Source of the DNA: Candidatus Limnocylindria bacterium
GTDB lineage: Bacteria > Chloroflexota > Limnocylindria > P2-11E
Assembly (NCBI GenBank): GCA_036394215.1
Contig: DASWFN010000086.1
Coordinates: forward strand, 1-62,054
Length of the DNA stretch: 62,054 nt
Reading direction: 5' to 3'
The translations under genes and the position numbers were made by a program. Below the pieces are notes generated by a model, which worked only from the letters and a program-made list of their open reading frames with translations, had not been told where the DNA came from and did not search any database. The first letter of the stretch is position 1. Each line of letters begins with the position of its first letter. Below, piece after piece: positions 1-62,054 of this stretch.

Positions 1-1502
1 AGCCCCTTCGCCCGCGCCGCCTCGAGGACCGCGCCCGCCAGCGGATGCTCCGACCGCAGCTCCGCGCTCGCGATCAGCCGAAGGGCCTCGTCCTCGCCGA
101 TGTCGGCGCAGCTCAGCAGATCGGTCACCGCCGGCCGGCCGATGGTCAGGGTGCCGGTCTTGTCGAAGGCGACCGTGTCGATGGCCCGCGCGGCCTCGAG
201 CGCCTCGGCGCTCTTGATGAGGATGCCGCGCGCGGCCCCCCGGCCGGTACCGACCAGGATCGCCGTCGGCGTCGCGAGCCCGAGCGCGCAGGGGCACGCG
301 ATGATGAGCACCGCCACGAACGCCGTGAACGCGTGCGTCAGCGCCGGCGCCGGACCGAACAGGATCCACGCCGCGAAGGCGGCGAACGCGATGGCGAACA
401 CGATCGGCACGAAGACCGAGGCGACCTGATCGACGAGGCGCTGGATCGGCGCCTTCGAGCCCTGCGCGTCTTCGACGAGCCGCACGATCTGCGCGAGCGT
501 CGTGTCGCCACCGACGCGGATCGTGCGCAGGCGCAGCGCGCCGGTCGTGTTCAGCGTCCCACCGGTGACCTCGTCGCCCGCGGACTTCTCCACGGGGATC
601 GACTCGCCGGTCAGCATCGATTCGTCGACCGCCGACGATCCCGCGACGACCAGCCCGTCGGCCGCGATCGTCTCGCCCGGACGCACGAGGACGATGTCCC
701 CCACCTTCAGCTGCTCGATCGCCACGTCCTCCTCGACGCCGCCGGGCCGGCGGACGCGCGCCATCTTCGCGCCGAGCGCGAGCAGCGCACGGATCGCGTC
801 GCCGGTGTGCGCGCGGGCCCGCGCCTCCATGAACCGACCGGCGAGCACGAGCGCGATGATCGCGCTCGAGGTCTCGTAATACAGGCTGGCATGCGGCTCG
901 AGGCCGTTCGCGTAGAACACGTTCGGCAGGAAGGTCGCGGCGACGGAGAGGCCATAGGCCGCGGTCGTGCCGACGGCGATGAGCGTGTTCATATTGGTCG
1001 TCCCGTGACGGGCCGCGTTCCACGCGGCGCGGTAGAACGGCGCGGCTGCCCAGAGCTGCACGGGCGTCGCGAGCGCGAACAGCACGTACGCGCGCCAGTC
1101 GGCGTGCTCGAGCTCCGGGATGACATGCGCGGCCATTGAGAGGACGACCGCCGCGGCGGCGAGCACGCCCGCGACGGCGAGCCGGCGCCTCAGCGAATCC
1201 ACGTAGCGCAGCCGCAGCGCGCGCTCGTCCTCGACCGCGGCCGCCCGGGCCGCGTCGCCTTCGGGGATCACGAGCGCGCCGTAGCCGGCGCGCGCGACCG
1301 CGTGCACGAGCGCGTCGAGCTCCGTCGTCGCCGGGTCGAGGCGGACGGTGGCCCGCTCGTTGGCGAGGTTGACGTCGGCACTCTCGACACCGCTGACGCC
1401 GCTCAGAGCGCTCTCCACCGAGCGCACGCAGGACGCGCACGTCATCCCGGTGATCGCGAGCTCGCGCTTCGCGGACGTCGCCGCGGGGACCGGCGCGGTC
1501 AC
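1..1502 (-). CDS. copA: Copper-translocating P1B-type ATPase, N-terminal ~500 aa (3' end beyond window start)
   Basis: Absent from the ORF track because it runs off the edge. My minus-strand translation gives [30 protein letters not shown] (GMTCxxC metal-binding domain), [11 protein letters not shown] (TGES), [13 protein letters not shown] (CPC) and [13 protein letters not shown] (DKTGT). GTG at 1502-1500 overlaps the csoR stop (GTGA). Confidence 0.9.
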
Positions 1503-1762
1503 TTGCGCGAGAGCTCGAACAGCTCGGTGAGCTCGCCGATCATCGCTTCGTTGCGCCCCTCGTTGAACCCCTTCGGGACGCAGGTCGCGAGATGGCCCTT
1601 CAGGAGCTCCGACTCGAAGCGCTGCAGGGCACGCTCGACGGCGAAGGTCTGCTTGAGCACGTCGACGCAGTAGGTGCCGTCGTCGACCATCCTGCGGATG
1701 CCCTTGATGTGACCTTCGATCGTCGCAAGGCGACCATCGAGGACGTTCTTGTCCGCCGGCAT
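1499..1762 (-). CDS. csoR: CsoR-family copper-sensing repressor (87 aa)
   Basis: Last 87 codons of track ORF 1499..2077: [38 protein letters not shown]...LKGHLATCV. This is the DUF156/CsoR pattern with Cys ... His-x3-Cys ligands. ATG at 1762; the upstream codons are Arg/Pro-rich read-through. Confidence 0.85.
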
Positions 1763-1797
1763 GGCTGGTCCCTCCCGCACGTGGATCGCGCATCCCA

Positions 1798-1824
1798 GGA
1801 TACCCCTCCCCACGGGGGGTGGGC
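1798..1824. promoter_or_regulatory. Candidate CsoR operator (C-tract/G-tract pseudo-palindrome)
   Basis: GGATACCCCTCCCCACGGGGGGTGGGC lies about 40 bp upstream of the csoR ATG. The ACCCC...GGGGT and CCCC-AC-GGGG inverted arms resemble described CsoR boxes. Confidence 0.4.
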
Positions 1825-1830
1825 AGCGTT

Positions 1831-3069
1831 CTAGCGCCGGCGGGCGAAGCGGACCGGGTAGTGCGACCAGCGCGTGAACCGCTCGGTGCGGGTGTCGCGC
1901 TCGGGAGTCGCCTCGGGATCCGGCCCGATCCCGCGCTGGGCCACGGCCTGGAGCTCGAGCGCGACGAGCCCGAAGACGTGATCGTCGTCGACCGCGAAGC
2001 CGGCGGGCACCGGGAAGCCGCCGCCGACCGCGCGGCCGGGGCACTGATGCGGGCCGCCACCGAACGACAGGCCCCACCGCGCGATGTTCGGGTCGACCGC
2101 CCGGTCGGGGTCGAAGTCGTCCGGACGCTCGCCGAACAGCTTCGGGTCGCGGTTCGCGGCCGCGACGTCGAGCACGACCTGGGCGTCCTTCGGGATCCGG
2201 ACGCCGCCGATCTCGGTCTCGACCTCGGCGCGCCGCTTCATCTTCGGCGTCGTCGGCCGCAGCCGCAGCGTCTCCTGGACGACGCGCTGCGCGAACAGCC
2301 GGTCCGCGACGATCCGATCGACGACGGCGGTGCGGTCATCGCGCGCGAAGATGAGATCGAACGCGTTCACCAGCGTCTGCGCGCTGGTGTGCGTGCCGCC
2401 CTGCAGGTACGTCGCGACCTCGCGGACGATGCGGCCGTCATCGAGCTCGAGCGCCGCCTCGCCAAGGTGCAGGAGCAGCACGGTGAGGATGTCCTGGGGC
2501 AGCTCGCTCTCCGGCACGTCGCCCGCGCGCAGGCCATCGACGAGCGCCTGCCGCCGCGCACGTGACGGGCGGACGAAGTCCCGTTCGAACTCGGCGTACG
2601 TCTGCCGCACGAGCGCGCGCACCGCGTCCGGATCCCGGGAGTCGAGGATCGCGCTTCCCTGCGAGAAGAGGTCGACGTGGTGCACCAAGGCCCGCAGGTC
2701 GTCGAGCGACGCGTCGTGATCGATACCCGCGCGCCGGGCCGCGAGCACGACGCTCAGCAGCTCCCCGATCTCGAAGAGGTCGGCCCGTTCGCCGGCGATG
2801 AGCACGTCGAGCAGGTCGTTCATCACGCGCGGGAAGAGCTCCCGCTCGTAGAGGCGCAGCGTGTCGGCACGGAACTGGGTGTTCTCGATCCGCCGCCGGG
2901 CGCGGTGCATCGCGCCGTGGGAGATGCTGACGATCCCGTCACGGATGTTGCCCTCGTCGTACGAACGCTTGTCGAAGCTCCGGGAGAGGTTCGGGTCGAA
3001 CAGCGCGGCCCGGATGTCGTCGTAGCGATCGAAGACCACCGTCGCCGTGAACTCGGTCAGGATCGTCAT
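1831..3069 (-). CDS. Cytochrome P450 (412 aa)
   Basis: I-helix GGTHTS, ExxR (ETLRLRP) and heme-thiolate loop [11 protein letters not shown]. The ATG overlaps the ferredoxin stop (ATGA). Confidence 0.9.
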
Positions 3070-3305
3070 CGTCCCTCCGCGTCATCCACCACGTCGTCGC
3101 CGGCCGCGTCGGTGAGCTCGATCGCCTGTGTCGGGCAGCCACGGCGGGCCCGCAGGAGCAGCGCGAGATCGGCGGACGCCGCGCCGGCGAGGGCTACCGA
3201 GACGCCGGTCGGCTCATCGATCCGGAACGCGGCCGGCAACAGCCGCACGCAGTCGCCCGATCCGATGCAGAGCTCCGCATCGACGCTCACGTTGACCGCT
3301 ATCAC
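3066..3305 (-). CDS. Small single-cluster ferredoxin (79 aa), P450 redox partner type
   Basis: VIAVNVSVDAELCIGSGDCVRLLP...RGCPTQAI shows the CxxGxxC...CP cluster motif. GTG at 3305 overlaps the MFS stop (GTGA). The rest of track ORF 3066..3884 is shadow sequence. Confidence 0.75.
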   Translation of the reverse strand: MIAVNVSVDAELCIGSGDCVRLLPAAFRIDEPTGVSVALAGAASADLALLLRARRGCPTQAIELTDAAGDDVVDDAEGR

Positions 3306-4567
3306 GCCGAGCCCGCCGGGACCGGCTCCGGCGGCGACGCCACGGGCAGTCCCCGCCACGTCGCGCGCACCGCGAAGAGACCGATCGGCACGAGGGCGAG
3401 CGCGGCGAGGCATGCGGCGGGCACGCCGAATGTCGCCGCGATCGCGCCGGCGGCGAGGGCGGTGAACGGCCGGTTCCCGAGATGGGCCATCTGGTGGAAC
3501 GACATGAGCCGGCCGCGCATCGCGTCGGGGACCTCCGTCTGCAGCACGCCGGTCACGATCGGGAAGCACAGCGAGAAGCCGCAGCCGATCGCGGCGACGC
3601 CGGCCGCGGCGATCGGAAGCGTCGTCGCGATGCTGACGGCGATGAGGCCGGCGGCCTGCAGCGCCAGGCCGATGACCGGGATCTGCCGCGAGATGTCCCA
3701 GCGCCGCATCGGGATGTACGCGAGGAGCCCCAGCGCCGAGCCGGTGCTCTGCGCCGCGATCACCAGGCCGGCCTCGGTGCTCGGCGCGCCGAGCCGCTGG
3801 GCGACGAGCACCGGCGCGGTCGTGCGGACCACCTCGAGGATCGCGCTCGTCGAGATGACCGCGAGGAGCGCCGACACGACCCACGGCTGCGCGCGGACGT
3901 ACGCGCCGATGCCGGAGCGAACGGCCGCGCTCGCGCGCTGCATCTCGCGCGAGACGCCGCGCCCGAGGTCACGCCGGTACAGGTACGCCATCGCGAGGAT
4001 CGGGCCGACGAACGTCGCGGCGTTGATGCCGAAGGCCCAGGCGTAGCCGCCGGACGCGAGGATCGCGGTCGCGAGGACCGGCCCGCCGATCTGTCCGAGG
4101 ATGAATTGGAGCGTGTTCAGGCCCACGGCCTCGTTGAGCTGCGCGCGCGGGACGAGCGCCGGAAGGATCGCGATCATCGACGGCTTCGCGACGCTCCACG
4201 AGGTCTGCAGCGCGAACGCGGTCGCGATGACGAAGAGCTCGGTCGCCCCGCCGGACGCGACCGCGATCGCGAGCGCTGACGCGGCGAGGAGCGAGAGGGA
4301 CTGGCTCGCGACGACGATGGTCCGGCGGTCGAAGCGATCCGAGAGCACCCCGCCGGTGACGGAGAACAGCAGGAGCGGAAGGAACGTCGCGAAGTTCAGC
4401 AGGCCGACCGCGAAGGCCGAGCCGGTGCGGTCGTAGATGAAGACCGAGCCCGCGACGTTCTGCAGCCACGTCCCGATGTTCGAGAGCAGCCCGCCGGCCC
4501 AATAGACCGCGAACGCGCGATGGGCGAAGGGGCCCAGCGTGCGATCGCGCTTCGTCTGCCATCCCAC
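3302..4567 (-). CDS. MFS transporter (EntS/MFS_3-like), ~421 aa
   Basis: About 12 hydrophobic helices in track ORF 3302..4804. Start re-set to GTG 4567 (VGWQTKRDRTLGPFAHRAFAVYWAGG), in frame; upstream codons are Arg/Ser-rich. Start is uncertain. Confidence 0.8.
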   Translation of the reverse strand: MGWQTKRDRTLGPFAHRAFAVYWAGGLLSNIGTWLQNVAGSVFIYDRTGSAFAVGLLNFATFLPLLLFSVTGGVLSDRFDRRTIVVASQSLSLLAASALAIAVASGGATELFVIATAFALQTSWSVAKPSMIAILPALVPRAQLNEAVGLNTLQFILGQIGGPVLATAILASGGYAWAFGINAATFVGPILAMAYLYRRDLGRGVSREMQRASAAVRSGIGAYVRAQPWVVSALLAVISTSAILEVVRTTAPVLVAQRLGAPSTEAGLVIAAQSTGSALGLLAYIPMRRWDISRQIPVIGLALQAAGLIAVSIATTLPIAAAGVAAIGCGFSLCFPIVTGVLQTEVPDAMRGRLMSFHQMAHLGNRPFTALAAGAIAATFGVPAACLAALALVPIGLFAVRATWRGLPVASPPEPVPAGSA

Positions 4568-4574
4568 CGTTCTT

Positions 4575-4586
4575 GCATACAATCTA
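4575..4586. promoter_or_regulatory. AT-rich promoter/operator-like box GCATACAATCTA
   Basis: Lies in the divergent MFS/GntR region. It contains TACAAT (-10-like). The 8-mer ACAATCTA recurs at 37953-37960 in another divergent promoter region. Confidence 0.25.
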
Positions 4587-4661
4587 GGCGCGCCGGGCGC
4601 TCCCGTCCTTATTAATGGAGGGCGGGCGTCCGCCACGCGGATCCACGAGGAGGGACGGGAC

Positions 4662-5441
4662 GTGAGCGAGAAGATCCGGCCCATCGGGCAAGCGACCGCC
4701 GAGTCCCGCAAAGCGCAGCTCGATCGCATCATCGCGACGAACGTCGCGAAGGACCTCACCGCGCAGGACCTCGTCCTCGGCTCGCTGCGCGAGGCGATCC
4801 TCACCGCGGCGCTCCCGCCGGGGACGCGCCTCCGTCAGGAGAAGCTCGCCGAGCTGTTCGGCACGAGCCGCATCCCCGTCCGCGAAGCATTACGCGCGCT
4901 CGAGTACGAAGGCCTGGTCAGCTCGATGCCGCGGCGCGGCTTCACGGTGACGGAGCTGGACGCGGACGACATCGAAGAGGTCTACGACCTCCGCGTGCTG
5001 CTCGAGAGCCACGCGGTACGTCTCGCCGTTCCGCTCATCACCGACGAGGACCTCCAGATCCTCGAGGAGCTCTACACGACGATGGTCGCGGCGGCGACCG
5101 GCGACGAGCAGCTCGCGGCGCGCGAGGAGTTCTACATGCGGCTCTACACGATCACCGGCCGGCCGCGCCTCGTCGCACAGATCTCGCGGCTCCGACAGGA
5201 GATCGCACGGTCGCTGCGGTGGCCGACCCTGCAGCATGCCCCCGAGCATCACGAGCGCTTCCTCGAGGCGATCCGCGCGGGCGATGCCGAGGGCGCCGCC
5301 GCGCAGCTCGCGAGCCACTACCGACGCGTGGCGATCCTCATCCGGCGGTATCTGCGCGACGCCTCGGCGAGCGAGCGCGTCACGTCCGCCACGGCCGATG
5401 CGGTCACCGCCCGGCCCGCGGACCGGCGACTCGCGAAATGA
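4662..5441 (+). CDS. GntR-family regulator, FadR/FCD subfamily
   Basis: Winged-helix segment LRQEKLAELFGTSRIPVREALRALEYEGLV followed by a helical FCD-type C-domain. GTG 4662 is preceded by GAGGAGGGACGGGAC. Confidence 0.8.
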   Translation: MSEKIRPIGQATAESRKAQLDRIIATNVAKDLTAQDLVLGSLREAILTAALPPGTRLRQEKLAELFGTSRIPVREALRALEYEGLVSSMPRRGFTVTELDADDIEEVYDLRVLLESHAVRLAVPLITDEDLQILEELYTTMVAAATGDEQLAAREEFYMRLYTITGRPRLVAQISRLRQEIARSLRWPTLQHAPEHHERFLEAIRAGDAEGAAAQLASHYRRVAILIRRYLRDASASERVTSATADAVTARPADRRLAK

Positions 5442-5455
5442 AAGAGGGAACAGGA

Positions 5456-6217
5456 ATGCGGCTGAGCGGGAAGACCATCATCGTGAGCGGCGCGGCCCAC
5501 GGCATCGGCCGGGCCTACAGCGAGAAGCTCGCGTCGGAGGGCGCGAGCGTCGCCCTCCTGGACATCGACGCCGCGCGCAACGAGGAGGTCGCCGCGGAGA
5601 TCCGCGCGGCCGGCGGCAGGGCGCTCGCCATCGAGACCGACGTGCGCGACTTCGCCGCATTCAAGCGCGCCGCCGACCGCGCGGCGAAGGACTTCGGCGG
5701 GGTCAACGGGATCGTCAACAACGCCGGGATGCTCAACGTGATCCCGATCACGCGCTGCAGCTTCGAGGACATCCCGGACGCCGAATGGGACGAATCGTTC
5801 CGGCTCAACACGAAGGCCGCGTGGTACGGCTGCAAGGCCGCGCTGCCCCACCTCAAGGCGGCCGGCGGCGGCAGCATCGTGAACATCGCATCGAGCACCG
5901 TGTTCCGCGGCGTCCCGACGCGCGCCCACTACGTCGCCGCGAAGAGCGCGCTCATCGGCTTCGGCCGCACGCTCGCGAAGGAGCTCGGGCCGCACTGGAT
6001 CCGGGTGAACACGGTCTGCCCGGGAAGCACGCTCAGCGAGGAGGAGCCCGACGAGAAGATCATCGCCATGCGGACCGAGCCGGTGAAGGTGCGGTGCCTG
6101 CCGCGCGTCGAAAAGCCCGCGGACCTCGTCGGCACGATCGCGTTCCTGATGTCCGACGACAGCGCCTTCATGACCGGACAGACGCTCCTTGTCGACGGCG
6201 GGAGCGCCTTCAACTAG
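5456..6217 (+). CDS. Short-chain dehydrogenase/reductase (SDR)
   Basis: TIIVSGAAHGIGRAY (TGxxxGxG-like), NNAG and YVAAK (YxxxK). ATG 5456 follows GAGGGAACAGGA. Confidence 0.85.
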   Translation: MRLSGKTIIVSGAAHGIGRAYSEKLASEGASVALLDIDAARNEEVAAEIRAAGGRALAIETDVRDFAAFKRAADRAAKDFGGVNGIVNNAGMLNVIPITRCSFEDIPDAEWDESFRLNTKAAWYGCKAALPHLKAAGGGSIVNIASSTVFRGVPTRAHYVAAKSALIGFGRTLAKELGPHWIRVNTVCPGSTLSEEEPDEKIIAMRTEPVKVRCLPRVEKPADLVGTIAFLMSDDSAFMTGQTLLVDGGSAFN

Positions 6218-7045
6218 CTAACGAATCTCGGGGCGCCAGACCTCGAAGCGCTTCTCGATCCGCCGAACGAGCTCGCCCAGGACGATGCCGAAGCCGCCGA
6301 GCAGCACGATGCCCAGCATGACCCTGGAGGTATCCAGGAACGTGCCGAAGAAGTCGATGTAGTAGCCGAGCCCCTGGTTCGCGGCGAGCTCCTCGGCGAC
6401 CACCACGCCGACGAGCGCGCGCCCCGAGGCGATCCGGATGCCGGTGAGGAGAAACGGCACGGTGCTCGGCAGGATCACCGAGCGGAACTCGAGCCACGGC
6501 GACGCGCCGAAGCTCCGTGCGATGTCGTGGTGACGCTCTGCGGCCGCCTGGACGCCGGCCATCGTACTCACGATGATCGAGAAGAACGCCAGCAGGAACA
6601 CCAGCACGACCTTCGACTCGAGGCCGATCCCGAGCACGAGGATGATCAGCGGTGCGACGGCGGCCTTCGGCGTCGAGTAGACCCCGAAGAGCAGGACGCT
6701 CAGGAAAGCGTTCACCCGGCGGAAGGTGCCGATCGCGAGCCCGAGCGGCACACCGATGACGAGGGCCGCCCCGAATCCGTATAGGTATTCCGTCAGGCTC
6801 GTGCCGAGGTGCGGCCATATCGCCCCCGACCCGAAGTCCCTGGTCGCCGCGGTCCAGATGAGCGACGGCGAGCTGAGGAGCGACCGCCGGAACAGCCCGA
6901 GATCGGCGGCGACCTCCCAGATGATCGTGACCAACACGAATCCGATGACTCCGTAGAAGAGCCGCTCGTTCGTGGTCGCGATCCGCTTCAGCCGACGCAG
7001 GCTGACGGATCCCATGTCCCGGGAAGCGGCGGAGGCGACGGCCAC
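6218..7045 (-). CDS. ABC transporter permease (NitT/TauT family)
   Basis: 275-aa ORF with 6 predicted helices and an EAA-like loop ARSFGASPWLEFRSVILPSTVP. Directly follows the ATPase gene. Confidence 0.85.
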   Translation of the reverse strand: MAVASAASRDMGSVSLRRLKRIATTNERLFYGVIGFVLVTIIWEVAADLGLFRRSLLSSPSLIWTAATRDFGSGAIWPHLGTSLTEYLYGFGAALVIGVPLGLAIGTFRRVNAFLSVLLFGVYSTPKAAVAPLIILVLGIGLESKVVLVFLLAFFSIIVSTMAGVQAAAERHHDIARSFGASPWLEFRSVILPSTVPFLLTGIRIASGRALVGVVVAEELAANQGLGYYIDFFGTFLDTSRVMLGIVLLGGFGIVLGELVRRIEKRFEVWRPEIR

Positions 7046-7047
7046 GC

Positions 7048-7848
7048 CTAGATCACTTCCCGGTGCTGCGCGCCGACAGACGCGGCCTGCGTCGCGAGGA
7101 GCTTCCAGATCTGATCCGCATACGCCCCGAATTCGGCGCTGCGTTTGACGTCGAGGCCCCGCGGCCGCGGCAGATCGATGCGGATATCCGCGAGGATCCG
7201 TCCGGGCCGGGCCGACATGACCACCACGCGGTCGGAGAGGTAGACGGCCTCGTCGATCTGGTGGGTCACGAAGACGACGGTCTTCTTGGCCGCGTTCCAG
7301 ATGCGCAGCAGCTCGGCCTGCATCACCTCACGGGTCTGTGCGTCGAGGGACGCGAAAGGCTCGTCCATGAGCAGGATGTGCGAATCGACGGTGAGTGCGC
7401 GGGCGAGGTTCGCACGCTGTTGCATGCCGCCGGAGAGCTGGTAGGGGTACCGGTCGCCGAAGCCCTCGAGCCCGACAAGATCGATCAGCGGCTTCGCCCG
7501 GCGCCGCGCCTCATCCTTTTTGACGCCCGCGCAGACGAGCCCGTACGCGACGTTATCGAGCACCGAGTACCAGGGGAACAGCGCGGCGTCCTGGAACACC
7601 ATCGCATCCTCGCGGCCCTTGCCATCGCTCCGAAGCCTGATCTCGCCATCCGTCGCCTTGAGCAGGCCGTTGACGATCTTCAAGAACGTCGACTTCCCGC
7701 ATCCACTGGGGCCCAAGAGGCTGACGAACTCGCCATCGCCCACCTCGAGATCCATGCTCTCGATCGCGACGAGGCGCTGATCCGAGGCCCGATCCCGATA
7801 CTCCATGCGCACGCCGCGCGCGCTCAGAGCGGACACACCAGCCATCAT
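7048..7848 (-). CDS. ABC transporter ATP-binding protein (NitT/TauT family)
   Basis: Walker A GPSGCGKST, signature LSGGMQQR, Walker B LLMDEPF. Confidence 0.9.
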   Translation of the reverse strand: MMAGVSALSARGVRMEYRDRASDQRLVAIESMDLEVGDGEFVSLLGPSGCGKSTFLKIVNGLLKATDGEIRLRSDGKGREDAMVFQDAALFPWYSVLDNVAYGLVCAGVKKDEARRRAKPLIDLVGLEGFGDRYPYQLSGGMQQRANLARALTVDSHILLMDEPFASLDAQTREVMQAELLRIWNAAKKTVVFVTHQIDEAVYLSDRVVVMSARPGRILADIRIDLPRPRGLDVKRSAEFGAYADQIWKLLATQAASVGAQHREVI

Positions 7849-8765
7849 TAGTTCCCCTCTTCTATGACGTTCATGCTCGGACGCCAGCGCTGTAGGTAGC
7901 GCTCGACGCGGCCGGCCGCGGTCGTAGTGATCACGCCCATCAGCGTGAAGATCAGGATGCCGAACATCATCACGTCGCTTTGGAGCGTGTCCGCGGCCTT
8001 GCCGATGATGACTCCGAGGCCCTCGGTCTGGGCGTACAGCTCGGCGATGACCACGCCGATCAGCAGGCGGCCGAGCGCGAGCCGGACCCCAGTTGCGATG
8101 AACGGGACCGTGGCCGGGATGACCAGCGATGTGAACAGCCGCCGGCTCGAGGCCCGGAAGCTATACGCGACATCGAGCAGCTGGCGATCGACGGTGCGGA
8201 CACCCTCGACCGTCGGCACGATGATCGAGAAGAAGCCTCCGAGGAAGACGATGACCGTCTTCATCTCGATGCCCAGACCGACCCACAGGACGACGAGCGG
8301 GATGAATGCTGGACGTGGGATCGCGTTGAAGAAGTTCAGCCACGGATCGAAGGTGAACGACACGCGGCGGTACCAGCCGATGAGCAGACCGAGGGGGACC
8401 GCGAGGGCGATCGAAGCGACGAACCCGACGGTCACCTCAGTGACGCTGTACCTGACGTCGGACCAGAACCGCGCGAGCTGGACCTGGTCGACGGCCGCGG
8501 AGATGACCTCCGACGGACTGCTGAAGAAGAACGGGTCGATGAAGCCCGCTACAGAGCCGATCTGCCAGAACAGAAAGAACGAGAACAGGCCGGCGATCCC
8601 GAGCACGCTCCGCTCGTTACGCCGGTACCAGCGTCCGATGGGCGAGCGGCGGCGGCGGACACGCGGCCGGATGATCCGGTAGCCGAGCTCCGTCGTCGCA
8701 GGGTCGCCAAGACGTGAGACGTCGGTGGCCGCTATGTGATTCACCCCCGCGCGCACTGTAGACAA
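7848..8765 (-). CDS. ABC transporter permease (NitT/TauT family)
   Basis: Paralog of 6218..7045 (AYSFRASSRRLFTSLVIPATVP loop). Start is either TTG 8765 or GTG 8744. Confidence 0.85.
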   Translation of the reverse strand: MSTVRAGVNHIAATDVSRLGDPATTELGYRIIRPRVRRRRSPIGRWYRRNERSVLGIAGLFSFFLFWQIGSVAGFIDPFFFSSPSEVISAAVDQVQLARFWSDVRYSVTEVTVGFVASIALAVPLGLLIGWYRRVSFTFDPWLNFFNAIPRPAFIPLVVLWVGLGIEMKTVIVFLGGFFSIIVPTVEGVRTVDRQLLDVAYSFRASSRRLFTSLVIPATVPFIATGVRLALGRLLIGVVIAELYAQTEGLGVIIGKAADTLQSDVMMFGILIFTLMGVITTTAAGRVERYLQRWRPSMNVIEEGN

Positions 8766-8805
8766 TTAGCAGGCGTTTGTATCGCACCGGATCGATCGCC
8801 GGGAC

Positions 8806-9798
8806 CTATGGCCGGGCGGCGCTCTCGAGCTTGTCCTTGTCCACGACCTTCTCGTATCCGCGCCAGAGGCCCTCGTAGAAGAAGCGGACCCCGAACTCGA
8901 TCCGGAGCGTCCGCGTGCGCGCGTCGGAATCATTGAAGTGCTCGTGGACGGTCATCCGGGGTGGAACGTGGACCGCGTCGCCGTCCTCCCAGTCGACGCG
9001 CTCGCCGTCGATCATCGAATAGCCCTGTCCCTCGAGCACGTACAGCATCGCTTCGGTGTGCGCGTGCCGGTGGCTGCCGGAGCGCGGGGCCTCCTCGAAG
9101 ATGTTGGTCATCGCGGCGGCCTTCGCCCGGAAGCCATTCGTCTCGTCGCTGGGGCTCTCGCTCCCGCCCATGAGGATCCAGATGCCGGCGTGGCGGTGCG
9201 CACCCTTGCTCTCGCCCTTCGGATGGGCGTGGCCGGCCAGTCGCCGGGCCTTCTCGTCGATGGCGTCCTCGAGGTGCAGCGCGATGCGCCGGCCGTCGGC
9301 CGCGAATTGGGACGTCTCGGCGGGATGCGCGGCCGCGAGCTCGCCGCGGTCGGCGCCCTTCTCCGCGAGCTGCTCGAGCCGGCCCAGCTTCACGCCGAAG
9401 TCGAGGTCCTGGGTCAGCGCGGAGATGTACGTGGCCGGCCCGCTGCCGGTGTTCACGTGCTGGTGCGGGGCGCCGTACGGGACGTGGATCGTCGTGCCCG
9501 GCTTCCAGTCGTAGCGGGCGCCGTCGATCACGCTGAAACCGGTCCCGGCGAGCACGTGGATCGCCTCCTCGCCGTGCACGTGCCGGCCGGTGTGCCAGCC
9601 CGCGGGGATCTCGGCCTTCAGCAGCGCGGTGCCCTGCGTCGCGAAGCCCGTCGCCTCGCCGATGAGCATCGCCACCCGCGCGTCCTGCGGCGTTTCGATC
9701 CAGGTGAGGTCACGCCCGCGCGCGACGACGGGCGGCTTCCGCATCCGCTGGTCGAGCTTGGCGCTCCGTGCCAGCCAGTCCCCGTAGAAGTCGGCCAT
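8806..9798 (-). CDS. Bicupin metalloprotein (two cupin_2-like barrels)
   Basis: Cupin motifs HTGRHVHGEEAIHVLAGTG / HVPYGAPHQHVN and GSHRHAHTEAMLYVLEGQG / HVPPRMTVHEHFN. Confidence 0.75.
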   Translation of the reverse strand: MADFYGDWLARSAKLDQRMRKPPVVARGRDLTWIETPQDARVAMLIGEATGFATQGTALLKAEIPAGWHTGRHVHGEEAIHVLAGTGFSVIDGARYDWKPGTTIHVPYGAPHQHVNTGSGPATYISALTQDLDFGVKLGRLEQLAEKGADRGELAAAHPAETSQFAADGRRIALHLEDAIDEKARRLAGHAHPKGESKGAHRHAGIWILMGGSESPSDETNGFRAKAAAMTNIFEEAPRSGSHRHAHTEAMLYVLEGQGYSMIDGERVDWEDGDAVHVPPRMTVHEHFNDSDARTRTLRIEFGVRFFYEGLWRGYEKVVDKDKLESAARP

Positions 9799-10841
9799 CA
9801 GTCCGCCGCCGCGACGGCGCGGCGGTCGCTGCTCGCCCCACTGAACTCCGGGGCGTCCTCGAGATGCGCGACGTTGTCGTAGCCGAGGTGCGCGTACAGA
9901 CGGTTCCGCGCCGAGAGGAACACGAGCGGCTCCTTCCCGTCGTTGAAGTGCTGATGCACGGTGTTGTGCGGCACGTACAGCAGGTCGCCGGTCGTGAAGT
10001 CCCAGCGCGTCGGCTCCTTGGCGATCCGCGCGTAGTAGCGGTCGTCGATCTCGGCCTCGACGTCCCAGTGGAGGCTGTGGCCCTTGCCCGAGATGACGTA
10101 CACGGCCTCGTCGGCCATGTGCCAGTGCTTCCCGGACCGGCTGCCGGGCGCGACCTTCTGCTGGTACAGGTCGAGGCTGTGCGTCCGCGCGTCGCTGCTC
10201 TTGGGCGAGAGGATCACGCGAACGTTGCCGTCACGCGTGGTCTCCCAGCGCGTCTCGGCGGGCTTGATGACCTTCTTCTTCTCTTCCCAGCCGGGGCTCC
10301 AGAGCTGCGTCCAGTCCTGCCGCGGGCCGAAGCGCGAGTCATCCTTGACCGCGCCGGAACGGCCTTGCTGGATGAGACCGAGGACCATCCACGAGGTCTT
10401 GGCCTTCAGCACGAGCGCGAGCGCGCGCTCGGTCTTGGACTTGTTGAAGTGCTGGTGCTTGCTGTCGTGATGGACGATGACGAGGTCGTCCTTCTCCCAG
10501 TCGTAGCGCTTGCCGTCGTGGATCTCGTAGCCGCTGCCCTCGAGGATGTAGAAGTGCGCTTCGTTCTGGTGGCCGTGGCCGAAGTTGTTGCCACCGGGCA
10601 TCAGCTCGACGAAATGGACCTGCAACGACTGTGTGAGGAACTCCTCGTCGCCGGGACCGAGCATCCAGTAGGTCTTGGATTTGTCGGGATCGGCGTCCCC
10701 GGAGTGCCCGACCGTCGCGTCGTCCACGACCGTGCCCGCTCGCCGGACGCGATCGCGGCCGTGCTGCAGGTCGCGCTGCTTGCCGAGCCCGTACGTCTCC
10801 GACCCGATGCCGCGCAGGAATGTGCGACCGTCCTCACCCAC
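9798..10841 (-). CDS. Bicupin metalloprotein, tandem partner of 8806..9798
   Basis: Cupin motifs GHGHQNEAHFYILEGSG / VHHDSKHQHFN and GKHWHMADEAVYVISGKG / YVPHNTVHQHFN. Start re-set to GTG 10841 behind GAGGAGG. The stop overlaps the next ATG by 1 nt. Confidence 0.75.
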   Translation of the reverse strand: MGEDGRTFLRGIGSETYGLGKQRDLQHGRDRVRRAGTVVDDATVGHSGDADPDKSKTYWMLGPGDEEFLTQSLQVHFVELMPGGNNFGHGHQNEAHFYILEGSGYEIHDGKRYDWEKDDLVIVHHDSKHQHFNKSKTERALALVLKAKTSWMVLGLIQQGRSGAVKDDSRFGPRQDWTQLWSPGWEEKKKVIKPAETRWETTRDGNVRVILSPKSSDARTHSLDLYQQKVAPGSRSGKHWHMADEAVYVISGKGHSLHWDVEAEIDDRYYARIAKEPTRWDFTTGDLLYVPHNTVHQHFNDGKEPLVFLSARNRLYAHLGYDNVAHLEDAPEFSGASSDRRAVAAAD

Positions 10842-10869
10842 GTCAGCTCCTCCTCTTTCTGCGAACCGC

Positions 10870-10896
10870 CGAATGGTATGACAGTTGGACCAATGC
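10870..10896. promoter_or_regulatory. GntR/FadR-type operator-like motif upstream of bicupin operon
   Basis: CGAATGGTATGACAGTTGGACCAATGC is an AT-rich island in otherwise ~70% GC DNA. Related boxes are at 12125, 17579, 23665 and 35203. Confidence 0.35.
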
Positions 10897-12108
10897 CTAC
10901 TGCGCCTTCGCCAGCCGCGGACGCCGCGCGAGACCCGACTCGGCGCGCGTCGCCGGGCTCGACAGCGCGACGGCGAGCCACGCGGCGAGGCTGATGACGG
11001 CGATGACCGGGAACATCTGCGCGATGCCGAGCGCGCTCGCGATCGCGCCGCCGAGCGACGGACCGGCGATGGCACCGATGTCGAGGCCCGAGTTGTAGAC
11101 GCCCGACGCGAGGCCGACGTCGCGGCCTTCGTTGCGCAGCTCGGCGATCGTCGCCGCGCTCGTCGCGCGCAGCACCCCGCGGGTCAGACCGAGCACGATG
11201 AAGAGCGGAACGAGCACGACGAGCGAAGCGGAGAGCGGCAGCGCCATCGTCGCGGCGGCCGCGGCCAGCACGGCGATGAGCGTCACCGTCCGGTAGTCCA
11301 GGAACCGCAGGAAGAGCCCGCCGGTGGACCGGATGAAGAGCGCCGCACCGCTCTTGAACGCGCGGAGGATGCCCACGGCCGCGAGCGAGATGCCGATGGT
11401 CGGTCCGAACACCGGGAAGAACGTGTCGACGCTGTCGGAGAGCAGGTTCAGGTAGAGCACGATCACGAACGCGAGCCAGATGCGGCGATCCAGGCTCGTC
11501 CCCGCCGCGAGCAGCCCGCGCAAGCCGCGGCCACGCGCGAATGGCAACGGCGCCCCCTCGACCGCGGGCAGCGTCAGGATCGCGAGCGCCGCGAGGATCG
11601 GCAGGACCGCGGCCGCCGCGAAGGTGCTCGGGATCCCGATGCGCTCGGCGAGCGCGCCGCCGAGCGCGTAGCCCACCGCGTAGCCGAGCGAGATCGCGGC
11701 GGTGTACCAGGCCATCGAGGCGCCGGCACGCTTTCCTCCGGTGATGTCGATGGCGAGCGCAAGGCCGAGCGTACCCACACTGCCGAACGCGAGCCCGTGC
11801 AGCAGGCTGAGCGCGAGGATTGGCACGAGCTGTCCGCCGGCGAACGCGAAACCCGCGGTCGAGATCCCGAAGAGGGCGAGCGCGATCGCGAACTGCCGCT
11901 TCGCCCGCTCGGCCCGGTACGCGGCGCCGACCGGCAGCCGCGACACGAGCTGCATGACCGCGAAGAGCGACGTGAGCAGGCCGATGAGCGACAGCGCGTA
12001 GCCGTGGCCGGCGAGGTACGGCGGATAGACGATCTCAGCCGTCCCCTTCGTCGTGGTGATCGCCGACGCGACGACCAGCAGGACGACGAACGGACGCCGC
12101 GCGATCAC
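10897..12108 (-). CDS. MFS transporter (~403 aa)
   Basis: Multi-helix hydrophobic ORF. Start re-set to GTG 12108 (VIARRPFVVLLVVASAI); upstream codons of track ORF 10897..12375 are Ser/Arg-rich. Confidence 0.8.
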   Translation of the reverse strand: MIARRPFVVLLVVASAITTTKGTAEIVYPPYLAGHGYALSLIGLLTSLFAVMQLVSRLPVGAAYRAERAKRQFAIALALFGISTAGFAFAGGQLVPILALSLLHGLAFGSVGTLGLALAIDITGGKRAGASMAWYTAAISLGYAVGYALGGALAERIGIPSTFAAAAVLPILAALAILTLPAVEGAPLPFARGRGLRGLLAAGTSLDRRIWLAFVIVLYLNLLSDSVDTFFPVFGPTIGISLAAVGILRAFKSGAALFIRSTGGLFLRFLDYRTVTLIAVLAAAAATMALPLSASLVVLVPLFIVLGLTRGVLRATSAATIAELRNEGRDVGLASGVYNSGLDIGAIAGPSLGGAIASALGIAQMFPVIAVISLAAWLAVALSSPATRAESGLARRPRLAKAQ

Positions 12109-12124
12109 AAGATCCCTCTTGTCT

Positions 12125-12160
12125 GCATTTGACCATGCTCTGTATACCGAATACCGTTCG
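12125..12160. promoter_or_regulatory. GntR/FadR-type operator-like motif in MFS / GntR divergent region
   Basis: GCATTTGACCATGCTCTGTATACCGAATACCGTTCG. Its reverse complement CGAACGGTATTCGGTATACAGAGCATGGTCAAATGC parallels the 10870 box. Confidence 0.35.
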
Positions 12161-12199
12161 TGCCGGCACGAGATGTCAGGGGGAACGGGGAGGACCGCG

Positions 12200-12880
12200 A
12201 TGCCGCACAGCAACGCGGGCGCTCCGGATGTCGCCCGCCTCGACCGGCCGGACGTCCGCAGCATCGAAGAGGTCGTGACGACCGCGCTGCGCGACGCGAT
12301 CCTCTCCGGCGAGCTCCGCCCCGGCGAGCGGCTGCTCCAGGAGCAGCTCGCGGACCAGCTCCGGGTCAGTCGCATCCCGCTCCGCGACGCCCTGCGGCGG
12401 CTCGAGGCCGAGGGCCTCGTGCGGATCGGACCGCGCCGCGGCGCCGAGGTCGCGTCCCTGACCCGCGCCGATGTGCTCGAGATCTACGAGGTCCGCATCG
12501 CGCTCGAGCCGGACCTCATGCGCCGGGCCGTCGCGGCGCTCGGGCCCGCGGACACGAAGCGGCTCATCGACATGTCCGAGCAGATGGACGCGCGCGTCGA
12601 CAAGCCGGCCGAGGGCCTGCGGGCGCGCCGCGCCTTCTACAGCGAGCTCTACGCCTACGCCGGACGGCCGCGCATCCACCGCCTGATCCTCGGCCTGCGC
12701 GACGACGTCCAGCGCTACCACGTGCTGAAGAACGTCGCGGCGGCGCTCCACGATCACGCCGAGCTCCGCGAGTGCATCCGGGCCAAGGACGCCGAGCGCG
12801 CGGCGCGGGTCCACGCCCAGCACCTCGCGCGAGCGTGCGCGGACCTCGTCGACGTGCTCGAGCGGGACGGGTCGCTGTGA
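12200..12880 (+). CDS. GntR-family regulator, FadR/FCD subfamily
   Basis: LLQEQLADQLRVSRIPLRDALRRLEAEGLV winged helix plus FCD-like helices. ATG 12200 follows GGGGAGGACCGCG. Confidence 0.8.
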   Translation: MPHSNAGAPDVARLDRPDVRSIEEVVTTALRDAILSGELRPGERLLQEQLADQLRVSRIPLRDALRRLEAEGLVRIGPRRGAEVASLTRADVLEIYEVRIALEPDLMRRAVAALGPADTKRLIDMSEQMDARVDKPAEGLRARRAFYSELYAYAGRPRIHRLILGLRDDVQRYHVLKNVAAALHDHAELRECIRAKDAERAARVHAQHLARACADLVDVLERDGSL

Positions 12881-13830
12881 GGACCGAGCGGGTCCGGTTC
12901 TTCAGCGAGGGCGTGCGCCTCTCGGGCTTCCTCCATCGTCCCGACGCCGACGCCGCCGGCAAGCTGCCGTTCATCGTCCAGGGCCCCGGGTGGCTCGGCC
13001 TCGCCGACGCGAAGCTCTACGGGCCGTACCACGAGGCCTTCACCAAGGCGGGCTTCGCCGTCCTCATCTTCGACTACCGCGGGTTCGGCGAGAGCGAAGG
13101 GGATCGCGGCACGCTGTCGCCGCAGTGGCAGCTCGAGGACTGGCGGAACGCCATCGCCTACATGCGCTCGCGCGACGATATGGACGCGGCGCGGGCGGCC
13201 GTCTTCGGGAGCGGCGGCACCGGCGGCGGCAACGCCGTGCTGGTCGCCGGCTTCGAGCCGGACGTGCGTGCGACGATCAGCCAGGTCCCGGTGGCCGACG
13301 GCCGCGACTGGCTGCACCGGATGCGCCAGGAGCACGAATGGGTCGCGTTCCTCGCGAGCGTCGACGCCGACCGGCGGGCGCGCGCGGCGACGGGTTCGGG
13401 CACGGTCGTCCACCCGCGCGAGGGGATCATGGTCGAGACGCCGGAGCGGCGCGCGAGCGCGGTGAAGGCCGACGTCGACTCGCGCATCCCGACCGCGATC
13501 CCGTTGAGCGCGGCGGACGGCATCCTCGCGTACCGGCCGCTCGACGTCGCCGGAAGGGTCCGCGGGCTCATGGTGATCGGCGTCGCCGACGACGCGGTCA
13601 CGCCGACCGATCACGCCGAGGCCCTGTACGAGGCGGCGCGGCGGCCGAAGCGGCTCGTGCTCCAGCGCAACACGACGCATTACGCCGCGTACAAGCAGTA
13701 CGCGGGCGAGGTCATCCCGATGATGGTCGAGTGGCTGCGGGCCCTCGTCCTCCGGGACGACGACATCGAGGTCCGCGAGGCGAAGGCACAGGAGGAAAGC
13801 GTGCGCCACATCGGAGGCCCCAACGCATGA
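12877..13830 (+). CDS. Alpha/beta-fold hydrolase (317 aa) with atypical nucleophile elbow
   Basis: GTG 12877 overlaps the GntR stop (GTGA). Contains FDYRGFGESEG, the elbow FGSGGTGGGNA and a late DDAVTP...H segment. The first 239 codons of track ORF 12160..13830 are shadow sequence. Confidence 0.7.
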   Translation: MRTERVRFFSEGVRLSGFLHRPDADAAGKLPFIVQGPGWLGLADAKLYGPYHEAFTKAGFAVLIFDYRGFGESEGDRGTLSPQWQLEDWRNAIAYMRSRDDMDAARAAVFGSGGTGGGNAVLVAGFEPDVRATISQVPVADGRDWLHRMRQEHEWVAFLASVDADRRARAATGSGTVVHPREGIMVETPERRASAVKADVDSRIPTAIPLSAADGILAYRPLDVAGRVRGLMVIGVADDAVTPTDHAEALYEAARRPKRLVLQRNTTHYAAYKQYAGEVIPMMVEWLRALVLRDDDIEVREAKAQEESVRHIGGPNA

Positions 13831-15203
13831 CGAGCGACACCGTGATCCGCGGCGCGACCGTGGTCTTCGAGGACGGCGTGCGCCGCGCGGACATCTCCAT
13901 CGCCGGCGAGACGATCGAAGCGGTCCACGACGCCGGCACGGCGCCGAAGGCGAAGCGCGAGATCGCGGCCGAGGATCTCGTCGCCCTGCCCGGCATGATC
14001 GACATGCACTCGCACCACCGCGAGCCCGGCTTCGCCCACAAGGAGGACCTCGCCCACATGGGCCGCCAGTGCGCCGCCGGCGGGGTGACGGTCTCCGTCG
14101 CGATGCCGAACGTGAGCCCCGCGCCGACGACGGCGAAGGACCTCGACGGGATGATGGAGCTCTACCGGCAGCGCGCCGGGTTCGACTGGAACGTGAATGC
14201 CTCGGGCGTGCAGCTCGCCGAGATCCCGAAGCTGGCCGAGCGCGGGATCCTCGCGTTCAAGATCTTCATGGTCGTGGACACCGGCCGCTCGTACCCCCAC
14301 ATGCCGGGGATCGGCCTGCACGAGCACGGCGAGCTCTACGAGCGCATGAAGGCGGTGAAGGCGACGGGCCTCCCGTTGATGATCCATCCGCACGACCAGG
14401 CGCTCATGGACGCGATCGAGAAGGAGTACTGGGAGCGCGGCGAGCGCGACTTCCGCGCGTACGCGAAGGCCTACGCGCACGACGACGGTGTGATCTGGGA
14501 CAGCGCCGTCGGGACGCTGCTCCGCCTCCAGGAGGCGACGGGCGTCCGGCTGCACCTCCTGCACACCCAGACCAAGCGCGTCGTCGAGATGCTGCGCGCG
14601 GCGAAGGCCGCCGGCCGCAGCGTGTCGTCCGAGGTGAACCCGTGGTGCTTCTGGCTCGGCAACGACTGGGCCAACATCGAGCGGCTCGGCTCGTACGCGC
14701 TCTCGTATTACGTGGCGCCGCATCACTCCGCGGCCGTGTACGAGGGCTTCAGGGACGGAACGGTCGACATCATGGCCACCGATCACGCGCCGCACCTCCG
14801 TGAGGAGAAGGAGCCGGGCTGGACCGATGGGTGGAAGGCCCACACCGGGACGCCCTCGGAGCAGTACTACCTCTCGCTGCTGCTCACCGACGTCGCCGCG
14901 GGCAAGCTCAGCTACGAACGCGTCGCCGACGCGACCGCCACCCGGCCGGCCAAGCTCTTCGGTCTCTATCCCCGCAAGGGCGCGATCCGCGCCGGGGCCG
15001 ATGCCGACATCGTGCTCGTCGACCCGAAGAAGACCAAGACGATCACCGACGCCGATCAGCTGAGCAAATGCGGGTGGACCCCGTACGCGGGCCACCAGGT
15101 CCAGGGCGTGCCGGTGTACACGTTCCTTCGCGGCACGGCGATCCTCGACGACGGCGCGCTCGCGCTTCGGGACGGCTTCGGCAAGCAGGCGGTGCGGGCA
15201 TGA
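13827..15203 (+). CDS. Cyclic amidohydrolase (dihydropyrimidinase/hydantoinase/allantoinase/dihydroorotase superfamily), 458 aa
   Basis: [10 protein letters not shown] (HxH), AFKIFM (carbamylated-Lys position), [14 protein letters not shown] and ATDHAPH, i.e. a full binuclear-metal ligand set. ATGA overlap with the upstream gene. Confidence 0.8.
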
Positions 15204-16204
15204 TCAAGCTCGGATACAAGGCCTCCGCCGAGCAGTTCGCGCCGCGGCCCCTGGTCGAGTTCGGCGTCGCGGCCGAGGCGAAGGGCTTCGACAGCATCGT
15301 CGTGAGCGACCACTTCCAGCCGTGGAAGCACACCGACGGGCACGCGCCGTTCTCGTTCGCGTGGCTCGCCGCACTTGGCGAGCGCACGAAGCGCGCGACG
15401 ATCGGCACGAGCGTCGTCACGCCGACCTTCCGCTACCACCCCGCGATCGTCGCGCAGGCGATGGCGACGCTCTCGTCGCTCTACCCGGACCGGGTCCTGC
15501 TCGGCGTCGGCACCGGCGAGTCGCTGAACGAGGTGCCGGTGCTCGGCATCGAGTGGCCCGACTTCAAGGAGCGCTTCGGCCGGCTCAAGGAAGCGATCGA
15601 GATCATGCGGCGGCTCTGGACCGAAGAACGGATCACCTTCGACGGCGACTACTACCACCTGCGCAACGCGACGGTGTACGACCGGCCGCCCCATCCGATC
15701 CCGCTCTACGTCGCGGCGTCGGGCGAGTCGGCGGCCCGCCTCGCCGGGCGCGTCGGCGACGGCCTCATCTGCACCAGCGGCAAGGGCGCCGGGCTCTACA
15801 CCGAGACCCTGCTCCCCGCCCTCGCCGAGGCCGCCGCGAAGGCCAGGCGCGACGTGGCCGCCATCGAGAAGATGATCGAGGTCAAGGTCTCGTTCGATAC
15901 GGATCCGCAGCGCGCGCTCGAGGACACCCGCCACTGGGCGGCGCTCGCGCTGCCCGCGGAGGACAAGCACGGCGTCGAGGATCCGATCGAGATGGAACGC
16001 CGTGCATTGGCCCTGCCGATCGAGAAGATCGCGAGCCGCTGGCTCGTCTCGAGCGACCCCGACGAGCACGTCGAGCAGATCGCGCAATACGTCGGCTACG
16101 GCTTCGACCACCTCGTGTTCCACGCGCCCGGCCCGGATCAGCTGCGATTCATGGATCTGTACGCCGAGCACATCCTGCCCCGGCTGCGGAAGCGGTTCGC
16201 CTAG
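15200..16204 (+). CDS. fgd: F420-dependent glucose-6-phosphate dehydrogenase family (LLM class), 334 aa
   Basis: [21 protein letters not shown]...SDHFQPWKH...[14 protein letters not shown]...[10 protein letters not shown]...ICTSGKG...[11 protein letters not shown] is collinear with my recollection of mycobacterial Fgd1 over the full length. ATGA overlap with the amidohydrolase gene. Confidence 0.75.
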
Positions 16205-16857
16205 CCCTTCGGGACGCCGCTCCAGCGCTCGAAGAGCTGGTGCGCGACCCCGAGCTGGTCGAGCGCCTTGCCGACGCTGTGGTCGACGATCTCGGCGACC
16301 GTCTTCGGACGGACGTAGAAGCCGGGAACCGGCGGCAGGATCGTCGCGCCGTAGAGCGCCAGCTCGTGCATCGACTTCAGATGACCGGCATGGAGCGGGG
16401 TCTCGCGGACCATGAGCACGAGCGGGCGGCGCTCCTTCAGGTGGACGTCGGCCGCGCGGACGATGAGGTTGTCATTCAGCGAGTGGGCGATCGCGCTCAT
16501 CGTGCGGATGCTGCACGGCGCGACGAGCATCCCGCTGGTGAGGAACGTGCCGCTGGCCAGCGCCGCCGCGAGATCGTTCTCCTCGTACGTGACGTGGGCG
16601 AGCTTCAGGACGTCGGCGACCGCGCGATCGGTCTCGTACTCGATCGTGGCGCGCGCACCCTTCGAGATGATCGCGTGGATCTCGACCGCCGGGTCGGCCC
16701 GGAGCACCTCGAGCGCCCGGATCCCGTAGATCGCGCCCGACGCGCCGGAGAGGGCGACGACGAGCCGGCGGGTCGCCGTCAGGGGGCTCAGCCGGTGCGC
16801 GCCGGACGGCGGCGCGCACGGGCGACGATGTCCGACTGCTCCTGCGTCGCGAGCCAC
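16201..16857 (-). CDS. ubiX: Flavin prenyltransferase UbiX (prFMN synthase)
   Basis: [14 protein letters not shown]...[43 protein letters not shown]. The track start GTG 16857 overlaps the upstream GntR gene by 70 nt. A CTG at 16791 would give a 196-aa protein with a CTGA junction. Confidence 0.85.
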
Positions 16858-17549
16858 CGCCGAAGCCGCTTCTCGAAGTCCTGGAGATGCGCGAGCATGA
16901 GGCTCCGCGCCGCCTCCGGATCGTGCGAGCGGATCGCGTCGAGGATCTCCTCGTGAGCCCGCTGCGTCGCCTTCGCGGAGCGCACGTCGCGCATGTCGTG
17001 CAGCGTCTGGATCAGCAGGTCGCGGTAGGCCGCGACCGTGCCGGCGAGCAGCTCGTTCTGCGCCGCGTCGGCGACGGCGACGTGGAAGTCCATGCTCGCC
17101 TCGGTGTGCGGCGCCTGCTCGCGGACGACGGACTTGCCCTGCTCCACGGTGCGCGCGATGCGCTCGATGGCCGCGGCATCCGCGCGCTCGGCGGCGAGCT
17201 CGGACGTCGCGGTCTCCACGACCGTGCGGGCCTCCGCGACCCCGGAGAGCGTCATCCGGCGGAGCAGGATCATCGTCGAGATCGACTCGGCGACCTGGTC
17301 GACGTTCGTCTCGGCCACGAACGCGCCACCGCTCGCACCCACCTTCACGTACACGAGGCCGCGGGCCTCGAGCACGCGCAGCGCGTCGCGCACGGTGATC
17401 CGCGAGACGCCGAACCGCTCGGCAAGCTCGCGCTCGGACTCGAGGCGATCACCGATCTTCAGCTCGCCGGAGAAGATCGCGCGCTCGATCTGGGACACGA
17501 TCTCGCCCGAGGCTCGCGCTTGGCGGACCGGCGTAAAGGCGATTCCCAT
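16788..17549 (-). CDS. GntR-family regulator, FadR/FCD subfamily (253 aa)
   Basis: MGIAFTPVRQ...ESERELAERFGVSRITVRDALRVLEARGLV plus an FCD-like C-domain. ATG re-set to 17549. Confidence 0.8.
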   Translation of the reverse strand: MGIAFTPVRQARASGEIVSQIERAIFSGELKIGDRLESERELAERFGVSRITVRDALRVLEARGLVYVKVGASGGAFVAETNVDQVAESISTMILLRRMTLSGVAEARTVVETATSELAAERADAAAIERIARTVEQGKSVVREQAPHTEASMDFHVAVADAAQNELLAGTVAAYRDLLIQTLHDMRDVRSAKATQRAHEEILDAIRSHDPEAARSLMLAHLQDFEKRLRRWLATQEQSDIVARARRRPARTG

Positions 17550-17578
17550 TCCCAGACCTTTCAACAGGCTTCCAGGCG

Positions 17579-17605
17579 CAAAGGTATAACAATCAGACGA
17601 TTCCC
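17579..17605. promoter_or_regulatory. GntR/FadR-type operator-like motif in GntR-ubiX / ThDP-enzyme divergent region
   Basis: CAAAGGTATAACAATCAGACGATTCCC. The core GGTATAAC fits GT-N3-AC. ATCAGAC-GATTCCC mirrors GTCTGAT-AATTCCC at 23678. Confidence 0.35.
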
Positions 17606-17631
17606 GGCGTGAATTTCGAGGAGGGTGCGAT

Positions 17632-19371
17632 TTGGCCGCGAAGTACGGCTCCGATGTCATCGTCGACCTGCTGCAGGGGTTCGGTATCGAGTACGCCGCC
17701 CTGAATCCTGGCGCCACCTATCGCGGGCTCCACGACTCGATCGTCAACTACGGCGGCAACTCGCCCGAGATCGTGACCTGCACGCACGAAGAGGTCGCGG
17801 TGCAGATCGCGCACGGCTACGCGAAGGTGACCGGCAAGCCGATGGCCGCGATCGTCCACGATGTCGTGGGCCTGCTCCATTGCGCGATGGCGATCTATTA
17901 CGCGCACGTCGACCGCGTGCCGGTCCTGGTGCTGGGGGCCACGGGCCCGCTCGACCGGAGCAAGCGGCGCCCGTACATCGACTGGATCCACAGCGCGCTC
18001 GTCCAGGGCAACGCCGTCCGCGATTACGTGAAGTGGGACGACCAGCCGGCGAGCATCGCGGACTTCGGCTCGTCCTTCGCCCGCGGCTTCCGCATCGCGA
18101 CCCAGGAGCCGTCCGGCCCGGTGTACCTCTGCTACGACGCCGGGCTGCAGGAGGACGAGCTCGAGAAGCCGGTGAGCGTGGCCGCGGAGATCGCGGGCGC
18201 GCGCCCGACGGCGGTGCAGGCCGATCCGAGCGCGCTCGAGCACGCGGCGCACCTCATCGCGCACGCGGAGCGGCCGGTCATCATCGCGGAGTTCGCCGGC
18301 CGCCACCCCGTCGCGTTCTCCGAGCTGCGCCGCCTCGCCGAGCTGCTCGGCGCGCCGGTCATCGACGGCCAGGGCCGGCTCAACCTGCCCACCCGCCACC
18401 CGCTGAACTTCACCGGATCGGACGAGCCGCTGAAGGACGCCGACCTCGTGCTCGCCGTCGACGTCGGCGACCTCTCGCGCCAGCTGAACCGGCTCGACCG
18501 GTCGACGCACGAGAAGGAGCGCCGCATCCCCGAGGGCTGCACGATCATCGATCTCGGCCTCATGGAGCTGCGCTCGAGCAAGTGGTCGGAGGACCTCGGC
18601 GCGTTCCAGCCGGTCGATCTCTCCATCGTCGCCGACAGCGCGCTCGCGCTGCCGGCCCTCCGCGAGCTGGTCCAGGCCGACGCGAGCGCGACCTGGCCCG
18701 GCCGCCGGGCGAGGGCCGAGAAGGAGAACGAGAGGCTCCGCGCGGACGTGCAGAAGAAGAGCCGCGAGCACTGGGACGACTCGCCGATCTGGCCTGCGCG
18801 GCTGGCGAGCGAGGTCTGGGACGCGATCAAGGGCGAGGACTGGGTCTTCACCGGCGCCGACCTCGAGGACTGGGCCTGGAAGCTCTGGGACATCGACTCG
18901 CCGGTCCGCTGGCCGGGCCGCAGCCTGGGCACGGCGACGCAGATCGGCATGTCGATCGGCGTCGCGCTCGCGCACCGCGGTGACGGCAAGCTCGTCGTGG
19001 GCATCCAGCCGGACGGCGACCTGCTGTTCGACCCCGGCGCGCTCTGGACGGCGGCGAACCTGAAGCTGCCGATGCTGCTCGTCATGTACAACAACCGCGC
19101 GTACTACAACGACTGGGAGCATCAGCTCCGCGTCGCCGACAAGCGCGGGACCGACAAGGAGAAGGCGTACATCGGGATGGACCTCTCGGACCCGGCCCCC
19201 GACTTCGCGATGCTCGCGAAATCGTTCGGCTGGTACAGCGAGGGCCCGATCGTGCAGCCCGCGGACATCGGCCCGGCGCTGAAGCGCGCGATCGACGCGA
19301 TCAAGAAGGAGGGCCGGCCCGCGCTCATCGACACGATCGTCCGCAAGCGCGAGCTCACCCGCTTCCGCTAG
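17632..19371 (+). CDS. Thiamine-diphosphate-dependent enzyme (acetolactate synthase/benzoylformate decarboxylase-like), 579 aa
   Basis: The N-terminal PYR domain (HEEVAVQIAHGYAKVTGKP) carries the catalytic Glu context. ThDP motif GDLLFDPGALWTAANLKLPMLLVMYNNRAY (GDG-x24-NN type). TTG start follows GAGGAGGG. Confidence 0.8.
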   Translation: MAAKYGSDVIVDLLQGFGIEYAALNPGATYRGLHDSIVNYGGNSPEIVTCTHEEVAVQIAHGYAKVTGKPMAAIVHDVVGLLHCAMAIYYAHVDRVPVLVLGATGPLDRSKRRPYIDWIHSALVQGNAVRDYVKWDDQPASIADFGSSFARGFRIATQEPSGPVYLCYDAGLQEDELEKPVSVAAEIAGARPTAVQADPSALEHAAHLIAHAERPVIIAEFAGRHPVAFSELRRLAELLGAPVIDGQGRLNLPTRHPLNFTGSDEPLKDADLVLAVDVGDLSRQLNRLDRSTHEKERRIPEGCTIIDLGLMELRSSKWSEDLGAFQPVDLSIVADSALALPALRELVQADASATWPGRRARAEKENERLRADVQKKSREHWDDSPIWPARLASEVWDAIKGEDWVFTGADLEDWAWKLWDIDSPVRWPGRSLGTATQIGMSIGVALAHRGDGKLVVGIQPDGDLLFDPGALWTAANLKLPMLLVMYNNRAYYNDWEHQLRVADKRGTDKEKAYIGMDLSDPAPDFAMLAKSFGWYSEGPIVQPADIGPALKRAIDAIKKEGRPALIDTIVRKRELTRFR

Positions 19372-20744
19372 CCGGCGGGCGCGAGCTCCGGCTCGACGGA
19401 GAACAGCGACCACTCGCCGGGCACGCCCTTGAGCTCGGTGCGGGCGCGCTCGGCGAACCGCAGGCCGGAGCCCGCGACGAGGTCCTTCACGGTGCTCGAG
19501 ACGAGGACCTCCCCCGGCGCGGCCTGCTCGCGCACGCGGGCGCCGATGATCGTCGCGATCCCGCCGGTCTTCCCCGCGATGATCTCGCATTCGCCGGCAT
19601 GCAGCCCGGCGCGGATCTCGAGCCCGAGCGGGCGCAGCGCGTCGCGGATCGCGGTCGCGCAGCGAACGGCGCGCGCCGGGCCGTCGAACGTCGCATAGAA
19701 GCCGTCGCCCGCGGTGTCGACCTCGCGTCCGCGGTACCGCGCGAGCTGCCGGCGCACGGCGGCGTGGTGCGCCTCGACGAGCTGCCGCCAGCCGCGATCG
19801 CCCAGCTCGCTCGCCTTCACGGTCCCGTTCACGATGTCGGTGAACAGGACCGTCGCGAGCACCCGCTCGGGCTCGGGGACGTCCCACTCCCCGCGCTCCC
19901 GGATCCCGGCGATGAAGCGCTCGACCTCGCGCCCGGTCTGCTCGGGATCTACGAAGAACGCGTGGTCCGCGCCCTCGAGCTCCACGAGCTCCGCGTTCGG
20001 GATGCGGTCCGCCATGTAGCGCGCGCCGTGCAGGCTGAACGTCAGCTCGTCCCGGCGGTGCAGCACGAGGGTCGGGACGCGGATCGTCGGCAGCACGTGC
20101 CGGACGTCCATTTCGACGTTCATCCGGAACAGGTTCGCGGCGGCACCGGGGCTCGCGCTCGACCGCATCCAGAGCGCGAACCACCGTTTCAGCTCGTCGC
20201 TGTGCGGGATCAGGCCGGGGGCGAAGACCCGCAGTCGCTCGTCCGCGTAGGCCTGGGTGCCCCAGCGGCCCTCGCGCTCGTTGCGGTCGATGCCGGCCAG
20301 CGCCTCCTCGCGCGTTCGCAGCTCCGGAAACTCGCTGTTGCGGTGGAAGGATGGCCCGGTCCCGAGCAGGATCGCGGCGGCCGTGCGCTCCGGGTAGGTC
20401 GCCGCGAAGAGCAGGGTCATCGGTCCGCCCTCGGAGACGCCCATGATCGCCGCGCGCGGCGAGCCGGCCGCGTCCATCACCGCGCGCACATCGTCCATGC
20501 GCGTCTCGAGGTCCGCGATGCCGATCCGGTCGGACATGCCCGTGCCGCGCTTGTCGAAGAGGATGAGCCGGCAGGAACGGGCGTAGCGGGCGAAGAACTC
20601 GGCCGCGGGGCCGTCCCAGGCCCGGTCGAGCAGCCCGAGAGGCCAGCCGCCGATGAAGACGAGGTCGACCGGGCCGTTGCCGACGACGCCGTAGGCGATG
20701 CTGACGTCGCCGCTCTTCGCGTAGCGGACCTCGGGTGCGTTCAT
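19368..20744 (-). CDS. Alpha/beta hydrolase fused to class III adenylate/guanylate cyclase domain (LipJ-like), 458 aa
   Basis: The N-terminal half has GVSEGG (GxSxG) and a late ADHAFF. The C-terminal half has VLFTDIVNGT and DTAGDGFYATF (the two metal-Asp contexts) and RAGLHAGECE. Confidence 0.8.
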   Translation of the reverse strand: MNAPEVRYAKSGDVSIAYGVVGNGPVDLVFIGGWPLGLLDRAWDGPAAEFFARYARSCRLILFDKRGTGMSDRIGIADLETRMDDVRAVMDAAGSPRAAIMGVSEGGPMTLLFAATYPERTAAAILLGTGPSFHRNSEFPELRTREEALAGIDRNEREGRWGTQAYADERLRVFAPGLIPHSDELKRWFALWMRSSASPGAAANLFRMNVEMDVRHVLPTIRVPTLVLHRRDELTFSLHGARYMADRIPNAELVELEGADHAFFVDPEQTGREVERFIAGIRERGEWDVPEPERVLATVLFTDIVNGTVKASELGDRGWRQLVEAHHAAVRRQLARYRGREVDTAGDGFYATFDGPARAVRCATAIRDALRPLGLEIRAGLHAGECEIIAGKTGGIATIIGARVREQAAPGEVLVSSTVKDLVAGSGLRFAERARTELKGVPGEWSLFSVEPELAPAG

Positions 20745-20880
20745 CTCGGGAAGCCTACGCTCGCTCGCCCGACACCCAAGGCTGGCGGCGAATGCAACAA
20801 GTTGTGGCGCCGGCCTCCATTGACACCGCGACGATCCATTCGGCCCGCAGTGATAGCGGGATGCCGGCGTTCCGCATCAC

Positions 20881-22371
20881 GTGCGCTCACTGTTCCTCCG
20901 CGGATGCGAAGTCCTCGTGAGCCTCGCCGCGATCGCGCTCATCGCCTGGGCGCCAGTGCCCCAGACGATCGAGACCTCTCTCGTCTCCGTGCCGGACGAC
21001 CGACCGAGGTCGCGCAGCGCGCTCGCCGATCCACTGAGCTGCACCGACCGCGCGTCGATCCCGGCGGTCGAGAACGTGACCGCGACCGCCTGGTCGCCGG
21101 ACTCGTCGACGATCGCGCTCGTGCACACGGTCAACATCCCGTCGCGGGCGAGCATCACCGGCTACGAGGAGGACCAGCGCCTCGCGTTCTTCGACGTCGA
21201 GACCGGCACCTTGCGTGACCGGGGCCACGGCAACCGGCCCTCGTGGTCCGCCAGCGGAGCCTACCTTGGGTATTGGAACGACGACGGCACGATCCACATT
21301 CTCCACCGCGGCGAGATCGTCGCGAAGATCGACGCCTCGCAGCCCGGCTTCGGCTGGAACGGCGACGCGCTCCTCTACTGGTTCCACGACGAGATCCGGG
21401 TCTGGGACTCGGGCGTGGACTGGACCCTCGCCCACGTCGGCGAGGATCAGGCGCCGCGCTACCCCTACGACGACGCCTACTTCAGCGCGGATGGGACGCA
21501 GTTCACGATCACGCGCTATTCGTATGACGGCACGAGCCGCCGCTCCGTCGGACTGACCGCCACCGGCGCGATGGCGCCGATCGGCGACGGCAACACGACG
21601 TTCACCCAGTGGTCGCCGACCGGCGCGACGCTGCTGCTCCGCTCGGCGACGGCGGTCTCGCTCCGCGCGGCCGATGGGACCGTCCAGAACGCAGCGCTCG
21701 CGAGCTTCCGCGGCCCGGTCCATGGCTGGACCGGTGACGGCCGCCTCTACGTCGGCACGATGTCCGCGACCGTCCCGGGCGGCAACGCCTTCGACCGGTT
21801 CGCCATCTGGAACGGCGACGACGACGCGATCGCGACGATCCCGAATCTCCTCGGGGCGCGCGCCTTCAGTCCCGACGGCCGCTGGTTCGCCGGCGTCAGC
21901 CGGACCGGCCTCTATTCGAGCGTCCTCGAGCTCTATCGCTGCGGCGTGCTCATCGGCGACGGCGTCGACTTCCGGTCCGACCCCGTGTCGCGCTCGCGAG
22001 CGCAGACGATCGCCACCGATGCGAACCGGTTCGTGCGGCCGACCGCCGGTGCCTTCACCCAGTTCCTGCAGGGCAGTCACACCGGCATCGACGTCGCGGC
22101 CCCGGTGGGCTCGCTCCTCGTCGCCTCCGACGACGGCGTCGTCGACGCGGTCGGCTGGGTCCCGGTCGGCGGCTTCCGGGTGTGCGTCATGCATGCGGGC
22201 GGGCTCGAGAGCTGCGACTACCACACGTCCCTGTCGCTCGTGAACATCGGCGACCACGTCGCCCGCGGCCAGCCCGTCGCGTTGGTCGGCATGACCGGGC
22301 TCACGACCGGCCCGCACGTCCACTGGGAAGTGAAGCGCGACGGGCGGATCGTCAACCCGCTGGACCAGTGA
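20881..22371 (+). CDS. Membrane-anchored PD40/TolB-like beta-propeller protein with C-terminal M23 (LytM) peptidase domain
   Basis: N-terminal TM segment VLVSLAAIALIAWAP. Repeated W/FSPDG-type blades (WSPDSSTIAL, FSADGTQFTI, WSPTGATLLL, FSPDGRWFAG). M23 motifs HTGIDVAAP (HxxxD) and GPHVHWEV (HxH). Confidence 0.75.
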   Translation: MRSLFLRGCEVLVSLAAIALIAWAPVPQTIETSLVSVPDDRPRSRSALADPLSCTDRASIPAVENVTATAWSPDSSTIALVHTVNIPSRASITGYEEDQRLAFFDVETGTLRDRGHGNRPSWSASGAYLGYWNDDGTIHILHRGEIVAKIDASQPGFGWNGDALLYWFHDEIRVWDSGVDWTLAHVGEDQAPRYPYDDAYFSADGTQFTITRYSYDGTSRRSVGLTATGAMAPIGDGNTTFTQWSPTGATLLLRSATAVSLRAADGTVQNAALASFRGPVHGWTGDGRLYVGTMSATVPGGNAFDRFAIWNGDDDAIATIPNLLGARAFSPDGRWFAGVSRTGLYSSVLELYRCGVLIGDGVDFRSDPVSRSRAQTIATDANRFVRPTAGAFTQFLQGSHTGIDVAAPVGSLLVASDDGVVDAVGWVPVGGFRVCVMHAGGLESCDYHTSLSLVNIGDHVARGQPVALVGMTGLTTGPHVHWEVKRDGRIVNPLDQ

Positions 22372-22378
22372 CCTCGAG

Positions 22379-23104
22379 CTAGAGGTCATCCAGCGCGCCG
22401 GCGCGCCGCGCGCGCTCCTGCGCGTCGATCCACGTCTTCTCGATCACGAACGGCTGCCACAGGCTCACCGCGACCCGCCTGATCTCGTCCTCGGTGTATG
22501 GCTTCGGATCGCCGATGGTCATCGCATACGCCAGGCGCTTCGCGTTCTCCTCGAGGTACAGCGACAGGGTCACGCAGCTCGGCACGTCGTCGGCGACGAC
22601 GGCGACACCGTGACCGCGGAGCAGCACGGCGCGATGCGCGCCGAGGTCGCGCGCCATCGCGGTCCCCTGCTGATCGGTGCGGACGAGGTCGGGATCGTCG
22701 TGCACCGGCACCACGTTCCCGAACGGCGCGCCGGCGTTGAACGCGGTGATGAGCGGCTTCCCCACCGTCGCGAACGCCGTCGCCGCGAGCGGATGGAAGT
22801 GCGACGCGCTGCGGATCTCCGGCCGGGCGCGATAGCAGCCGAGGTGCAGGGGCGTCTCCGCGGGCGGCTCGCCGGCGACGACGGACCCGTCGGCCACCCG
22901 CACGATGGCGACCTCATCCGGGCCGACCGCGATCCGCGACGTCCGGCGGCCGTTGATGTACGCGACGTCCCCATCCCGCAGGCTGATGTGGCCGTGCATG
23001 TCGAACAGGCCGGCGACCGCCATGACCCGGCACGCGAGCGCGACGAGCGCCCGGTTCTCGGCCTCCCGCGGAAGGGTCGTCACGGGAGCCTTCAGCTCGC
23101 TCAC
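22379..23104 (-). CDS. Class II aldolase/adducin-family protein
   Basis: 241 aa with MHGHISLRD...SHFHPLAATAF...LLRGHGVAVV, the His-rich metal site typical of the family. Confidence 0.8.
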   Translation of the reverse strand: MSELKAPVTTLPREAENRALVALACRVMAVAGLFDMHGHISLRDGDVAYINGRRTSRIAVGPDEVAIVRVADGSVVAGEPPAETPLHLGCYRARPEIRSASHFHPLAATAFATVGKPLITAFNAGAPFGNVVPVHDDPDLVRTDQQGTAMARDLGAHRAVLLRGHGVAVVADDVPSCVTLSLYLEENAKRLAYAMTIGDPKPYTEDEIRRVAVSLWQPFVIEKTWIDAQERARRAGALDDL

Positions 23105-23646
23105 GTGGGATAGCCCTCCGGCGCTTCCTCGCTCGTGACGTGGCCGATGTGCGCGTACCGTCGGCGGAAGCGCAGCAGCGCGTCGACCTTCGCCGGATCG
23201 ACCCGATGCGCGCGCACCTCGCCGGTGAAGAGAATGTGGTCGCCGCTCTCGCGCGAATCACGAACGACGCACCAGAGCACGGCCATCGACCCGGCGACCG
23301 CGGGCGCGCCGCCGGCGTCGGGCGGCGCATCGAGCGGCCGGATCTTCAGCGTGGCGAACTTGTCCGGGCCGTCGGCGGACTTGCCGGCCCGCTCGGCGAT
23401 GTCCTGCTGCGAGCTGTGGAGGAACGACACGCTGAACGCGCCGCTCCGCTGAATGAGCTTGCAGGTCCGGCTTCCGGGATGCTCGGCGATCGCGACCATC
23501 GGGGGGACGAACGAGACATACATCGCGGTGCCGGTCGCGCAGGACCGTTCAGCCCCGTCGGCGGCGCCGATGATCGCCACGCCATGCGGGATCCGCGACA
23601 GCGCGACGCGGGCGATCTCATACCGATCGCCAGTGTTTTCAGGCAT
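23101..23646 (-). CDS. Flavin reductase (split-barrel FMN-binding domain)
   Basis: IPHGVAIIGAADG...SFVPPMVAI...LFTGEV pattern. I prefer ATG 23646 (MPENTG) over the track TTG 23673. The stop overlaps the aldolase start. Confidence 0.75.
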   Translation of the reverse strand: MPENTGDRYEIARVALSRIPHGVAIIGAADGAERSCATGTAMYVSFVPPMVAIAEHPGSRTCKLIQRSGAFSVSFLHSSQQDIAERAGKSADGPDKFATLKIRPLDAPPDAGGAPAVAGSMAVLWCVVRDSRESGDHILFTGEVRAHRVDPAKVDALLRFRRRYAHIGHVTSEEAPEGYPT

Positions 23647-23664
23647 GCGGGCGAGGCTAGCAGC

Positions 23665-23690
23665 AATGGTCAAATGGTCTGATAATTCCC
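23665..23690. promoter_or_regulatory. GntR/FadR-type operator-like motif in flavin reductase / SBP divergent region
   Basis: AATGGTCAAATGGTCTGATAATTCCC. TGGTCAAATG is also present (reverse complement) at 12126-12135 and, as TGGCAAATG, at 35208. Confidence 0.35.
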
Positions 23691-23739
23691 GCGTCTCGCT
23701 CGCGGGCGTGTCCGCGGGGCGGGACGTGGGAGGTGGCAG

Positions 23740-24780
23740 GTGAGGTCCACGCAGGCACGTCGCAGCTTCGCGATCACGATCGCCATGGCCCTCGTCGTCG
23801 CGTGCGGCGGCACGGGGGCGCCGGCCGCGGTCACGAGCCCGTCGGCCGCGGCGAGCACCCCGACCCCGGCACCGACGATCGTCAAGCTCCGCGCCGCGTA
23901 CGGCAACGTGACCCCGGCGAACCTCGCGCCGTTCTACGCGAAGGAGAAGGGGATCTTCCTACAGAACGGCCTCGACGTGGATCTCCAGCTCATCGACGGC
24001 GGCGGCAAGTCCATGGCCGCGCTGCTCGGGGGCTCCGTCGAGATCGCGCAGCTCGGCGGGACCGAGCTGATGAACGCGTTCGTCGGCGGAGGGGACGTCG
24101 AAGCGGTCGCGCTCTTCGTGCCCGTCTCGCCGTGGGTGATGATGGCGCCCTCCAGCTACACCGGCCCGAACGACCTCAAGGGCAAGACCATCGGGATCGC
24201 ATCGAAGGGCGGCTCGTCCGAGATCGCCGCGAACCAGATGATCGACAAGCTGGGGCTCAAGCTGACCGACGTGACCATCCTCGCGACGGGCTCCACCGCG
24301 AACCTGACATCCGCGATGCTCGCAAAGCAGGTGTACGCGGGCCCGGGCCACCCGCCGGACACGGCCGCGCTGTTCAAGGCCGGCTACAAGGTCGTGGCCG
24401 ACCTGGCCGCGCAGAATGTGCCGGCGGTCGAGAACTGCACCATCGTCACCAAGAAATTCGCGACCGCGAACCCCGGCGTGATGCAGAAGTACGTCGACTC
24501 GCTCATCCAGGCCATCGTCGCGATGAAAAAGGACAAGGCCGGGACGCTGCCGGTCATGGAGAAGCTCCTCAAGGTCTCGGACCAGGATGCGCTGTCCCAG
24601 ACCTACGACTACTACGTGACGCAGATCTTCCCGGTGTACCCGACGGTCGCGCCGAAGGAGTGGACCTATAGCCGCGACGAGCTCGCCAAGACGACCCCGA
24701 CGGTGAAGGACCTCGACGTGACCAAGATCATCGACAACTCGTTCGTGAAGAACGCGCAGGAGAGAAAGGTCGGGGGATGA
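23740..24780 (+). CDS. ABC substrate-binding lipoprotein, NMT1/THI5 (SsuA/TauA-like) family
   Basis: Lipobox ALVVACGG. Paralog of 30887..31939 and 35261..36297 (shared KGIF..NGLDVDLQLI..G and LKGK.IG motifs). GTG start follows GGGAGGTGG. Confidence 0.8.
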   Translation: MRSTQARRSFAITIAMALVVACGGTGAPAAVTSPSAAASTPTPAPTIVKLRAAYGNVTPANLAPFYAKEKGIFLQNGLDVDLQLIDGGGKSMAALLGGSVEIAQLGGTELMNAFVGGGDVEAVALFVPVSPWVMMAPSSYTGPNDLKGKTIGIASKGGSSEIAANQMIDKLGLKLTDVTILATGSTANLTSAMLAKQVYAGPGHPPDTAALFKAGYKVVADLAAQNVPAVENCTIVTKKFATANPGVMQKYVDSLIQAIVAMKKDKAGTLPVMEKLLKVSDQDALSQTYDYYVTQIFPVYPTVAPKEWTYSRDELAKTTPTVKDLDVTKIIDNSFVKNAQERKVGG

Positions 24781-24814
24781 CAGGGGCCCCCGCGAGCAGG
24801 GGCAGGGGCCCCTG
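24781..24814. terminator. GC-rich hairpin between convergent genes
   Basis: CAGGGGCCCC-N14-GGGGCCCCTG is a perfect 10-bp inverted repeat just after the SBP stop and before the coxL-like stop. There is no U-tract. Confidence 0.4.
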
Positions 24815-24841
24815 AGCGCGTAGCGCCAGTCGCGAGCAGGG

Positions 24842-27004
24842 TTATCCGGCGGGCTTTGCCCGCCTAAGGGCGCGCCAGACCCTCTCGGCGGTGATCGGGA
24901 GGGTCTGGACGCGCGCCCCGCTCGCATCGTGCACGGCGTTCGCGACGGCCGCGGGCACTCCGGGGTTCAGGAGCTCGCCCGCGGAGCGCGAGCCGTACGG
25001 GCCGACGCCATGGTGGTCGCTCAGGTGGACGATCCGGAGCGGCGGCACGTCGGCGATGGTCGGCAGCTTGTAGTCGCCCAGGTTCGCCGCGCGCACGCGC
25101 CCGTCCTCGAGGGCCAGATCCTCGGTGAGGGCCATCCCGAGGCCGTAGACGAAGCCGCCCTCCAGCTGGCCCCGCAGCAGGACCGGATTGATGACCTGGC
25201 CGACGTCGACCACGGCCACTGCCGCGAGCAGCCGGACCGTCCCGGTCTCGGCGTCGACGGAGGCCTCGATCGCGATGGCGCAGGCGCCGTGGTCGGCCGC
25301 CGTCGCGTCGAACTTCGCGGATGCCTCGATCGTCTCGCCCGGGCCGAGCGACCTCGCGGCCTCGGCGACGCTCGTGCCGCCGAGCTTCGCCTGGAGCGCC
25401 TGCGCGGCCGCGAGCGCCGCGCCGCCGTGGACCGGGGTCACCCGGCTTCCGCCGATGCCGGGATCCTTCGGACCGTCGGTCGAGAGGCGGCGCACGCGAA
25501 TGACCGACGGATCGATCCCGAGCGTCGCCGCGACGATCCGCTGGATGAGGGTGTGCTGGCCGCCGCCCTGCTCCCCCACGCCGGTGGTGGCCTCGATCCG
25601 CCCATCGCGCTCGAGGCGCAGCGTGATCGTGGCCGACCCGGTGCCCACGTGGCGGACGCCGAGCGCGAAGCCGACGCCACGTCCGGGCTCGCGCTTGCGC
25701 TCCGCGCCGATCTCCGCCGCGGCGCGGTCGAGCAGCGCGTGCAGGTCCGGCCCGTGCCACGGCACGCCGCTCGTGATCGGATCGCCGGTGCGCGCGGCGT
25801 TCCGGCGCCGCAGCTCGAGCGGCGCGATGCCAAGCTCGCGCGCGATGAGGTCGAGGTGCGACTCCGACGCGAAGACGTTTTGCGGCTGTCCCGGCGCGCG
25901 CATGTGTCCGCCGGGGACCTGGTTCGTGTAGACGACCGCGGCCTCGTGCCGCGACGCGGGCACCCGATAGCCTTCGAGGGTCTGCACTCCGCCCTCGACC
26001 ATGAGGCGCGGCGTCGGCTTCCCGGCGGCGTAGGCCCCGCCGTCGAAGATCGCGCGCGACTCGTGGGCGACGATGCGCCCGTCCGCGTCGACGCCGGTGC
26101 GGAGACGGATGCGTGAGGCGTGCCGCGGGTTCATCGCGGTCAGCTCATCGGCCATCCGCGTGATCGCGCGCACCGGCCGGCCGGTGGCCTTCGCGAGGAA
26201 GTAGAGGACGTATTCGTCCGTCGAAAGGCCCTTGCCCCCGAAGTCGCCGCCGATCGGCCCGTTGTCGACGACGATGCGCTCCGGCGTGAGCCCGAGGCCC
26301 GCGGCCATCTGATCGCGGAGCGTGAACGGCGCCTTGTTCGTCGAGACCACGTGCACCCGGTCGTCCTCGATCCACACGACGGCCGCGTGGGGCTCGAGGG
26401 CCAGCTGATGGATCCTCGGGGTCGCGAACTCGTGCTCGAAGACGCGGGCCGCACCGGCGAACGCGGCGTCGACGTCGCCGCCGTGCGATTCCCTGACGTA
26501 GCCCTGATGGTTCGGGTGCGGTCCCGACGGCCGCGGGCCGCGGCCCTCGAGGAACCGATAGCTCGCGCTGTCCGGATGCAGCGCCGGCGCGCCGGGCGTG
26601 ATCGCGTCCTCCATGTCGAGGATCGCCGGCAGCTCCTCGTAGTCGACGTCGATCAGCCGCACGGCCTCGTCCGCGATCGCCCGTGTGTCCGCCGCGACGG
26701 CCGCGACGCGGTCGCCGACGAACAGCACCCGATCCCAACAGAGGACCGGCCAGTCCTGCAGCCGCCTGCCGAGCCGCGCGCCATTCACGTCGGCTCCCGT
26801 GATCACGGCGCGGACGCCGGGTAGCGCGCGGGCGCGCGACGCGTCCACCGAGCGGATCCGCGCGTGCGGATACGGGCTCCGCACGAACGCGGACTCGAGC
26901 GCGCCGGGGAGCGCGATGTCGGCGGTGTACTTCGTCGCGCCGTTCGTCTTGCCGTCGCCGTCGAGCCGCCGTTCCGGCGTGCCGAAGAGCGCCGGAGCGC
27001 TCAT
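24842..27004 (-). CDS. Xanthine dehydrogenase-family molybdopterin-binding large subunit (CoxL/HmfA-like), ~720 aa
   Basis: GGDFGGKG Mo-cofactor motif and C-terminal GSRSAGELLN (catalytic Glu context). I prefer ATG 27004 (ATGA overlap with the CoxG stop) over the track TTG 27028. Confidence 0.85.
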   Translation of the reverse strand: MSAPALFGTPERRLDGDGKTNGATKYTADIALPGALESAFVRSPYPHARIRSVDASRARALPGVRAVITGADVNGARLGRRLQDWPVLCWDRVLFVGDRVAAVAADTRAIADEAVRLIDVDYEELPAILDMEDAITPGAPALHPDSASYRFLEGRGPRPSGPHPNHQGYVRESHGGDVDAAFAGAARVFEHEFATPRIHQLALEPHAAVVWIEDDRVHVVSTNKAPFTLRDQMAAGLGLTPERIVVDNGPIGGDFGGKGLSTDEYVLYFLAKATGRPVRAITRMADELTAMNPRHASRIRLRTGVDADGRIVAHESRAIFDGGAYAAGKPTPRLMVEGGVQTLEGYRVPASRHEAAVVYTNQVPGGHMRAPGQPQNVFASESHLDLIARELGIAPLELRRRNAARTGDPITSGVPWHGPDLHALLDRAAAEIGAERKREPGRGVGFALGVRHVGTGSATITLRLERDGRIEATTGVGEQGGGQHTLIQRIVAATLGIDPSVIRVRRLSTDGPKDPGIGGSRVTPVHGGAALAAAQALQAKLGGTSVAEAARSLGPGETIEASAKFDATAADHGACAIAIEASVDAETGTVRLLAAVAVVDVGQVINPVLLRGQLEGGFVYGLGMALTEDLALEDGRVRAANLGDYKLPTIADVPPLRIVHLSDHHGVGPYGSRSAGELLNPGVPAAVANAVHDASGARVQTLPITAERVWRALRRAKPAG

Positions 27005-27441
27005 GTCGCCACCGTCCGGCGCAGGCAATCGGCGAAGCCCGCGAGCACTTTGTCGGCCTGGCGGGCGATGAGCGGCTGGCCGAGCTCGCCGATCCGGCCG
27101 AGGATCGTGACGTCGCTCGACACCCGGAGCTGGGTCGGCGCGTCACCGGTGAGCGCGACGTCGACGTGTGCCCGCACCGCGCCGCCGAGGCGGCGATCCT
27201 CCGCGTCCGCGCGCAATCGAGCGGTGCCGGCCGACTCGTCGCGCGACTCGACGGTCACGGTTCCGGACAGCGCGAGCTTCACCGGACCGACGCGCACCTC
27301 GAGCGTGCCGCGCACGCGCTCACCGTCCGCCGCGAGATCGCGCGTCCCGGGCACGCAGCCGGCCGCGACCGGGAGGTCCATGAGGATCGCCCAGACCCGC
27401 GCCCGCGGCGCGTCGATGGAGACGGTGTGCTCGAGCTTCAT
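27001..27441 (-). CDS. CoxG-like SRPBCC protein (146 aa)
   Basis: MKLEHTVSIDAPRARVWAILMDLPVAAGCVPG..., typical of the carbon-monoxide dehydrogenase subunit G family. ATGA overlaps on both sides. Confidence 0.75.
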   Translation of the reverse strand: MKLEHTVSIDAPRARVWAILMDLPVAAGCVPGTRDLAADGERVRGTLEVRVGPVKLALSGTVTVESRDESAGTARLRADAEDRRLGGAVRAHVDVALTGDAPTQLRVSSDVTILGRIGELGQPLIARQADKVLAGFADCLRRTVAT

Positions 27442-28286
27442 GCGACGTCGCGTAGCGCGCGCGCGGTCCACACACCGACCATCGCGCGCTTGTACTCGGC
27501 GCTTCCACGCAGGTCGGCGAGCGGGTCGGCGGCCGCGGTCGCGAGCGAGGCGGCCTCGGCGATCGCGGCGCCGTCGATACGGCGGCCCACCAGCGATCGT
27601 TCGGCGTCCTTCGCGCGGAACGGGATCGGGCCGGCGCCGCCGATGGCGATCCGCGCGTGGGTGCACGCGCCGCCCGGGTCGGTCGCGACGACGGCCGCGA
27701 CGGAGACCGTCGCGTAGTCGTCGAGCGTGTTCGGGAGGAACTTCCTGTATGTGGCCCGCGCGCCCGCCGGGAGCGGCGGCAGCTCGATCCGGAGGAGCAG
27801 CTCGTCCGGCTCCAGCGACGTCTCGAACACGTCGACGAAGAGCTCGTCCAGCGGGATCGTCCGAGCCCGGGCCTTCGACATCGCGATCGCGCGCGCGTCG
27901 AGCGCGAGCAGCGTGACCGGAGGGTCCTGGGCCGGATCGGCGTGGGCGAGGTTGCCGCCGAGCGTCGCCTGCTCGCGGATCCGCACCGTCGCGACGGACG
28001 CGAACGTCGCGGCGAGCGCGGGCGCGTGGCTGCGGACGGCGGCCGATCGCGCGATCCCGGCATGCGTCGCGAGCGCGCCGAGCCTGAGGCCGCCGGTCGC
28101 GTCGATCGCGCGAAGCTGGGCGATGCGCCGGAGGCCGATGACCCGGTCCGGGCGCACGAGGTCCTGCTTCATGAGGATCACCAGCGATGTCCCGCCCGCC
28201 ATGACGTGGGTGTCCTCGGCATCTTCGGCGAGCAGGGCCAGCGCCTCATCGAGCGTCTCGGGCTCGACGTACTCGAACGGCCTCAT
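27438..28286 (-). CDS. Xanthine dehydrogenase-family FAD-binding medium subunit (CoxM-like), 282 aa
   Basis: MRPFEYVEPETLDEALALL...VMAGGTSLV...ATLGGNLAH. Only one Cys in the whole protein. Start re-set to ATG 28286. Confidence 0.85.
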   Translation of the reverse strand: MRPFEYVEPETLDEALALLAEDAEDTHVMAGGTSLVILMKQDLVRPDRVIGLRRIAQLRAIDATGGLRLGALATHAGIARSAAVRSHAPALAATFASVATVRIREQATLGGNLAHADPAQDPPVTLLALDARAIAMSKARARTIPLDELFVDVFETSLEPDELLLRIELPPLPAGARATYRKFLPNTLDDYATVSVAAVVATDPGGACTHARIAIGGAGPIPFRAKDAERSLVGRRIDGAAIAEAASLATAAADPLADLRGSAEYKRAMVGVWTARALRDVA

Positions 28287-28747
28287 CGGCGCTGTGCGGC
28301 GGCGATCGCCCGCGCGATCCCGTAGTAGCCGGTGCAGCGACAGAGGTTCCCCAGCATCGCGTCCGTGACCTCCGCCTCGGTGGGCGCCGGATGGTCGCGC
28401 AGGAACGCGTCCGCCGACATGAGCTGTCCCGAGGTGCAGATGCCGCACTGGAACCCGCCCTCGGCGATGAAGGCTTCCTGCAGCGGCGAAAGCACGCCGC
28501 CGGCCGCGAGTCCCTCGACCGTCCGCACGGCCGAGCCGTCGATCTGGGTCGCGAGCAGCAGGCAGGCCGACATCGGCGCGCCGTCCACCTGGACCGTGCA
28601 GAGGCCACACACGCCGACGGAGCACCCGTCCTTCGTGCCGGTGGCGCCGAGGTCCTCCCGCAGCAGGTCGACGAGGAGCCGCTCCGCCGGGACGGTCGCT
28701 TCGCGCGTCGCGCCGTTCAGGGTGAAGCGGATGCGATGTTCGCTCAC
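28283..28747 (-). CDS. Xanthine dehydrogenase-family [2Fe-2S] small subunit (CoxS-like), 154 aa
   Basis: Two cluster motifs: GCSVGVCGLCTV and FQCGICTSG...CRCTGY. GTG start overlaps the ligase stop (GTGA). Confidence 0.9.
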   Translation of the reverse strand: MSEHRIRFTLNGATREATVPAERLLVDLLREDLGATGTKDGCSVGVCGLCTVQVDGAPMSACLLLATQIDGSAVRTVEGLAAGGVLSPLQEAFIAEGGFQCGICTSGQLMSADAFLRDHPAPTEAEVTDAMLGNLCRCTGYYGIARAIAAAQRR

Positions 28748-30264
28748 GAACGCAGCCGGAAGCGCTGGATCTTGCCCGTCGCCGTCTTCGGCAGCTCGCT
28801 CACCGGCTCGATCCAGCGCGGCTGCTTGTGCCGGGGCAGGCGCTCGGCGCAGAGCTCGGCGAGGCCTGCCGCGTCACCGCCCCGCAGCACGACGTACGCG
28901 CAGACCCGGACGAGACCATCCGCGTCGGCGCGGCCGACCACCGCGGCCTCGGCGACAGCGGGATGCGAGAGCAGCACCGACTCCACCTCCAGCGGCGAGA
29001 CCCACTGCGCGCCGACGCGCAGCATGTCGTCGTCCCTTCCCAGGTGAAAGTAACGTCCGTCGCGGACGCGGTACCGATCGCCGGTCACGACCCAGCCGTC
29101 GCGGAAGGTCGCGGCCGTGCGTTCGGGCCGATCGTGGTAGCCGACCGCGGTCGAGCCGCCCCGCACCCACAGCGTCCCTTCGTCGGCATCTTCCCCGTCG
29201 GCTCCGACCACGCGCGCCTCGTAGCCGGGTACGACGCGGCCCGACGAGCCCGGCATCACGTCGTCCACCGTATTCGAGATCGCGATGTGCCCGATCTCGG
29301 TCGAGCCGATGCCGTCGAGGATCGGGCGCCCGAAGCGCCGCTGCCACCGCTCGGCGATCGGCGGAGGCAACGCCTCGCCGGCCGAAACGCAGAGGCGCAG
29401 CGAGGACACATCGGCGCGTGCGCCCCCTTCCGCGGCCGCGAGCAGCGCGGCATAGGCCGTCGGAACGGTGAAGAGGATCGTCGGACGCTCGTCCGCGATG
29501 ACCCGCCAGGCGCGCTCCGCCGCGAACCGCTCGGGGTCGAGCACGACCGATGCGCCCGTCGCGAGCGGGATGAGCAACGAGTTGCCGAGGCCGTACGAGA
29601 AGAAGAGCTTCGCCGTGCTGTACACGCGGTCGGCGGGACCGATCGCCAGCACGTGCCGCCCGTACGCCCGCGCCGGGAACGCCGCGCGCTCGTGCAGGTG
29701 CATGACCGCCTTCGGCCTGCCGGTCGTCCCGCTCGAGTATTGCCAGAAGCACAGGTCGTCGCCCCGGGTCGGCGCCGCCTCGACCGGGCCGCCGGGCGCG
29801 ACCGGCGCATCGGCCTCGCCGATGCTCATCTTCGCGCCGCTGTCGCGGACCATGAACTCGAGCTCCTCGGGCCGCGCGACCGTCGAGAGCGGCACCGGGA
29901 TGGCACCCAGCTTCGCCGCGCCGAGGAACGCCGCGACGAACGCCGGCGAATCGCGCAGCACGATCGCCACCCGATCGCCGCGGGCCACGCCGCGCTCGCG
30001 CAGCGAGCGGACCATGCCGTCCTGCAGCGCGGCGACGTCGCCGTAGGTAAGCGTGTCACCGCGGTAGCGCAGGGCGGCGCGGGAGGCGTGGCCATCCGCG
30101 CACGCGGCGTCGGCGAGGGCGCTGGCGAGGTTGAACGCGGCTAGAGGTACTTGCGCCCGGCGAGCTTGTCCGGGATGACGAGCCCGAGCGCCGAGATCTT
30201 CGGGTCCATCTCGGCGATGTAGTCCCTGCGCATCTGGCCGTTCGTCCGCTTCTTCAGGCCCCAC
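28744..30264 (-). CDS. AMP-dependent aryl-CoA ligase (benzoate/furoate-CoA ligase-like)
   Basis: WQYSSGTTGRPK (AMP-binding box), YGLGN, GDRY...GRDDDMLRVG and the C-terminal lysine context KTATGKIQR. The only canonical in-frame start upstream of the conserved N-terminus is GTG 30264, 124 nt inside the preceding gene. Confidence 0.8.
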   Translation of the reverse strand: MGPEEADERPDAQGLHRRDGPEDLGARARHPGQARRAQVPLAAFNLASALADAACADGHASRAALRYRGDTLTYGDVAALQDGMVRSLRERGVARGDRVAIVLRDSPAFVAAFLGAAKLGAIPVPLSTVARPEELEFMVRDSGAKMSIGEADAPVAPGGPVEAAPTRGDDLCFWQYSSGTTGRPKAVMHLHERAAFPARAYGRHVLAIGPADRVYSTAKLFFSYGLGNSLLIPLATGASVVLDPERFAAERAWRVIADERPTILFTVPTAYAALLAAAEGGARADVSSLRLCVSAGEALPPPIAERWQRRFGRPILDGIGSTEIGHIAISNTVDDVMPGSSGRVVPGYEARVVGADGEDADEGTLWVRGGSTAVGYHDRPERTAATFRDGWVVTGDRYRVRDGRYFHLGRDDDMLRVGAQWVSPLEVESVLLSHPAVAEAAVVGRADADGLVRVCAYVVLRGGDAAGLAELCAERLPRHKQPRWIEPVSELPKTATGKIQRFRLRS

Positions 30265-30860
30265 TCGATGTAGCGCTCATCGCGCGCGGACTCGGAGCGA
30301 CCGAACATGTCGAGGCCGGTCACGTACCACTTGTCGATCGCTCGCTGGGCGGCCTCCGTGCCTTCGGCCGTCTCCATCATCTTCTGGAGCTCCTGCTCGC
30401 CGTACGCGACGTGGCCCTTCTCCTCGCGGAGGATCGTCGGCAGCACGTCGTCGGTCGGAAGGAACGACGAGCCGACCATCTCGTCGAGCTGATACTCGCC
30501 GACCTTGTCGATGAGGAAGCCGAATGCGGCGAAGTCGCCCCACTCGGGCATGTCGACCTTGAACGCATCGACTTCGCGCTGCGAGCGCGGCCGATAGAGG
30601 ATGTCGGACCGGTCGAGTCCGACCATCCCGAGCATCCGGAGGAACTTGCGGCAGTGGTCGATCTCCTCGGATGCGATCCGCGCGACGCGCCACTGGTCGT
30701 CGACCGTGGGCGCGCGGAGGGTCCAATGGTCCACGTAGATGTGCGGGCCGCCGATCTCGCAGTCGGCCTGGATGGTGAGAAGGCGGGTCAGCAGCTCGCG
30801 GTACTCCTCCGGCATCTTGCCGAAGTCGCCCGGCTCGATCCGGTCGGTGAACTGCGCCAC
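30141..30860 (-). CDS. Stand-alone PaaA/PaaC-family ferritin-like di-iron protein (239 aa)
   Basis: VAQFTDRIEPGDF...IQADCEIGG...ASEEIDHCRKF...GEYQLDEMVG...ILREEKGHVAYG gives an E...ExxH...D/E...ExxH ligand pattern as in PaaA. GTG 30860 follows AAGGAGG. The N-terminal 290 codons of track ORF 30141..31739 are shadow sequence. Confidence 0.65.
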   Translation of the reverse strand: MAQFTDRIEPGDFGKMPEEYRELLTRLLTIQADCEIGGPHIYVDHWTLRAPTVDDQWRVARIASEEIDHCRKFLRMLGMVGLDRSDILYRPRSQREVDAFKVDMPEWGDFAAFGFLIDKVGEYQLDEMVGSSFLPTDDVLPTILREEKGHVAYGEQELQKMMETAEGTEAAQRAIDKWYVTGLDMFGRSESARDERYIEWGLKKRTNGQMRRDYIAEMDPKISALGLVIPDKLAGRKYL

Positions 30861-30886
30861 TGACCCGCCTCCTTCTGCTGTGCCGG

Positions 30887-31939
30887 CTAGCCGCCGAGCT
30901 TCCGGTCCTGGGCGCTCTGCATGTACGTCCGATCGATCATCTTGCTGATGTCGACCTTCGCGATGTTCGGGTTGCCTTTGCCGAGGATCTCGACCGCGTC
31001 CTTGAACTGCGTCGTGTCGGGGAACAGGTAGGCGGACGTGACCTCGTTCATGAAGAAGTCGTACGCGGCCGACAGGGCCGTCGTGTCCGTGATCTTGAAG
31101 TACTTCGCCAGGATGTCCATCGATCCCTGCTTGTCGGCCTTCATCTTCGCGCGCGCGATCGTGAGCGAGTCGATGTACGCCTGGACGACGTCCTTGTTCG
31201 CGTTGAGGTAGGTGCGCTGCATGATGACGCCCGTGTTCGCGGCCGGAAGCTTCTGGCCGGCGAGATCGACGATCGCCGTCAAGCCGGCCTTCACGAGCTC
31301 GAGGTCCTCCGGCGGGTCGTCGACGCCGGCATCGATGGAGCCGGCGAGGAGGGCGGCGGTGCGATTGGCGTGGGAGCCGACCGCGACGATGGTCACGTCC
31401 TTGTCGGGATCGAGCCCGGCCGCCTTCAGCGCCGCGCGGGTCGCGATGTCGCTCGAGCCGCCGGCGTTCGACACGCCGACCTTCTTCCCCTTGAGGCCGG
31501 CGATGCTGGTGATGCCCTTCTGGGCGTAGAGCTTGTACGGGTAGACCGGGGCGAGGTTCGCGACGACCACGAGGTCGGCGCCGCCGGCGTTCGCGCTCAG
31601 CGCCTCGGCCCCGCCGAACTGGCCGATCTGGATCTGGTTCGCCAGGAGCGCGGCGCTCGTCTGCGCGCCACCGTTGATCGACTGGAGATCGACCTCGAGG
31701 CCGTTGTCCTTGAAGATGCCCTTCTCGAGCGCGTACCACGGGATCCAGTCGTCGGCGCTGATATTGCTGTACGCCGACACCACCTTCTTGCAGCAGGCCA
31801 GCTTCGCCGCGGCCGCGGGTGCGCTCGTTGCCGCGGCCGGTGCGGTCGTCGCGGCAGTGCCGCCGCCTCCACCCCCGCCGCCGCAGGCTGTCGCGAGGAT
31901 CGCGAGGATCGCGGTCACGACCACGAGACTCCGCTTCAT
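30887..31939 (-). CDS. ABC substrate-binding lipoprotein, NMT1/THI5 family (350 aa)
   Basis: MKRSLVVVTAILAILATACGGGGGGGGT lipobox plus Gly linker. Paralog of 23740..24780. Start re-set to ATG 31939. Confidence 0.8.
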   Translation of the reverse strand: MKRSLVVVTAILAILATACGGGGGGGGTAATTAPAAATSAPAAAAKLACCKKVVSAYSNISADDWIPWYALEKGIFKDNGLEVDLQSINGGAQTSAALLANQIQIGQFGGAEALSANAGGADLVVVANLAPVYPYKLYAQKGITSIAGLKGKKVGVSNAGGSSDIATRAALKAAGLDPDKDVTIVAVGSHANRTAALLAGSIDAGVDDPPEDLELVKAGLTAIVDLAGQKLPAANTGVIMQRTYLNANKDVVQAYIDSLTIARAKMKADKQGSMDILAKYFKITDTTALSAAYDFFMNEVTSAYLFPDTTQFKDAVEILGKGNPNIAKVDISKMIDRTYMQSAQDRKLGG

Positions 31940-31977
31940 CGCCACTCTCCCATCCATTCTCACCACCGCGCCACCTT

Positions 31978-32835
31978 CTATCGCCGGATCTGGGGCCGCC
32001 AGGCCTGGAATCGGTTCTCCAATCGCTGCAGGATCGTCGTGAGGAGCATGCCCGTGCCGGCGATGAGGATCACGCCGGCGAGCATCTTCGGCGTCTGGAA
32101 CGTCTGGCCGGCGATCGCGATGAGCTGGCCGACGCCGTGCCGCGCGGCAATGAGCTCGGCGACGACGACGCCGGTCAGCGCGTGGCCGATCCCGAGCCGG
32201 AAGCCCGTGAGGATGAACGGCACCGAGCCCGGCAGCACGACCCGCCGGAAGATGAGGGCGTCGGATGCGCCGAACGAGCGGGCGACGCGGAGCAGGGCAT
32301 TCTCGGTATTCCGGACGCCCGCCATCGTGTTGATGATGATCGGGAACAGTGCACCGAGGAAGATGACGGCGATCTTGGACGGCATGTCGATGCCGAACCA
32401 GATGATGAACAGCGGAATGAGCACGATGCGTGGCGTGCTGTAGAAGAAGTTCACGAACGGGTCCATCGCGTACTGGAAGCGCGTGTACCAGCCCATCCCG
32501 AGCCCGATGAGGAGCCCGACGAGGATCGCCATCCCGTAGCCGATGGCCATCTCCTGGCCGCTGGTGGCGATGTCGAGCCAGATCTCGTCGGTCTGGAACA
32601 GCTTCACGAAGGCCTGCGCGACGTCCGCCGGACCGGGAAGGAAGAGGACCGGCATGACCCGCGCGTTCGCCACCAGCTGCCAGACCGTCAGGACGAGGAT
32701 CACGGAGATCGTGCCGATGACCACCGGCTCGTACTGCTTCATGCGGCTCGGGCGGACGACCGACCGTCGCTCTTGCGTCGGATCGGTCTCGCTCCTCGTC
32801 ACCGGCAGGACGCGGTCGGCCTCTTTCACGGTCAT
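31978..32835 (-). CDS. ABC transporter permease (NitT/TauT family)
   Basis: 285 aa with 6 helices and the loop ARSFGASDALIFRRVVLPGSVP. Paralog of 6218..7045. Confidence 0.85.
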   Translation of the reverse strand: MTVKEADRVLPVTRSETDPTQERRSVVRPSRMKQYEPVVIGTISVILVLTVWQLVANARVMPVLFLPGPADVAQAFVKLFQTDEIWLDIATSGQEMAIGYGMAILVGLLIGLGMGWYTRFQYAMDPFVNFFYSTPRIVLIPLFIIWFGIDMPSKIAVIFLGALFPIIINTMAGVRNTENALLRVARSFGASDALIFRRVVLPGSVPFILTGFRLGIGHALTGVVVAELIAARHGVGQLIAIAGQTFQTPKMLAGVILIAGTGMLLTTILQRLENRFQAWRPQIRR

Positions 32836-33650
32836 GCGGCGGGCATCCCGGCGACGAGCCGCTCCGGCGGGACCGCGAGCTCCTCCTGGATGCTCTCCCA
32901 GATGCGGTCCTCGTAGACAAGGAACGCCGGGTCGCGCTTCACGCGGAGGTCGCGCGGCCGGGGCAGGTCGATCTCGACGACGTCCTTCACCCGGCCCGGC
33001 CGCCGCGTGAACACGATCACCCGGTCGGAGAGGTAGATCGCCTCCTTGATGTCGTGGGTGATGAAGAGCGCGGTCTTCTTCGTCTTCGACCAGATCTTCA
33101 GCAGCTCGAGCTGCATCGTCTCGCGGGTCTGCGCGTCGAGGGCCGCGAACGGCTCATCGAGGAGGAGCATCTGCGGATCGGTCAGGAGCGCGCGCGCGAG
33201 ATTCACGCGCTGCTGCATCCCTCCGCTCAATTCAAGGGGGTAGGCGTCCTCGAACCCGGCGAGGCCGACGAGCTCGATCTGCTGCCGGGCCCGGGCGACG
33301 GCATCGTGGTCCATCCGCCGCTGCGCTTCGACACCGAACAGCACGTTGCCGAGGACCGTGCGCCACGGCAGGAGTCCGGGCTGCTGGAAGACCATCGCGC
33401 GGTCCGGGCCTGGCGCGGTGATCTCGCGGCCGTCGAGCGTCAGGCTGCCGGCGCTGATCGGCTGCAGCCCGTCGACCGCGTTGAGGAACGTCGTCTTGCC
33501 GCAGCCCGACGGGCCGACGATGGCCAGGAACTCGCCCGGCCGCACCGTGAGGTCGACGCCCTGGACCGCGGTGAAGATCGAGCGCGAGCGGTTGAGCCAG
33601 TACTCGATGACGACGCCCTTCGCCGCCAGCTTCGCCGAGCGGTCGAGCAC
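32832..33650 (-). CDS. ABC transporter ATP-binding protein (NitT/TauT family)
   Basis: Walker A GPSGCGKTT, signature LSGGMQQR, Walker B LLLDEPF. ATGA overlap with the permease gene. Confidence 0.9.
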   Translation of the reverse strand: MLDRSAKLAAKGVVIEYWLNRSRSIFTAVQGVDLTVRPGEFLAIVGPSGCGKTTFLNAVDGLQPISAGSLTLDGREITAPGPDRAMVFQQPGLLPWRTVLGNVLFGVEAQRRMDHDAVARARQQIELVGLAGFEDAYPLELSGGMQQRVNLARALLTDPQMLLLDEPFAALDAQTRETMQLELLKIWSKTKKTALFITHDIKEAIYLSDRVIVFTRRPGRVKDVVEIDLPRPRDLRVKRDPAFLVYEDRIWESIQEELAVPPERLVAGMPAA

Positions 33651-33654
33651 CGCG

Positions 33655-35136
33655 CTAGCTCAGCTTCCCGTCGGACGGATGCGGCTCATTCCGGAGCAGG
33701 TACCCGAACTTCTCCTTCGCTTTGCGTTTGGTCTCCGGGCTCGGCGTGTTCACCGGCGGGAAGTCGGCCTTCCACTCGAACGGCCGGGTCGCGTCGATGA
33801 TCGCCCGCGAGCTGTGACCCTTGCGGTCGCGCGGGATGCGCGGGTCGAGCGGTCCGCTCCACGCGCGCTTGATGATGTCGATGGAATCGACCGGATCCGA
33901 CCGCGAGGCCATCGCCCAGATGACGTCGTTGAGGTCCATGACGTCGATGTCCTCGTCGACGACGATCACGTAGCGGCCGAGGTACGCGCCCGCGTGCACG
34001 GTCGCCGCGAGGTGACCGGCCTGGCGCGCGTGGCCCGCGTAGCGCTGCTCGATCGAGATCGCGTTGAACAGGCGCGAGCCGCCGACCTCGTGGCACCACA
34101 CGCCCTTGAGGCCGGGGAGGCCGGCCGCCTCGAGCTGCTGGCGGAGCTGCGCCGAGCGCAGGAAGGCGCGGTAGAACGACTGCTCGTCCGGCGGCTGGTT
34201 CGGCGGCGACCCGAGGATGATCGGATCGTTGCGGTGGTAGACCGCTTCGACCTGCATGAACGGCTCGGGGCGCGCGTCGCTCGCGTAGTAACCGGTCCAC
34301 TCGCCGAACGGACCTTCGACGATCCGCTCCTTCGGGTCGACCCAGCCCTCGATGACGATCTCGGCGTCCGCGGGCAGCGGGAGGCCGGTGACCGGACCCT
34401 TCACGACCCGGAACGGCTCGCCGCGAACGCCGCCGGCCCAGTCGTACTCGGTGAGGCCGAACTGGACCTCGGTCGCGGCGGCGAGGAACAGCAGCGGGTC
34501 GCCGCCTGCGACGAACGCGATCGGCATCTTCTCCCCGCTCGCGATCCACGCGTCGCGGTGCATCCGGCCGTGCTTGCCGGGGGAGATGTAGAAGCCCAGC
34601 TTGTCCTTGCCGTGGACCATCACGCGGTAGCAGCCGAGGTTGACCCAGCCGTTGTCCTTGTCCCGCGTGATGTCGAAGCTGCCGGTGCCGATGTAACGAC
34701 CACCGTCGTCCTCGTGCCACTTCGGCGCCGGGAAGATCGTCATGTCGACGTCCGCGCCGCGCTTCACGTTCTCGAAGATCGGGCCGTCCTTCACCTCGAT
34801 CGAGGGGATCGGCTTGATGCCGTCGGAGACGCGCTTCTGCCACGCCTTCACGAGGTTCTCGGGCGACTCCTTCGGATCGAGGCCCAGCGTCAGGGCGAGA
34901 CGCGGGAACCAGCCGAGCGAGTTCGAAAGGACCCGGAAGCCCTTCTTGTAGCCGGGGATCTCGTCGAAGAGGAGCGCCGGCGTGCCGTGCACGCGGCCGG
35001 CGAGCTCGGTCGCCATGCCGATCTCGTCCTCTGAGCGAGCGCCTCGCACGACCCGAAGCTCACCGAGCTCGTCGATGCGCTTCAGCCAGTCGCGCAGGTC
35101 GCGGAAGGTCCGGGTCGGGCGCTCGGCGACGGCCAT
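33655..35136 (-). CDS. UbiD-family prFMN-dependent (de)carboxylase (493 aa)
   Basis: MAVAERPTRTFRDLRDWLKRIDELGEL...GTGSFDITRD...IVEGPFGEWTGYYA (the E-x4-E acid/base motif as in Fdc1-type enzymes)...HEVGG. Start re-set to ATG 35136. Confidence 0.9.
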   Translation of the reverse strand: MAVAERPTRTFRDLRDWLKRIDELGELRVVRGARSEDEIGMATELAGRVHGTPALLFDEIPGYKKGFRVLSNSLGWFPRLALTLGLDPKESPENLVKAWQKRVSDGIKPIPSIEVKDGPIFENVKRGADVDMTIFPAPKWHEDDGGRYIGTGSFDITRDKDNGWVNLGCYRVMVHGKDKLGFYISPGKHGRMHRDAWIASGEKMPIAFVAGGDPLLFLAAATEVQFGLTEYDWAGGVRGEPFRVVKGPVTGLPLPADAEIVIEGWVDPKERIVEGPFGEWTGYYASDARPEPFMQVEAVYHRNDPIILGSPPNQPPDEQSFYRAFLRSAQLRQQLEAAGLPGLKGVWCHEVGGSRLFNAISIEQRYAGHARQAGHLAATVHAGAYLGRYVIVVDEDIDVMDLNDVIWAMASRSDPVDSIDIIKRAWSGPLDPRIPRDRKGHSSRAIIDATRPFEWKADFPPVNTPSPETKRKAKEKFGYLLRNEPHPSDGKLS

Positions 35137-35202
35137 CCCACTCTCCCACCCGGCCGGTGCCCGGCCGGGATCCAGCTCCACCCCGTCGGCGGTCCGGCGG
35201 GG

Positions 35203-35229
35203 TCAATTGGCAAATGGTTATACCACTGG
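35203..35229. promoter_or_regulatory. GntR/FadR-type operator-like palindrome upstream of the ubiD operon
   Basis: TCAATTGGCAAATGGTTATACCACTGG. The core TGGTTATACCA (reverse complement TGGTATAACCA) matches T.GT-N3-AC.A on both strands. It lies about 70-90 bp upstream of the ubiD ATG. Confidence 0.4.
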
Positions 35230-35260
35230 GACCGGCGCCCTGGCGATGGGCCGGCGGGAC

Positions 35261-36297
35261 CTACCTCAAGAGACCCCGGTCGAGCGCGCTTTTGACGAGG
35301 GAATCGTCGACGATCTTGGCCGGGTCGACGGTCTTCACCTTCTCGTTGAACTTGCTGACGACGTCCTGGATCGAGACGAGCTGCGCCGCCGTCGGCGTCG
35401 GCGGGTCTTCAGGACGGTGCCGACGTACCAGTCGTAGGCGGCCTGCATGCCCTTGTCGTCCTCGGACTTCAGGTACTTTTTGAGGGCCGCGATGGTCGCG
35501 GGCTTGTCCGCGCGGGCCTTCGCGATGCCCTGGACGATGGAGTCGACGTAGCGCTGGACGACCGCCCGGTTCTCGTTGAGGTACTTGCGTGTGACGACGA
35601 TGGTCGTCGCGGCGGTCGAGAGGTTGAGGTCCGCCATCTTCGCCACCGAGTGGAAGCCGGCCGCTTCGAGCTTCAGGGTGTCGGGCGGCGACGACAGCGT
35701 CGCGGACACGCCGCCGCTCAGGAGCGCCGCGGTGGCGTTCGCCGTCGAGCCGGTCGAGAAGATCGTCACGTCGGTGTCGGGCACCAGGCCGAGCTTCGGC
35801 AGCATCGTGCGGATGCCGATGTCGAACGTGCCGCCGACGCCGGCGATCGCGACCTTCTTGCCCTTGAGGTCCGCGGCCGTCTTGATGTCCGCCGCGGCGT
35901 AGAGCTGGTACGGCCAGACCGGTCCGGTGTTCGCGACGACGACGACGTCACCGCCACCGGCGGTGGTCGTGAGCGCCTCCGATCCGCCGATGTGGGCGAT
36001 CTGGGTCTGCCCGGCCAGCAGAGCGGGCAGGCCGGTCGTGCTCGCGATGAGCTGTAGGTCGACGTCGAGGAGGTTCTGGTCGAAGATGCCCTGCTCCTTC
36101 GCGACGTACGCCGGGAAGAAGTCGGCGAGGACGTTCGAGTACGAGACAACGATCTTGGCCCGCGACGGCTGCGCCGTCGCGGTCGCTGTCGCCGCGACCG
36201 GCCCGCCGGAGGTCGCGGCAGGCGCCGGCGTGGCCGAGCCGCCACAGGCCGAGACCAGCGCGAGCACCGCGATCGTGACCGCCCGGATCCGCGTCAT
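35261..36297 (-). pseudogene. NMT1/THI5-family substrate-binding lipoprotein interrupted by a frameshift near the 3' end
   Basis: Track ORF 35335..36315 ends in ...AYDWYVGTVLKTRRRRRRRSSSRSRTSSASSTRR*. Shifting frame at ~35402 gives PTPTAAQLVSIQDVVSKFNEKVKTVDPAKIVDDSLVKSALDRGLLR* (stop 35263-35261), collinear with the C-termini of the two paralogs. ATG 36297 follows GAGGAGG; lipobox LVSACGG. Confidence 0.7.
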
Positions 36298-36327
36298 CGA
36301 GGGCCTCCTCGCCATCCGCGTCGCGAG

Positions 36328-37143
36328 TCAGGCGCGAATGATACGCAGGCCCGATAGGAACTCGGCCACGATCGCGGTCACCTCGGCGGCCGTCCCGCGC
36401 GTGCTGTGCGGGCTGTGCCCGCCACCTTCGATCATCTCGATCCGCGCGGCCGGCACGTCGCGGCGGATGCGGTCCAGCTCGCCGGGCTCGGTCCGCGGGT
36501 CGTCAGTGCCGTGGATGACGAGCATCGGCACCCGCAGCTCGTGCAGCCGGTCGTCGTAGAGGTCCTCGTTCGGCGTCGCCGCGATGTCCAGCCAGGCCTG
36601 CCCGTCGGCCCGGATGATCGTGCGCCAGTAGTCGTCGCCGAGATCTTCGGCGAGCTTGCGCGCGACCCGCTCGCCGAACGCATCGGGGTCATGGGCCATC
36701 CGCAGGAAGAAGTCGCGCGACCGCGGCTTCTCGCGGTCCAGATGGATCGCCTCGACGATGAGTCCGGTATATCGCTCCGGGTGTCGCAGCGCCATGAGCG
36801 TCGCGATGACCGCACCGTCGCTGTGGCCCCAGAGCACGCAGCGCTCGATCCCCAGCGCATCGAGGAGCGTCTCGGTCTCGACGGCCGCCGCGGCGTGGAA
36901 CCGCGGCGGCAGCCGCTCGATGTGCGGCGACCCGCCGTAGCCGGTGCGATCCGGGATCACGAACCGGCGGTCGAGCGTCGCGATCGCATCGTCGTGCGGG
37001 TAGTAGCCGTAACCCCATCCGCCGTGGAGGATCACCAGCGGCTCGCCGCCGCCGCCCTCCCGGTAATGGAGGTCGATCGGCCGCGTGCCCGGGAGCAGCG
37101 GGGAGGACTCGATCGTCTCCCGGCGGGAGACGAGCGTCGTCAC
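36328..37143 (-). CDS. Alpha/beta-fold hydrolase (C-C bond/enol-lactone hydrolase-like), 271 aa
   Basis: LVILHGGWG, nucleophile elbow WGHSDGA, HGTDDPRTE and GGGHSPH (Ser-Asp-His). GTG 37143 overlaps the crotonase stop (GTGA). Confidence 0.8.
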   Translation of the reverse strand: MTTLVSRRETIESSPLLPGTRPIDLHYREGGGGEPLVILHGGWGYGYYPHDDAIATLDRRFVIPDRTGYGGSPHIERLPPRFHAAAAVETETLLDALGIERCVLWGHSDGAVIATLMALRHPERYTGLIVEAIHLDREKPRSRDFFLRMAHDPDAFGERVARKLAEDLGDDYWRTIIRADGQAWLDIAATPNEDLYDDRLHELRVPMLVIHGTDDPRTEPGELDRIRRDVPAARIEMIEGGGHSPHSTRGTAAEVTAIVAEFLSGLRIIRA

Positions 37144-37916
37144 GTCCCCTTGTACGTCGGCTTGCGCTTCTCGCTGAACGCGGTCACGCCCTCGCGCGCG
37201 TCGTCGGAGGCGAAGAGCCGGCCGACGGCCTCGTGCTCGTAGAGCATCCCGTCCTGGAACGGCATCCCACCGCCGAGCACGGTCGCGAGCTTGATCTTGC
37301 CGAGCGCGAGCGTCGGCCCGGTGGCCATCTTCGCCGCGTACTCGTGGGTCTTCTCCAGCAGGTCGGCAGCGGGGAAGAGCTCGTCGACGATGCCCAGCTC
37401 CTTGGCCTGCGCCGGCGGAACGGCGGCGCCGCGCAGCATGAGGTCGAGGGCCTTCTGCCGGCCGATGAGCCGCGGCAGGCGCTGCGTCCCACCGGTGCCC
37501 GGAAGCACGCCGAGGGTCACCTCGGGGAGCCCGATGTTGTACGTCCCCTCCGCCGCGAAGCGGAAGTCGCAGCAGAGCGCGATCTCGAGGCCGCCGCCGA
37601 GACAGTGGCCGTTGATGGCCGCGACGACGACCTTCGCCGTCCGCTCGAACTTGGACATGATCTCGTTCGCGTGGATCACGAACGCCGCCTGGTAGTCGGC
37701 GTCGGTCGCAGCGAACATCTTCACGTCCGCCCCGGCAGAGAAGAACTTCTCCGAGGCGCTGCGCACGACGATTGACTTGACCGCGGCGGTGAAGCGGGCC
37801 TCGTCGATCGCGGCCGAGAGGTCGTCGAGGAAGGCCTTGTCGTAGGAGTTGGCCGGCGGCCGGTCCAGCACGATGTGACCGACGGCGTCGCGTATTTCCA
37901 GCCGTACGACGGACAT
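37140..37916 (-). CDS. Enoyl-CoA hydratase/isomerase (crotonase) family protein
   Basis: FFSAGADVKMF and INGHCLGGGLEIALCCD oxyanion-hole segments. I prefer ATG 37916 (behind GAGGAGG) over 37937. Confidence 0.85.
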   Translation of the reverse strand: MSVVRLEIRDAVGHIVLDRPPANSYDKAFLDDLSAAIDEARFTAAVKSIVVRSASEKFFSAGADVKMFAATDADYQAAFVIHANEIMSKFERTAKVVVAAINGHCLGGGLEIALCCDFRFAAEGTYNIGLPEVTLGVLPGTGGTQRLPRLIGRQKALDLMLRGAAVPPAQAKELGIVDELFPAADLLEKTHEYAAKMATGPTLALGKIKLATVLGGGMPFQDGMLYEHEAVGRLFASDDAREGVTAFSEKRKPTYKGT

Positions 37917-37952
37917 GACGACCTCCTCGCGTGGCATCGTGGGATTTGCGGC

Positions 37953-37974
37953 ACAATCTAACCAACTGGTCAGT
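37953..37974. promoter_or_regulatory. AT-rich promoter/operator-like box ACAATCTAACCAACTGGTCAGT
   Basis: Lies in the divergent crotonase / aldehyde dehydrogenase region. It shares ACAATCTA with 4579-4586 and contains TGGTCA. Confidence 0.25.
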
Positions 37975-38018
37975 CGCGTGCGCGGGATCCCGCACGCCGA
38001 TCGTGGGAGAGGTTACCG

Positions 38019-39458
38019 ATGCCAAAGATGTACATCAACGGCGAGCTCGTCGATGCCCGGAGCGGCAAGACGATGGACGTGAAGAACCCCTCGACGGGCG
38101 CGGTCGTCGACTCCGTGCCGCGCGGCAGCGTCGCCGATGTCGATGCGGCGGTCGAAGCCGCGGCGAAAGCGTTCCCGGCGTGGGCGGCGATGCCGCCGAC
38201 CAAGCGCGCCGCGATCCTCCACGCCGCCGCGGAGAAGATGAAGGCCGCGGTCCCGGAGATCGCGAAGCTCCTCAGCCAGGAGCAGGGCAAACCGCTCGCC
38301 CACGCGATCCTCGAGGCCTCGCGCGTCCAGGAGAACCTCGAGTACTACGCCGGCCTGGCGGACAAGATCCGCGGCGACTACGTCCCGCTCGACGACCCGG
38401 CGAAGTTCGGGCTCACCATCCGCCGGCCCGTCGGCGTGGTCGCGGCGATCACCCCGTGGAACTTCCCGCTGACGCTCATGGCGAACAAGATCTGCCCCGC
38501 GCTCGCGACGGGCTGCACCGTCGTGCTCAAGCCGGCGTCGACGACGCCGCTCGCGACGCAGCGCGCGGTCGAGATCATCAACTCGGCCGGGCTTCCGCCG
38601 GGCGTGTTGAACATCGTGCATGGCTCGGGCGCCGAGATCGGCGACGCGCTCGTCTCGCACAAGAAGGTGAACAAGGTCGCCTTCACCGGCCAGACCGAGA
38701 CCGGCAAGCGGATCATGAAGCTCGCCGCGGAGAACGTGACCCGCGTGACGCTCGAGCTCGGCGGCAGCGACCCGATGATCGTCTGCGACGACGCCGACCT
38801 CCGGCGCGCGTCCGCTGCGACGGCCATCGGCCGCTTCTTCAATGCCGGGCAGGCCTGCCTCGCGGTGAAGCGCGTGTACGTCTTCGCGTCGGTCGCCGAG
38901 GAGTTCATGACCAAGATCGCCGACCGCGCGAAGAAGGAATGGAAGGTCGGCGACGGCCTCGCCGAGGGCACCAAGATGGGGCCCCTCCACACCGAGCACC
39001 AGCGCGCCGAGGTCGAGTCCCAGGTCGCGGACGCCGTGAAGAAGGGCGCGAAGGTGCTCGCCGGCAACACGCGGCCGGAGGGCAAGGAGTTCGAGCGCGG
39101 CTGGTTCATGGATGCCACGGTCCTGACCGATGTGCCCGAGGACTCGCGCATGCTCACCGAAGAGGTGTTCGGCCCGGCGCTCCCGATCGTCATCGTGAAC
39201 GACCTCGACGAGGCCATCGCGAAGGCCAACGCGAGCGTCTACGGGCTCGGCTCCTCCATCTGGACGAAGGACCTGGCGAAGGCCCGCAAGGCCATCGAGC
39301 TCCTCCAGTCCGGCTACACCTGGGTCAACGACATCCAGGTCGCGTACGACCAGCTGCCCTTCGGCGGCTCCAAGCAGTCCGGGTTCGGCAAGGAGCACGG
39401 CCTCGAGGCGCTCGACGGCTACCTCGAGAAGAAGTCCGTGGTCCTCTCCGCGGGGTAG
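38019..39458 (+). CDS. NAD(P)+-dependent aldehyde dehydrogenase (479 aa)
   Basis: ITPWNFP, FTGQTETGK, catalytic LELGGSDP (Glu) and FFNAGQACLA (Cys), plus EEVFGP. Confidence 0.9.
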   Translation: MPKMYINGELVDARSGKTMDVKNPSTGAVVDSVPRGSVADVDAAVEAAAKAFPAWAAMPPTKRAAILHAAAEKMKAAVPEIAKLLSQEQGKPLAHAILEASRVQENLEYYAGLADKIRGDYVPLDDPAKFGLTIRRPVGVVAAITPWNFPLTLMANKICPALATGCTVVLKPASTTPLATQRAVEIINSAGLPPGVLNIVHGSGAEIGDALVSHKKVNKVAFTGQTETGKRIMKLAAENVTRVTLELGGSDPMIVCDDADLRRASAATAIGRFFNAGQACLAVKRVYVFASVAEEFMTKIADRAKKEWKVGDGLAEGTKMGPLHTEHQRAEVESQVADAVKKGAKVLAGNTRPEGKEFERGWFMDATVLTDVPEDSRMLTEEVFGPALPIVIVNDLDEAIAKANASVYGLGSSIWTKDLAKARKAIELLQSGYTWVNDIQVAYDQLPFGGSKQSGFGKEHGLEALDGYLEKKSVVLSAG

Positions 39459-39467
39459 GCTCCGGGA

Positions 39468-39722
39468 ATGGCGAGCGTCGACGCCCTCATCGCGGAGGCC
39501 AAGGGCCTCGACCTGTTCCGGCCGCACGGGGCCTTCGAGGTCCACTGCGCGCACTGCCACGCCCGGCTCGACGGCAACGGCGACTGCGCGACCTGCGGGC
39601 TGATCGGGCGCCCGGCCGAGGAGCTCGAGCGCCGCGGCGCGACGGATCCGGACCGTGTCGCGAAGCTGCTGGAGTCGGCGATCAAGAAGCGCCGCGCGTA
39701 CACGCCCGCCGCGAAGGCCTAG
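39468..39722 (+). CDS. Small Cys4 zinc-ribbon-like protein (84 aa), function unknown
   Basis: HCAHCHARLDGNGDCATCG (CxxC-x10-CxxC). Strong G/C third-position bias. Starts 9 nt after the ALDH stop. Its stop overlaps the convergent SDR stop (CTAG). Confidence 0.5.
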   Translation: MASVDALIAEAKGLDLFRPHGAFEVHCAHCHARLDGNGDCATCGLIGRPAEELERRGATDPDRVAKLLESAIKKRRAYTPAAKA

Positions 39723-40450
39723 CCCACCTCGCCCAGAGCGGCCCCGGCCGACCGCGCGACCTCTTCGTCGTCGATCTCGAGGATCGCGCCATTCCGCTCC
39801 GTCGCCGGCAGGCAGAGGTACGTCACGACGCGGGCCGGATCGCGTGGATCGGGGATGCGCTCCTGCATCGGGATGTCCATGAAGCCCGGATGGAACGCCG
39901 CGACCGTGACGCCGCTGCCCTCCATCTCGATGGCGAGGACGCGCGTCAGCTGGTCGACGGCGGCCTTCGCCGCGCAGTACGCGCTCCACCCCGCGCTCGC
40001 GCGATCGGCGGCGCCGCTCGAGATGTTCACGATCCGGCCGTAGTCGCGATCGAGCATGCCGGGCAGGACGGCGCGGGTCACGAGGTACGTGCCCCCCACG
40101 TTGATCGCGATGTTCCGCAGCCACGAGGCCCCGCTGCTCTCCGCGAGCGGCCCGACCGGGTCGAGCACGCCGGCGTTGTTCACGAGGATCGTCGGCGGCC
40201 CGACCCAGCGCTCCGTCGCGAGCACGAGCTCCTGCACCTGACGCTCGTCGCTCACGTCCGCGGTCTGGGCGAGCGCTTTCCCACCCTGCTTCTTGATCTC
40301 CGTGACGACCTCGTCGAGCTCCGGCGCGTTCCGCGACGCGACGACGACGCTGGCACCAAGGCCCGCGAGCATCTCCGCGATCGCGCGGCCGAAGCCCCGG
40401 CCGCCGCCGGTGACGATCGCGACCTGCTTCGCAAGGAACGGCGCAGTCAT
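39719..40450 (-). CDS. Short-chain dehydrogenase/reductase (SDR)
   Basis: VAIVTGGGRGFGRAIA, NNAG and YCAAK (YxxxK). Confidence 0.85.
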   Translation of the reverse strand: MTAPFLAKQVAIVTGGGRGFGRAIAEMLAGLGASVVVASRNAPELDEVVTEIKKQGGKALAQTADVSDERQVQELVLATERWVGPPTILVNNAGVLDPVGPLAESSGASWLRNIAINVGGTYLVTRAVLPGMLDRDYGRIVNISSGAADRASAGWSAYCAAKAAVDQLTRVLAIEMEGSGVTVAAFHPGFMDIPMQERIPDPRDPARVVTYLCLPATERNGAILEIDDEEVARSAGAALGEVG

Positions 40451-41616
40451 GCGTGCACGGCCAGGTGCTTCGAGAGCGCGCCCGCGAGCCGATCGACATC
40501 GGAGTCTTGATGCAGCGCCCAGAACGAGATCCGGATCGCGTCCATGCTCTGGTCGCCGACGTGTTTGATCACGACCCGATCCTCATCCCACGCGCGCTGC
40601 ACGACCTCCGCGGCGCCGCCGGCGCGCGGCTGCACCACCACGATGCCTGTCGGATCGCCGGCGCGGCCGAGCAGGTCGAGCGGCAGCGCGCCGACCGCGC
40701 CGAGCACGCGGGTCCGGAGCTCCTTCACCCGCGCGGCGACGCGCGGGCCGAGCGTCCGATGGACCGCGAGCGTCTGGCGGATCCCGACGAACGCCGCGAC
40801 GTCCACCGTGCCGATCTCGAAGCGGGTCGCGTCGTCGTTCAGCCGCATGTGGCCCTGGAGATCGTGGTCGGCGCGCGAACGCCAGCCGACGCGGCTCGGC
40901 GTCCAACGCCCGGGATCCGCGATCCACGCGGCGCCGGTCGCGAGCGGTCCGTGCAGCCACTTGTGTCCGAGGAACACGGCCGCGTCGGCACCGAGCGCGC
41001 GCACGTCGATCGGGATCTGCCCGAGGGCCTGCGCACAGTCGACGATGCTGACCGCGCCGGCGGCGCGCGCGAGCCGGCAGGCTTCCTCGACCGGAAGCCG
41101 GCGGCCGGTGCGGCAGGACACGAGCGACAGGACGATGGCCTCCGCGCCGTCGCGGAACGCCTGGGCGACGTCCGCGAGGAACCGCTCGTCATCGTGGACC
41201 GCGATCACCCGCACGCGATCGCCGCGATCCTGCCGGCGGTAGACCGGCAACAGCGCGGCGGGATGCTCCTCGGCCGTCGTGACGATGAGCGCGCGGTCCC
41301 GCAGCGGCAGCGACGCGATGAGCGTGTTGAGGCCGTCGGTGGCGGACTGCGTGAGCGCCATGCGGGACGCGCCATCCGGATCGCCGACGAAGGACGCGAG
41401 GTCCGCGCGCGTCGCGCTGAGCTCCTCGTTGTAGGAGTCGTACCCGACGTGCGAGAACATCCCGACCCCGTTCATCCAGGTGCGGTACGCCTCGGCCGCG
41501 CGCTGCGCGATCGGGAACGTCGGCCCGGAGCCGGCCACGTTGAAGTAGACGAAGTCGTCGTTCAGCGCCTGCAGCGCGTCAACCGACACGTCCGGCCGCG
41601 GATCGACGAACGTCAT
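40447..41616 (-). CDS. Class V aminotransferase-fold PLP enzyme (cysteine desulfurase/epimerase-like), 389 aa
   Basis: MTFVDPRP...YFNVAGSGP...VDCAQALGQIPIDV...FLGHKWLHGP (PLP-Lys context). Start re-set to ATG 41616 (ATGA overlap with the upstream small gene). Confidence 0.8.
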   Translation of the reverse strand: MTFVDPRPDVSVDALQALNDDFVYFNVAGSGPTFPIAQRAAEAYRTWMNGVGMFSHVGYDSYNEELSATRADLASFVGDPDGASRMALTQSATDGLNTLIASLPLRDRALIVTTAEEHPAALLPVYRRQDRGDRVRVIAVHDDERFLADVAQAFRDGAEAIVLSLVSCRTGRRLPVEEACRLARAAGAVSIVDCAQALGQIPIDVRALGADAAVFLGHKWLHGPLATGAAWIADPGRWTPSRVGWRSRADHDLQGHMRLNDDATRFEIGTVDVAAFVGIRQTLAVHRTLGPRVAARVKELRTRVLGAVGALPLDLLGRAGDPTGIVVVQPRAGGAAEVVQRAWDEDRVVIKHVGDQSMDAIRISFWALHQDSDVDRLAGALSKHLAVHA

Positions 41617-41978
41617 GCCGTCGTCATCCCGCGGATCGCGAGACCCGCAGCGAAGAGCGCGACGAGCCCGAAGGTGAGCGATGCGGTGCGGCGTTCGCGC
41701 GTGCGGACGATCGTGGCCGCCAGCGGGATCGCGAGCGCGAGCGCGAAACCGTAGAGGACATGGAGCGACTGTGTCGGCGGGCGGTAGAAGAGCAGCGTCG
41801 CGACGCCGAGCAGGCCCTGGCCGATGGCGGCGATCTCGGCGATGACGAGCGCCCCGATGAAGCTCGGCGTCGGTCCGCTCCCGCGGATCCCGAGCCACAG
41901 GCCCCAGAGGCCCACGAGCGTGTAGTACAGGATGATGGCCGTCGCGGTGCGGCCGTGCAACGAGAGCACGATGTCCAC
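41613..41978 (-). CDS. Small integral membrane protein (121 aa, ~4 TM), function unknown
   Basis: Hydrophobic helices (AIILYYTLVGLWGLWLGI, FIGALVIAEIAAIGQGLLGVATLLF, VLYGFALALAIPLAATIV, FGLVALFAAGLAI). GTG start. Translationally coupled to the aminotransferase. Confidence 0.55.
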   Translation of the reverse strand: MDIVLSLHGRTATAIILYYTLVGLWGLWLGIRGSGPTPSFIGALVIAEIAAIGQGLLGVATLLFYRPPTQSLHVLYGFALALAIPLAATIVRTRERRTASLTFGLVALFAAGLAIRGMTTA

Positions 41979-42001
41979 ACGATGAGGTTACAGTGGCGTC
42001 G

Positions 42002-42076
42002 ATGCGCACGTTGGCGGTCGTCGTTTCCTTTACCCCGCTCCTTCAGGGAGCCGGGATGGGAGGCGCACGCCGCTAA
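42002..42076 (+). CDS. Candidate 24-aa leader peptide MRTLAVVVSFTPLLQGAGMGGARR (attenuator ORF)
   Basis: ATG 42002 lies about 14 nt after GAGG. Codons 4-8 are Leu-Ala-Val-Val-Val. It ends with TAA 25 nt before a terminator hairpin that precedes ilvE. Confidence 0.3.
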   Translation: MRTLAVVVSFTPLLQGAGMGGARR

Positions 42077-42099
42077 CGAGACGAGCTCCGCGACCTCTG

Positions 42100-42129
42100 G
42101 CCTCCCGGACACCGGGAGGCTTTTTCGTT
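42100..42129 (+). terminator. Intrinsic-terminator-like hairpin in the ilvE 5' leader (attenuator)
   Basis: GCCTCCCGG-ACA-CCGGGAGGC (9-bp GC stem, 3-nt loop) is followed by TTTTTCGTT and ends 18 nt before the ilvE ATG. No upstream + strand gene exists for it to terminate. Confidence 0.5.
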
Positions 42130-42146
42130 CCCACGAGGAGGGCGAG

Positions 42147-43127
42147 ATGGCGGCGACGACGAAGAACACGGCCGGCCAGGCGAAGGCCGGGCCCGGCCCG
42201 GCGAACGAGATCCCAGAGACCGGGACCGCGTATCTCGGCGGCGCGTTCGTGCCGTTCGCCGACGCGAAGGTGAGCATCGCCACGCACGCGCTCCAGTACG
42301 GGACCGGCGTCTTCGAGGGGATCCGCGCGTACTGGAACAGCGCCGACGAGCAGCTCTACGTCTTCCGCCTCCGCGAGCACTTCGTTCGCATGACCGACTC
42401 GTGCAAGGTCCTTCGGATCGAGCTGCCCGGCGATCCGGACGAGCTCTCGGCCATCGTCGTCGAGCTCCTCCGGCGCAACGGCTTCCGCGGCGACGTGTAC
42501 GTGCGGCCGCTCGCGTACAAGGCCGGACGCATCGTGAAGGTCGCCCTGCACGGGATCCGCGACGGCTTCGGCGTCTACGCCTTCCCGATGGGCGGCTACC
42601 TCTCGACCGGCGGCCTTGTCGCGCACACGACGAGCTGGCGGCGCATCTCGGATGAAGCGATCCCGGCGCGTGCGAAGGTGACCGGGGCGTACGTGAACAC
42701 GGCCCTCGCGGTGGACGACGCCGGCGAGCGCGGCGCGGAGGAGGCGATCTTCCTCACCTCGAACGGGCACGTCTCCGAGGGCGGCGGCTCGAACCTCTAC
42801 ATGGTCCGCGACGGCACGCTCGTCACGCCGCCGGTCACCGACGACATCCTCGAGGGCATCACCCGCCAGACCATCGTCGCGCTCGCGAAGGAGCTCGGCT
42901 ATCCCGTCTCCGAGCGATCGATCGACCGCACCGAGCTGTTCATCGCTGACGAGATCTTCTTCTGCGGGACCGGTGCGCAGGTCGCGCCGTGCGTGAAGGT
43001 CGATGGCCGGCCCGTGGGCGGCGGCACGATCGGCCCGCTGGCGAAGGCCATCGGCGATCGCTATATCGCCATCGCCCGCGGCGACGATCCCTCGCACGCC
43101 GACTGGCGCACCGCGGTCTACCGATGA
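42147..43127 (+). CDS. ilvE: Branched-chain amino acid aminotransferase (class IV PLP), 326 aa
   Basis: HALQYGTGVFEGIRAY...YVRPL...EGGGSNLYMV...GITRQTIV...FFCGTGAQV. ATG 42147 follows GAGGAGGGCGAG. Confidence 0.85.
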   Translation: MAATTKNTAGQAKAGPGPANEIPETGTAYLGGAFVPFADAKVSIATHALQYGTGVFEGIRAYWNSADEQLYVFRLREHFVRMTDSCKVLRIELPGDPDELSAIVVELLRRNGFRGDVYVRPLAYKAGRIVKVALHGIRDGFGVYAFPMGGYLSTGGLVAHTTSWRRISDEAIPARAKVTGAYVNTALAVDDAGERGAEEAIFLTSNGHVSEGGGSNLYMVRDGTLVTPPVTDDILEGITRQTIVALAKELGYPVSERSIDRTELFIADEIFFCGTGAQVAPCVKVDGRPVGGGTIGPLAKAIGDRYIAIARGDDPSHADWRTAVYR

Positions 43128-43984
43128 AGGTCGCCTACCAGGGACTCGCCGGGGCGTACTCCGAGGCCGCGACCGTCGCGCTGTTCCCCCAGGACACGCC
43201 GGTCCCATCGCGCACGTTCGGCGATGTCTTCGCGGCGCTCGAATCGAGCACCGTCGGAGCCGCGGTCGTGCCCGTGGAGAACACCCACGTCGGCTCGGTC
43301 GTCGACGTGTACGACCTCCTTCGCGGCCACGCCGGACTGCAGGTCGTCGCCGAGGCGATCGTGCGCGTTCGGCACTGCCTCCTCGCCCGGTCCGGCGCGA
43401 CGCTGGAGACCATCACGAGCGCGCGGTCGCACCCGCAGGCGCTTGCGCAGGTCGACGACTACCTCCGCGCGCACCACATCGAGCCGGTCGTCGCGTACGA
43501 CACTGCCGGCGCCGCGGCCGAGGTCGCCGCCGGCGAGGACGCGACCGTCGCCGCGGTCGCGAGCAAGCGCGCGGCGCGCGAGTACGGCCTCACCGTCCTC
43601 GCCGAGGCGATCGAGACGACACCGGACAACTTCACGCGCTTCTTCGCTCTCGCGCGGCGCGGCGACGACTACCCCGCGAACCGCGTGCCCGAAGAGCTGC
43701 GCTCGGGCCCGCGGAAGACGAGCCTCGCGTACGCGACCGCGAACTCGCCCGGCGCGCTGACCCGCTCGCTGCAGCCGTTCGCGACGGCCGGGCTCCAGCT
43801 CACGAAGATCGAGTCGCGCCCGAGCCGCGCGGCCCCCTGGGACTACGTCTTCTACCTCGACTTCGAGGGTGACCCGGTGCGTACGCCCGCGACCGAGGCG
43901 ATCGCGCTCATGAAGACGTGCTGCGCCTGGGTCCAGGTGCTCGGCACCTATCGCGCCGCGACAAAGGTGCTCGAGCCCGACTAG
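43124..43984 (+). CDS. pheA: Prephenate dehydratase with C-terminal ACT domain (286 aa)
   Basis: MKVAYQGLAGAYSE...VPVENTHVGSV...TRFF...SLAYATANSPGAL...LTKIESRP...YVFYLDFEG. ATGA overlap with ilvE. Confidence 0.85.
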   Translation: MKVAYQGLAGAYSEAATVALFPQDTPVPSRTFGDVFAALESSTVGAAVVPVENTHVGSVVDVYDLLRGHAGLQVVAEAIVRVRHCLLARSGATLETITSARSHPQALAQVDDYLRAHHIEPVVAYDTAGAAAEVAAGEDATVAAVASKRAAREYGLTVLAEAIETTPDNFTRFFALARRGDDYPANRVPEELRSGPRKTSLAYATANSPGALTRSLQPFATAGLQLTKIESRPSRAAPWDYVFYLDFEGDPVRTPATEAIALMKTCCAWVQVLGTYRAATKVLEPD

Positions 43985-43993
43985 AACGCGAAA

Positions 43994-44015
43994 GGCGCCG
44001 CTCTCACGCGGCGCC
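43994..44015. terminator. Hairpin between convergent pheA and secreted-protein gene
   Basis: GGCGCCGC-TCTCAC-GCGGCGCC, an 8-bp stem. No clear U-tract. Confidence 0.35.
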
Positions 44016-44043
44016 AGTCGCGAAGGAGGGAGGTGTGGATCGT

Positions 44044-44691
44044 CTAGCTGGTGGGCTTCGGCGTGGTCGTCGGCTTCACCGGCTTGGTGGTCGTCGTGCC
44101 GGTCGCGGCCTTCGGGTCGCGCTTGTGGTCGACGATCTTGACGATCGCCTCTTTGATCTTCGGGGCGAGCTCGTCGGCCTGGGCCTGGGTGAGCTTGCCG
44201 GTGGCGACGGCGTCCTTCAGACGGTCGCCGGCCTTCGCGTCGAGGGCGTCGACGAGGCCGTCGCGCGACTTGCCGGTCGTGGCGTTCGCGATCTCGCCGA
44301 GGCTCTTCCCCGAGGCGAGGTCCTTCTTCACCTGGTCCGCCGGGAGGCCGAGGTACGCGACGCTCTCCTGCACCACGTCGCCGACGAGCTCGCGCAGCTT
44401 CGGGTGGTCCTTCTTGTCGTGCTGCGAAAGGGCGGCGATGATCGCGTCCTCCTGGGCCTGGGTGATCACGTTCTTCGCGACGAGGGCGTCGAGCGCGGCC
44501 TTGAGACGGGCGTTGCCCTTCTCGTCGTTCGCGAGCGTGGTGCCCGTGTTCGGGGCGGTCATCGCGACGATGTCGCTGGTGGCCGGGGTCGCCGCGAATG
44601 CGACACCGCTCAACAGGCCGGCGCCGAGGAAGCCCGCGGTCGCGATCGCGACGGTCTTCGAGCGAAGGATCGAGGCTGCGTTCATGTCCAT
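44044..44691 (-). CDS. Secreted helical protein with internal repeat and Thr/Pro/Lys-rich tail, function unknown
   Basis: Signal-like N-terminus TVAIATAGFLGAGLLSGVAFAATPA. Repeated segments (VITQAQEDAIIAAL / KLTQAQADELAPKI). C-terminal tail TGTTTTKPVKPTTTPKPTS. Confidence 0.6.
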   Translation of the reverse strand: MDMNAASILRSKTVAIATAGFLGAGLLSGVAFAATPATSDIVAMTAPNTGTTLANDEKGNARLKAALDALVAKNVITQAQEDAIIAALSQHDKKDHPKLRELVGDVVQESVAYLGLPADQVKKDLASGKSLGEIANATTGKSRDGLVDALDAKAGDRLKDAVATGKLTQAQADELAPKIKEAIVKIVDHKRDPKAATGTTTTKPVKPTTTPKPTS

Positions 44692-44777
44692 CGTTCTCCG
44701 TACTGCCCGTCTTCGCGGGCGTTTCTCATACGGGCTATCGCACGGACAGGCCGGGAGTTGCGGTCCGCCGCGACCTC

Positions 44778-45671
44778 TTACACGCCGTTAACAGGTCGCC
44801 GCGCGTCCGGCGCGAAGACTCGGAGCGCGTTCGGTCGGCAGACGAACGTCTGCGGCAGCGTGCCGACGACGATCCCGTCGGCGTGCGCCTTGAGCTCACG
44901 GGTCGCGGTGAACGTGATCCGGGCGCCGCGGAACCGGCGGCCTCGAGCGGGGCGGTCGCGATCGAGCGCAGCGGCCACGAGCTCCCGCAGGACCCGCAGC
45001 CGGCTGTCGCCGAAGAGCACGAGGTCGAGCTTGCCGTCGTCGAGGATGGCGTTCGGCGCGACCTCGAAGCCCCAGCCGTACCACGGGCCGTTGCTCACCA
45101 CCGCCTGCAGGACCCGTTGCCAGCGAGCGCGTCCGTCGACCTCGATCTTCACGCGCGCGCTGCGCTGGCGGACGAGCGCGCGCAACGCCGCGAGCGCGAG
45201 GCCGCGCTGACCGCGCTGGATCGCGCGGCCCGCGCTGAACGCGTCCGCGTCGAGGCCGATCCCCGCTGCCTCGATGAAGACCTGCCCGCCCACTTCGCCG
45301 ACGTCGATGGTGCGCATCTCCGACCGCGCGATGAGACGGGCGGCGGCCGCCGGATCGTCTCGCGGGATCTCGAGCGCCCGCGCGATGTTCATGAACGATC
45401 CGAACGGAAGGATGCCGAGCGTGACGTCGGTGCCGACGAGTGCGCGAGCCACCGCGCCGACCGTGCCGTCGCCGCCCGCCGCGATGGCGACGTCGTAGCC
45501 ATCGCGAACGGCGCGCTCGCCGAGCTCGGCGGCGGTCGGGTGGTCGAGCTGGGTCTCGACGACATCGATCGTCTCGAAGCGCTCGCGGAGAAGACCGAGG
45601 AGCGAGTTCACGTCGGCACTCGCGGTACCACCCCCGGCGGCTGGATTCACGATCGCGAGCGCGCGCGCCAT
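44778..45671 (-). CDS. Diacylglycerol kinase-like lipid kinase (YegS/BmrU family), 297 aa
   Basis: MARALAIVNPAAGGG...AAGGDGTVGAVA...GILPFGSFMNIAR. Start re-set to ATG 45671. Confidence 0.8.
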   Translation of the reverse strand: MARALAIVNPAAGGGTASADVNSLLGLLRERFETIDVVETQLDHPTAAELGERAVRDGYDVAIAAGGDGTVGAVARALVGTDVTLGILPFGSFMNIARALEIPRDDPAAAARLIARSEMRTIDVGEVGGQVFIEAAGIGLDADAFSAGRAIQRGQRGLALAALRALVRQRSARVKIEVDGRARWQRVLQAVVSNGPWYGWGFEVAPNAILDDGKLDLVLFGDSRLRVLRELVAAALDRDRPARGRRFRGARITFTATRELKAHADGIVVGTLPQTFVCRPNALRVFAPDARRPVNGV

Positions 45672-45690
45672 GCGCGCTTCAGTGTGGGGG

Positions 45691-47658
45691 CTAGAAGCGC
45701 GGAATGAAGCGCGGTCCGATCGGCGCGAGCGTCGGCGCGGAGGTCGGAGCCGGCGTTGGAGCCGGCGTCGCGAGCAGGATCGGATCGATCGCCGGCCTGA
45801 ACGTGATCGTCGGGGCGAGCGTCGGCGCAGGCGTCGGTGCTGGCGACGGCGTCGCCAGCAGGATCGGGTCGATCGCCGGCCTGAACGTGATCGTCGGGGC
45901 GAGGGTCGGCGCAGGCGTGGGAACCGGTATCGGCGTCGCCAGCAGGATCGGATCGATCGCCGGCTTGAACGTGATGACCGGCGCAAGGGTCGGCCCAGGT
46001 GTGGGGACCGGCGCCGGCGTCGCCGGCACGATCGGATCGAGCGCCGGCCTCAGGATCGGTGCGACCGTCGGCGCCGGCGGAGCCGTCGGCGCGAAGACAT
46101 CGGCCGGCGGTGCGAAGCCGGGCACGATGCGAGGCGCCGGCACGGGTGTGGGCTTCACCTCCGCGCCGGGGATCACTTCGGGCGGCGCCGGCGGTGTGCT
46201 GGTGACTTGCGGGATGGCGACCGGAATGGGCGTGGCGAACGCGCCGCGGCCCGGTACGACCGCGCCGCTCGCCTCGGGCGGCAGAGCGATGTGCGGCGGG
46301 AGGGTGAAGATCGGTCCCCGCGTCGGACCGGCGGTGGCCAGCGGGACGATGCCGCTGGTCACAGCCGGAGGCGTCGGCACCGTGAAGACGTTCTCGATGG
46401 GACTCGTGAGCGTGATCACGCCGCTGTTCACCGCCTCGGTCACGACGCCCGTCGACGTCGCGGTCGCTGTCGAGATGGTCTGGAACGGGATGAACGCCGC
46501 GATCGTGACGTCAAGCGCCTTCGACACGTCGACCGGCGTGATCGGCAGGTTGACCGGGCCGCCCGTCGGCACGGGCGCCGCGGTGATCGCCGGCGCGGTG
46601 GTGGGCGTGCTCTGGAAGATGCCGGTCGGCGCGACCGGCGCCTTTCCGATGTGCGGATCCGGCGCATTCTTCGCGTCGCTGTTCGGCACGAGCAGCAGGC
46701 CGGTGTCGGTCACGACGACCGCGCCCTTCGCGGTGCCGTTCTCGACCGGCCGCGCGGTCAGGCTGTTCGCGACCACGCCGACGTCCTTGATCGAGACCTG
46801 CGTCTGCACGGTGACCGCATCCGGGGTCGCGGCGCCCGCGGGCGTCGCGTCGGGCTTGATGTTCGTGCTCAGCACGCCGAGCTGCGCGTTCGGGATCGTC
46901 ACGACGAGCTTGCCGCCGACGACCTCGACCTTCGAGCCCGGGATGTAGCGGACCGGCTGGCCGTTCTGCACGCCGACACCGCGGCCGTTCGCGTCGGTCA
47001 CGATGGCGTTCTGGGTGAGGTCGACCGTGATCTTCACCGTGGCCGCGGGCTCCGGCGCGGGCTGCGGCTGCGGAGGCGGCGAACCCTGGGTGACCGCGGT
47101 GACCTGGCCCGCGAGGACGTGGACCTCGCTGCCCTGCGCGGTCGTCGCGACGTCACCATCGGTCGTGATCGTGCTCGTCGTGCCGTCGGCCAGCATCGCG
47201 ACCTCGAACGCCGTACCGCGGACCGCGGCGGTCGACGCGCCGGTCTTGATCTCGTACTTCGAATTCGCGCTCGCGAGGTGCGTGACGACGTGCCACGTGC
47301 GGCCGAACGCCTGGGTCATCTCGACGACCTTGTCGCCCGACGCGCTCGCCTGGAGCGTCGTGATCGTCACCTCGGTGTCCGGCTCGAGCTCGACGGTCGT
47401 GCCGTCGAAGAACGTGAGAACGCCGTGGCTGGCCTGGGCCGTCCGCACAGTGTCGCCGGCCGCCACCGTGTCGCCATCGGCGATCGCGGCGAATCCGCCG
47501 GCCCCGTGACGCACGAGCACCTGTCCATCGAGGACGGTGACGGTGCTCGAGTGCGCCTGCGCCGGCGTCGCGAAGAAGACCGCGATGAGACCGGTGCTGA
47601 TGAGCACGAACGCCAGCGTGGTCGCAACGAGGACGGCGCGGGTCCGCATTCTCTTCAT
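45691..47658 (-). CDS. Secreted/membrane-anchored FecR-domain protein with long Pro/Thr/Ala-rich repetitive C-terminus (~655 aa)
   Basis: Signal/anchor MKRMRTRAVLVATTLAFVLISTGLIAVFFATPAQA. FecR-like segment VLDGQVLVRHGAGGFAAIADGDTVAAGDTVRTAQASHGVLTFFDGTTVELEPDTEVTI. C-terminal 28-aa units PTLAPTITFRPAIDPILLATPxPxPTPA. Confidence 0.7.
   Translation of the reverse strand: MKRMRTRAVLVATTLAFVLISTGLIAVFFATPAQAHSSTVTVLDGQVLVRHGAGGFAAIADGDTVAAGDTVRTAQASHGVLTFFDGTTVELEPDTEVTITTLQASASGDKVVEMTQAFGRTWHVVTHLASANSKYEIKTGASTAAVRGTAFEVAMLADGTTSTITTDGDVATTAQGSEVHVLAGQVTAVTQGSPPPQPQPAPEPAATVKITVDLTQNAIVTDANGRGVGVQNGQPVRYIPGSKVEVVGGKLVVTIPNAQLGVLSTNIKPDATPAGAATPDAVTVQTQVSIKDVGVVANSLTARPVENGTAKGAVVVTDTGLLLVPNSDAKNAPDPHIGKAPVAPTGIFQSTPTTAPAITAAPVPTGGPVNLPITPVDVSKALDVTIAAFIPFQTISTATATSTGVVTEAVNSGVITLTSPIENVFTVPTPPAVTSGIVPLATAGPTRGPIFTLPPHIALPPEASGAVVPGRGAFATPIPVAIPQVTSTPPAPPEVIPGAEVKPTPVPAPRIVPGFAPPADVFAPTAPPAPTVAPILRPALDPIVPATPAPVPTPGPTLAPVITFKPAIDPILLATPIPVPTPAPTLAPTITFRPAIDPILLATPSPAPTPAPTLAPTITFRPAIDPILLATPAPTPAPTSAPTLAPIGPRFIPRF
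45773..46024. repeat. Three near-identical 84-bp tandem repeats (coding), with degenerate copies on both flanks
   Basis: The unit AGCAGGATCGG(A/G)TCGATCGCCGGC(C/T)TGAACGTGAT... restarts at 45773, 45857 and 45941. It lies inside the FecR-domain gene. Confidence 0.8.
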
Positions 47659-47748
47659 CCGAGCGCTGACCCTATGGATGGACATCGGAAGCGAACAGCA
47701 CGCGGGGCACGGCAGGAACGTGATGGCGGGCACGGTACGACCGGGCGG

Positions 47749-48438
47749 CTACGCCCCCAGGTAGGCCCGCGCCACGCCGGCGTCCTGTAACAGCGCCGGG
47801 CCGGTGCCGGACAGCGCGATGCGGCCGAGCTCGAGGACGTACGCGCGGTCCGCGAGCCGAAGCGCGCGCAGCGCGTTCTGTTCGACCAGCAGCATCGTCG
47901 TCCCGCTCGCCTTGAGCTCTGCCAGCACCGCGAAGACCGTCGCGACCATTTTCGGTGCGAGCCCCAGGGACGGCTCGTCGAGGAGGAGCACGCGGGGCTT
48001 CGCGAGCAGCGCCCGGGCGATCGCGAGGAGCTGCTGCTCGCCGCCGGACAGATTGCCGGCCGGGAGCGCGCGACGCTCGGCGAGGATCGGGAATCGCTCG
48101 TACACCGGACCGGCGTCGCGCGCGCCCGACAGCAGCAGGTTCTCGTGCACCGACATCGTGGCAAGGATCTCGCGGCCCTCCGGAACCTGGACCAGGCCCG
48201 CGCGCACGATCGCGTGCGGCGGCGCGCCGGTGACGTCGCGCCCGGCGAGCACGATGGCGCCACGCGCCGGCCGGACGAGGCCGGAGATCGCGGCGAGGGT
48301 GCTCGTCTTCCCCGCCCCGTTCGCCCCGATGAGCGCCACGACCTCGCCGTCGCGCACGTCGAACGAGACACCGTGCACCGCTTCGATGGACCCATAGCGG
48401 ACGACGAGATCGCGGACCTCGAGCATCGGCTCAGGCAT
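47749..48438 (-). CDS. livF: Branched-chain amino acid ABC transporter ATP-binding protein (LivF type)
   Basis: GANGAGKTS, LSGGEQQ, LLLDEPSLGLAP. Confidence 0.85.
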   Translation of the reverse strand: MPEPMLEVRDLVVRYGSIEAVHGVSFDVRDGEVVALIGANGAGKTSTLAAISGLVRPARGAIVLAGRDVTGAPPHAIVRAGLVQVPEGREILATMSVHENLLLSGARDAGPVYERFPILAERRALPAGNLSGGEQQLLAIARALLAKPRVLLLDEPSLGLAPKMVATVFAVLAELKASGTTMLLVEQNALRALRLADRAYVLELGRIALSGTGPALLQDAGVARAYLGA

Positions 48439-49138
48439 CGTCGCCCGCTCCGAGGTAGGCCTCGCGCACGACCGGGTCGCCCTGGATCTCCGCCGGCGTC
48501 CCCTCGGCGATCTTCCGGCCGAAGTTCAGGACCGCGACCCGCTCGGAAGCGCCCATGACGAGTCTCACATCGTGCTCGATGAGGATGATCGTGAGCCCCT
48601 CGGCCGCGAGGTTCCGCAGGAGCTCGCGTAGCGTCGCCGACTCCGTCGGGTTCATCCCGGCGGCCGGCTCGTCGAGGATCAGGAGGCGGGGTTCGGCCGC
48701 GAGCGCCCGCGCGATCTCGAGCCGCCGCTGGTCTCCGTATGCGAGCTCGCCGGCGAGCGCGTCCGCGCGCGCCGTGAGCTCGAGCCGCTCGAGGAGGCGC
48801 TTCGCCTTGACCGGCGAGCTGCCGCGGACGAATCCGCCGACGAGCACGTTCTCGAGGACCGTCAATCCTTTGAAGAGCCGGATCGCCTGGAACGTGCGCG
48901 CGATGCCGCGGCGTGCGAGCCGGTGCGGCGGGAGCCGGGTGATGTCTTCGCCGGCGAATCGGATGGTGCCCTCATCGGCGCGGAAGTGCCCGGAGATGAG
49001 ATTGATGAGCGTGGTCTTGCCCGCGCCGTTCGGGCCGATGAGCCCGAATACCTGCCTCTCGGGGATCGCGAGGTCGATCGTGTTCACCGCGACGACGCCG
49101 CCGAACCGCTTGGTCAGCGAGCGGGTCTCAAGCAACAT
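48431..49138 (-). CDS. livG: Branched-chain amino acid ABC transporter ATP-binding protein (LivG type)
   Basis: GPNGAGKTT, YGDQRRLEIARAL, LILDEPAAGMNP. Confidence 0.85.
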   Translation of the reverse strand: MLLETRSLTKRFGGVVAVNTIDLAIPERQVFGLIGPNGAGKTTLINLISGHFRADEGTIRFAGEDITRLPPHRLARRGIARTFQAIRLFKGLTVLENVLVGGFVRGSSPVKAKRLLERLELTARADALAGELAYGDQRRLEIARALAAEPRLLILDEPAAGMNPTESATLRELLRNLAAEGLTIILIEHDVRLVMGASERVAVLNFGRKIAEGTPAEIQGDPVVREAYLGAGDDA

Positions 49139-50000
49139 CTTCGGCCCCCACGCGGCGAAGCCGCAGCGTTCGCCGGAGATCCAGGAGCGTCGCGAGGCCG
49201 CGGGGCAGGTACACGATGACGAGGACGAGGATCACCCCCTGGAAGATGTCGCGGAACTCCTGCAGCGGCTGGAGCACCGCGGGCAGCGCGGTGAGGAGGA
49301 CCGCGCCGAGGATCGGTCCGAGCACGTTCGGGATCCCACCGACGACGGCGAACACGAGGATCTGCACGGCGCGCGCGAAGCCGAACTCGTCCGCCTGGAT
49401 CGCGAAGTCGAAGTGCGCGGCGAGCCCTCCGGCCCAGCCTGCGATGAGGGCACCCATCACGAACGCGGCGAGCTTGTAGCGATGGACCGGGATGCCCTGG
49501 CTCGACGCGGCGATCTCGTCCTCGCGGATCGCGGCCCACGCCCGGCCCGCGGTCGAGACCCGCAACCGCGCGCAGACCGCCGCCACGACGACGAGCGAGA
49601 GGAAGATCTGCCAGACCTCCGTCTTCGGCGGGATGCCGACCAGCCCCTGCCCCTTCCCCGTGATCGGAATGGCGAGGATCGCGACGCGGACGACCTCGCC
49701 GAACGCGAGCGTGGCGATCGCGAGGTAGACGCCGCGCAACCGGAACACGGTCGCGCCGAGCGGGACCGAGACGAGCGCCGCAAGCAGCGCGCCGCAGAGG
49801 AGCGCGAGGGGGAACGGGAAGTCGGCTTTCATCGTGAGCAGCGCCGAGCTGTACGCGGCGATGCCGGCGAACGCCGCGTTCCCGAGCGTGAGCTGGCCGG
49901 TGTACAGCGTGAGCCAGACCGAGAGCGCGAGCATCGAGTTGAGGCCGATGAAGCCGATCGTCGTCTGGTACGCGTCAAAGAACTGCTGGATCTCGTCCAT
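49128..50000 (-). CDS. livM: Branched-chain amino acid ABC transporter permease (LivM type)
   Basis: 290-aa polytopic ORF with a GQLTLGNAAFAGIAAY type N-terminus. Overlaps neighbouring genes. Confidence 0.85.
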   Translation of the reverse strand: MDEIQQFFDAYQTTIGFIGLNSMLALSVWLTLYTGQLTLGNAAFAGIAAYSSALLTMKADFPFPLALLCGALLAALVSVPLGATVFRLRGVYLAIATLAFGEVVRVAILAIPITGKGQGLVGIPPKTEVWQIFLSLVVVAAVCARLRVSTAGRAWAAIREDEIAASSQGIPVHRYKLAAFVMGALIAGWAGGLAAHFDFAIQADEFGFARAVQILVFAVVGGIPNVLGPILGAVLLTALPAVLQPLQEFRDIFQGVILVLVIVYLPRGLATLLDLRRTLRLRRVGAEDVA

Positions 50001-50875
50001 CAGACCCGGTCCACCGCTCGCTGCCCGAGGATCCCGCGCGGCCGCACGAGCAGCACGACGAAGAGCAGCCCGAAGGCGAAGGCGTCACGCAGCTCGCTCG
50101 GCAGGACCGCGAGGCTCGCGATCTCGCCGAAGCTCAGGAGGTACGCGCCGAGGACCGCTCCGGGGATGCTTCCCATGCCGCCGACGACCATGACCGCGAA
50201 CGCCTTGAGCTCGAAGCTCAGGCCCATCTGCGAGAACGGCGAATTCGTCGCGAAGCCGTAGAGGACGCCCGCGACGCCGCCGAGCCCCGCGGAAAGGAAG
50301 AAGGTCGCGGCGATCGCGCGGTCGACATCGATGCCGAGGAGCCGCGCGGCCTTCGGGTTCTCCGCGAGCGCGCGGAGCTCGCGCCCGAGCCGGGTGCGGC
50401 GCACGAGATACGTGAGCCCGAGCATGAGCGCGATCGCGAGGGCGATGATCAGACTGCGCAGCGTGTCGAGCTGCAGGCCGCCGGCCGAGAACACCGCCGC
50501 CGGAAGCGATCCGGCCGGGTACGCCTGCAGGTCCGGGCCGTATTTCAGCTGGATGAGCCGGATGACGATGAGCGACACGCCAATGCTCGAGATCATCGCC
50601 GAGAGCGGCGGTGCGTTGCGCTTGCGCAGCGGCGCGAACGCGACGCGATCGAGGAGCACGCCCGCTGCGCCGCAGACCACGAACGCGAGCACGGCGGCCG
50701 GGACCGCGGGGATGCCCTGCTGCATCGCGAAGAGCGCGGTGAACGCGCCGAGGGTGAACAGGGCCGGGTGGGCGAGGTTGAGGATGTCGAGCACGGAGAA
50801 CACGAGGGTGAAGCCGAGGGCGAAGAGGGCGTAGATGCTGCCGATGAAGACGGCGTTGTAGATCTGGTCGGCCAC
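50000..50875 (-). CDS. livH: Branched-chain amino acid ABC transporter permease (LivH type)
   Basis: 291-aa polytopic ORF with IGSIYALFALGFTLVFSVLDILNLAH. GTG start. Confidence 0.85.
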   Translation of the reverse strand: MADQIYNAVFIGSIYALFALGFTLVFSVLDILNLAHPALFTLGAFTALFAMQQGIPAVPAAVLAFVVCGAAGVLLDRVAFAPLRKRNAPPLSAMISSIGVSLIVIRLIQLKYGPDLQAYPAGSLPAAVFSAGGLQLDTLRSLIIALAIALMLGLTYLVRRTRLGRELRALAENPKAARLLGIDVDRAIAATFFLSAGLGGVAGVLYGFATNSPFSQMGLSFELKAFAVMVVGGMGSIPGAVLGAYLLSFGEIASLAVLPSELRDAFAFGLLFVVLLVRPRGILGQRAVDRV

Positions 50876-50887
50876 GGCGAGAGGTTA

Positions 50888-50914
50888 GCGGGCGGGGCTC
50901 AACGCCCCGCCCGC
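50888..50914 (-). other. Intercistronic GC hairpin between livJ-like SBP gene and livH
   Basis: GCGGGCGGGGC-TCAAC-GCCCCGCCCGC, a perfect 11-bp stem with no U-tract. Confidence 0.4.
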
Positions 50915-50921
50915 CCCATCC

Positions 50922-52100
50922 CTAATTGATCTGGGTGAAGACGCCGTTCTTGACCTGGACGACGTAGACCTTCTGGTTCACGTCGTGCGACGAGTTGAAC
51001 GAGAACTCCCCGAGCGGCGTCTTCACGCCGGTCGTGAGCTCGATCTGGGCGCGGAGCTTGTCGTGCAGGACGCTCGTCACGCCCGGCGTGCGCCTCAGCG
51101 CGTCGAGCAGGATGTAGAGCCCCGAGTACGCCTGCGCCGCGAACTGGTCCGGGTCCACGTTGAACTTCGCCTTGTAGGCCGCGACGAAGTCCTTGTTCAC
51201 CGGATCGGGATTCCCGAGGTACCAGGCGGTGCCCGAAACGGCACCTTCGGCGGCCGCGCCGGCCGAGGCGATGATCGCCGGCGTGTTGAAGCCGTTGCCG
51301 CCGATCACGAGCATGCCCGGCTTGCGCTTGTTGACCTCTTTCAGCACGAGGACCGCCGGGCCCGCAAGCGAGCTGTCGACGATCGCGTCGGGCGACTCGG
51401 CGAGCGCCGCGGTGACCTGCGCCGAGAGATCGACGTCGTTCTTCGAGAACGCGATCTCCTTCTTGATCGTGATACCCGACGACTCGAGATTCTTCTTGAA
51501 GATCGCGAAGCCGTCGGAGCTGAACTTGTCGTCCTGCGCGTACATGAGCACGACGCTCTTCACGTTCAGCTTCGACTTCGCGATGCTGACCGTCTGCGGG
51601 ATCGCCGTCGACTCGCCGAGCGACGCGCGGAAGATGTAGTCGCACGGGCCGTAGCTGCACTTGCCGACGATGCCGTCACCGGTGTTCGAGATCGCTATCA
51701 CCGGGGTCTGCGCGCTCTGCGCGACCGGGTGCGCCGCGACCGCGGTGCCCGACAGCGTCGGGCCGAGGATCGCGACGACGCGGTCCTGGCTCACCTGCTT
51801 GCGGAAGGCGGTGACGCCGCCGTCGGTCGTCGACTGGTCGTCGTCGATCACGAGCACGATCTTCGCGCCGTTCACGCCGCCCGCGGCGTTGATCCGCTCC
51901 GCCGCGAGCTGGACGCCGTTGCGCTGGGTCGGGCCATACACGTTGCCGACGCCCGTCAGCGAGATGACCACGCCGACCTTCACGTCGGCCTTTGGCGCCG
52001 CCGTCCCCGCCGACGCGCTCGGGCCGGGTGTCGCTGTCCCGCCGCACGCGGCGAGCGTGATCGCGGCCGCGCCCAACGCGCCAAGGATCCGCCTATCCAT
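50922..52100 (-). CDS. livJ: Branched-chain amino acid ABC transporter substrate-binding lipoprotein (LivJ/K type, PBP1)
   Basis: Lipobox AITLAACGG and a type-1 periplasmic binding fold pattern (VKVGVVISLTG...YGP...). Confidence 0.85.
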   Translation of the reverse strand: MDRRILGALGAAAITLAACGGTATPGPSASAGTAAPKADVKVGVVISLTGVGNVYGPTQRNGVQLAAERINAAGGVNGAKIVLVIDDDQSTTDGGVTAFRKQVSQDRVVAILGPTLSGTAVAAHPVAQSAQTPVIAISNTGDGIVGKCSYGPCDYIFRASLGESTAIPQTVSIAKSKLNVKSVVLMYAQDDKFSSDGFAIFKKNLESSGITIKKEIAFSKNDVDLSAQVTAALAESPDAIVDSSLAGPAVLVLKEVNKRKPGMLVIGGNGFNTPAIIASAGAAAEGAVSGTAWYLGNPDPVNKDFVAAYKAKFNVDPDQFAAQAYSGLYILLDALRRTPGVTSVLHDKLRAQIELTTGVKTPLGEFSFNSSHDVNQKVYVVQVKNGVFTQIN

Positions 52101-52153
52101 CAGGACTCCCCCTCACAAAACGCCTTGATCCCCGCCCGGGAAACACGGTCAGT

Positions 52154-53134
52154 CTATGGGACGGTCAGGGCCTCGCATACCGCCGTCTGGCTGCCGCCAG
52201 GGGTCGGACCGCCGGTGAGCACGAACACAGTCTGGCCGACCGCCGCGACGCCGATGCCGTGCCGCGGCGTCGGCAGGTCCGGCCCGCGCGACCACGATCC
52301 CGACGCGGCGTCGTAGATCTCGACCTCCTTGAACGTGCCGCTGGGCTGCTCGCCGCCGATGAAGAAGAGCTTCCTGCCGACGACGGCCGCCCCGACCCCG
52401 CCGCGCGCCGTCGGCGCGTCGGCGAGCTTTTCCCATCGGTCGTCCTGCGTCACGTAGCACTCCAAGGTGGGAAGGTTCTGATCGAGCGACAGGCGACGGC
52501 CGCCGACCGCACAGACCTTCGCGTCGAGCTCCGCCGCCGCGAGATGGTCGCGTGGCGTCGGGATCGCCGCGCCCATCGTCCAGCCGCCGCCCTCCGAGTG
52601 GAAGATGTACGTCGGCGCGACGAGCCGCGCGCCATCCCAGCCACCCACGACGTAGATGTCGGAGCCGCGCGCCACCGCGGCCGCCTGCGAGCGCGGTCCG
52701 GGCATCCTTGGGAGCTCGGTCCAGCGATCGAGGATGAGGTCGTAGCGGAAGGCACGGTCCGTCGGCCGGCCGTTGACGTTCCCGCCGATCACGAAGAGCG
52801 ATCGGCTCACGGTCTCGGCGACCATCGCGTGATCGACGGCGATGGGCAGCGTCGTGACGCGCTCCCACTTCGCCGCGACCGGGTCGTAGCGCTCCACCAC
52901 GTCCGGACCGCCGAGGCCGCCGACGACGTAGATGCCCAGCCGGCTCGCGACCGCGCCGACCTCGCTGCGCGGCGTGGGAATGTCCGCGATCCTTCGCCAT
53001 CCGGGACCCGGCGACGCGCTCGCCGCCCGCGTCACGGCGTCCGCCGTCGGCGCCGCCGTGGTGCGCGGTGGCGCCGGGGTCGTCGCGGTGCACGCGACCG
53101 CGACGCAGGCCGCGAGCGCCAACCCGCGTATCAC
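52154..53134 (-). CDS. Kelch-repeat beta-propeller lipoprotein (326 aa)
   Basis: Lipobox VAVACTA. Six blades marked by YVVGG / FVIGG / YVVGG / CAVGG / FFIGG / FVLTGG with ...W... spacing. GTG 53134 overlaps the permease stop (GTGA). Confidence 0.75.
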   Translation of the reverse strand: MIRGLALAACVAVACTATTPAPPRTTAAPTADAVTRAASASPGPGWRRIADIPTPRSEVGAVASRLGIYVVGGLGGPDVVERYDPVAAKWERVTTLPIAVDHAMVAETVSRSLFVIGGNVNGRPTDRAFRYDLILDRWTELPRMPGPRSQAAAVARGSDIYVVGGWDGARLVAPTYIFHSEGGGWTMGAAIPTPRDHLAAAELDAKVCAVGGRRLSLDQNLPTLECYVTQDDRWEKLADAPTARGGVGAAVVGRKLFFIGGEQPSGTFKEVEIYDAASGSWSRGPDLPTPRHGIGVAAVGQTVFVLTGGPTPGGSQTAVCEALTVP

Positions 53135-54003
53135 GCGTTCCTCGATCGCAGGTCGAGGAGCAGGCTGGTCAACGAGAAGAAGGCGGCGAGGAGCAGGAGG
53201 CTCGCGGTGATCGCGACCGGATCCCGCACCGCGATGGCCTGCAGCGCGAGGTAGCCGACGCCGTTCCAGCCGAGCATGAACTCGATGATCGGCAGGCTCG
53301 CCACGGCGATCCGCAGGCCGCTGCCGACGGCCTCGAGGACGACCGGCACGACGTGCGGCAACACGTGCACGCGGATGATCCAGCTGGAGAACAGTCCCTT
53401 CGCGCGTGCGGTGGTCACGAAGTCCGCATCGAGGACATCCGAGGTGCGCGCGGCCGTGATCTGCGCCGCGATCGCGATCGCCGGCAGGCCCAGGGTGAGG
53501 AGCGGCAGGACGAGATGCCCATCCAGCCCGAAGCCGAACACCGGGAGGACGGTGTGCCCGGCGATGCCGGCGAGGATGATGATCAGGATCTGCAGGAAGT
53601 AGGCGAGGAAGAACGACGGGATCGCTGCGATGACGCTCGTCGATCCGAGGATCGCGCCGCTCGCGATCGGGCGGTACCGCAGGATCGCCGCGCTGAGGCC
53701 GAGCAGCAGGCCGAAGGCGAACGCGAAGACCGCGACGCCGACGAGGAGGATGGCGCTCCGCAGCGTCGCGTCGATCACGACCTGCGCGATCGGCAGGGCG
53801 TACACGTCCGAGATCGACTTCGCGCACGGATCGACCCCGGGCACGGACCCTCCCGGGCGCGGGATGCAGCCGAGGCCGGCTCCCCGCGACAGCGCGAAGG
53901 CAGGGTATTGCTGGACCGCGGCGGGGATGACCGCGGTGAAGACGGCCGCCAGCGCGAGCAGCGTCAGCGGGACCCGCACGACGCGCAGCACGACCGCACT
54001 CAC
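53131..54003 (-). CDS. ABC transporter permease, DppB/OppB type (290 aa)
   Basis: EAA loop TARAKGLFSSWIIRVHVLPHVVP and 6 helices. GTG 54003 overlaps the upstream stop (GTGA). Confidence 0.8.
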   Translation of the reverse strand: MSAVVLRVVRVPLTLLALAAVFTAVIPAAVQQYPAFALSRGAGLGCIPRPGGSVPGVDPCAKSISDVYALPIAQVVIDATLRSAILLVGVAVFAFAFGLLLGLSAAILRYRPIASGAILGSTSVIAAIPSFFLAYFLQILIIILAGIAGHTVLPVFGFGLDGHLVLPLLTLGLPAIAIAAQITAARTSDVLDADFVTTARAKGLFSSWIIRVHVLPHVVPVVLEAVGSGLRIAVASLPIIEFMLGWNGVGYLALQAIAVRDPVAITASLLLLAAFFSLTSLLLDLRSRNA

Positions 54004-56306
54004 TGGTGGAGCTCCGGGCTGCCCATGTCGTAGCGCGCCATGACGTACCCGAGCAGCGCGGCCCCGTCAGGACGGAGATCCGTGTCCGGCGAAGCGCGGC
54101 CGGTGCCCGCGACGAAGACGTACCGGTACCGGCCCATCGCGGCAAGACCCGTCGCCCAGCTCGGCTCGTCTTCCGCCAGCGTGCGCGCGTGCGCGATCCC
54201 GGCGTGGTCGGCGTAGCGATCGAACGGGAAGAAGAGGTCGCCATAGATCGAGCTGAATTTCAGGAGCTGCCCGTTGAGCGAATCGACGAGCACGATGACG
54301 TCGACCGTGCCGCCGATCCTCCCGATGAGCTCCTTGGCGTTCGCGGCGGTGTCCCCGCGCGGATCGAAGAAGACCAGGGCCAGGCCAGGCACCGGCCTGC
54401 CGCGCAGCGAACGGACGGCGGCGGCCAGCGCGTCGGCCGCGCCACGCGCGCCGTCGATCGCCGAGGGCGCGATCGCCCAGAGCACCATGCGATGACCATC
54501 CGGGCGCGCCGGCGTCAGCGCGAGCAGGTTGTGCGACGTCTCGGTGACCGCTGCCACGGGCACGCTGACCGTCGCGGCACCAGGGAGCGCGACCGCCATC
54601 GACACGCCGTTCGAATAGTCGCGCGAGAAGTCGCGGTTGGTCGCCCGGAGGACGTCCGTCGCGCGCAGCCCCGCGGGCTCGAGGATCCGGTCCGCCGCCT
54701 CGGGCGTGATCACGACCGTCGGGATCCCCGATGCGGACGTGATCGGATCCTCGATCGCCATCCGCTTGTACGTACCGACGCCGCCGGTGCCGAATGTCGG
54801 CGTCCGGCTTTCGACCAGGATGACCGCGACCGCGCCGTGTTCGATCGCCTTCGCGATGATCTGATCCGGCGTGGGCGCGAAGATGAACCGCGTGCCGAGG
54901 CGGAGGGTCGCCAGGCGGAGGATGACCGCCACCTTTCCCCTGACATCGACCTTCCGGTAGTCGTCCTCCCAGGTGCTGACCTGCGATCCGAAATCGGGCG
55001 CCTGGATGGCCGAGAGGCGCGACGGCGGAAAGTCTTCCGGCGAGATGCCCCAGCCGGCGAAGACGAGCGGCGCGTCGACCGTGCCACCGCTGCTCTTCCC
55101 GGCGAGGACGGGAAACAGCGTCGGCCCCTCGCTCACTCGGAGCTGCCCTGCGGCACCGACGATGTCGAGGGTCGCGGGTCCGACCGTCTTGAGCAGGGAG
55201 GCCGTCCGATCCAGCGCCGTCGGTGTGAGCCCGCCATCGGCGAACGCCTGCGCGACGTCAGCGCCGACGACCGTTCGGGCGCGTGCGTCGGTGGCGGCGT
55301 CGCGTGCGGCGACGAACCGGTCCGGCAGCACGAACGATGGCGCGGCGACGAGCGCGAGGACGCCGCAGATCGCGACGACGCGCAGCGGCCGCAGGTCGGT
55401 GATCAGGTTGCGCCGCCGGTACTGCCTGGCGATACCGATGCCGAGCAGTGAGACCGCGAGGACGGCCAACGCGATCGCCACTCCGGGCACAAGCACGACC
55501 CACCGGGTGACGTAGAGATTCTCCAAGGAGCGGCCGGTCGAGAGCATCGCGCTCCATTCGGAGCTCTCCGACGCGAAGCCGCCGGCCCGCTCGCCCAGCC
55601 TGACGAGGCTCAGCGAGTTCACGAGGCTGATGGACCGTACCGGGCCGACGAAGACCCCGATGACCCCGAGCTCAGCGAGCGCCACGAGAGCCGCGGCGAT
55701 CTGCTGGCTCGCCGACAGCGCCAGGACGGGAACGAGGTGTGGCAGGTGATGCCGGAGCAGCAGCTCGCGCCGGCGGACGCCAAGGGAGCGCGCTCCTTCG
55801 GTGAAGAGGGCCGCCCGCAGCCGGGTGAGCTCCGCCCGGACGATCCGGTACGGCCCGGCCCATCCGGTGAGGAGCAGGGCGACGATGAACACGGCCGCCG
55901 GCGCTTCGAGCTTCGCGAAGACGAGAACGACGATCACGGCGACGATCGTCGAAGGGACCGCCGAGACGACGTCGGCCAGCGCATCGAGGGCCGCGCGCAC
56001 CGGCGCGGCCCACGAGACGGAAGCGAGGCCGGCCCCGACCGCAAGCCGGGCGATCCCGGCCAGCGCGACGATCGTGAGGGTCGTCTTTGCGCCATACAGG
56101 ATGACGCTGAGCAGGTCTCGCCCCGCCGGATCGGAGCCGAAGACGAACGGGTCGCCGGGCGGGAGGGGATACGGCGCGCGATCAGGGACGTTGAGGACGC
56201 TGAACGAGGGCTCGAAGGGCGCGATCCGGTCGCCGTACAGGGCGATGAGCAAGAGGAGTCCGCAGAGGATCAGCCCGGCAAGCAGCCACGGATCGAGGCG
56301 CCGCAT
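54000..56306 (-). CDS. DppC/OppC-type ABC permease fused to an extra TM helix and a ~440-aa extracytoplasmic PA/M28-like domain (768 aa)
   Basis: The N-terminal ~300 aa form a permease core with EAA loop EGARSLGVRRRELLLRHHLPHLVP. Then come RQYRRRN, the TM helix VVAICGVLALVAAPSFVL and a PA-domain signature VRGKVAVILR...IAKAIEHGAVAVILVES. The distal part resembles M28 peptidases but lacks recognisable His/Asp/Glu-Glu metal motifs. Confidence 0.75.
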   Translation of the reverse strand: MRRLDPWLLAGLILCGLLLLIALYGDRIAPFEPSFSVLNVPDRAPYPLPPGDPFVFGSDPAGRDLLSVILYGAKTTLTIVALAGIARLAVGAGLASVSWAAPVRAALDALADVVSAVPSTIVAVIVVLVFAKLEAPAAVFIVALLLTGWAGPYRIVRAELTRLRAALFTEGARSLGVRRRELLLRHHLPHLVPVLALSASQQIAAALVALAELGVIGVFVGPVRSISLVNSLSLVRLGERAGGFASESSEWSAMLSTGRSLENLYVTRWVVLVPGVAIALAVLAVSLLGIGIARQYRRRNLITDLRPLRVVAICGVLALVAAPSFVLPDRFVAARDAATDARARTVVGADVAQAFADGGLTPTALDRTASLLKTVGPATLDIVGAAGQLRVSEGPTLFPVLAGKSSGGTVDAPLVFAGWGISPEDFPPSRLSAIQAPDFGSQVSTWEDDYRKVDVRGKVAVILRLATLRLGTRFIFAPTPDQIIAKAIEHGAVAVILVESRTPTFGTGGVGTYKRMAIEDPITSASGIPTVVITPEAADRILEPAGLRATDVLRATNRDFSRDYSNGVSMAVALPGAATVSVPVAAVTETSHNLLALTPARPDGHRMVLWAIAPSAIDGARGAADALAAAVRSLRGRPVPGLALVFFDPRGDTAANAKELIGRIGGTVDVIVLVDSLNGQLLKFSSIYGDLFFPFDRYADHAGIAHARTLAEDEPSWATGLAAMGRYRYVFVAGTGRASPDTDLRPDGAALLGYVMARYDMGSPELHQ

Positions 56307-56407
56307 CGTCCGAACGTACAGCGGTGCGGCTCCGCCGGTTCATGGCTAGACTTACGGCCAACGGAGGGGAGTCCCATCCAAGCGCATCCTCGGGAGGATT
56401 TGACCGT

Positions 56408-56620
56408 ATGAAGTCCGGTGGTTTCCCGTGCCGCTTCGCCGGCTGCGACGTTCGCTTCCAGGTCCTGGACCAGAGCTCGATGCAATCGCTCCTCGCGGCC
56501 AGTGAGCAGCGCACCACACACGAAGTCACGACGCACAGCTACCACCACGTGAAGATCGAGGACACACCCCCGAACTACGCGAAGGGACCGCTCAAGGTCC
56601 GGCGCGCCGACTACATCTAG
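56408..56620 (+). CDS. Small Cys2/His-rich protein (70 aa), function unknown
   Basis: MKSGGFPCRFAGCDVRFQVLDQSSMQSLLAASEQRTTHEVTTHSYHHVKIEDTPPNYAKGPLKVRRADYI. ATG lies 9 nt after GGGAGGA. G/C third-position bias begins exactly at this ATG; the upstream part of track ORF 56324 has A/T-ending codons. Confidence 0.5.
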   Translation: MKSGGFPCRFAGCDVRFQVLDQSSMQSLLAASEQRTTHEVTTHSYHHVKIEDTPPNYAKGPLKVRRADYI

Positions 56621-56628
56621 CGAACGAG

Positions 56629-57492
56629 CTGCGCCGCGACGGCGCCGTCACCCGGATCGATCCCGCGGCAGGCGGTCGCATCGCTTCACTCTTCATCGGC
56701 GGCGTCGAGCGGATCCTGCCGAGGCCATCCGCCGATGCACGCCCGACAGCGTGGGGCTGCTTCCCGATGGTCCCCTGGCCGGGGCGGCTCGCCGACGGCC
56801 GGATACCGACCCCCGGCGGCGAGGTCCGGATCGGCGCGAATCACGGACCGTCCGCGATCCACGGCCTGGGGTTCGACACGGCCTGGACGGTCCTCGATGA
56901 GAGCGACACCGAGGTGACCCTGTCCTGCGAGCTGCGGGGACGCGGGTGGCCGTTCGGCGGCGTGGCTCGGCAGACGGTGCGGTTGGGATCGGCAAGCCTC
57001 GACCTCGAGCTCGAGGTCGGTGACTACACGCGGATCGGCCCGGCTGGACTTGGCTGGCATCCCTGGTTCACGCGCCCAAGGACCGGTGACCTGGAGATCA
57101 CCCTCGATGCGCATCGCGTCCTCGTCCTGGATGCGGACAAGATCCCGACCGGTGAGGTCCGCGAGGTGACCGCGATCGAGGATCTGCGGGCCGGACCGCC
57201 GCTCGGGGATCGCCGCCTCGATCACGTGTACGTCGACACGACCGGTCCGGCGATCGTGCGCTGGCCGGATCTGGAGCTTCGCATCGACTACGACCGGACG
57301 CTCAGCACGGTCGTCGTGCACACCCCCGTCACGGGGGTCTGCGTGGAGCCGCAGACGATGTGGCCGAACGCGCCGCTGCTCGCGGCGCGCGGGGTGCCGG
57401 ACACGGGGCTTCGGACGCTCGCGCCCGGCGAGCGACTGCGCGCCCGTCACCGATGGAGCTGGCGTAGCCTCGCGGCGGGAGGATCGGAATGA
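56629..57492 (+). CDS. Aldose 1-epimerase (galactose mutarotase-like) family protein; start uncertain
   Basis: Family-like sequence begins well upstream of the track start (56767): ...[30 protein letters not shown]...[15 protein letters not shown]...HGLGFD...GWHPWF...VCVEPQT. The only start-like codon in that stretch is CTG 56629. The stop overlaps the xylA ATG (ATGA). Confidence 0.65.
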
Positions 57493-58856
57493 GCGACAGC
57501 TTCTTCGCCGACGTACCCGGGCGGATCCCATACGGCGGCCCCGACTCGACCGACCCGCTCGCCTACGCGGTCTATCAGCCCGATCGCCTGGTCCAGGGCA
57601 AGCGGATGGCGGACCACTTGCGGATCGCCGTCTGCCTTTGGCACTCCTTCAATTGGCCCGGCTCGGACGTCTTCGGTGTGGGGACCTTCGATCGGCCGTG
57701 GCTCGCCGCAGGTGCCGATCCGGAGAAGGCCGCGCAGGCGAAGCTCGATGCGGCATTCGAGTTCATCGAGAAGCTCGGTGTCCCGTTCTTCGCCTTCCAC
57801 GATCGGGACGTCGCGGCCGAAGGCAGCACCTACGCCGAAACCCGCGCCAACCTTGATGCCAGCGTCGGCCGCATCGAGCAGCACATGGCCCGGACCGGCG
57901 CGCGGCTGCTCTGGGGCACCGCGAACCTGTTCGGTCACCCCCGCTACGCGGCGGGCGCGGCGACGAACCCCGACCCCGAGGTGTTCGCGTACGCGGCGGC
58001 GCAGGTCAAGACCATGCTCGACGTCACCCATCGGCTCGGCGGAGCTAACTACGTGCTCTGGGGTGGGCGCGAGGGCTACGAGACCCTGCTCAATACCGAC
58101 CTCAAGAAAGAGGAAGACCAGCTCGCCCGCTTCCTGGCACTCGTCGCGGAGTACAAGGAACGGATCGGATTCAAGGGGACGCTCCTGATCGAGCCGAAGC
58201 CGCAGGAGCCCACGAAGCACCAGTACGACTACGACGCCGCGACGGTCGTCGGATTCCTGCAACGGCACGGCCTCGCGGGCCAATACCGCTTGAACCTCGA
58301 GGCCAACCACGCGACGCTGGCGGGGCACAGCTTCCAACACGAGGTCGCGACCGCGATCGCGCTCGGTGCGTTCGGCAGCATCGACGCCAACCGCGGCGAC
58401 TACCAGAACGGCTGGGACACCGACCAATTCCCGAATTCCGTCGACGAGCTCGCGCTCGCTCTGCACGAGATCCTGGAGAACGGCGGATTCACGACCGGTG
58501 GCTTCAATTTCGACGCGAAGCTGCGGCGTCAGAGCGTGAGCCGCGCCGACCTCTTCCACGCGCACATCGCCGGCATCGACACGCTCGCCAGGGCGCTCCT
58601 CGCGGCGGCCGACATGGTCGAGCACGGGACGCTCACGGCACCGCGGGCGGAGCGCTACCAGGGCTGGTCCGGCGAGCTCGGGTCCACGATCCTCGCCGGC
58701 TCACTCTCGCTCGCCGATCTCGAGAGCAGGGTCGCCGGCGGCAAGATCGACCCACGACCGCGATCCGGCCGGCAGGAGCTGCTCGAGGGTCTGGTCAACC
58801 GTCGCGTCTGGGCCGTCGATAACGCCGGCGAGCCCAAGAAGAAGGGGGCCGGCTAG
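57489..58856 (+). CDS. xylA: Xylose isomerase, long (class II) form, 455 aa
   Basis: FAFHDRD...WGTANLF...[10 protein letters not shown]...[16 protein letters not shown]...[13 protein letters not shown]...DANRGD...GWDTDQFP are canonical XylA motifs. Confidence 0.9.
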
Positions 58857-59671
58857 CCCGACCGGCGCAGCTCGGCCAGCTCTTGGCTCGTGAGCTTCGT
58901 GGGCGGCTTGCCCAGGATGATCATGCCGAGCACCTCGTCGGTCGTGACCTCTTCCTTCTTCACCGTGCCGACGAGCTTGCCGTGGTACATCACGCTGATC
59001 CGCTCGGAGAGATCAAACACGTCGTGGATGTCGTGGCTGACGAGGAAGATCCCGATCCCGTCGCGCTTGAGCTGCTCGATCAGCGCATGCACCTGCGCGG
59101 TCTCGGCCGGTCCGAGTGCCGCAGTCGGCTCGTCCATGATCAGCACGCGCGCGTTGAACTGGATCGCGCGCGCGATCGCCACCGCCTGCCGCTGTCCGCC
59201 TGAGAGCCGCAACACCGGCATCTTGAAGTTCTTGAAATTCGGGTTGAGCCGTTTGATGACCGTTCGGGTGGCGGATTCCATGGCGGCGTCGTTGAGCACG
59301 GCGGACGACGTGAGCTCCCGGCCCAGGAACACGTTCGCCGGTGCGTCGAGGTTGTCCGCCAGCGCGAGACTCTGGTAGATGGTCTCGATGCCGAGCCCCT
59401 TGGCGTCACGCGGGTTCGCGATGACGACCGGTTGGCCACTCACGCGGATCTGACCTGCGTCGGGCGGGCGCGCCCCGGACAACGAGCGCATCAGCGTCGA
59501 CTTCCCGGCCCCGTTCCCGCCGACCAGGCCGACGACCTCGCCGGGATAGAGATCGACCGACACGCCGTCGACGGCGCGCACGCCGCCGAACGAGACCTGG
59601 ATGTTCCGCATCTCGACGATGGGGACGCGCTGCAGGGCGACGGCCGGTGTCTCGATCGGCTGGCTCAACAT
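58853..59671 (-). CDS. xylG: Sugar (CUT2-type) ABC transporter ATP-binding protein, single NBD (272 aa)
   Basis: [26 protein letters not shown]. Located downstream of xylF/xylH. Confidence 0.8.
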
Positions 59672-59681
59672 GTCGACCCGT

Positions 59682-61055
59682 TCATGTTGACCGCCGACGG
59701 ACGAATGAGTCGAGGCCGACCGCGGCGACGAGGACGATCCCGACGACGATGTCCTGAGTGGGCGAGTCGACGAGGAGGAGCACCATCCCCGATCGCAGTG
59801 ACTGCATGACCACGGCTCCGAGGATAGCCCCGGGGATGGTGCCGATGCCGCCGCTGAACGACGTGCCGCCGATGACCGCCGCGGAGATGACGTCGAGCTC
59901 GTTCTGAGTACCGAGGCTCGTGATCCCGGCGTTGAGGCGAGCGGTCTGGATCGCGGCGCTGATCGCGACGAGGGCGCCCATCAGCGAGAACGTCAGCATC
60001 ACGGTACGGCGGACGTTGATGCCGGCCAGCGCCGCAGCCTCCGGATTGCCACCGATGGCGTAGACGTACCGCCCGAAGCGCCGGCGGCTCGCGATGAACG
60101 TCATCACCAGCGTGACCCCGAGCATGATGACCACCGGGAACGCCAGCCCCGTCGGGATGATCGGCGGTCCATCTGACGGGATCGGGATCCCGTGCTCCTG
60201 GGCGTACTGGATGGCGACGTTGATCGGGAGCGGGTAGCTGTTCGCGACCCAGACCACGCCCAGCACGGCGGCGCAGCCGAGCAGACCGATGAGCGCCTCA
60301 GCCCACAGCGGGCGGAGCGGGAAGCCGTAGCGCTGCCGGCGGCGACGGGTCGTGATCAGCGTGAAGACGATCCCCACGCAGATGACCCCACCGAGGATCC
60401 AGCTCGGCCACTCGCCGAGCGCGCCGACGCGCGTCCCGACCGTGCCGCCCCCCAGCATCTGGAAGTTCGTGTCGAGCGGAGCGATCGTGACGCCCTGGGC
60501 ATAGCGGAAGATCAATCCACGCCACACCAAGAGTCCGCCGAGCGTCACGATGAACGATGGCACGCCCGCGTACGCGACGATGAAGCCTTGGAACCCGCCG
60601 AGCACGGCACCAAGCAGGATGCCGAACAGGATGGTGACGATCCACGTATACGGCTGCTCCAGGCCGAGACCAAGTGACTGAGGGATCCAGACCGTTTGCA
60701 ACATCGCCATCGAGTACCCGACGAAGCCGAGCATCGCTCCGACCGAGAGGTCGATCCCTCGGGACACGATGATGAGCACCATCCCGGTGGCCATGATCGC
60801 GATCGACGCGCTCTGGACGGACAAGTTCCAGAGATTCCGCGGGCTCAGGAATGTCCCATTCGAGACGATGCCGAAGCCGATCCAGATGATCGCGAGCACC
60901 AGGACCATACCGACGAGCCTGGTGTCGATCTCGAGATAGCTCAGCCCCGCCCGGACCGGCGCCAGGGCCGAGCCGATCGCATCGACGAGCGAGCGGATCG
61001 GGCCGGCAGGTCGGCCCTGGGTCGTGGCTCCGGTCGGTACCAGTGGTCCGGTCAA
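59682..61055 (-). CDS. xylH: Sugar ABC transporter permease (XylH-like)
   Basis: 457-aa polytopic ORF of the branched-chain/ribose-type permease fold ([12 protein letters not shown]...). TTG start at 61055 is uncertain. Confidence 0.8.
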
Positions 61056-61094
61056 TGTCGTGCCTCGATCTCCGGCTCAGGACAAATTAGGGAA

Positions 61095-61125
61095 GCGCCC
61101 TGCCCTGAGCGACAGGGCAGGGCGC
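61095..61125 (-). terminator. Strong intercistronic hairpin after xylF (partial terminator/mRNA stabiliser)
   Basis: GCGCCCTGCCCTG-AGCGA-CAGGGCAGGGCGC, a perfect 13-bp stem. On the transcribed strand it is followed by TTCCCTAATTTG. Confidence 0.45.
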
Positions 61126-61150
61126 ATTTCCTACGCGAGGTGAGAACCGC

Positions 61151-62054
61151 CTAATTGCAGTCGGCGACCTTGCCGGCCGGGACGCCTTGGCAGAGATCCG
61201 CCTTGGTGATCCAGCCCGCGGTCAGAACGTCCTTCAGATTGTCCTTCGTGATCGGGTTCGGCTGCAGCAGGATCGAGTTCACGGTGTTCCCGCCCGGTGT
61301 CTTGAACGGGGCCGAGCCCGTGACCTTGGTGAGGTCCGCGTTCTTGCAGAGCTGCATCGCCGCGTCCCCGGCAGCCTTGCCGAGCGCGCGGGCGTCCTTC
61401 CAGACGTCCACGGTCTGGGTACCGAGCGCGACGCGGTTGAGGGCGGCCTTGTCGCCGTCCTGGCCGGACACCGGGATCTTCCCGGCGAGGCCCTGCGCCG
61501 TGAGCGCGGCCACCACGCCGCCAGCCATACCGTCGTTCTCGGACAGCACGGCGTCGACATTGTTCTTGTTGGCCGTCAGGAACTGCTCCATCTCGGTCTG
61601 GGCCTTGGCCGGGTCCCAGTTGTCGGTGTACGTCTCGCCGACGATCTTGATCGCGCCTGACTTCACGGCGTCGCCGATGACCTGGTCCATGCCGCCACGC
61701 AGGAAGTCGGCGTTCGCGTCAGCCTTGTTGCCCTTGATGATGACGTAGTTGCCCGTCGCCTTGACCTTGAACACGGCCTGGGCCTCGAGCTTGCCCACGA
61801 GGACGTTGTCGAAGGTGACGTAGAACGCCTTCGCGTCCTCGATGAGCCGGTCATACGCGATGACCGCGACGCCGTTCTGGATCGCCTTCGCGACCGCCGG
61901 CTTGATCGCGGTGCCGTCCTGGGCAAGGATGATGAGCACCTTCGCCCCTTGCGAGATCAGGTTGTCGACGTTGGTCGCCTGCGTCTCCGCCGATGACTTC
62001 GCGTCGTTCGAAACGTACTTCCCGCCAGCGGCTGCGATGGCCGCCTTGATCGCG
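61151..62054 (-). CDS. xylF: D-xylose/sugar ABC transporter substrate-binding protein (PBP1), 5' end beyond window
   Basis: The reading frame stays open to the window end (...AIKAAIAAAGGKYVSNDAKSSAETQATNVDNLISQGAKVLIILAQDGTAIKPAV...). The track start at 61939 is therefore internal. Confidence 0.85.
   Translation of the reverse strand, partial: AIKAAIAAAGGKYVSNDAKSSAETQATNVDNLISQGAKVLIILAQDGTAIKPAVAKAIQNGVAVIAYDRLIEDAKAFYVTFDNVLVGKLEAQAVFKVKATGNYVIIKGNKADANADFLRGGMDQVIGDAVKSGAIKIVGETYTDNWDPAKAQTEMEQFLTANKNNVDAVLSENDGMAGGVVAALTAQGLAGKIPVSGQDGDKAALNRVALGTQTVDVWKDARALGKAAGDAAMQLCKNADLTKVTGSAPFKTPGGNTVNSILLQPNPITKDNLKDVLTAGWITKADLCQGVPAGKVADCN

What the first reader, a model, noticed from the sequence alone, without database searches (positions are those of the whole stretch)
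24842..35136. Ten-gene coupled operon: UbiD decarboxylase, ABC importer, orphan PaaA-like di-iron protein, aryl-CoA ligase and CoxS/M/G/L-type Mo-hydroxylase
All ten genes are on the minus strand with gaps of 38 nt or less or with overlaps: ubiD, ATPase, permease, SBP, paaA-like, ligase (overlapping), then GTGA, ATGA, ATGA and ATGA junctions through the 2Fe-2S, FAD, CoxG and Mo subunits. Together with the nearby crotonase (37140-37916), alpha/beta hydrolase, aldehyde dehydrogenase and the distal ubiX, the parts list resembles the furoate/2,5-furandicarboxylate genes of Cupriavidus basilensis HMF14. In that system hmfABC encode a Mo furoyl-CoA dehydrogenase, hmfD a ligase, hmfE a crotonase-type hydrolase and hmfFG a UbiD/UbiX pair. 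It also resembles thiophene-, pyrrole- and pyridine-carboxylate or phthaloyl-CoA routes. Three things differ here: everything is welded into one operon with its own NitT/TauT-type importer; a CoxG gene sits between the FAD and Mo subunits; and a single-subunit PaaA-like di-iron oxygenase is placed directly before the ligase. I do not recognise that combination from any described pathway. The FAD subunit has only one Cys, so it lacks the extra Fe-S insertion of 4-hydroxybenzoyl-CoA reductase. That favours a hydroxylating (oxidative) enzyme.
Basis: partly seen in the sequence, partly recalled or inferred. Interest (0 to 1): 0.7.

Follow-up and report, generated by a model that had tools for sequence, protein, structure and literature searches.

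The report
Aromatic-acid breakdown operon, uncultured soil Chloroflexota
This is a real, tightly packed ten-gene operon of uncultured soil bacteria (Candidatus Limnocylindria) that most likely imports an unidentified aromatic carboxylic acid, removes a carboxyl group, attaches coenzyme A and attacks the ring with a molybdenum enzyme and a di-iron oxygenase, a combination I found in no described pathway.

Summary
Ten minus-strand genes (24842-35136) encode UbiD, an ABC ATPase, permease and binding protein, a PaaA-like di-iron protein, an aryl-CoA ligase, and 2Fe-2S, FAD, CoxG and Mo subunits. Junctions are 4-nt overlaps or gaps of 38 nt or less.

The DNA is from Candidatus Limnocylindria (Chloroflexota). 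The same order recurs on many independent soil contigs.

The furoate/FDCA (Hmf) reading is not supported.
- The UbiD is 46% identical to phenazine-1-carboxylate decarboxylase PhdA.
- It is 54% identical to an Aromatoleum EbN1 plasmid UbiD that sits beside the same kind of ABC importer in a phthalate island. HmfF is far more distant.
- The ligase belongs to the benzoate/anthranilate-CoA ligase family.
- The Mo enzyme is an unplaced XDH-family clade. It lacks the CODH loop and the 4-HBCR Fe-S insertion.

The PaaA-like gene is not an orphan oddity. PaaA-like, ligase and Mo subunits form a module conserved across the class. The PaaA-like gene is usually paired with a larger BoxB-like paralogue. 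In other lineages the pair sits with NuoEF-like reductase, crotonase and aldehyde dehydrogenase genes.

A conserved TGGTATAACCA site upstream of ubiD and of a ThDP-enzyme gene suggests one GntR-controlled regulon.

The substrate is unknown. I rate it a new variant of CoA-dependent aerobic aromatic catabolism.

The parts
35215..35225 (-). Palindrome TGGTATAACCA, the core of a 24-nt conserved block about 80 nt upstream of the ubiD start. Predicted operator of a FadR-type GntR regulator. It marks the likely promoter region of the ten-gene operon.
   Evidence: The block is invariant in 9 aligned relatives, while the rest of the spacer does not align (51% mean column identity). This holds whichever gene lies upstream. 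The operator assignment is inference from the TGGT-N3-ACCA consensus, which I take from my own knowledge.
33655..35136 (-). UbiD-family prFMN-dependent (de)carboxylase, 493 aa, of the PhdA/EbN1-plasmid clade.
   Evidence: UbiD_N, UbiD and UbiD_C domains are present, and TIGR00148 is passed (283.5 bits against a cut-off of 244.85). It is 46% identical to PhdA (7PDA, 380 bits); HmfF scores 166 bits and Pcd 44 bits. It is 53.6% identical to A. aromaticum EbN1 plasmid protein WP_011255029. The EGPFGE and GGRY motifs are kept.
32832..33650 (-). ABC transporter ATPase, NitT/TauT type.
   Evidence: It has the ABC_tran domain. The best NCBIfam matches are nitrate, taurine and SaoA ATPases, all below their cut-offs. 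It is 44% identical to the ATPase beside the EbN1 UbiD homologue.
31978..32835 (-). ABC transporter permease.
   Evidence: It has the BPD_transp_1 domain and is SaoP/TauC/SsuC-like. It overlaps the ATPase gene by ATGA.
30887..31939 (-). NMT1/SsuA-type lipoprotein substrate-binding protein, 350 aa.
   Evidence: It matches NMT1, NMT1_2 and Phosphonate-bd. The N-terminus carries a lipobox (LATAC). It is 39-47% identical to two further SBP genes that flank the operon.
30141..30860 (-). PaaA-like di-iron carboxylate protein, 239 aa, the predicted catalytic oxygenase subunit.
   Evidence: PF05138 scores 96 bits. PaaA (TIGR02156) scores 95 bits against a cut-off of 280, and BoxB 44 bits against 499. 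All six PaaA iron ligands align: E35, E66, H69, D118, E147 and H150. The AF2 model has pLDDT 85.7. It matches the PaaA catalytic chain best (TM 0.83), ahead of PaaC at 0.69-0.71. It shares with UbiD the highest conservation in the cluster.
28744..30150 (-). Aryl-CoA ligase of the benzoate/anthranilate-CoA ligase family. The start is unresolved; the open frame extends to GTG 30264.
   Evidence: TIGR02262 is passed (449.8 bits against a cut-off of 375.25). The best solved relatives are anthranilate-CoA ligase 4WV3 (342 bits) and benzoate-CoA ligase 2V7B (338 bits). The start problem is described.
28283..28747 (-). 2x[2Fe-2S] small subunit of an XDH-family molybdoenzyme.
   Evidence: It has Fer2_2 and Fer2 domains. 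Eight Cys lie in the canonical positions. It overlaps the ligase gene by GTGA.
27438..28286 (-). FAD-binding medium subunit, CoxM/KdhM type, without a 4Fe-4S insertion.
   Evidence: It has FAD_binding_5 and CO_deh_flav_C domains. It aligns end to end with KdhM and CutM, but scores only 67 bits in pieces against HcrB. It has one Cys.
27001..27441 (-). CoxG (SRPBCC) protein encoded between the FAD and Mo subunit genes.
   Evidence: PF06240 scores 54 bits. ATGA overlaps join it to both neighbours. It holds this position in every related locus.
24842..27004 (-). Molybdopterin-binding large subunit, 720 aa, of an unplaced XDH-family clade.
   Evidence: It has Ald_Xan_dh_C, MoCoBD_1 and MoCoBD_2 domains. 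The best matches are 4-HBCR alpha (272 bits in the PDB; 410 bits against a cut-off of 994.55 in NCBIfam), Qor at 246 bits and CODH at 239 bits. It carries GGDFGGK and a C-terminal AGE, and has no AYxCSFR or AYRGAGR loop. Identity to any plasmid-borne homologue is 35% or less.
35335..37937 (-). Upstream co-directional unit: crotonase (37140-37937), alpha/beta hydrolase (36328-37143, whose GTG start overlaps the crotonase stop) and a third NMT1 SBP (35335-36315). A 198-nt spacer carrying the conserved site separates this unit from ubiD.
   Evidence: Searches give the genes. A crotonase or hydrolase lies directly upstream of ubiD in L008, L011, L012 and L021.
38019..39458 (+). Aldehyde dehydrogenase, divergent from the crotonase gene.
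   Evidence: Aldedh scores 554 bits and no equivalog cut-off is reached. It is syntenic in L003, L008, L011, L012 and L021.
22379..24780 (.). Downstream conserved neighbours: a second NMT1 SBP (23740-24780, +), a flavin reductase (23101-23673, -) and a class II aldolase-fold protein (22379-23104, -).
   Evidence: The best match of the aldolase-fold protein is 3,4-dihydroxyphthalate decarboxylase PhtC, at 81 bits against a cut-off of 200. The three genes are syntenic in most window-type loci. In L016 the flavin reductase lies directly before ubiX.
16201..19371 (.). Putative regulon partners: ubiX (about 16201-16790, -), a GntR/FCD regulator (16788-17549, -), the related site AGGTATAACAA (17582-17592) and a ThDP-dependent enzyme (17632-19371, +).
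   Evidence: In distant loci the ThDP gene lies in or next to the module, for example in the order ThDP, ligase, PaaA in L036.

Best explanation
This is a GntR-regulated catabolic operon of Candidatus Limnocylindria for an imported aromatic or heteroaromatic carboxylic acid. The substrate is unidentified. My leading candidates are phthalate-type polycarboxylates and phenazine-, quinoxaline- or quinoline-type carboxylates.

Proposed sequence of steps:
1. A NitT/TauT-type ABC importer takes up the acid. Three paralogous lipoprotein binding proteins serve it.
2. A PhdA-type UbiD removes one carboxyl group. Its prFMN cofactor would be made by the nearby UbiX, with reduced FMN supplied by the flavin reductase.
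3. A benzoate/anthranilate-type ligase makes the aryl-CoA thioester.
4. Two metalloenzymes attack the ring of the thioester. An XDH-family Mo hydroxylase (FeS, FAD, CoxG and Mo subunits) inserts a water-derived hydroxyl. A PaaA-type di-iron oxygenase epoxidises or hydroxylates the ring with O2.
5. The neighbouring crotonase, alpha/beta hydrolase, aldehyde dehydrogenase and ThDP enzyme process the ring-opened CoA esters.

Shown here: the gene content, the family placements, the synteny, conserved catalytic residues and iron ligands in UbiD, the Mo subunit and the PaaA-like protein, and the conserved upstream site.

Inferred: the substrate class, the order of the steps, that the Mo enzyme acts on the CoA ester, and that the di-iron protein is an aryl-CoA oxygenase.
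For: Gene content and tight coupling:
- establish the ten genes and their junctions.
- The same ten-gene order occurs on many independent contigs.
- The module PaaA-like, ligase, FeS, FAD, CoxG, Mo is conserved through the class. The ligase lies directly before FeS in 39 of 50 scorable loci. Of 18 Mo-seeded loci with enough upstream DNA, 17 carry the PaaA-like gene and the ligase and 1 carries the PaaA-like gene alone.

UbiD:
- Catalytic motifs are intact and it falls in the PhdA clade.
- The closest homologue from a cultured organism lies beside the same type of ABC importer in the EbN1 phthalate island.
- ubiX and a flavin reductase lie nearby. In L016 they are adjacent to each other.

Ligase: it passes the benzoate-CoA ligase family cut-off.

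Di-iron protein:
- It keeps all six PaaA iron ligands and is closest in fold to the PaaA catalytic chain.
- In other lineages its orthologues sit with a larger PF05138 paralogue, a NuoEF-like NADH reductase module, two crotonases and two aldehyde dehydrogenases. That is a Box/Paa-like gene set.
- In Rokubacteria the orthologues sit with a ligase, a crotonase and a UbiD.

Mo subunit: it keeps the XDH-family GGxFGxK motif and the C-terminal Glu, and lacks the CODH loop. The FAD subunit lacks the 4-HBCR insertion.

Linkage beyond this lineage: a cultured Paraburkholderia links a 46%-identical UbiD with CoxG, an XDH-type enzyme, XdhC and an AMP-ligase.

Regulation: the conserved TGGTATAACCA site lies upstream of ubiD, and a related site lies upstream of the ThDP or SBP2 genes.
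Against: - No component reaches the equivalog threshold of a characterised enzyme apart from family-level models. Substrate and reaction order therefore rest on context.
- The ligase is missing in cis in L008, L009, L031, L054 and L083. Both the ligase and the PaaA-like gene are missing in L053, which still has the Mo genes. The Mo enzyme therefore need not act on a CoA ester, nor depend on the di-iron protein.
- The window has no PaaB, PaaC, PaaD or PaaE, no BoxA, and no NuoEF-like partner for the di-iron protein. It also lacks the BoxB-like paralogue that most relatives have.
- The crotonase and the aldehyde dehydrogenase are generic. They are not BoxC, BoxD or PaaZ types.
- Co-transcription was not tested.
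- The ligase start is unresolved.
Confidence: 0.55

Rival explanations
1. Hmf-type route. FDCA or a related five-membered heteroaryl dicarboxylate is decarboxylated by an HmfF-like UbiD. It is then activated by an HmfD-like ligase and hydroxylated at C5 by an HmfABC-like heteroaroyl-CoA dehydrogenase. A crotonase-type hydrolase follows.
For: The parts list is formally the same: a UbiD/UbiX pair, a CoA ligase, a three-subunit Mo dehydrogenase and a crotonase. Ligase directly followed by Mo genes suits a CoA-ester hydroxylase. The Hmf pathway is described in PMC3223595.
Against: The UbiD is much closer to PhdA (380 bits) and to the EbN1 plasmid UbiD (520 bits) than to HmfF (166 bits). The highly conserved hmfABCDE order (PMC3223595) is not seen here. 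The crotonase lies in another unit and is a generic hydratase. Hmf clusters have no di-iron protein, and the papers read here do not list a CoxG or a ThDP enzyme.
Confidence: 0.05
2. Phenol/4-hydroxybenzoate-type hybrid route. The UbiD interconverts a phenolic compound and its carboxylate. The ligase makes a 4-hydroxy- or 4-amino-aroyl-CoA. The Mo enzyme works reductively like 4-hydroxybenzoyl-CoA reductase to give benzoyl-CoA. The di-iron protein then epoxidises benzoyl-CoA as BoxB does.
For: The best match of the Mo subunit is 4-HBCR alpha. The best NCBIfam match of the UbiD is phenylphosphate carboxylase beta. The ligase is of the benzoate-CoA ligase family. The di-iron protein is related to PaaA and BoxB. 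From my own knowledge, the trio UbiD, ligase and 4-HBCR is known from anaerobic phenol and aniline metabolism.
Against: All these matches fall far below the equivalog cut-offs (410 against 994.55 bits; 297 against 469 bits). The FAD subunit lacks the 4Fe-4S insertion that feeds low-potential electrons into 4-HBCR. An ABC importer does not suit a phenol substrate. The UbiD is closer to PhdA than to any phenolic acid decarboxylase.
Confidence: 0.07
3. Redox-coupled pair. The FeS/FAD chain of the Mo hydroxylase is the electron donor of the di-iron oxygenase. The two electrons released by the water-dependent hydroxylation pay for O2 activation at the di-iron site. The two ring oxygenations would then need no NAD(P)H reductase.
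For: In other lineages the small and large PF05138 pair is encoded with a NuoE/NuoF-like NADH reductase module and no Mo enzyme. In more than 100 Limnocylindria loci there is no such reductase, and the pair instead sits next to the FeS, FAD, CoxG and Mo genes. The PaaA-like gene stays next to the Mo genes even where the ligase is lost (L008, L009, L031, L054, L083). The PaaA-like protein is unusually conserved: 76% identity where Mo is 57% and the ligase 51%. That fits a protein with several partners.
Against: The evidence is purely contextual. L053 keeps the Mo genes without the PaaA-like gene. Family members occur alone with unrelated neighbours. A reductase could be encoded elsewhere in the genome. 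I know of no precedent for an XDH-family enzyme donating electrons to a di-iron oxygenase.
Confidence: 0.12
4. A mosaic rather than one linear CoA pathway. The ubiD-ABC unit is a portable import-and-decarboxylate cassette. The Mo enzyme hydroxylates a free N-heteroaromatic acid or oxidises an aromatic aldehyde. The ligase and di-iron protein serve a later or parallel branch.
For: The ubiD-ABC unit exists on its own in the EbN1 plasmid. It is fused to the module only in the nearest relatives. In distant loci UbiD, ABC and ThDP genes are shuffled around the module. The ligase is dispensable in cis, and in L053 the PaaA-like gene is too. The FeS and FAD subunits match glyceraldehyde dehydrogenase subunits best. 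Qor scores almost as well as 4-HBCR.
Against: The ligase is translationally coupled to the FeS gene by a GTGA overlap in this window and in 39 of 50 scorable loci. UbiD recurs beside ligase or Mo genes in other lineages: Rokubacteria with a ligase, Paraburkholderia with a ligase and Mo genes. A single conserved upstream site precedes the whole operon.
Confidence: 0.2

Closest known systems
Hmf furoate/FDCA pathway of Cupriavidus basilensis HMF14 (hmfABCDE plus hmfFGH; PMC3223595)
   Same: Both have a UbiD/UbiX decarboxylase, an acyl-CoA synthetase, and a three-subunit Mo dehydrogenase acting on the CoA ester. Both follow the logic of removing one carboxyl and activating the other.
   Different: The UbiD is not of the HmfF clade (166 bits against 380-520 bits). 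The gene order differs. This cluster has an ABC importer rather than the MFS transporters shown for hmf clusters, and it also has CoxG, a di-iron protein and a ThDP enzyme. No HmfH oxidase or HmfE-type thioesterase was identified.
Benzoyl-CoA (Box) and phenylacetyl-CoA (Paa) aerobic hybrid pathways
   Same: Both have an aryl-CoA ligase of the benzoate-CoA ligase family and a PF05138 di-iron protein with the full ligand set and a PaaA-like fold. A crotonase and an aldehyde dehydrogenase lie nearby.
   Different: The scores lie far below the PaaA and BoxB cut-offs (95 against 280 bits; 44 against 499 bits). There is no PaaB, PaaC, PaaD, PaaE or BoxA. The crotonase and aldehyde dehydrogenase are not BoxC, BoxD or PaaZ types. 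A Mo enzyme is welded to the module.
PhdA, phenazine-1-carboxylate decarboxylase of Mycolicibacterium fortuitum (PDB 7PDA; PMC10850782)
   Same: PhdA is the closest solved relative of the UbiD: 46% identity over 448 aligned positions. The loop that carries the catalytic Glu (EGPFGEW) is conserved.
   Different: At 46% identity the substrate need not be the same. As far as I know, PhdA works with PhdB as a stand-alone pair. Streptomyces plasmid homologues are likewise lone UbiD-UbiX pairs. They are not parts of an importer, ligase and Mo operon.
UbiD WP_011255029 with its ABC importer in the phthalate island of Aromatoleum aromaticum EbN1 plasmid 2
   Same: This is the closest homologue from a cultured organism (53.6% identity). 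It is directly linked to an SBP-ATPase-permease transporter of the same family (ATPase 44% and permease 32% identical).
   Different: The EbN1 gene is uncharacterised as far as I could find. Its neighbours are Pcd-type UbiD/UbiX pairs and CoA transferases, not a ligase, a Mo enzyme or a di-iron protein.
4-hydroxybenzoyl-CoA reductase (HcrABC; PDB 1RM6)
   Same: It gives the best-scoring match for the Mo subunit. It is an XDH-family enzyme that acts on an aryl-CoA.
   Different: The match scores 410 bits against an equivalog cut-off of 994.55 bits. The FAD subunit lacks the 4Fe-4S insertion. A CoxG subunit is present.
Uncharacterised cluster on the Paraburkholderia caribensis MBA4 megaplasmid (L133)
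   Same: It contains a UbiD (46% identical), CoxG, XDH-type FAD, Mo and FeS genes, an AMP-ligase and transporters within 15 kb.
   Different: It has no PF05138 gene. It uses MFS transporters instead of an ABC importer. XdhC and LysR genes are present. Its Mo subunits are only 32-45% identical.

Membership tests
UbiD family (prFMN-dependent decarboxylases) | Three-domain UbiD architecture and a score above the family cut-off. | tested here: met
   UbiD_N, UbiD and UbiD_C domains are all present. TIGR00148 scores 283.5 bits against a cut-off of 244.85.
UbiD family (prFMN-dependent decarboxylases) | Conserved catalytic Arg and the Glu-x4-Glu loop. | tested here: met
   GGRY is at residue 145 and EGPFGE at residue 274. 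They align to the PhdA loop that holds the catalytic Glu269.
UbiD family (prFMN-dependent decarboxylases) | A UbiX flavin prenyltransferase is available. | tested here: met
   ubiX lies at about 16201-16790 and is 52% identical to E. coli UbiX.
HmfF (2,5-furandicarboxylate decarboxylase) | Closer to HmfF than to other characterised UbiD clades. | tested here: not met
   HmfF (6H6V, 6H6X) scores 165-166 bits, against 380 bits for PhdA and 189 bits for HudA.
Phthaloyl-CoA decarboxylase (Pcd) | Sequence similarity to Pcd. | tested here: not met
   Pcd (8OZ5, 8PMK) scores 44-45 bits. Identity to the Pcd-type UbiDs of EbN1 is 24%.
Benzoate-CoA ligase family (TIGR02262) | A score above the curated family cut-off. 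| tested here: met
   It scores 449.8 bits against a cut-off of 375.25. The best solved relatives are an anthranilate-CoA ligase and benzoate-CoA ligases.
HmfD and HmfA (furoyl-CoA synthetase and dehydrogenase) | Orthology to the C. basilensis proteins. PMC3223595 used at least 40% similarity (its word) plus the hmfABCDE order. | not tested
Gene order differs from hmfABCDE.
Xanthine dehydrogenase / Mo-hydroxylase family | Separate 2x[2Fe-2S], FAD and MoCo subunits with the canonical domains. | tested here: met
   All the expected Pfam domains are present. The small subunit has 8 Cys in the canonical pattern.
Xanthine dehydrogenase / Mo-hydroxylase family | The GGxFGxK motif and the C-terminal catalytic Glu. 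| tested here: met
   GGDFGGK is at residue 252 and AGE at residue 675. That this Glu is the catalytic base is inferred from its position in the family.
4-hydroxybenzoyl-CoA reductase | A 4Fe-4S-binding insertion in the FAD (beta) subunit. | tested here: not met
   The subunit is 282 aa with one Cys. HcrB matches only in pieces (67 bits), with an offset of about 40 residues.
4-hydroxybenzoyl-CoA reductase | Equivalog score for the alpha subunit. | tested here: not met
   It scores 410.2 bits against a cut-off of 994.55.
Aerobic CO dehydrogenase (CoxL) | Active-site loop AYxCSFR (form I) or AYRGAGR (form II). | tested here: not met
   Neither motif is present. The scores are 249 bits against a cut-off of 991 and 219 bits against 950.
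PaaA (phenylacetyl-CoA epoxidase catalytic subunit) | The six di-iron ligands and the PaaA fold. | tested here: met
   E35, E66, H69, D118, E147 and H150 align to the PaaA ligands and are invariant in 22 sequences. The TM-score to PaaA chains is 0.83.
PaaA (phenylacetyl-CoA epoxidase catalytic subunit) | Equivalog score and the partner genes paaB, paaC, paaD and paaE. | tested here: not met
   It scores 95.1 bits against a cut-off of 280. No partner genes appear among the annotated neighbours.
BoxB (benzoyl-CoA 2,3-epoxidase) | Equivalog score, a length of about 470 aa, and a BoxA partner. | tested here: not met
   It scores 43.8 bits against a cut-off of 499.1 and is 239 aa long. The 434-aa BoxB-like paralogue of relatives scores only 59-63 bits and is absent from the window.
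NitT/TauT-type ABC importers | An NMT1/SsuA-type SBP, a TauC/SsuC-type permease and a TauB/NtrD-type ATPase. | tested here: met
   The matches are at family level only. Every equivalog cut-off is missed, so the substrate cannot be called.

The most novel reading that the evidence does not exclude
The XDH-type molybdoenzyme and the PaaA/BoxB-type di-iron oxygenase form one electron-coupled system. The two electrons released when the Mo site hydroxylates the aryl-CoA with water would travel through its FeS/FAD chain, possibly with the help of CoxG, to the di-iron site. There they would activate O2 for a second ring oxygenation. The pair would then replace the NADH reductase (BoxA, PaaE or the NuoEF-like module) that every other member of this oxygenase family uses. 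The di-iron pair itself would also represent a third, undescribed branch of aryl-CoA epoxidases beside Paa and Box.
Probability: 0.12. Interest if true: 0.85.

Novelty: new variant of a known kind. Interest (0 to 1): 0.55.

Why it matters
Limnocylindria are uncultured Chloroflexota, and essentially every hit here came from soil or groundwater metagenomes. XDH-family genes can be mistaken for CO dehydrogenase. This one is not a CO dehydrogenase. It belongs to a conserved aromatic-acid catabolic module.

The cluster points to three testable things:
- A compact, very conserved PF05138 subfamily that may be a third type of aryl-CoA oxygenase. Only 45 clusters at 50% identity score 1e-30 or better among 1.84 billion proteins.
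- A fixed genetic link between such an oxygenase and a Mo hydroxylase.
- A portable UbiD-plus-ABC-importer unit shared with the phthalate island of Aromatoleum.

UbiD enzymes, aryl-CoA ligases and Mo hydroxylases are all sought as biocatalysts for aromatic and plastic-derived acids. Identifying the substrate would therefore have practical value.

Tried and rejected
- Hmf orthology is rejected for the UbiD on scores. I could not obtain HmfA or HmfD sequences. A tblastn of the Mo subunit against plasmids gave only hits of 35% identity or less. The one context I inspected (Rhizobium pTH2a) was a hydantoinase cluster, not hmf.
- CO dehydrogenase is rejected because the active-site loop is absent.
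- 4-HBCR membership is rejected.
- Searching plasmids with the PaaA-like protein found only relatives of 34% identity or less, and the two contexts I inspected were a different subfamily, linked to radical SAM and thioesterase or MaoC genes. They were not informative.
- SBP comparisons with the PDB and with plasmids gave only remote hits and no clue to the ligand.
- The ThDP enzyme has no close solved or curated relative.
- Rfam, tRNA and consensus promoter and terminator scans found nothing beyond chance. There is no riboswitch and no internal terminator.
- Literature searches for this gene combination and for the third UbiD of EbN1 found nothing relevant.
- Streptomyces plasmid homologues of the UbiD are lone UbiD-UbiX pairs.
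- I looked for a slippery heptamer that could explain the ligase start by -1 frameshifting and saw none.

Full report
**Observation.**
- The genes are UbiD, ABC ATPase, permease, an NMT1-type lipoprotein binding protein, a 239-aa PF05138 protein, an AMP-dependent ligase, a 2x[2Fe-2S] subunit, an FAD subunit, CoxG and a molybdopterin subunit.
- I read the junctions from the sequence. They are a 4-nt gap, an ATGA overlap, gaps of 38 and 26 nt, and then GTGA, ATGA, ATGA and ATGA overlaps.
- The FAD subunit has one Cys, and the small subunit has the eight canonical Cys.
- The crotonase, alpha/beta hydrolase, aldehyde dehydrogenase and distal ubiX are also real.

**Origin and recurrence.**
- The PaaA-like protein occurs exactly on two metagenome contigs.
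- Its relatives, at 73-92% identity, carry the names Candidatus Limnocylindria or Chloroflexi wherever a source names them.
- A scan of GTDB species genomes gave 42 loci, nearly all of them Limnocylindria MAGs from soil and groundwater.
- A tblastn of the window's proteins against these loci shows the full ten-gene order, with the same flanks, in the nearest relatives. Those flanks are a second binding protein, a flavin reductase and a class II aldolase-fold gene on one side, and a third binding protein, the hydrolase, the crotonase and the aldehyde dehydrogenase on the other.
- A second scan, seeded with the Mo subunit in metagenome contigs, gave 71 more loci with the same picture.
- The arrangement is therefore real, inherited and under selection.

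**What is core and what varies.**
- The six-gene module PaaA-like, ligase, FeS, FAD, CoxG, Mo is found throughout the class. It occurs either in that order or as FeS, FAD, CoxG, Mo, PaaA-like, ligase.
- Of 50 scorable loci, the gene directly before FeS is the ligase in 39, the PaaA-like gene in 4, the binding-protein gene in 1 and the BoxB-like paralogue in 1; in the remaining 5 none of the tested genes lay directly before FeS.
- Of 18 Mo-seeded loci with enough upstream DNA, 17 carry the PaaA-like gene and the ligase and 1 carries the PaaA-like gene alone.
- L053 has lost both the PaaA-like gene and the ligase but keeps the Mo genes.
- The ubiD-ABC block is fused to the module only in the nearest relatives. 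In more distant loci a 71-75%-identical UbiD, NMT1 binding proteins, ABC genes and a ThDP enzyme lie nearby in shuffled order. L036, for example, reads UbiD, SBP, SBP, ThDP, ligase, PaaA.
- In those distant loci a second PF05138 gene of 434-441 aa usually lies just upstream of the 240-aa gene, directly adjacent in some loci and separated by other genes in others. It has both ExxH motifs, and its best, weak match is BoxB. It is absent from this 62-kb window.
- One MAG (CF_48) carries both module types, so they are paralogues within a genome (L015 and L025).
- Among window-type loci, UbiD (92%) and the PaaA-like protein (91%) are the most conserved products, and the ligase (73%) is the least conserved of the ten operon products.

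**Placement of the parts.**

*UbiD.*
- The best solved relative is 7PDA (380 bits, 46% identity). This is phenazine-1-carboxylate decarboxylase PhdA of Mycobacterium fortuitum.
- HudA, VdcC, Fdc1, HmfF (166 bits) and AroY are far lower, and phthaloyl-CoA decarboxylase is marginal.
- The closest homologue in a cultured organism is an uncharacterised UbiD on plasmid 2 of Aromatoleum aromaticum EbN1, at 53.6% identity and 520 bits. That gene directly follows an SBP-ATPase-permease transporter of the same family. The transporter lies inside the island that also carries the Pcd-type UbiD/UbiX pairs and CoA transferases.
- Paraburkholderia caribensis MBA4 links a 46%-identical UbiD with CoxG, XDH-type FAD, Mo and FeS genes, XdhC, an AMP-ligase and MFS transporters.

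*Ligase.* It passes the benzoate-CoA ligase family model. Its best solved relatives are an anthranilate-CoA ligase and benzoate-CoA ligases.

*Mo subunit.*
- 4-HBCR alpha is the best hit, but far below the equivalog cut-off. Quinoline oxidoreductase, CODH and KdhL score almost as well.
- It keeps GGDFGGK and the C-terminal AGE, and it lacks the CODH loops.
- The FAD subunit aligns end to end with KdhM, CutM and CoxM and lacks the HcrB insertion.

*PaaA-like protein.*
- It keeps all six PaaA iron ligands, which are invariant in 22 sequences.
- A confident model (pLDDT 85.7) matches the PaaA catalytic chain best (TM 0.83), ahead of PaaC and BoxB.

**The di-iron family outside this class.**
- Starting from the Rokubacteria homologue (57% identical to the window protein), the family extends to Rokubacteria, Nitrospiraceae and Deltaproteobacteria MAGs.
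- On Mb-scale contigs the 241-aa gene lies in a set of two aldehyde dehydrogenases, a crotonase, a 367-aa PF05138 paralogue, NuoE-like and NuoF-like genes, the 241-aa gene itself and another crotonase. This is a Box/Paa-like set with its own NADH reductase and no Mo enzyme.
- In Rokubacteria the pair sits with a ligase, a crotonase and a UbiD fragment.
- Elsewhere the gene stands alone.
- The subfamily is compact. Only 45 clusters at 50% identity score 1e-30 or better in 1.84 billion proteins.

**Regulation.**
- A 24-nt block around the perfect palindrome TGGTATAACCA (35215-35225) is invariant upstream of ubiD in nine aligned relatives. The rest of the spacer does not align, and the conservation holds whichever gene lies upstream.
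- A related site lies in the GntR-ThDP spacer of the window (17582-17592). It also lies directly upstream of ThDP genes or SBP-ThDP operons in distant loci.
- The half-sites fit FadR-type GntR operators, as I know them.
It also suggests one regulon that includes the ThDP enzyme.
- Rfam, tRNA and consensus promoter and terminator scans added nothing.

**Interpretation.**
- The best reading is a CoA-dependent aerobic catabolic operon for an imported aromatic or heteroaromatic carboxylate. The steps would be import, prFMN-dependent decarboxylation, CoA ligation, and ring attack by a Mo hydroxylase and a di-iron oxygenase. Downstream processing would fall to the crotonase, hydrolase, aldehyde dehydrogenase and ThDP enzyme.
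- The flavin reductase next to ubiX in L016 suggests that it supplies reduced FMN for prFMN synthesis (inference).
- The substrate is not identified. The EbN1 context and the weak PhtC-like match of the aldolase-fold protein point to phthalate-type polycarboxylates. The PhdA and anthranilate-CoA ligase affinities point to N-heteroaromatic acids.
- The Hmf analogy works as logic but fails as orthology for the one component I could test.
- The 4-HBCR reading fails on a defining feature.
- A mosaic reading stays open, because the ligase and, rarely, the PaaA-like gene are dispensable in cis.
- The most novel reading is that the Mo enzyme's electron chain replaces the NADH reductase of the di-iron oxygenase. 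It rests only on the mutually exclusive contexts and on the persistence of the PaaA-like-Mo pair.

**Open point.**
- The ligase frame runs through the PaaA stop codon with no canonical start at its conserved N-terminus.
- Twenty-one distinct junctions align without indels from the stop onward.
- The upstream GTG (30264) is blocked by in-frame stops in L011 and L057.
- Downstream starts would delete about 45 conserved residues.
- I could not resolve how the ligase is initiated.

Noticed in passing
window 35204-35228 and 17582-17592; L034 19278, L053 10251, L045 18407, L036 2640: A conserved palindrome, TGGTATAACCA, lies upstream of ubiD. A related site, (A/T)GGTATAACAA, lies upstream of ThDP or SBP-ThDP genes. 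These are probably operators of the adjacent GntR/FCD regulator and would define a regulon wider than the ten genes.
   Followed up: partly
window 30141-30264, the PaaA-like/ligase junction: The ligase has no canonical start codon at its conserved N-terminus, and its frame runs through the PaaA stop. The overlapping GTG 123 nt upstream is blocked by in-frame stops in two relatives. Possible explanations are non-canonical initiation, reinitiation, or a recoded PaaA-ligase fusion.
   Followed up: partly
L124, L125, L128, L129 (about 3000-11700 in each): In another lineage the 241-aa PaaA-like gene lies in a set of two aldehyde dehydrogenases, a crotonase, a 367-aa PF05138 gene, NuoE-like and NuoF-like genes and another crotonase. 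This looks like an undescribed Box/Paa-like oxygenase system with a complex-I-type reductase.
   Followed up: partly
L133 (Paraburkholderia caribensis MBA4 megaplasmid, 1700-15700): A cultured proteobacterium carries FAD, Mo and FeS genes, an MFS transporter, XdhC, an AMP-ligase, LysR, a UbiD 46% identical to the window's, CoxG and a second MFS transporter. The record is unannotated and, as far as I know, the cluster is uncharacterised. It could serve as a tractable model for the UbiD-Mo-ligase link.
   Followed up: partly
L132 (A. aromaticum EbN1 plasmid 2, 12171-16452): An SBP-ATPase-permease-UbiD unit sits between the two Pcd-type UbiX/UbiD pairs of the phthalate island. Its UbiD is the closest cultured homologue of the window's UbiD. 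I found no report of its function.
   Followed up: partly
L015 and L025 (both from MAG CF_48, VBFI01): One MAG carries both a window-type module (PaaA-like 93% identical, no BoxB-like partner seen) and a BoxB-like-containing module (PaaA-like 76% identical). The modules are therefore paralogues and may have different substrates.
   Followed up: no
L053 1205-2661; L008 10717-10728; L009, L031, L054, L083: There are natural deletion variants. The ligase is missing between the PaaA-like and FeS genes in five loci. In L053 both the PaaA-like gene and the ligase are missing, while the Mo genes remain.
   Followed up: yes
L001 (GCA_009772455.1, WNFI01630831.1): A near-identical copy of the operon carries frameshift-like breaks. 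UbiD is split into 340 and 110 aa, the ligase is not called, FeS and Mo are truncated, and the downstream class II aldolase gene is not called (a 171-aa ORF with no Pfam hit stands in its place). The window and L002 are intact, so these are probably assembly errors rather than pseudogenes.
   Followed up: no
window 23740-24780, 30887-31939, 35335-36315: Three paralogous NMT1-type lipoprotein binding proteins (39-47% identical) surround a single permease/ATPase pair. This suggests uptake of several related substrates.
   Followed up: partly
window 14831-16204 (+): This is an F420-dependent glucose-6-phosphate dehydrogenase (TIGR03554, 507 bits against a cut-off of 420). The called ORF carries about 125 extra N-terminal residues. 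The organism therefore uses F420.
   Followed up: no
window 19368-20744 (-): An alpha/beta hydrolase domain is fused to an adenylate/guanylate cyclase catalytic domain. The gene is syntenic in the two exact-match contigs.
   Followed up: no
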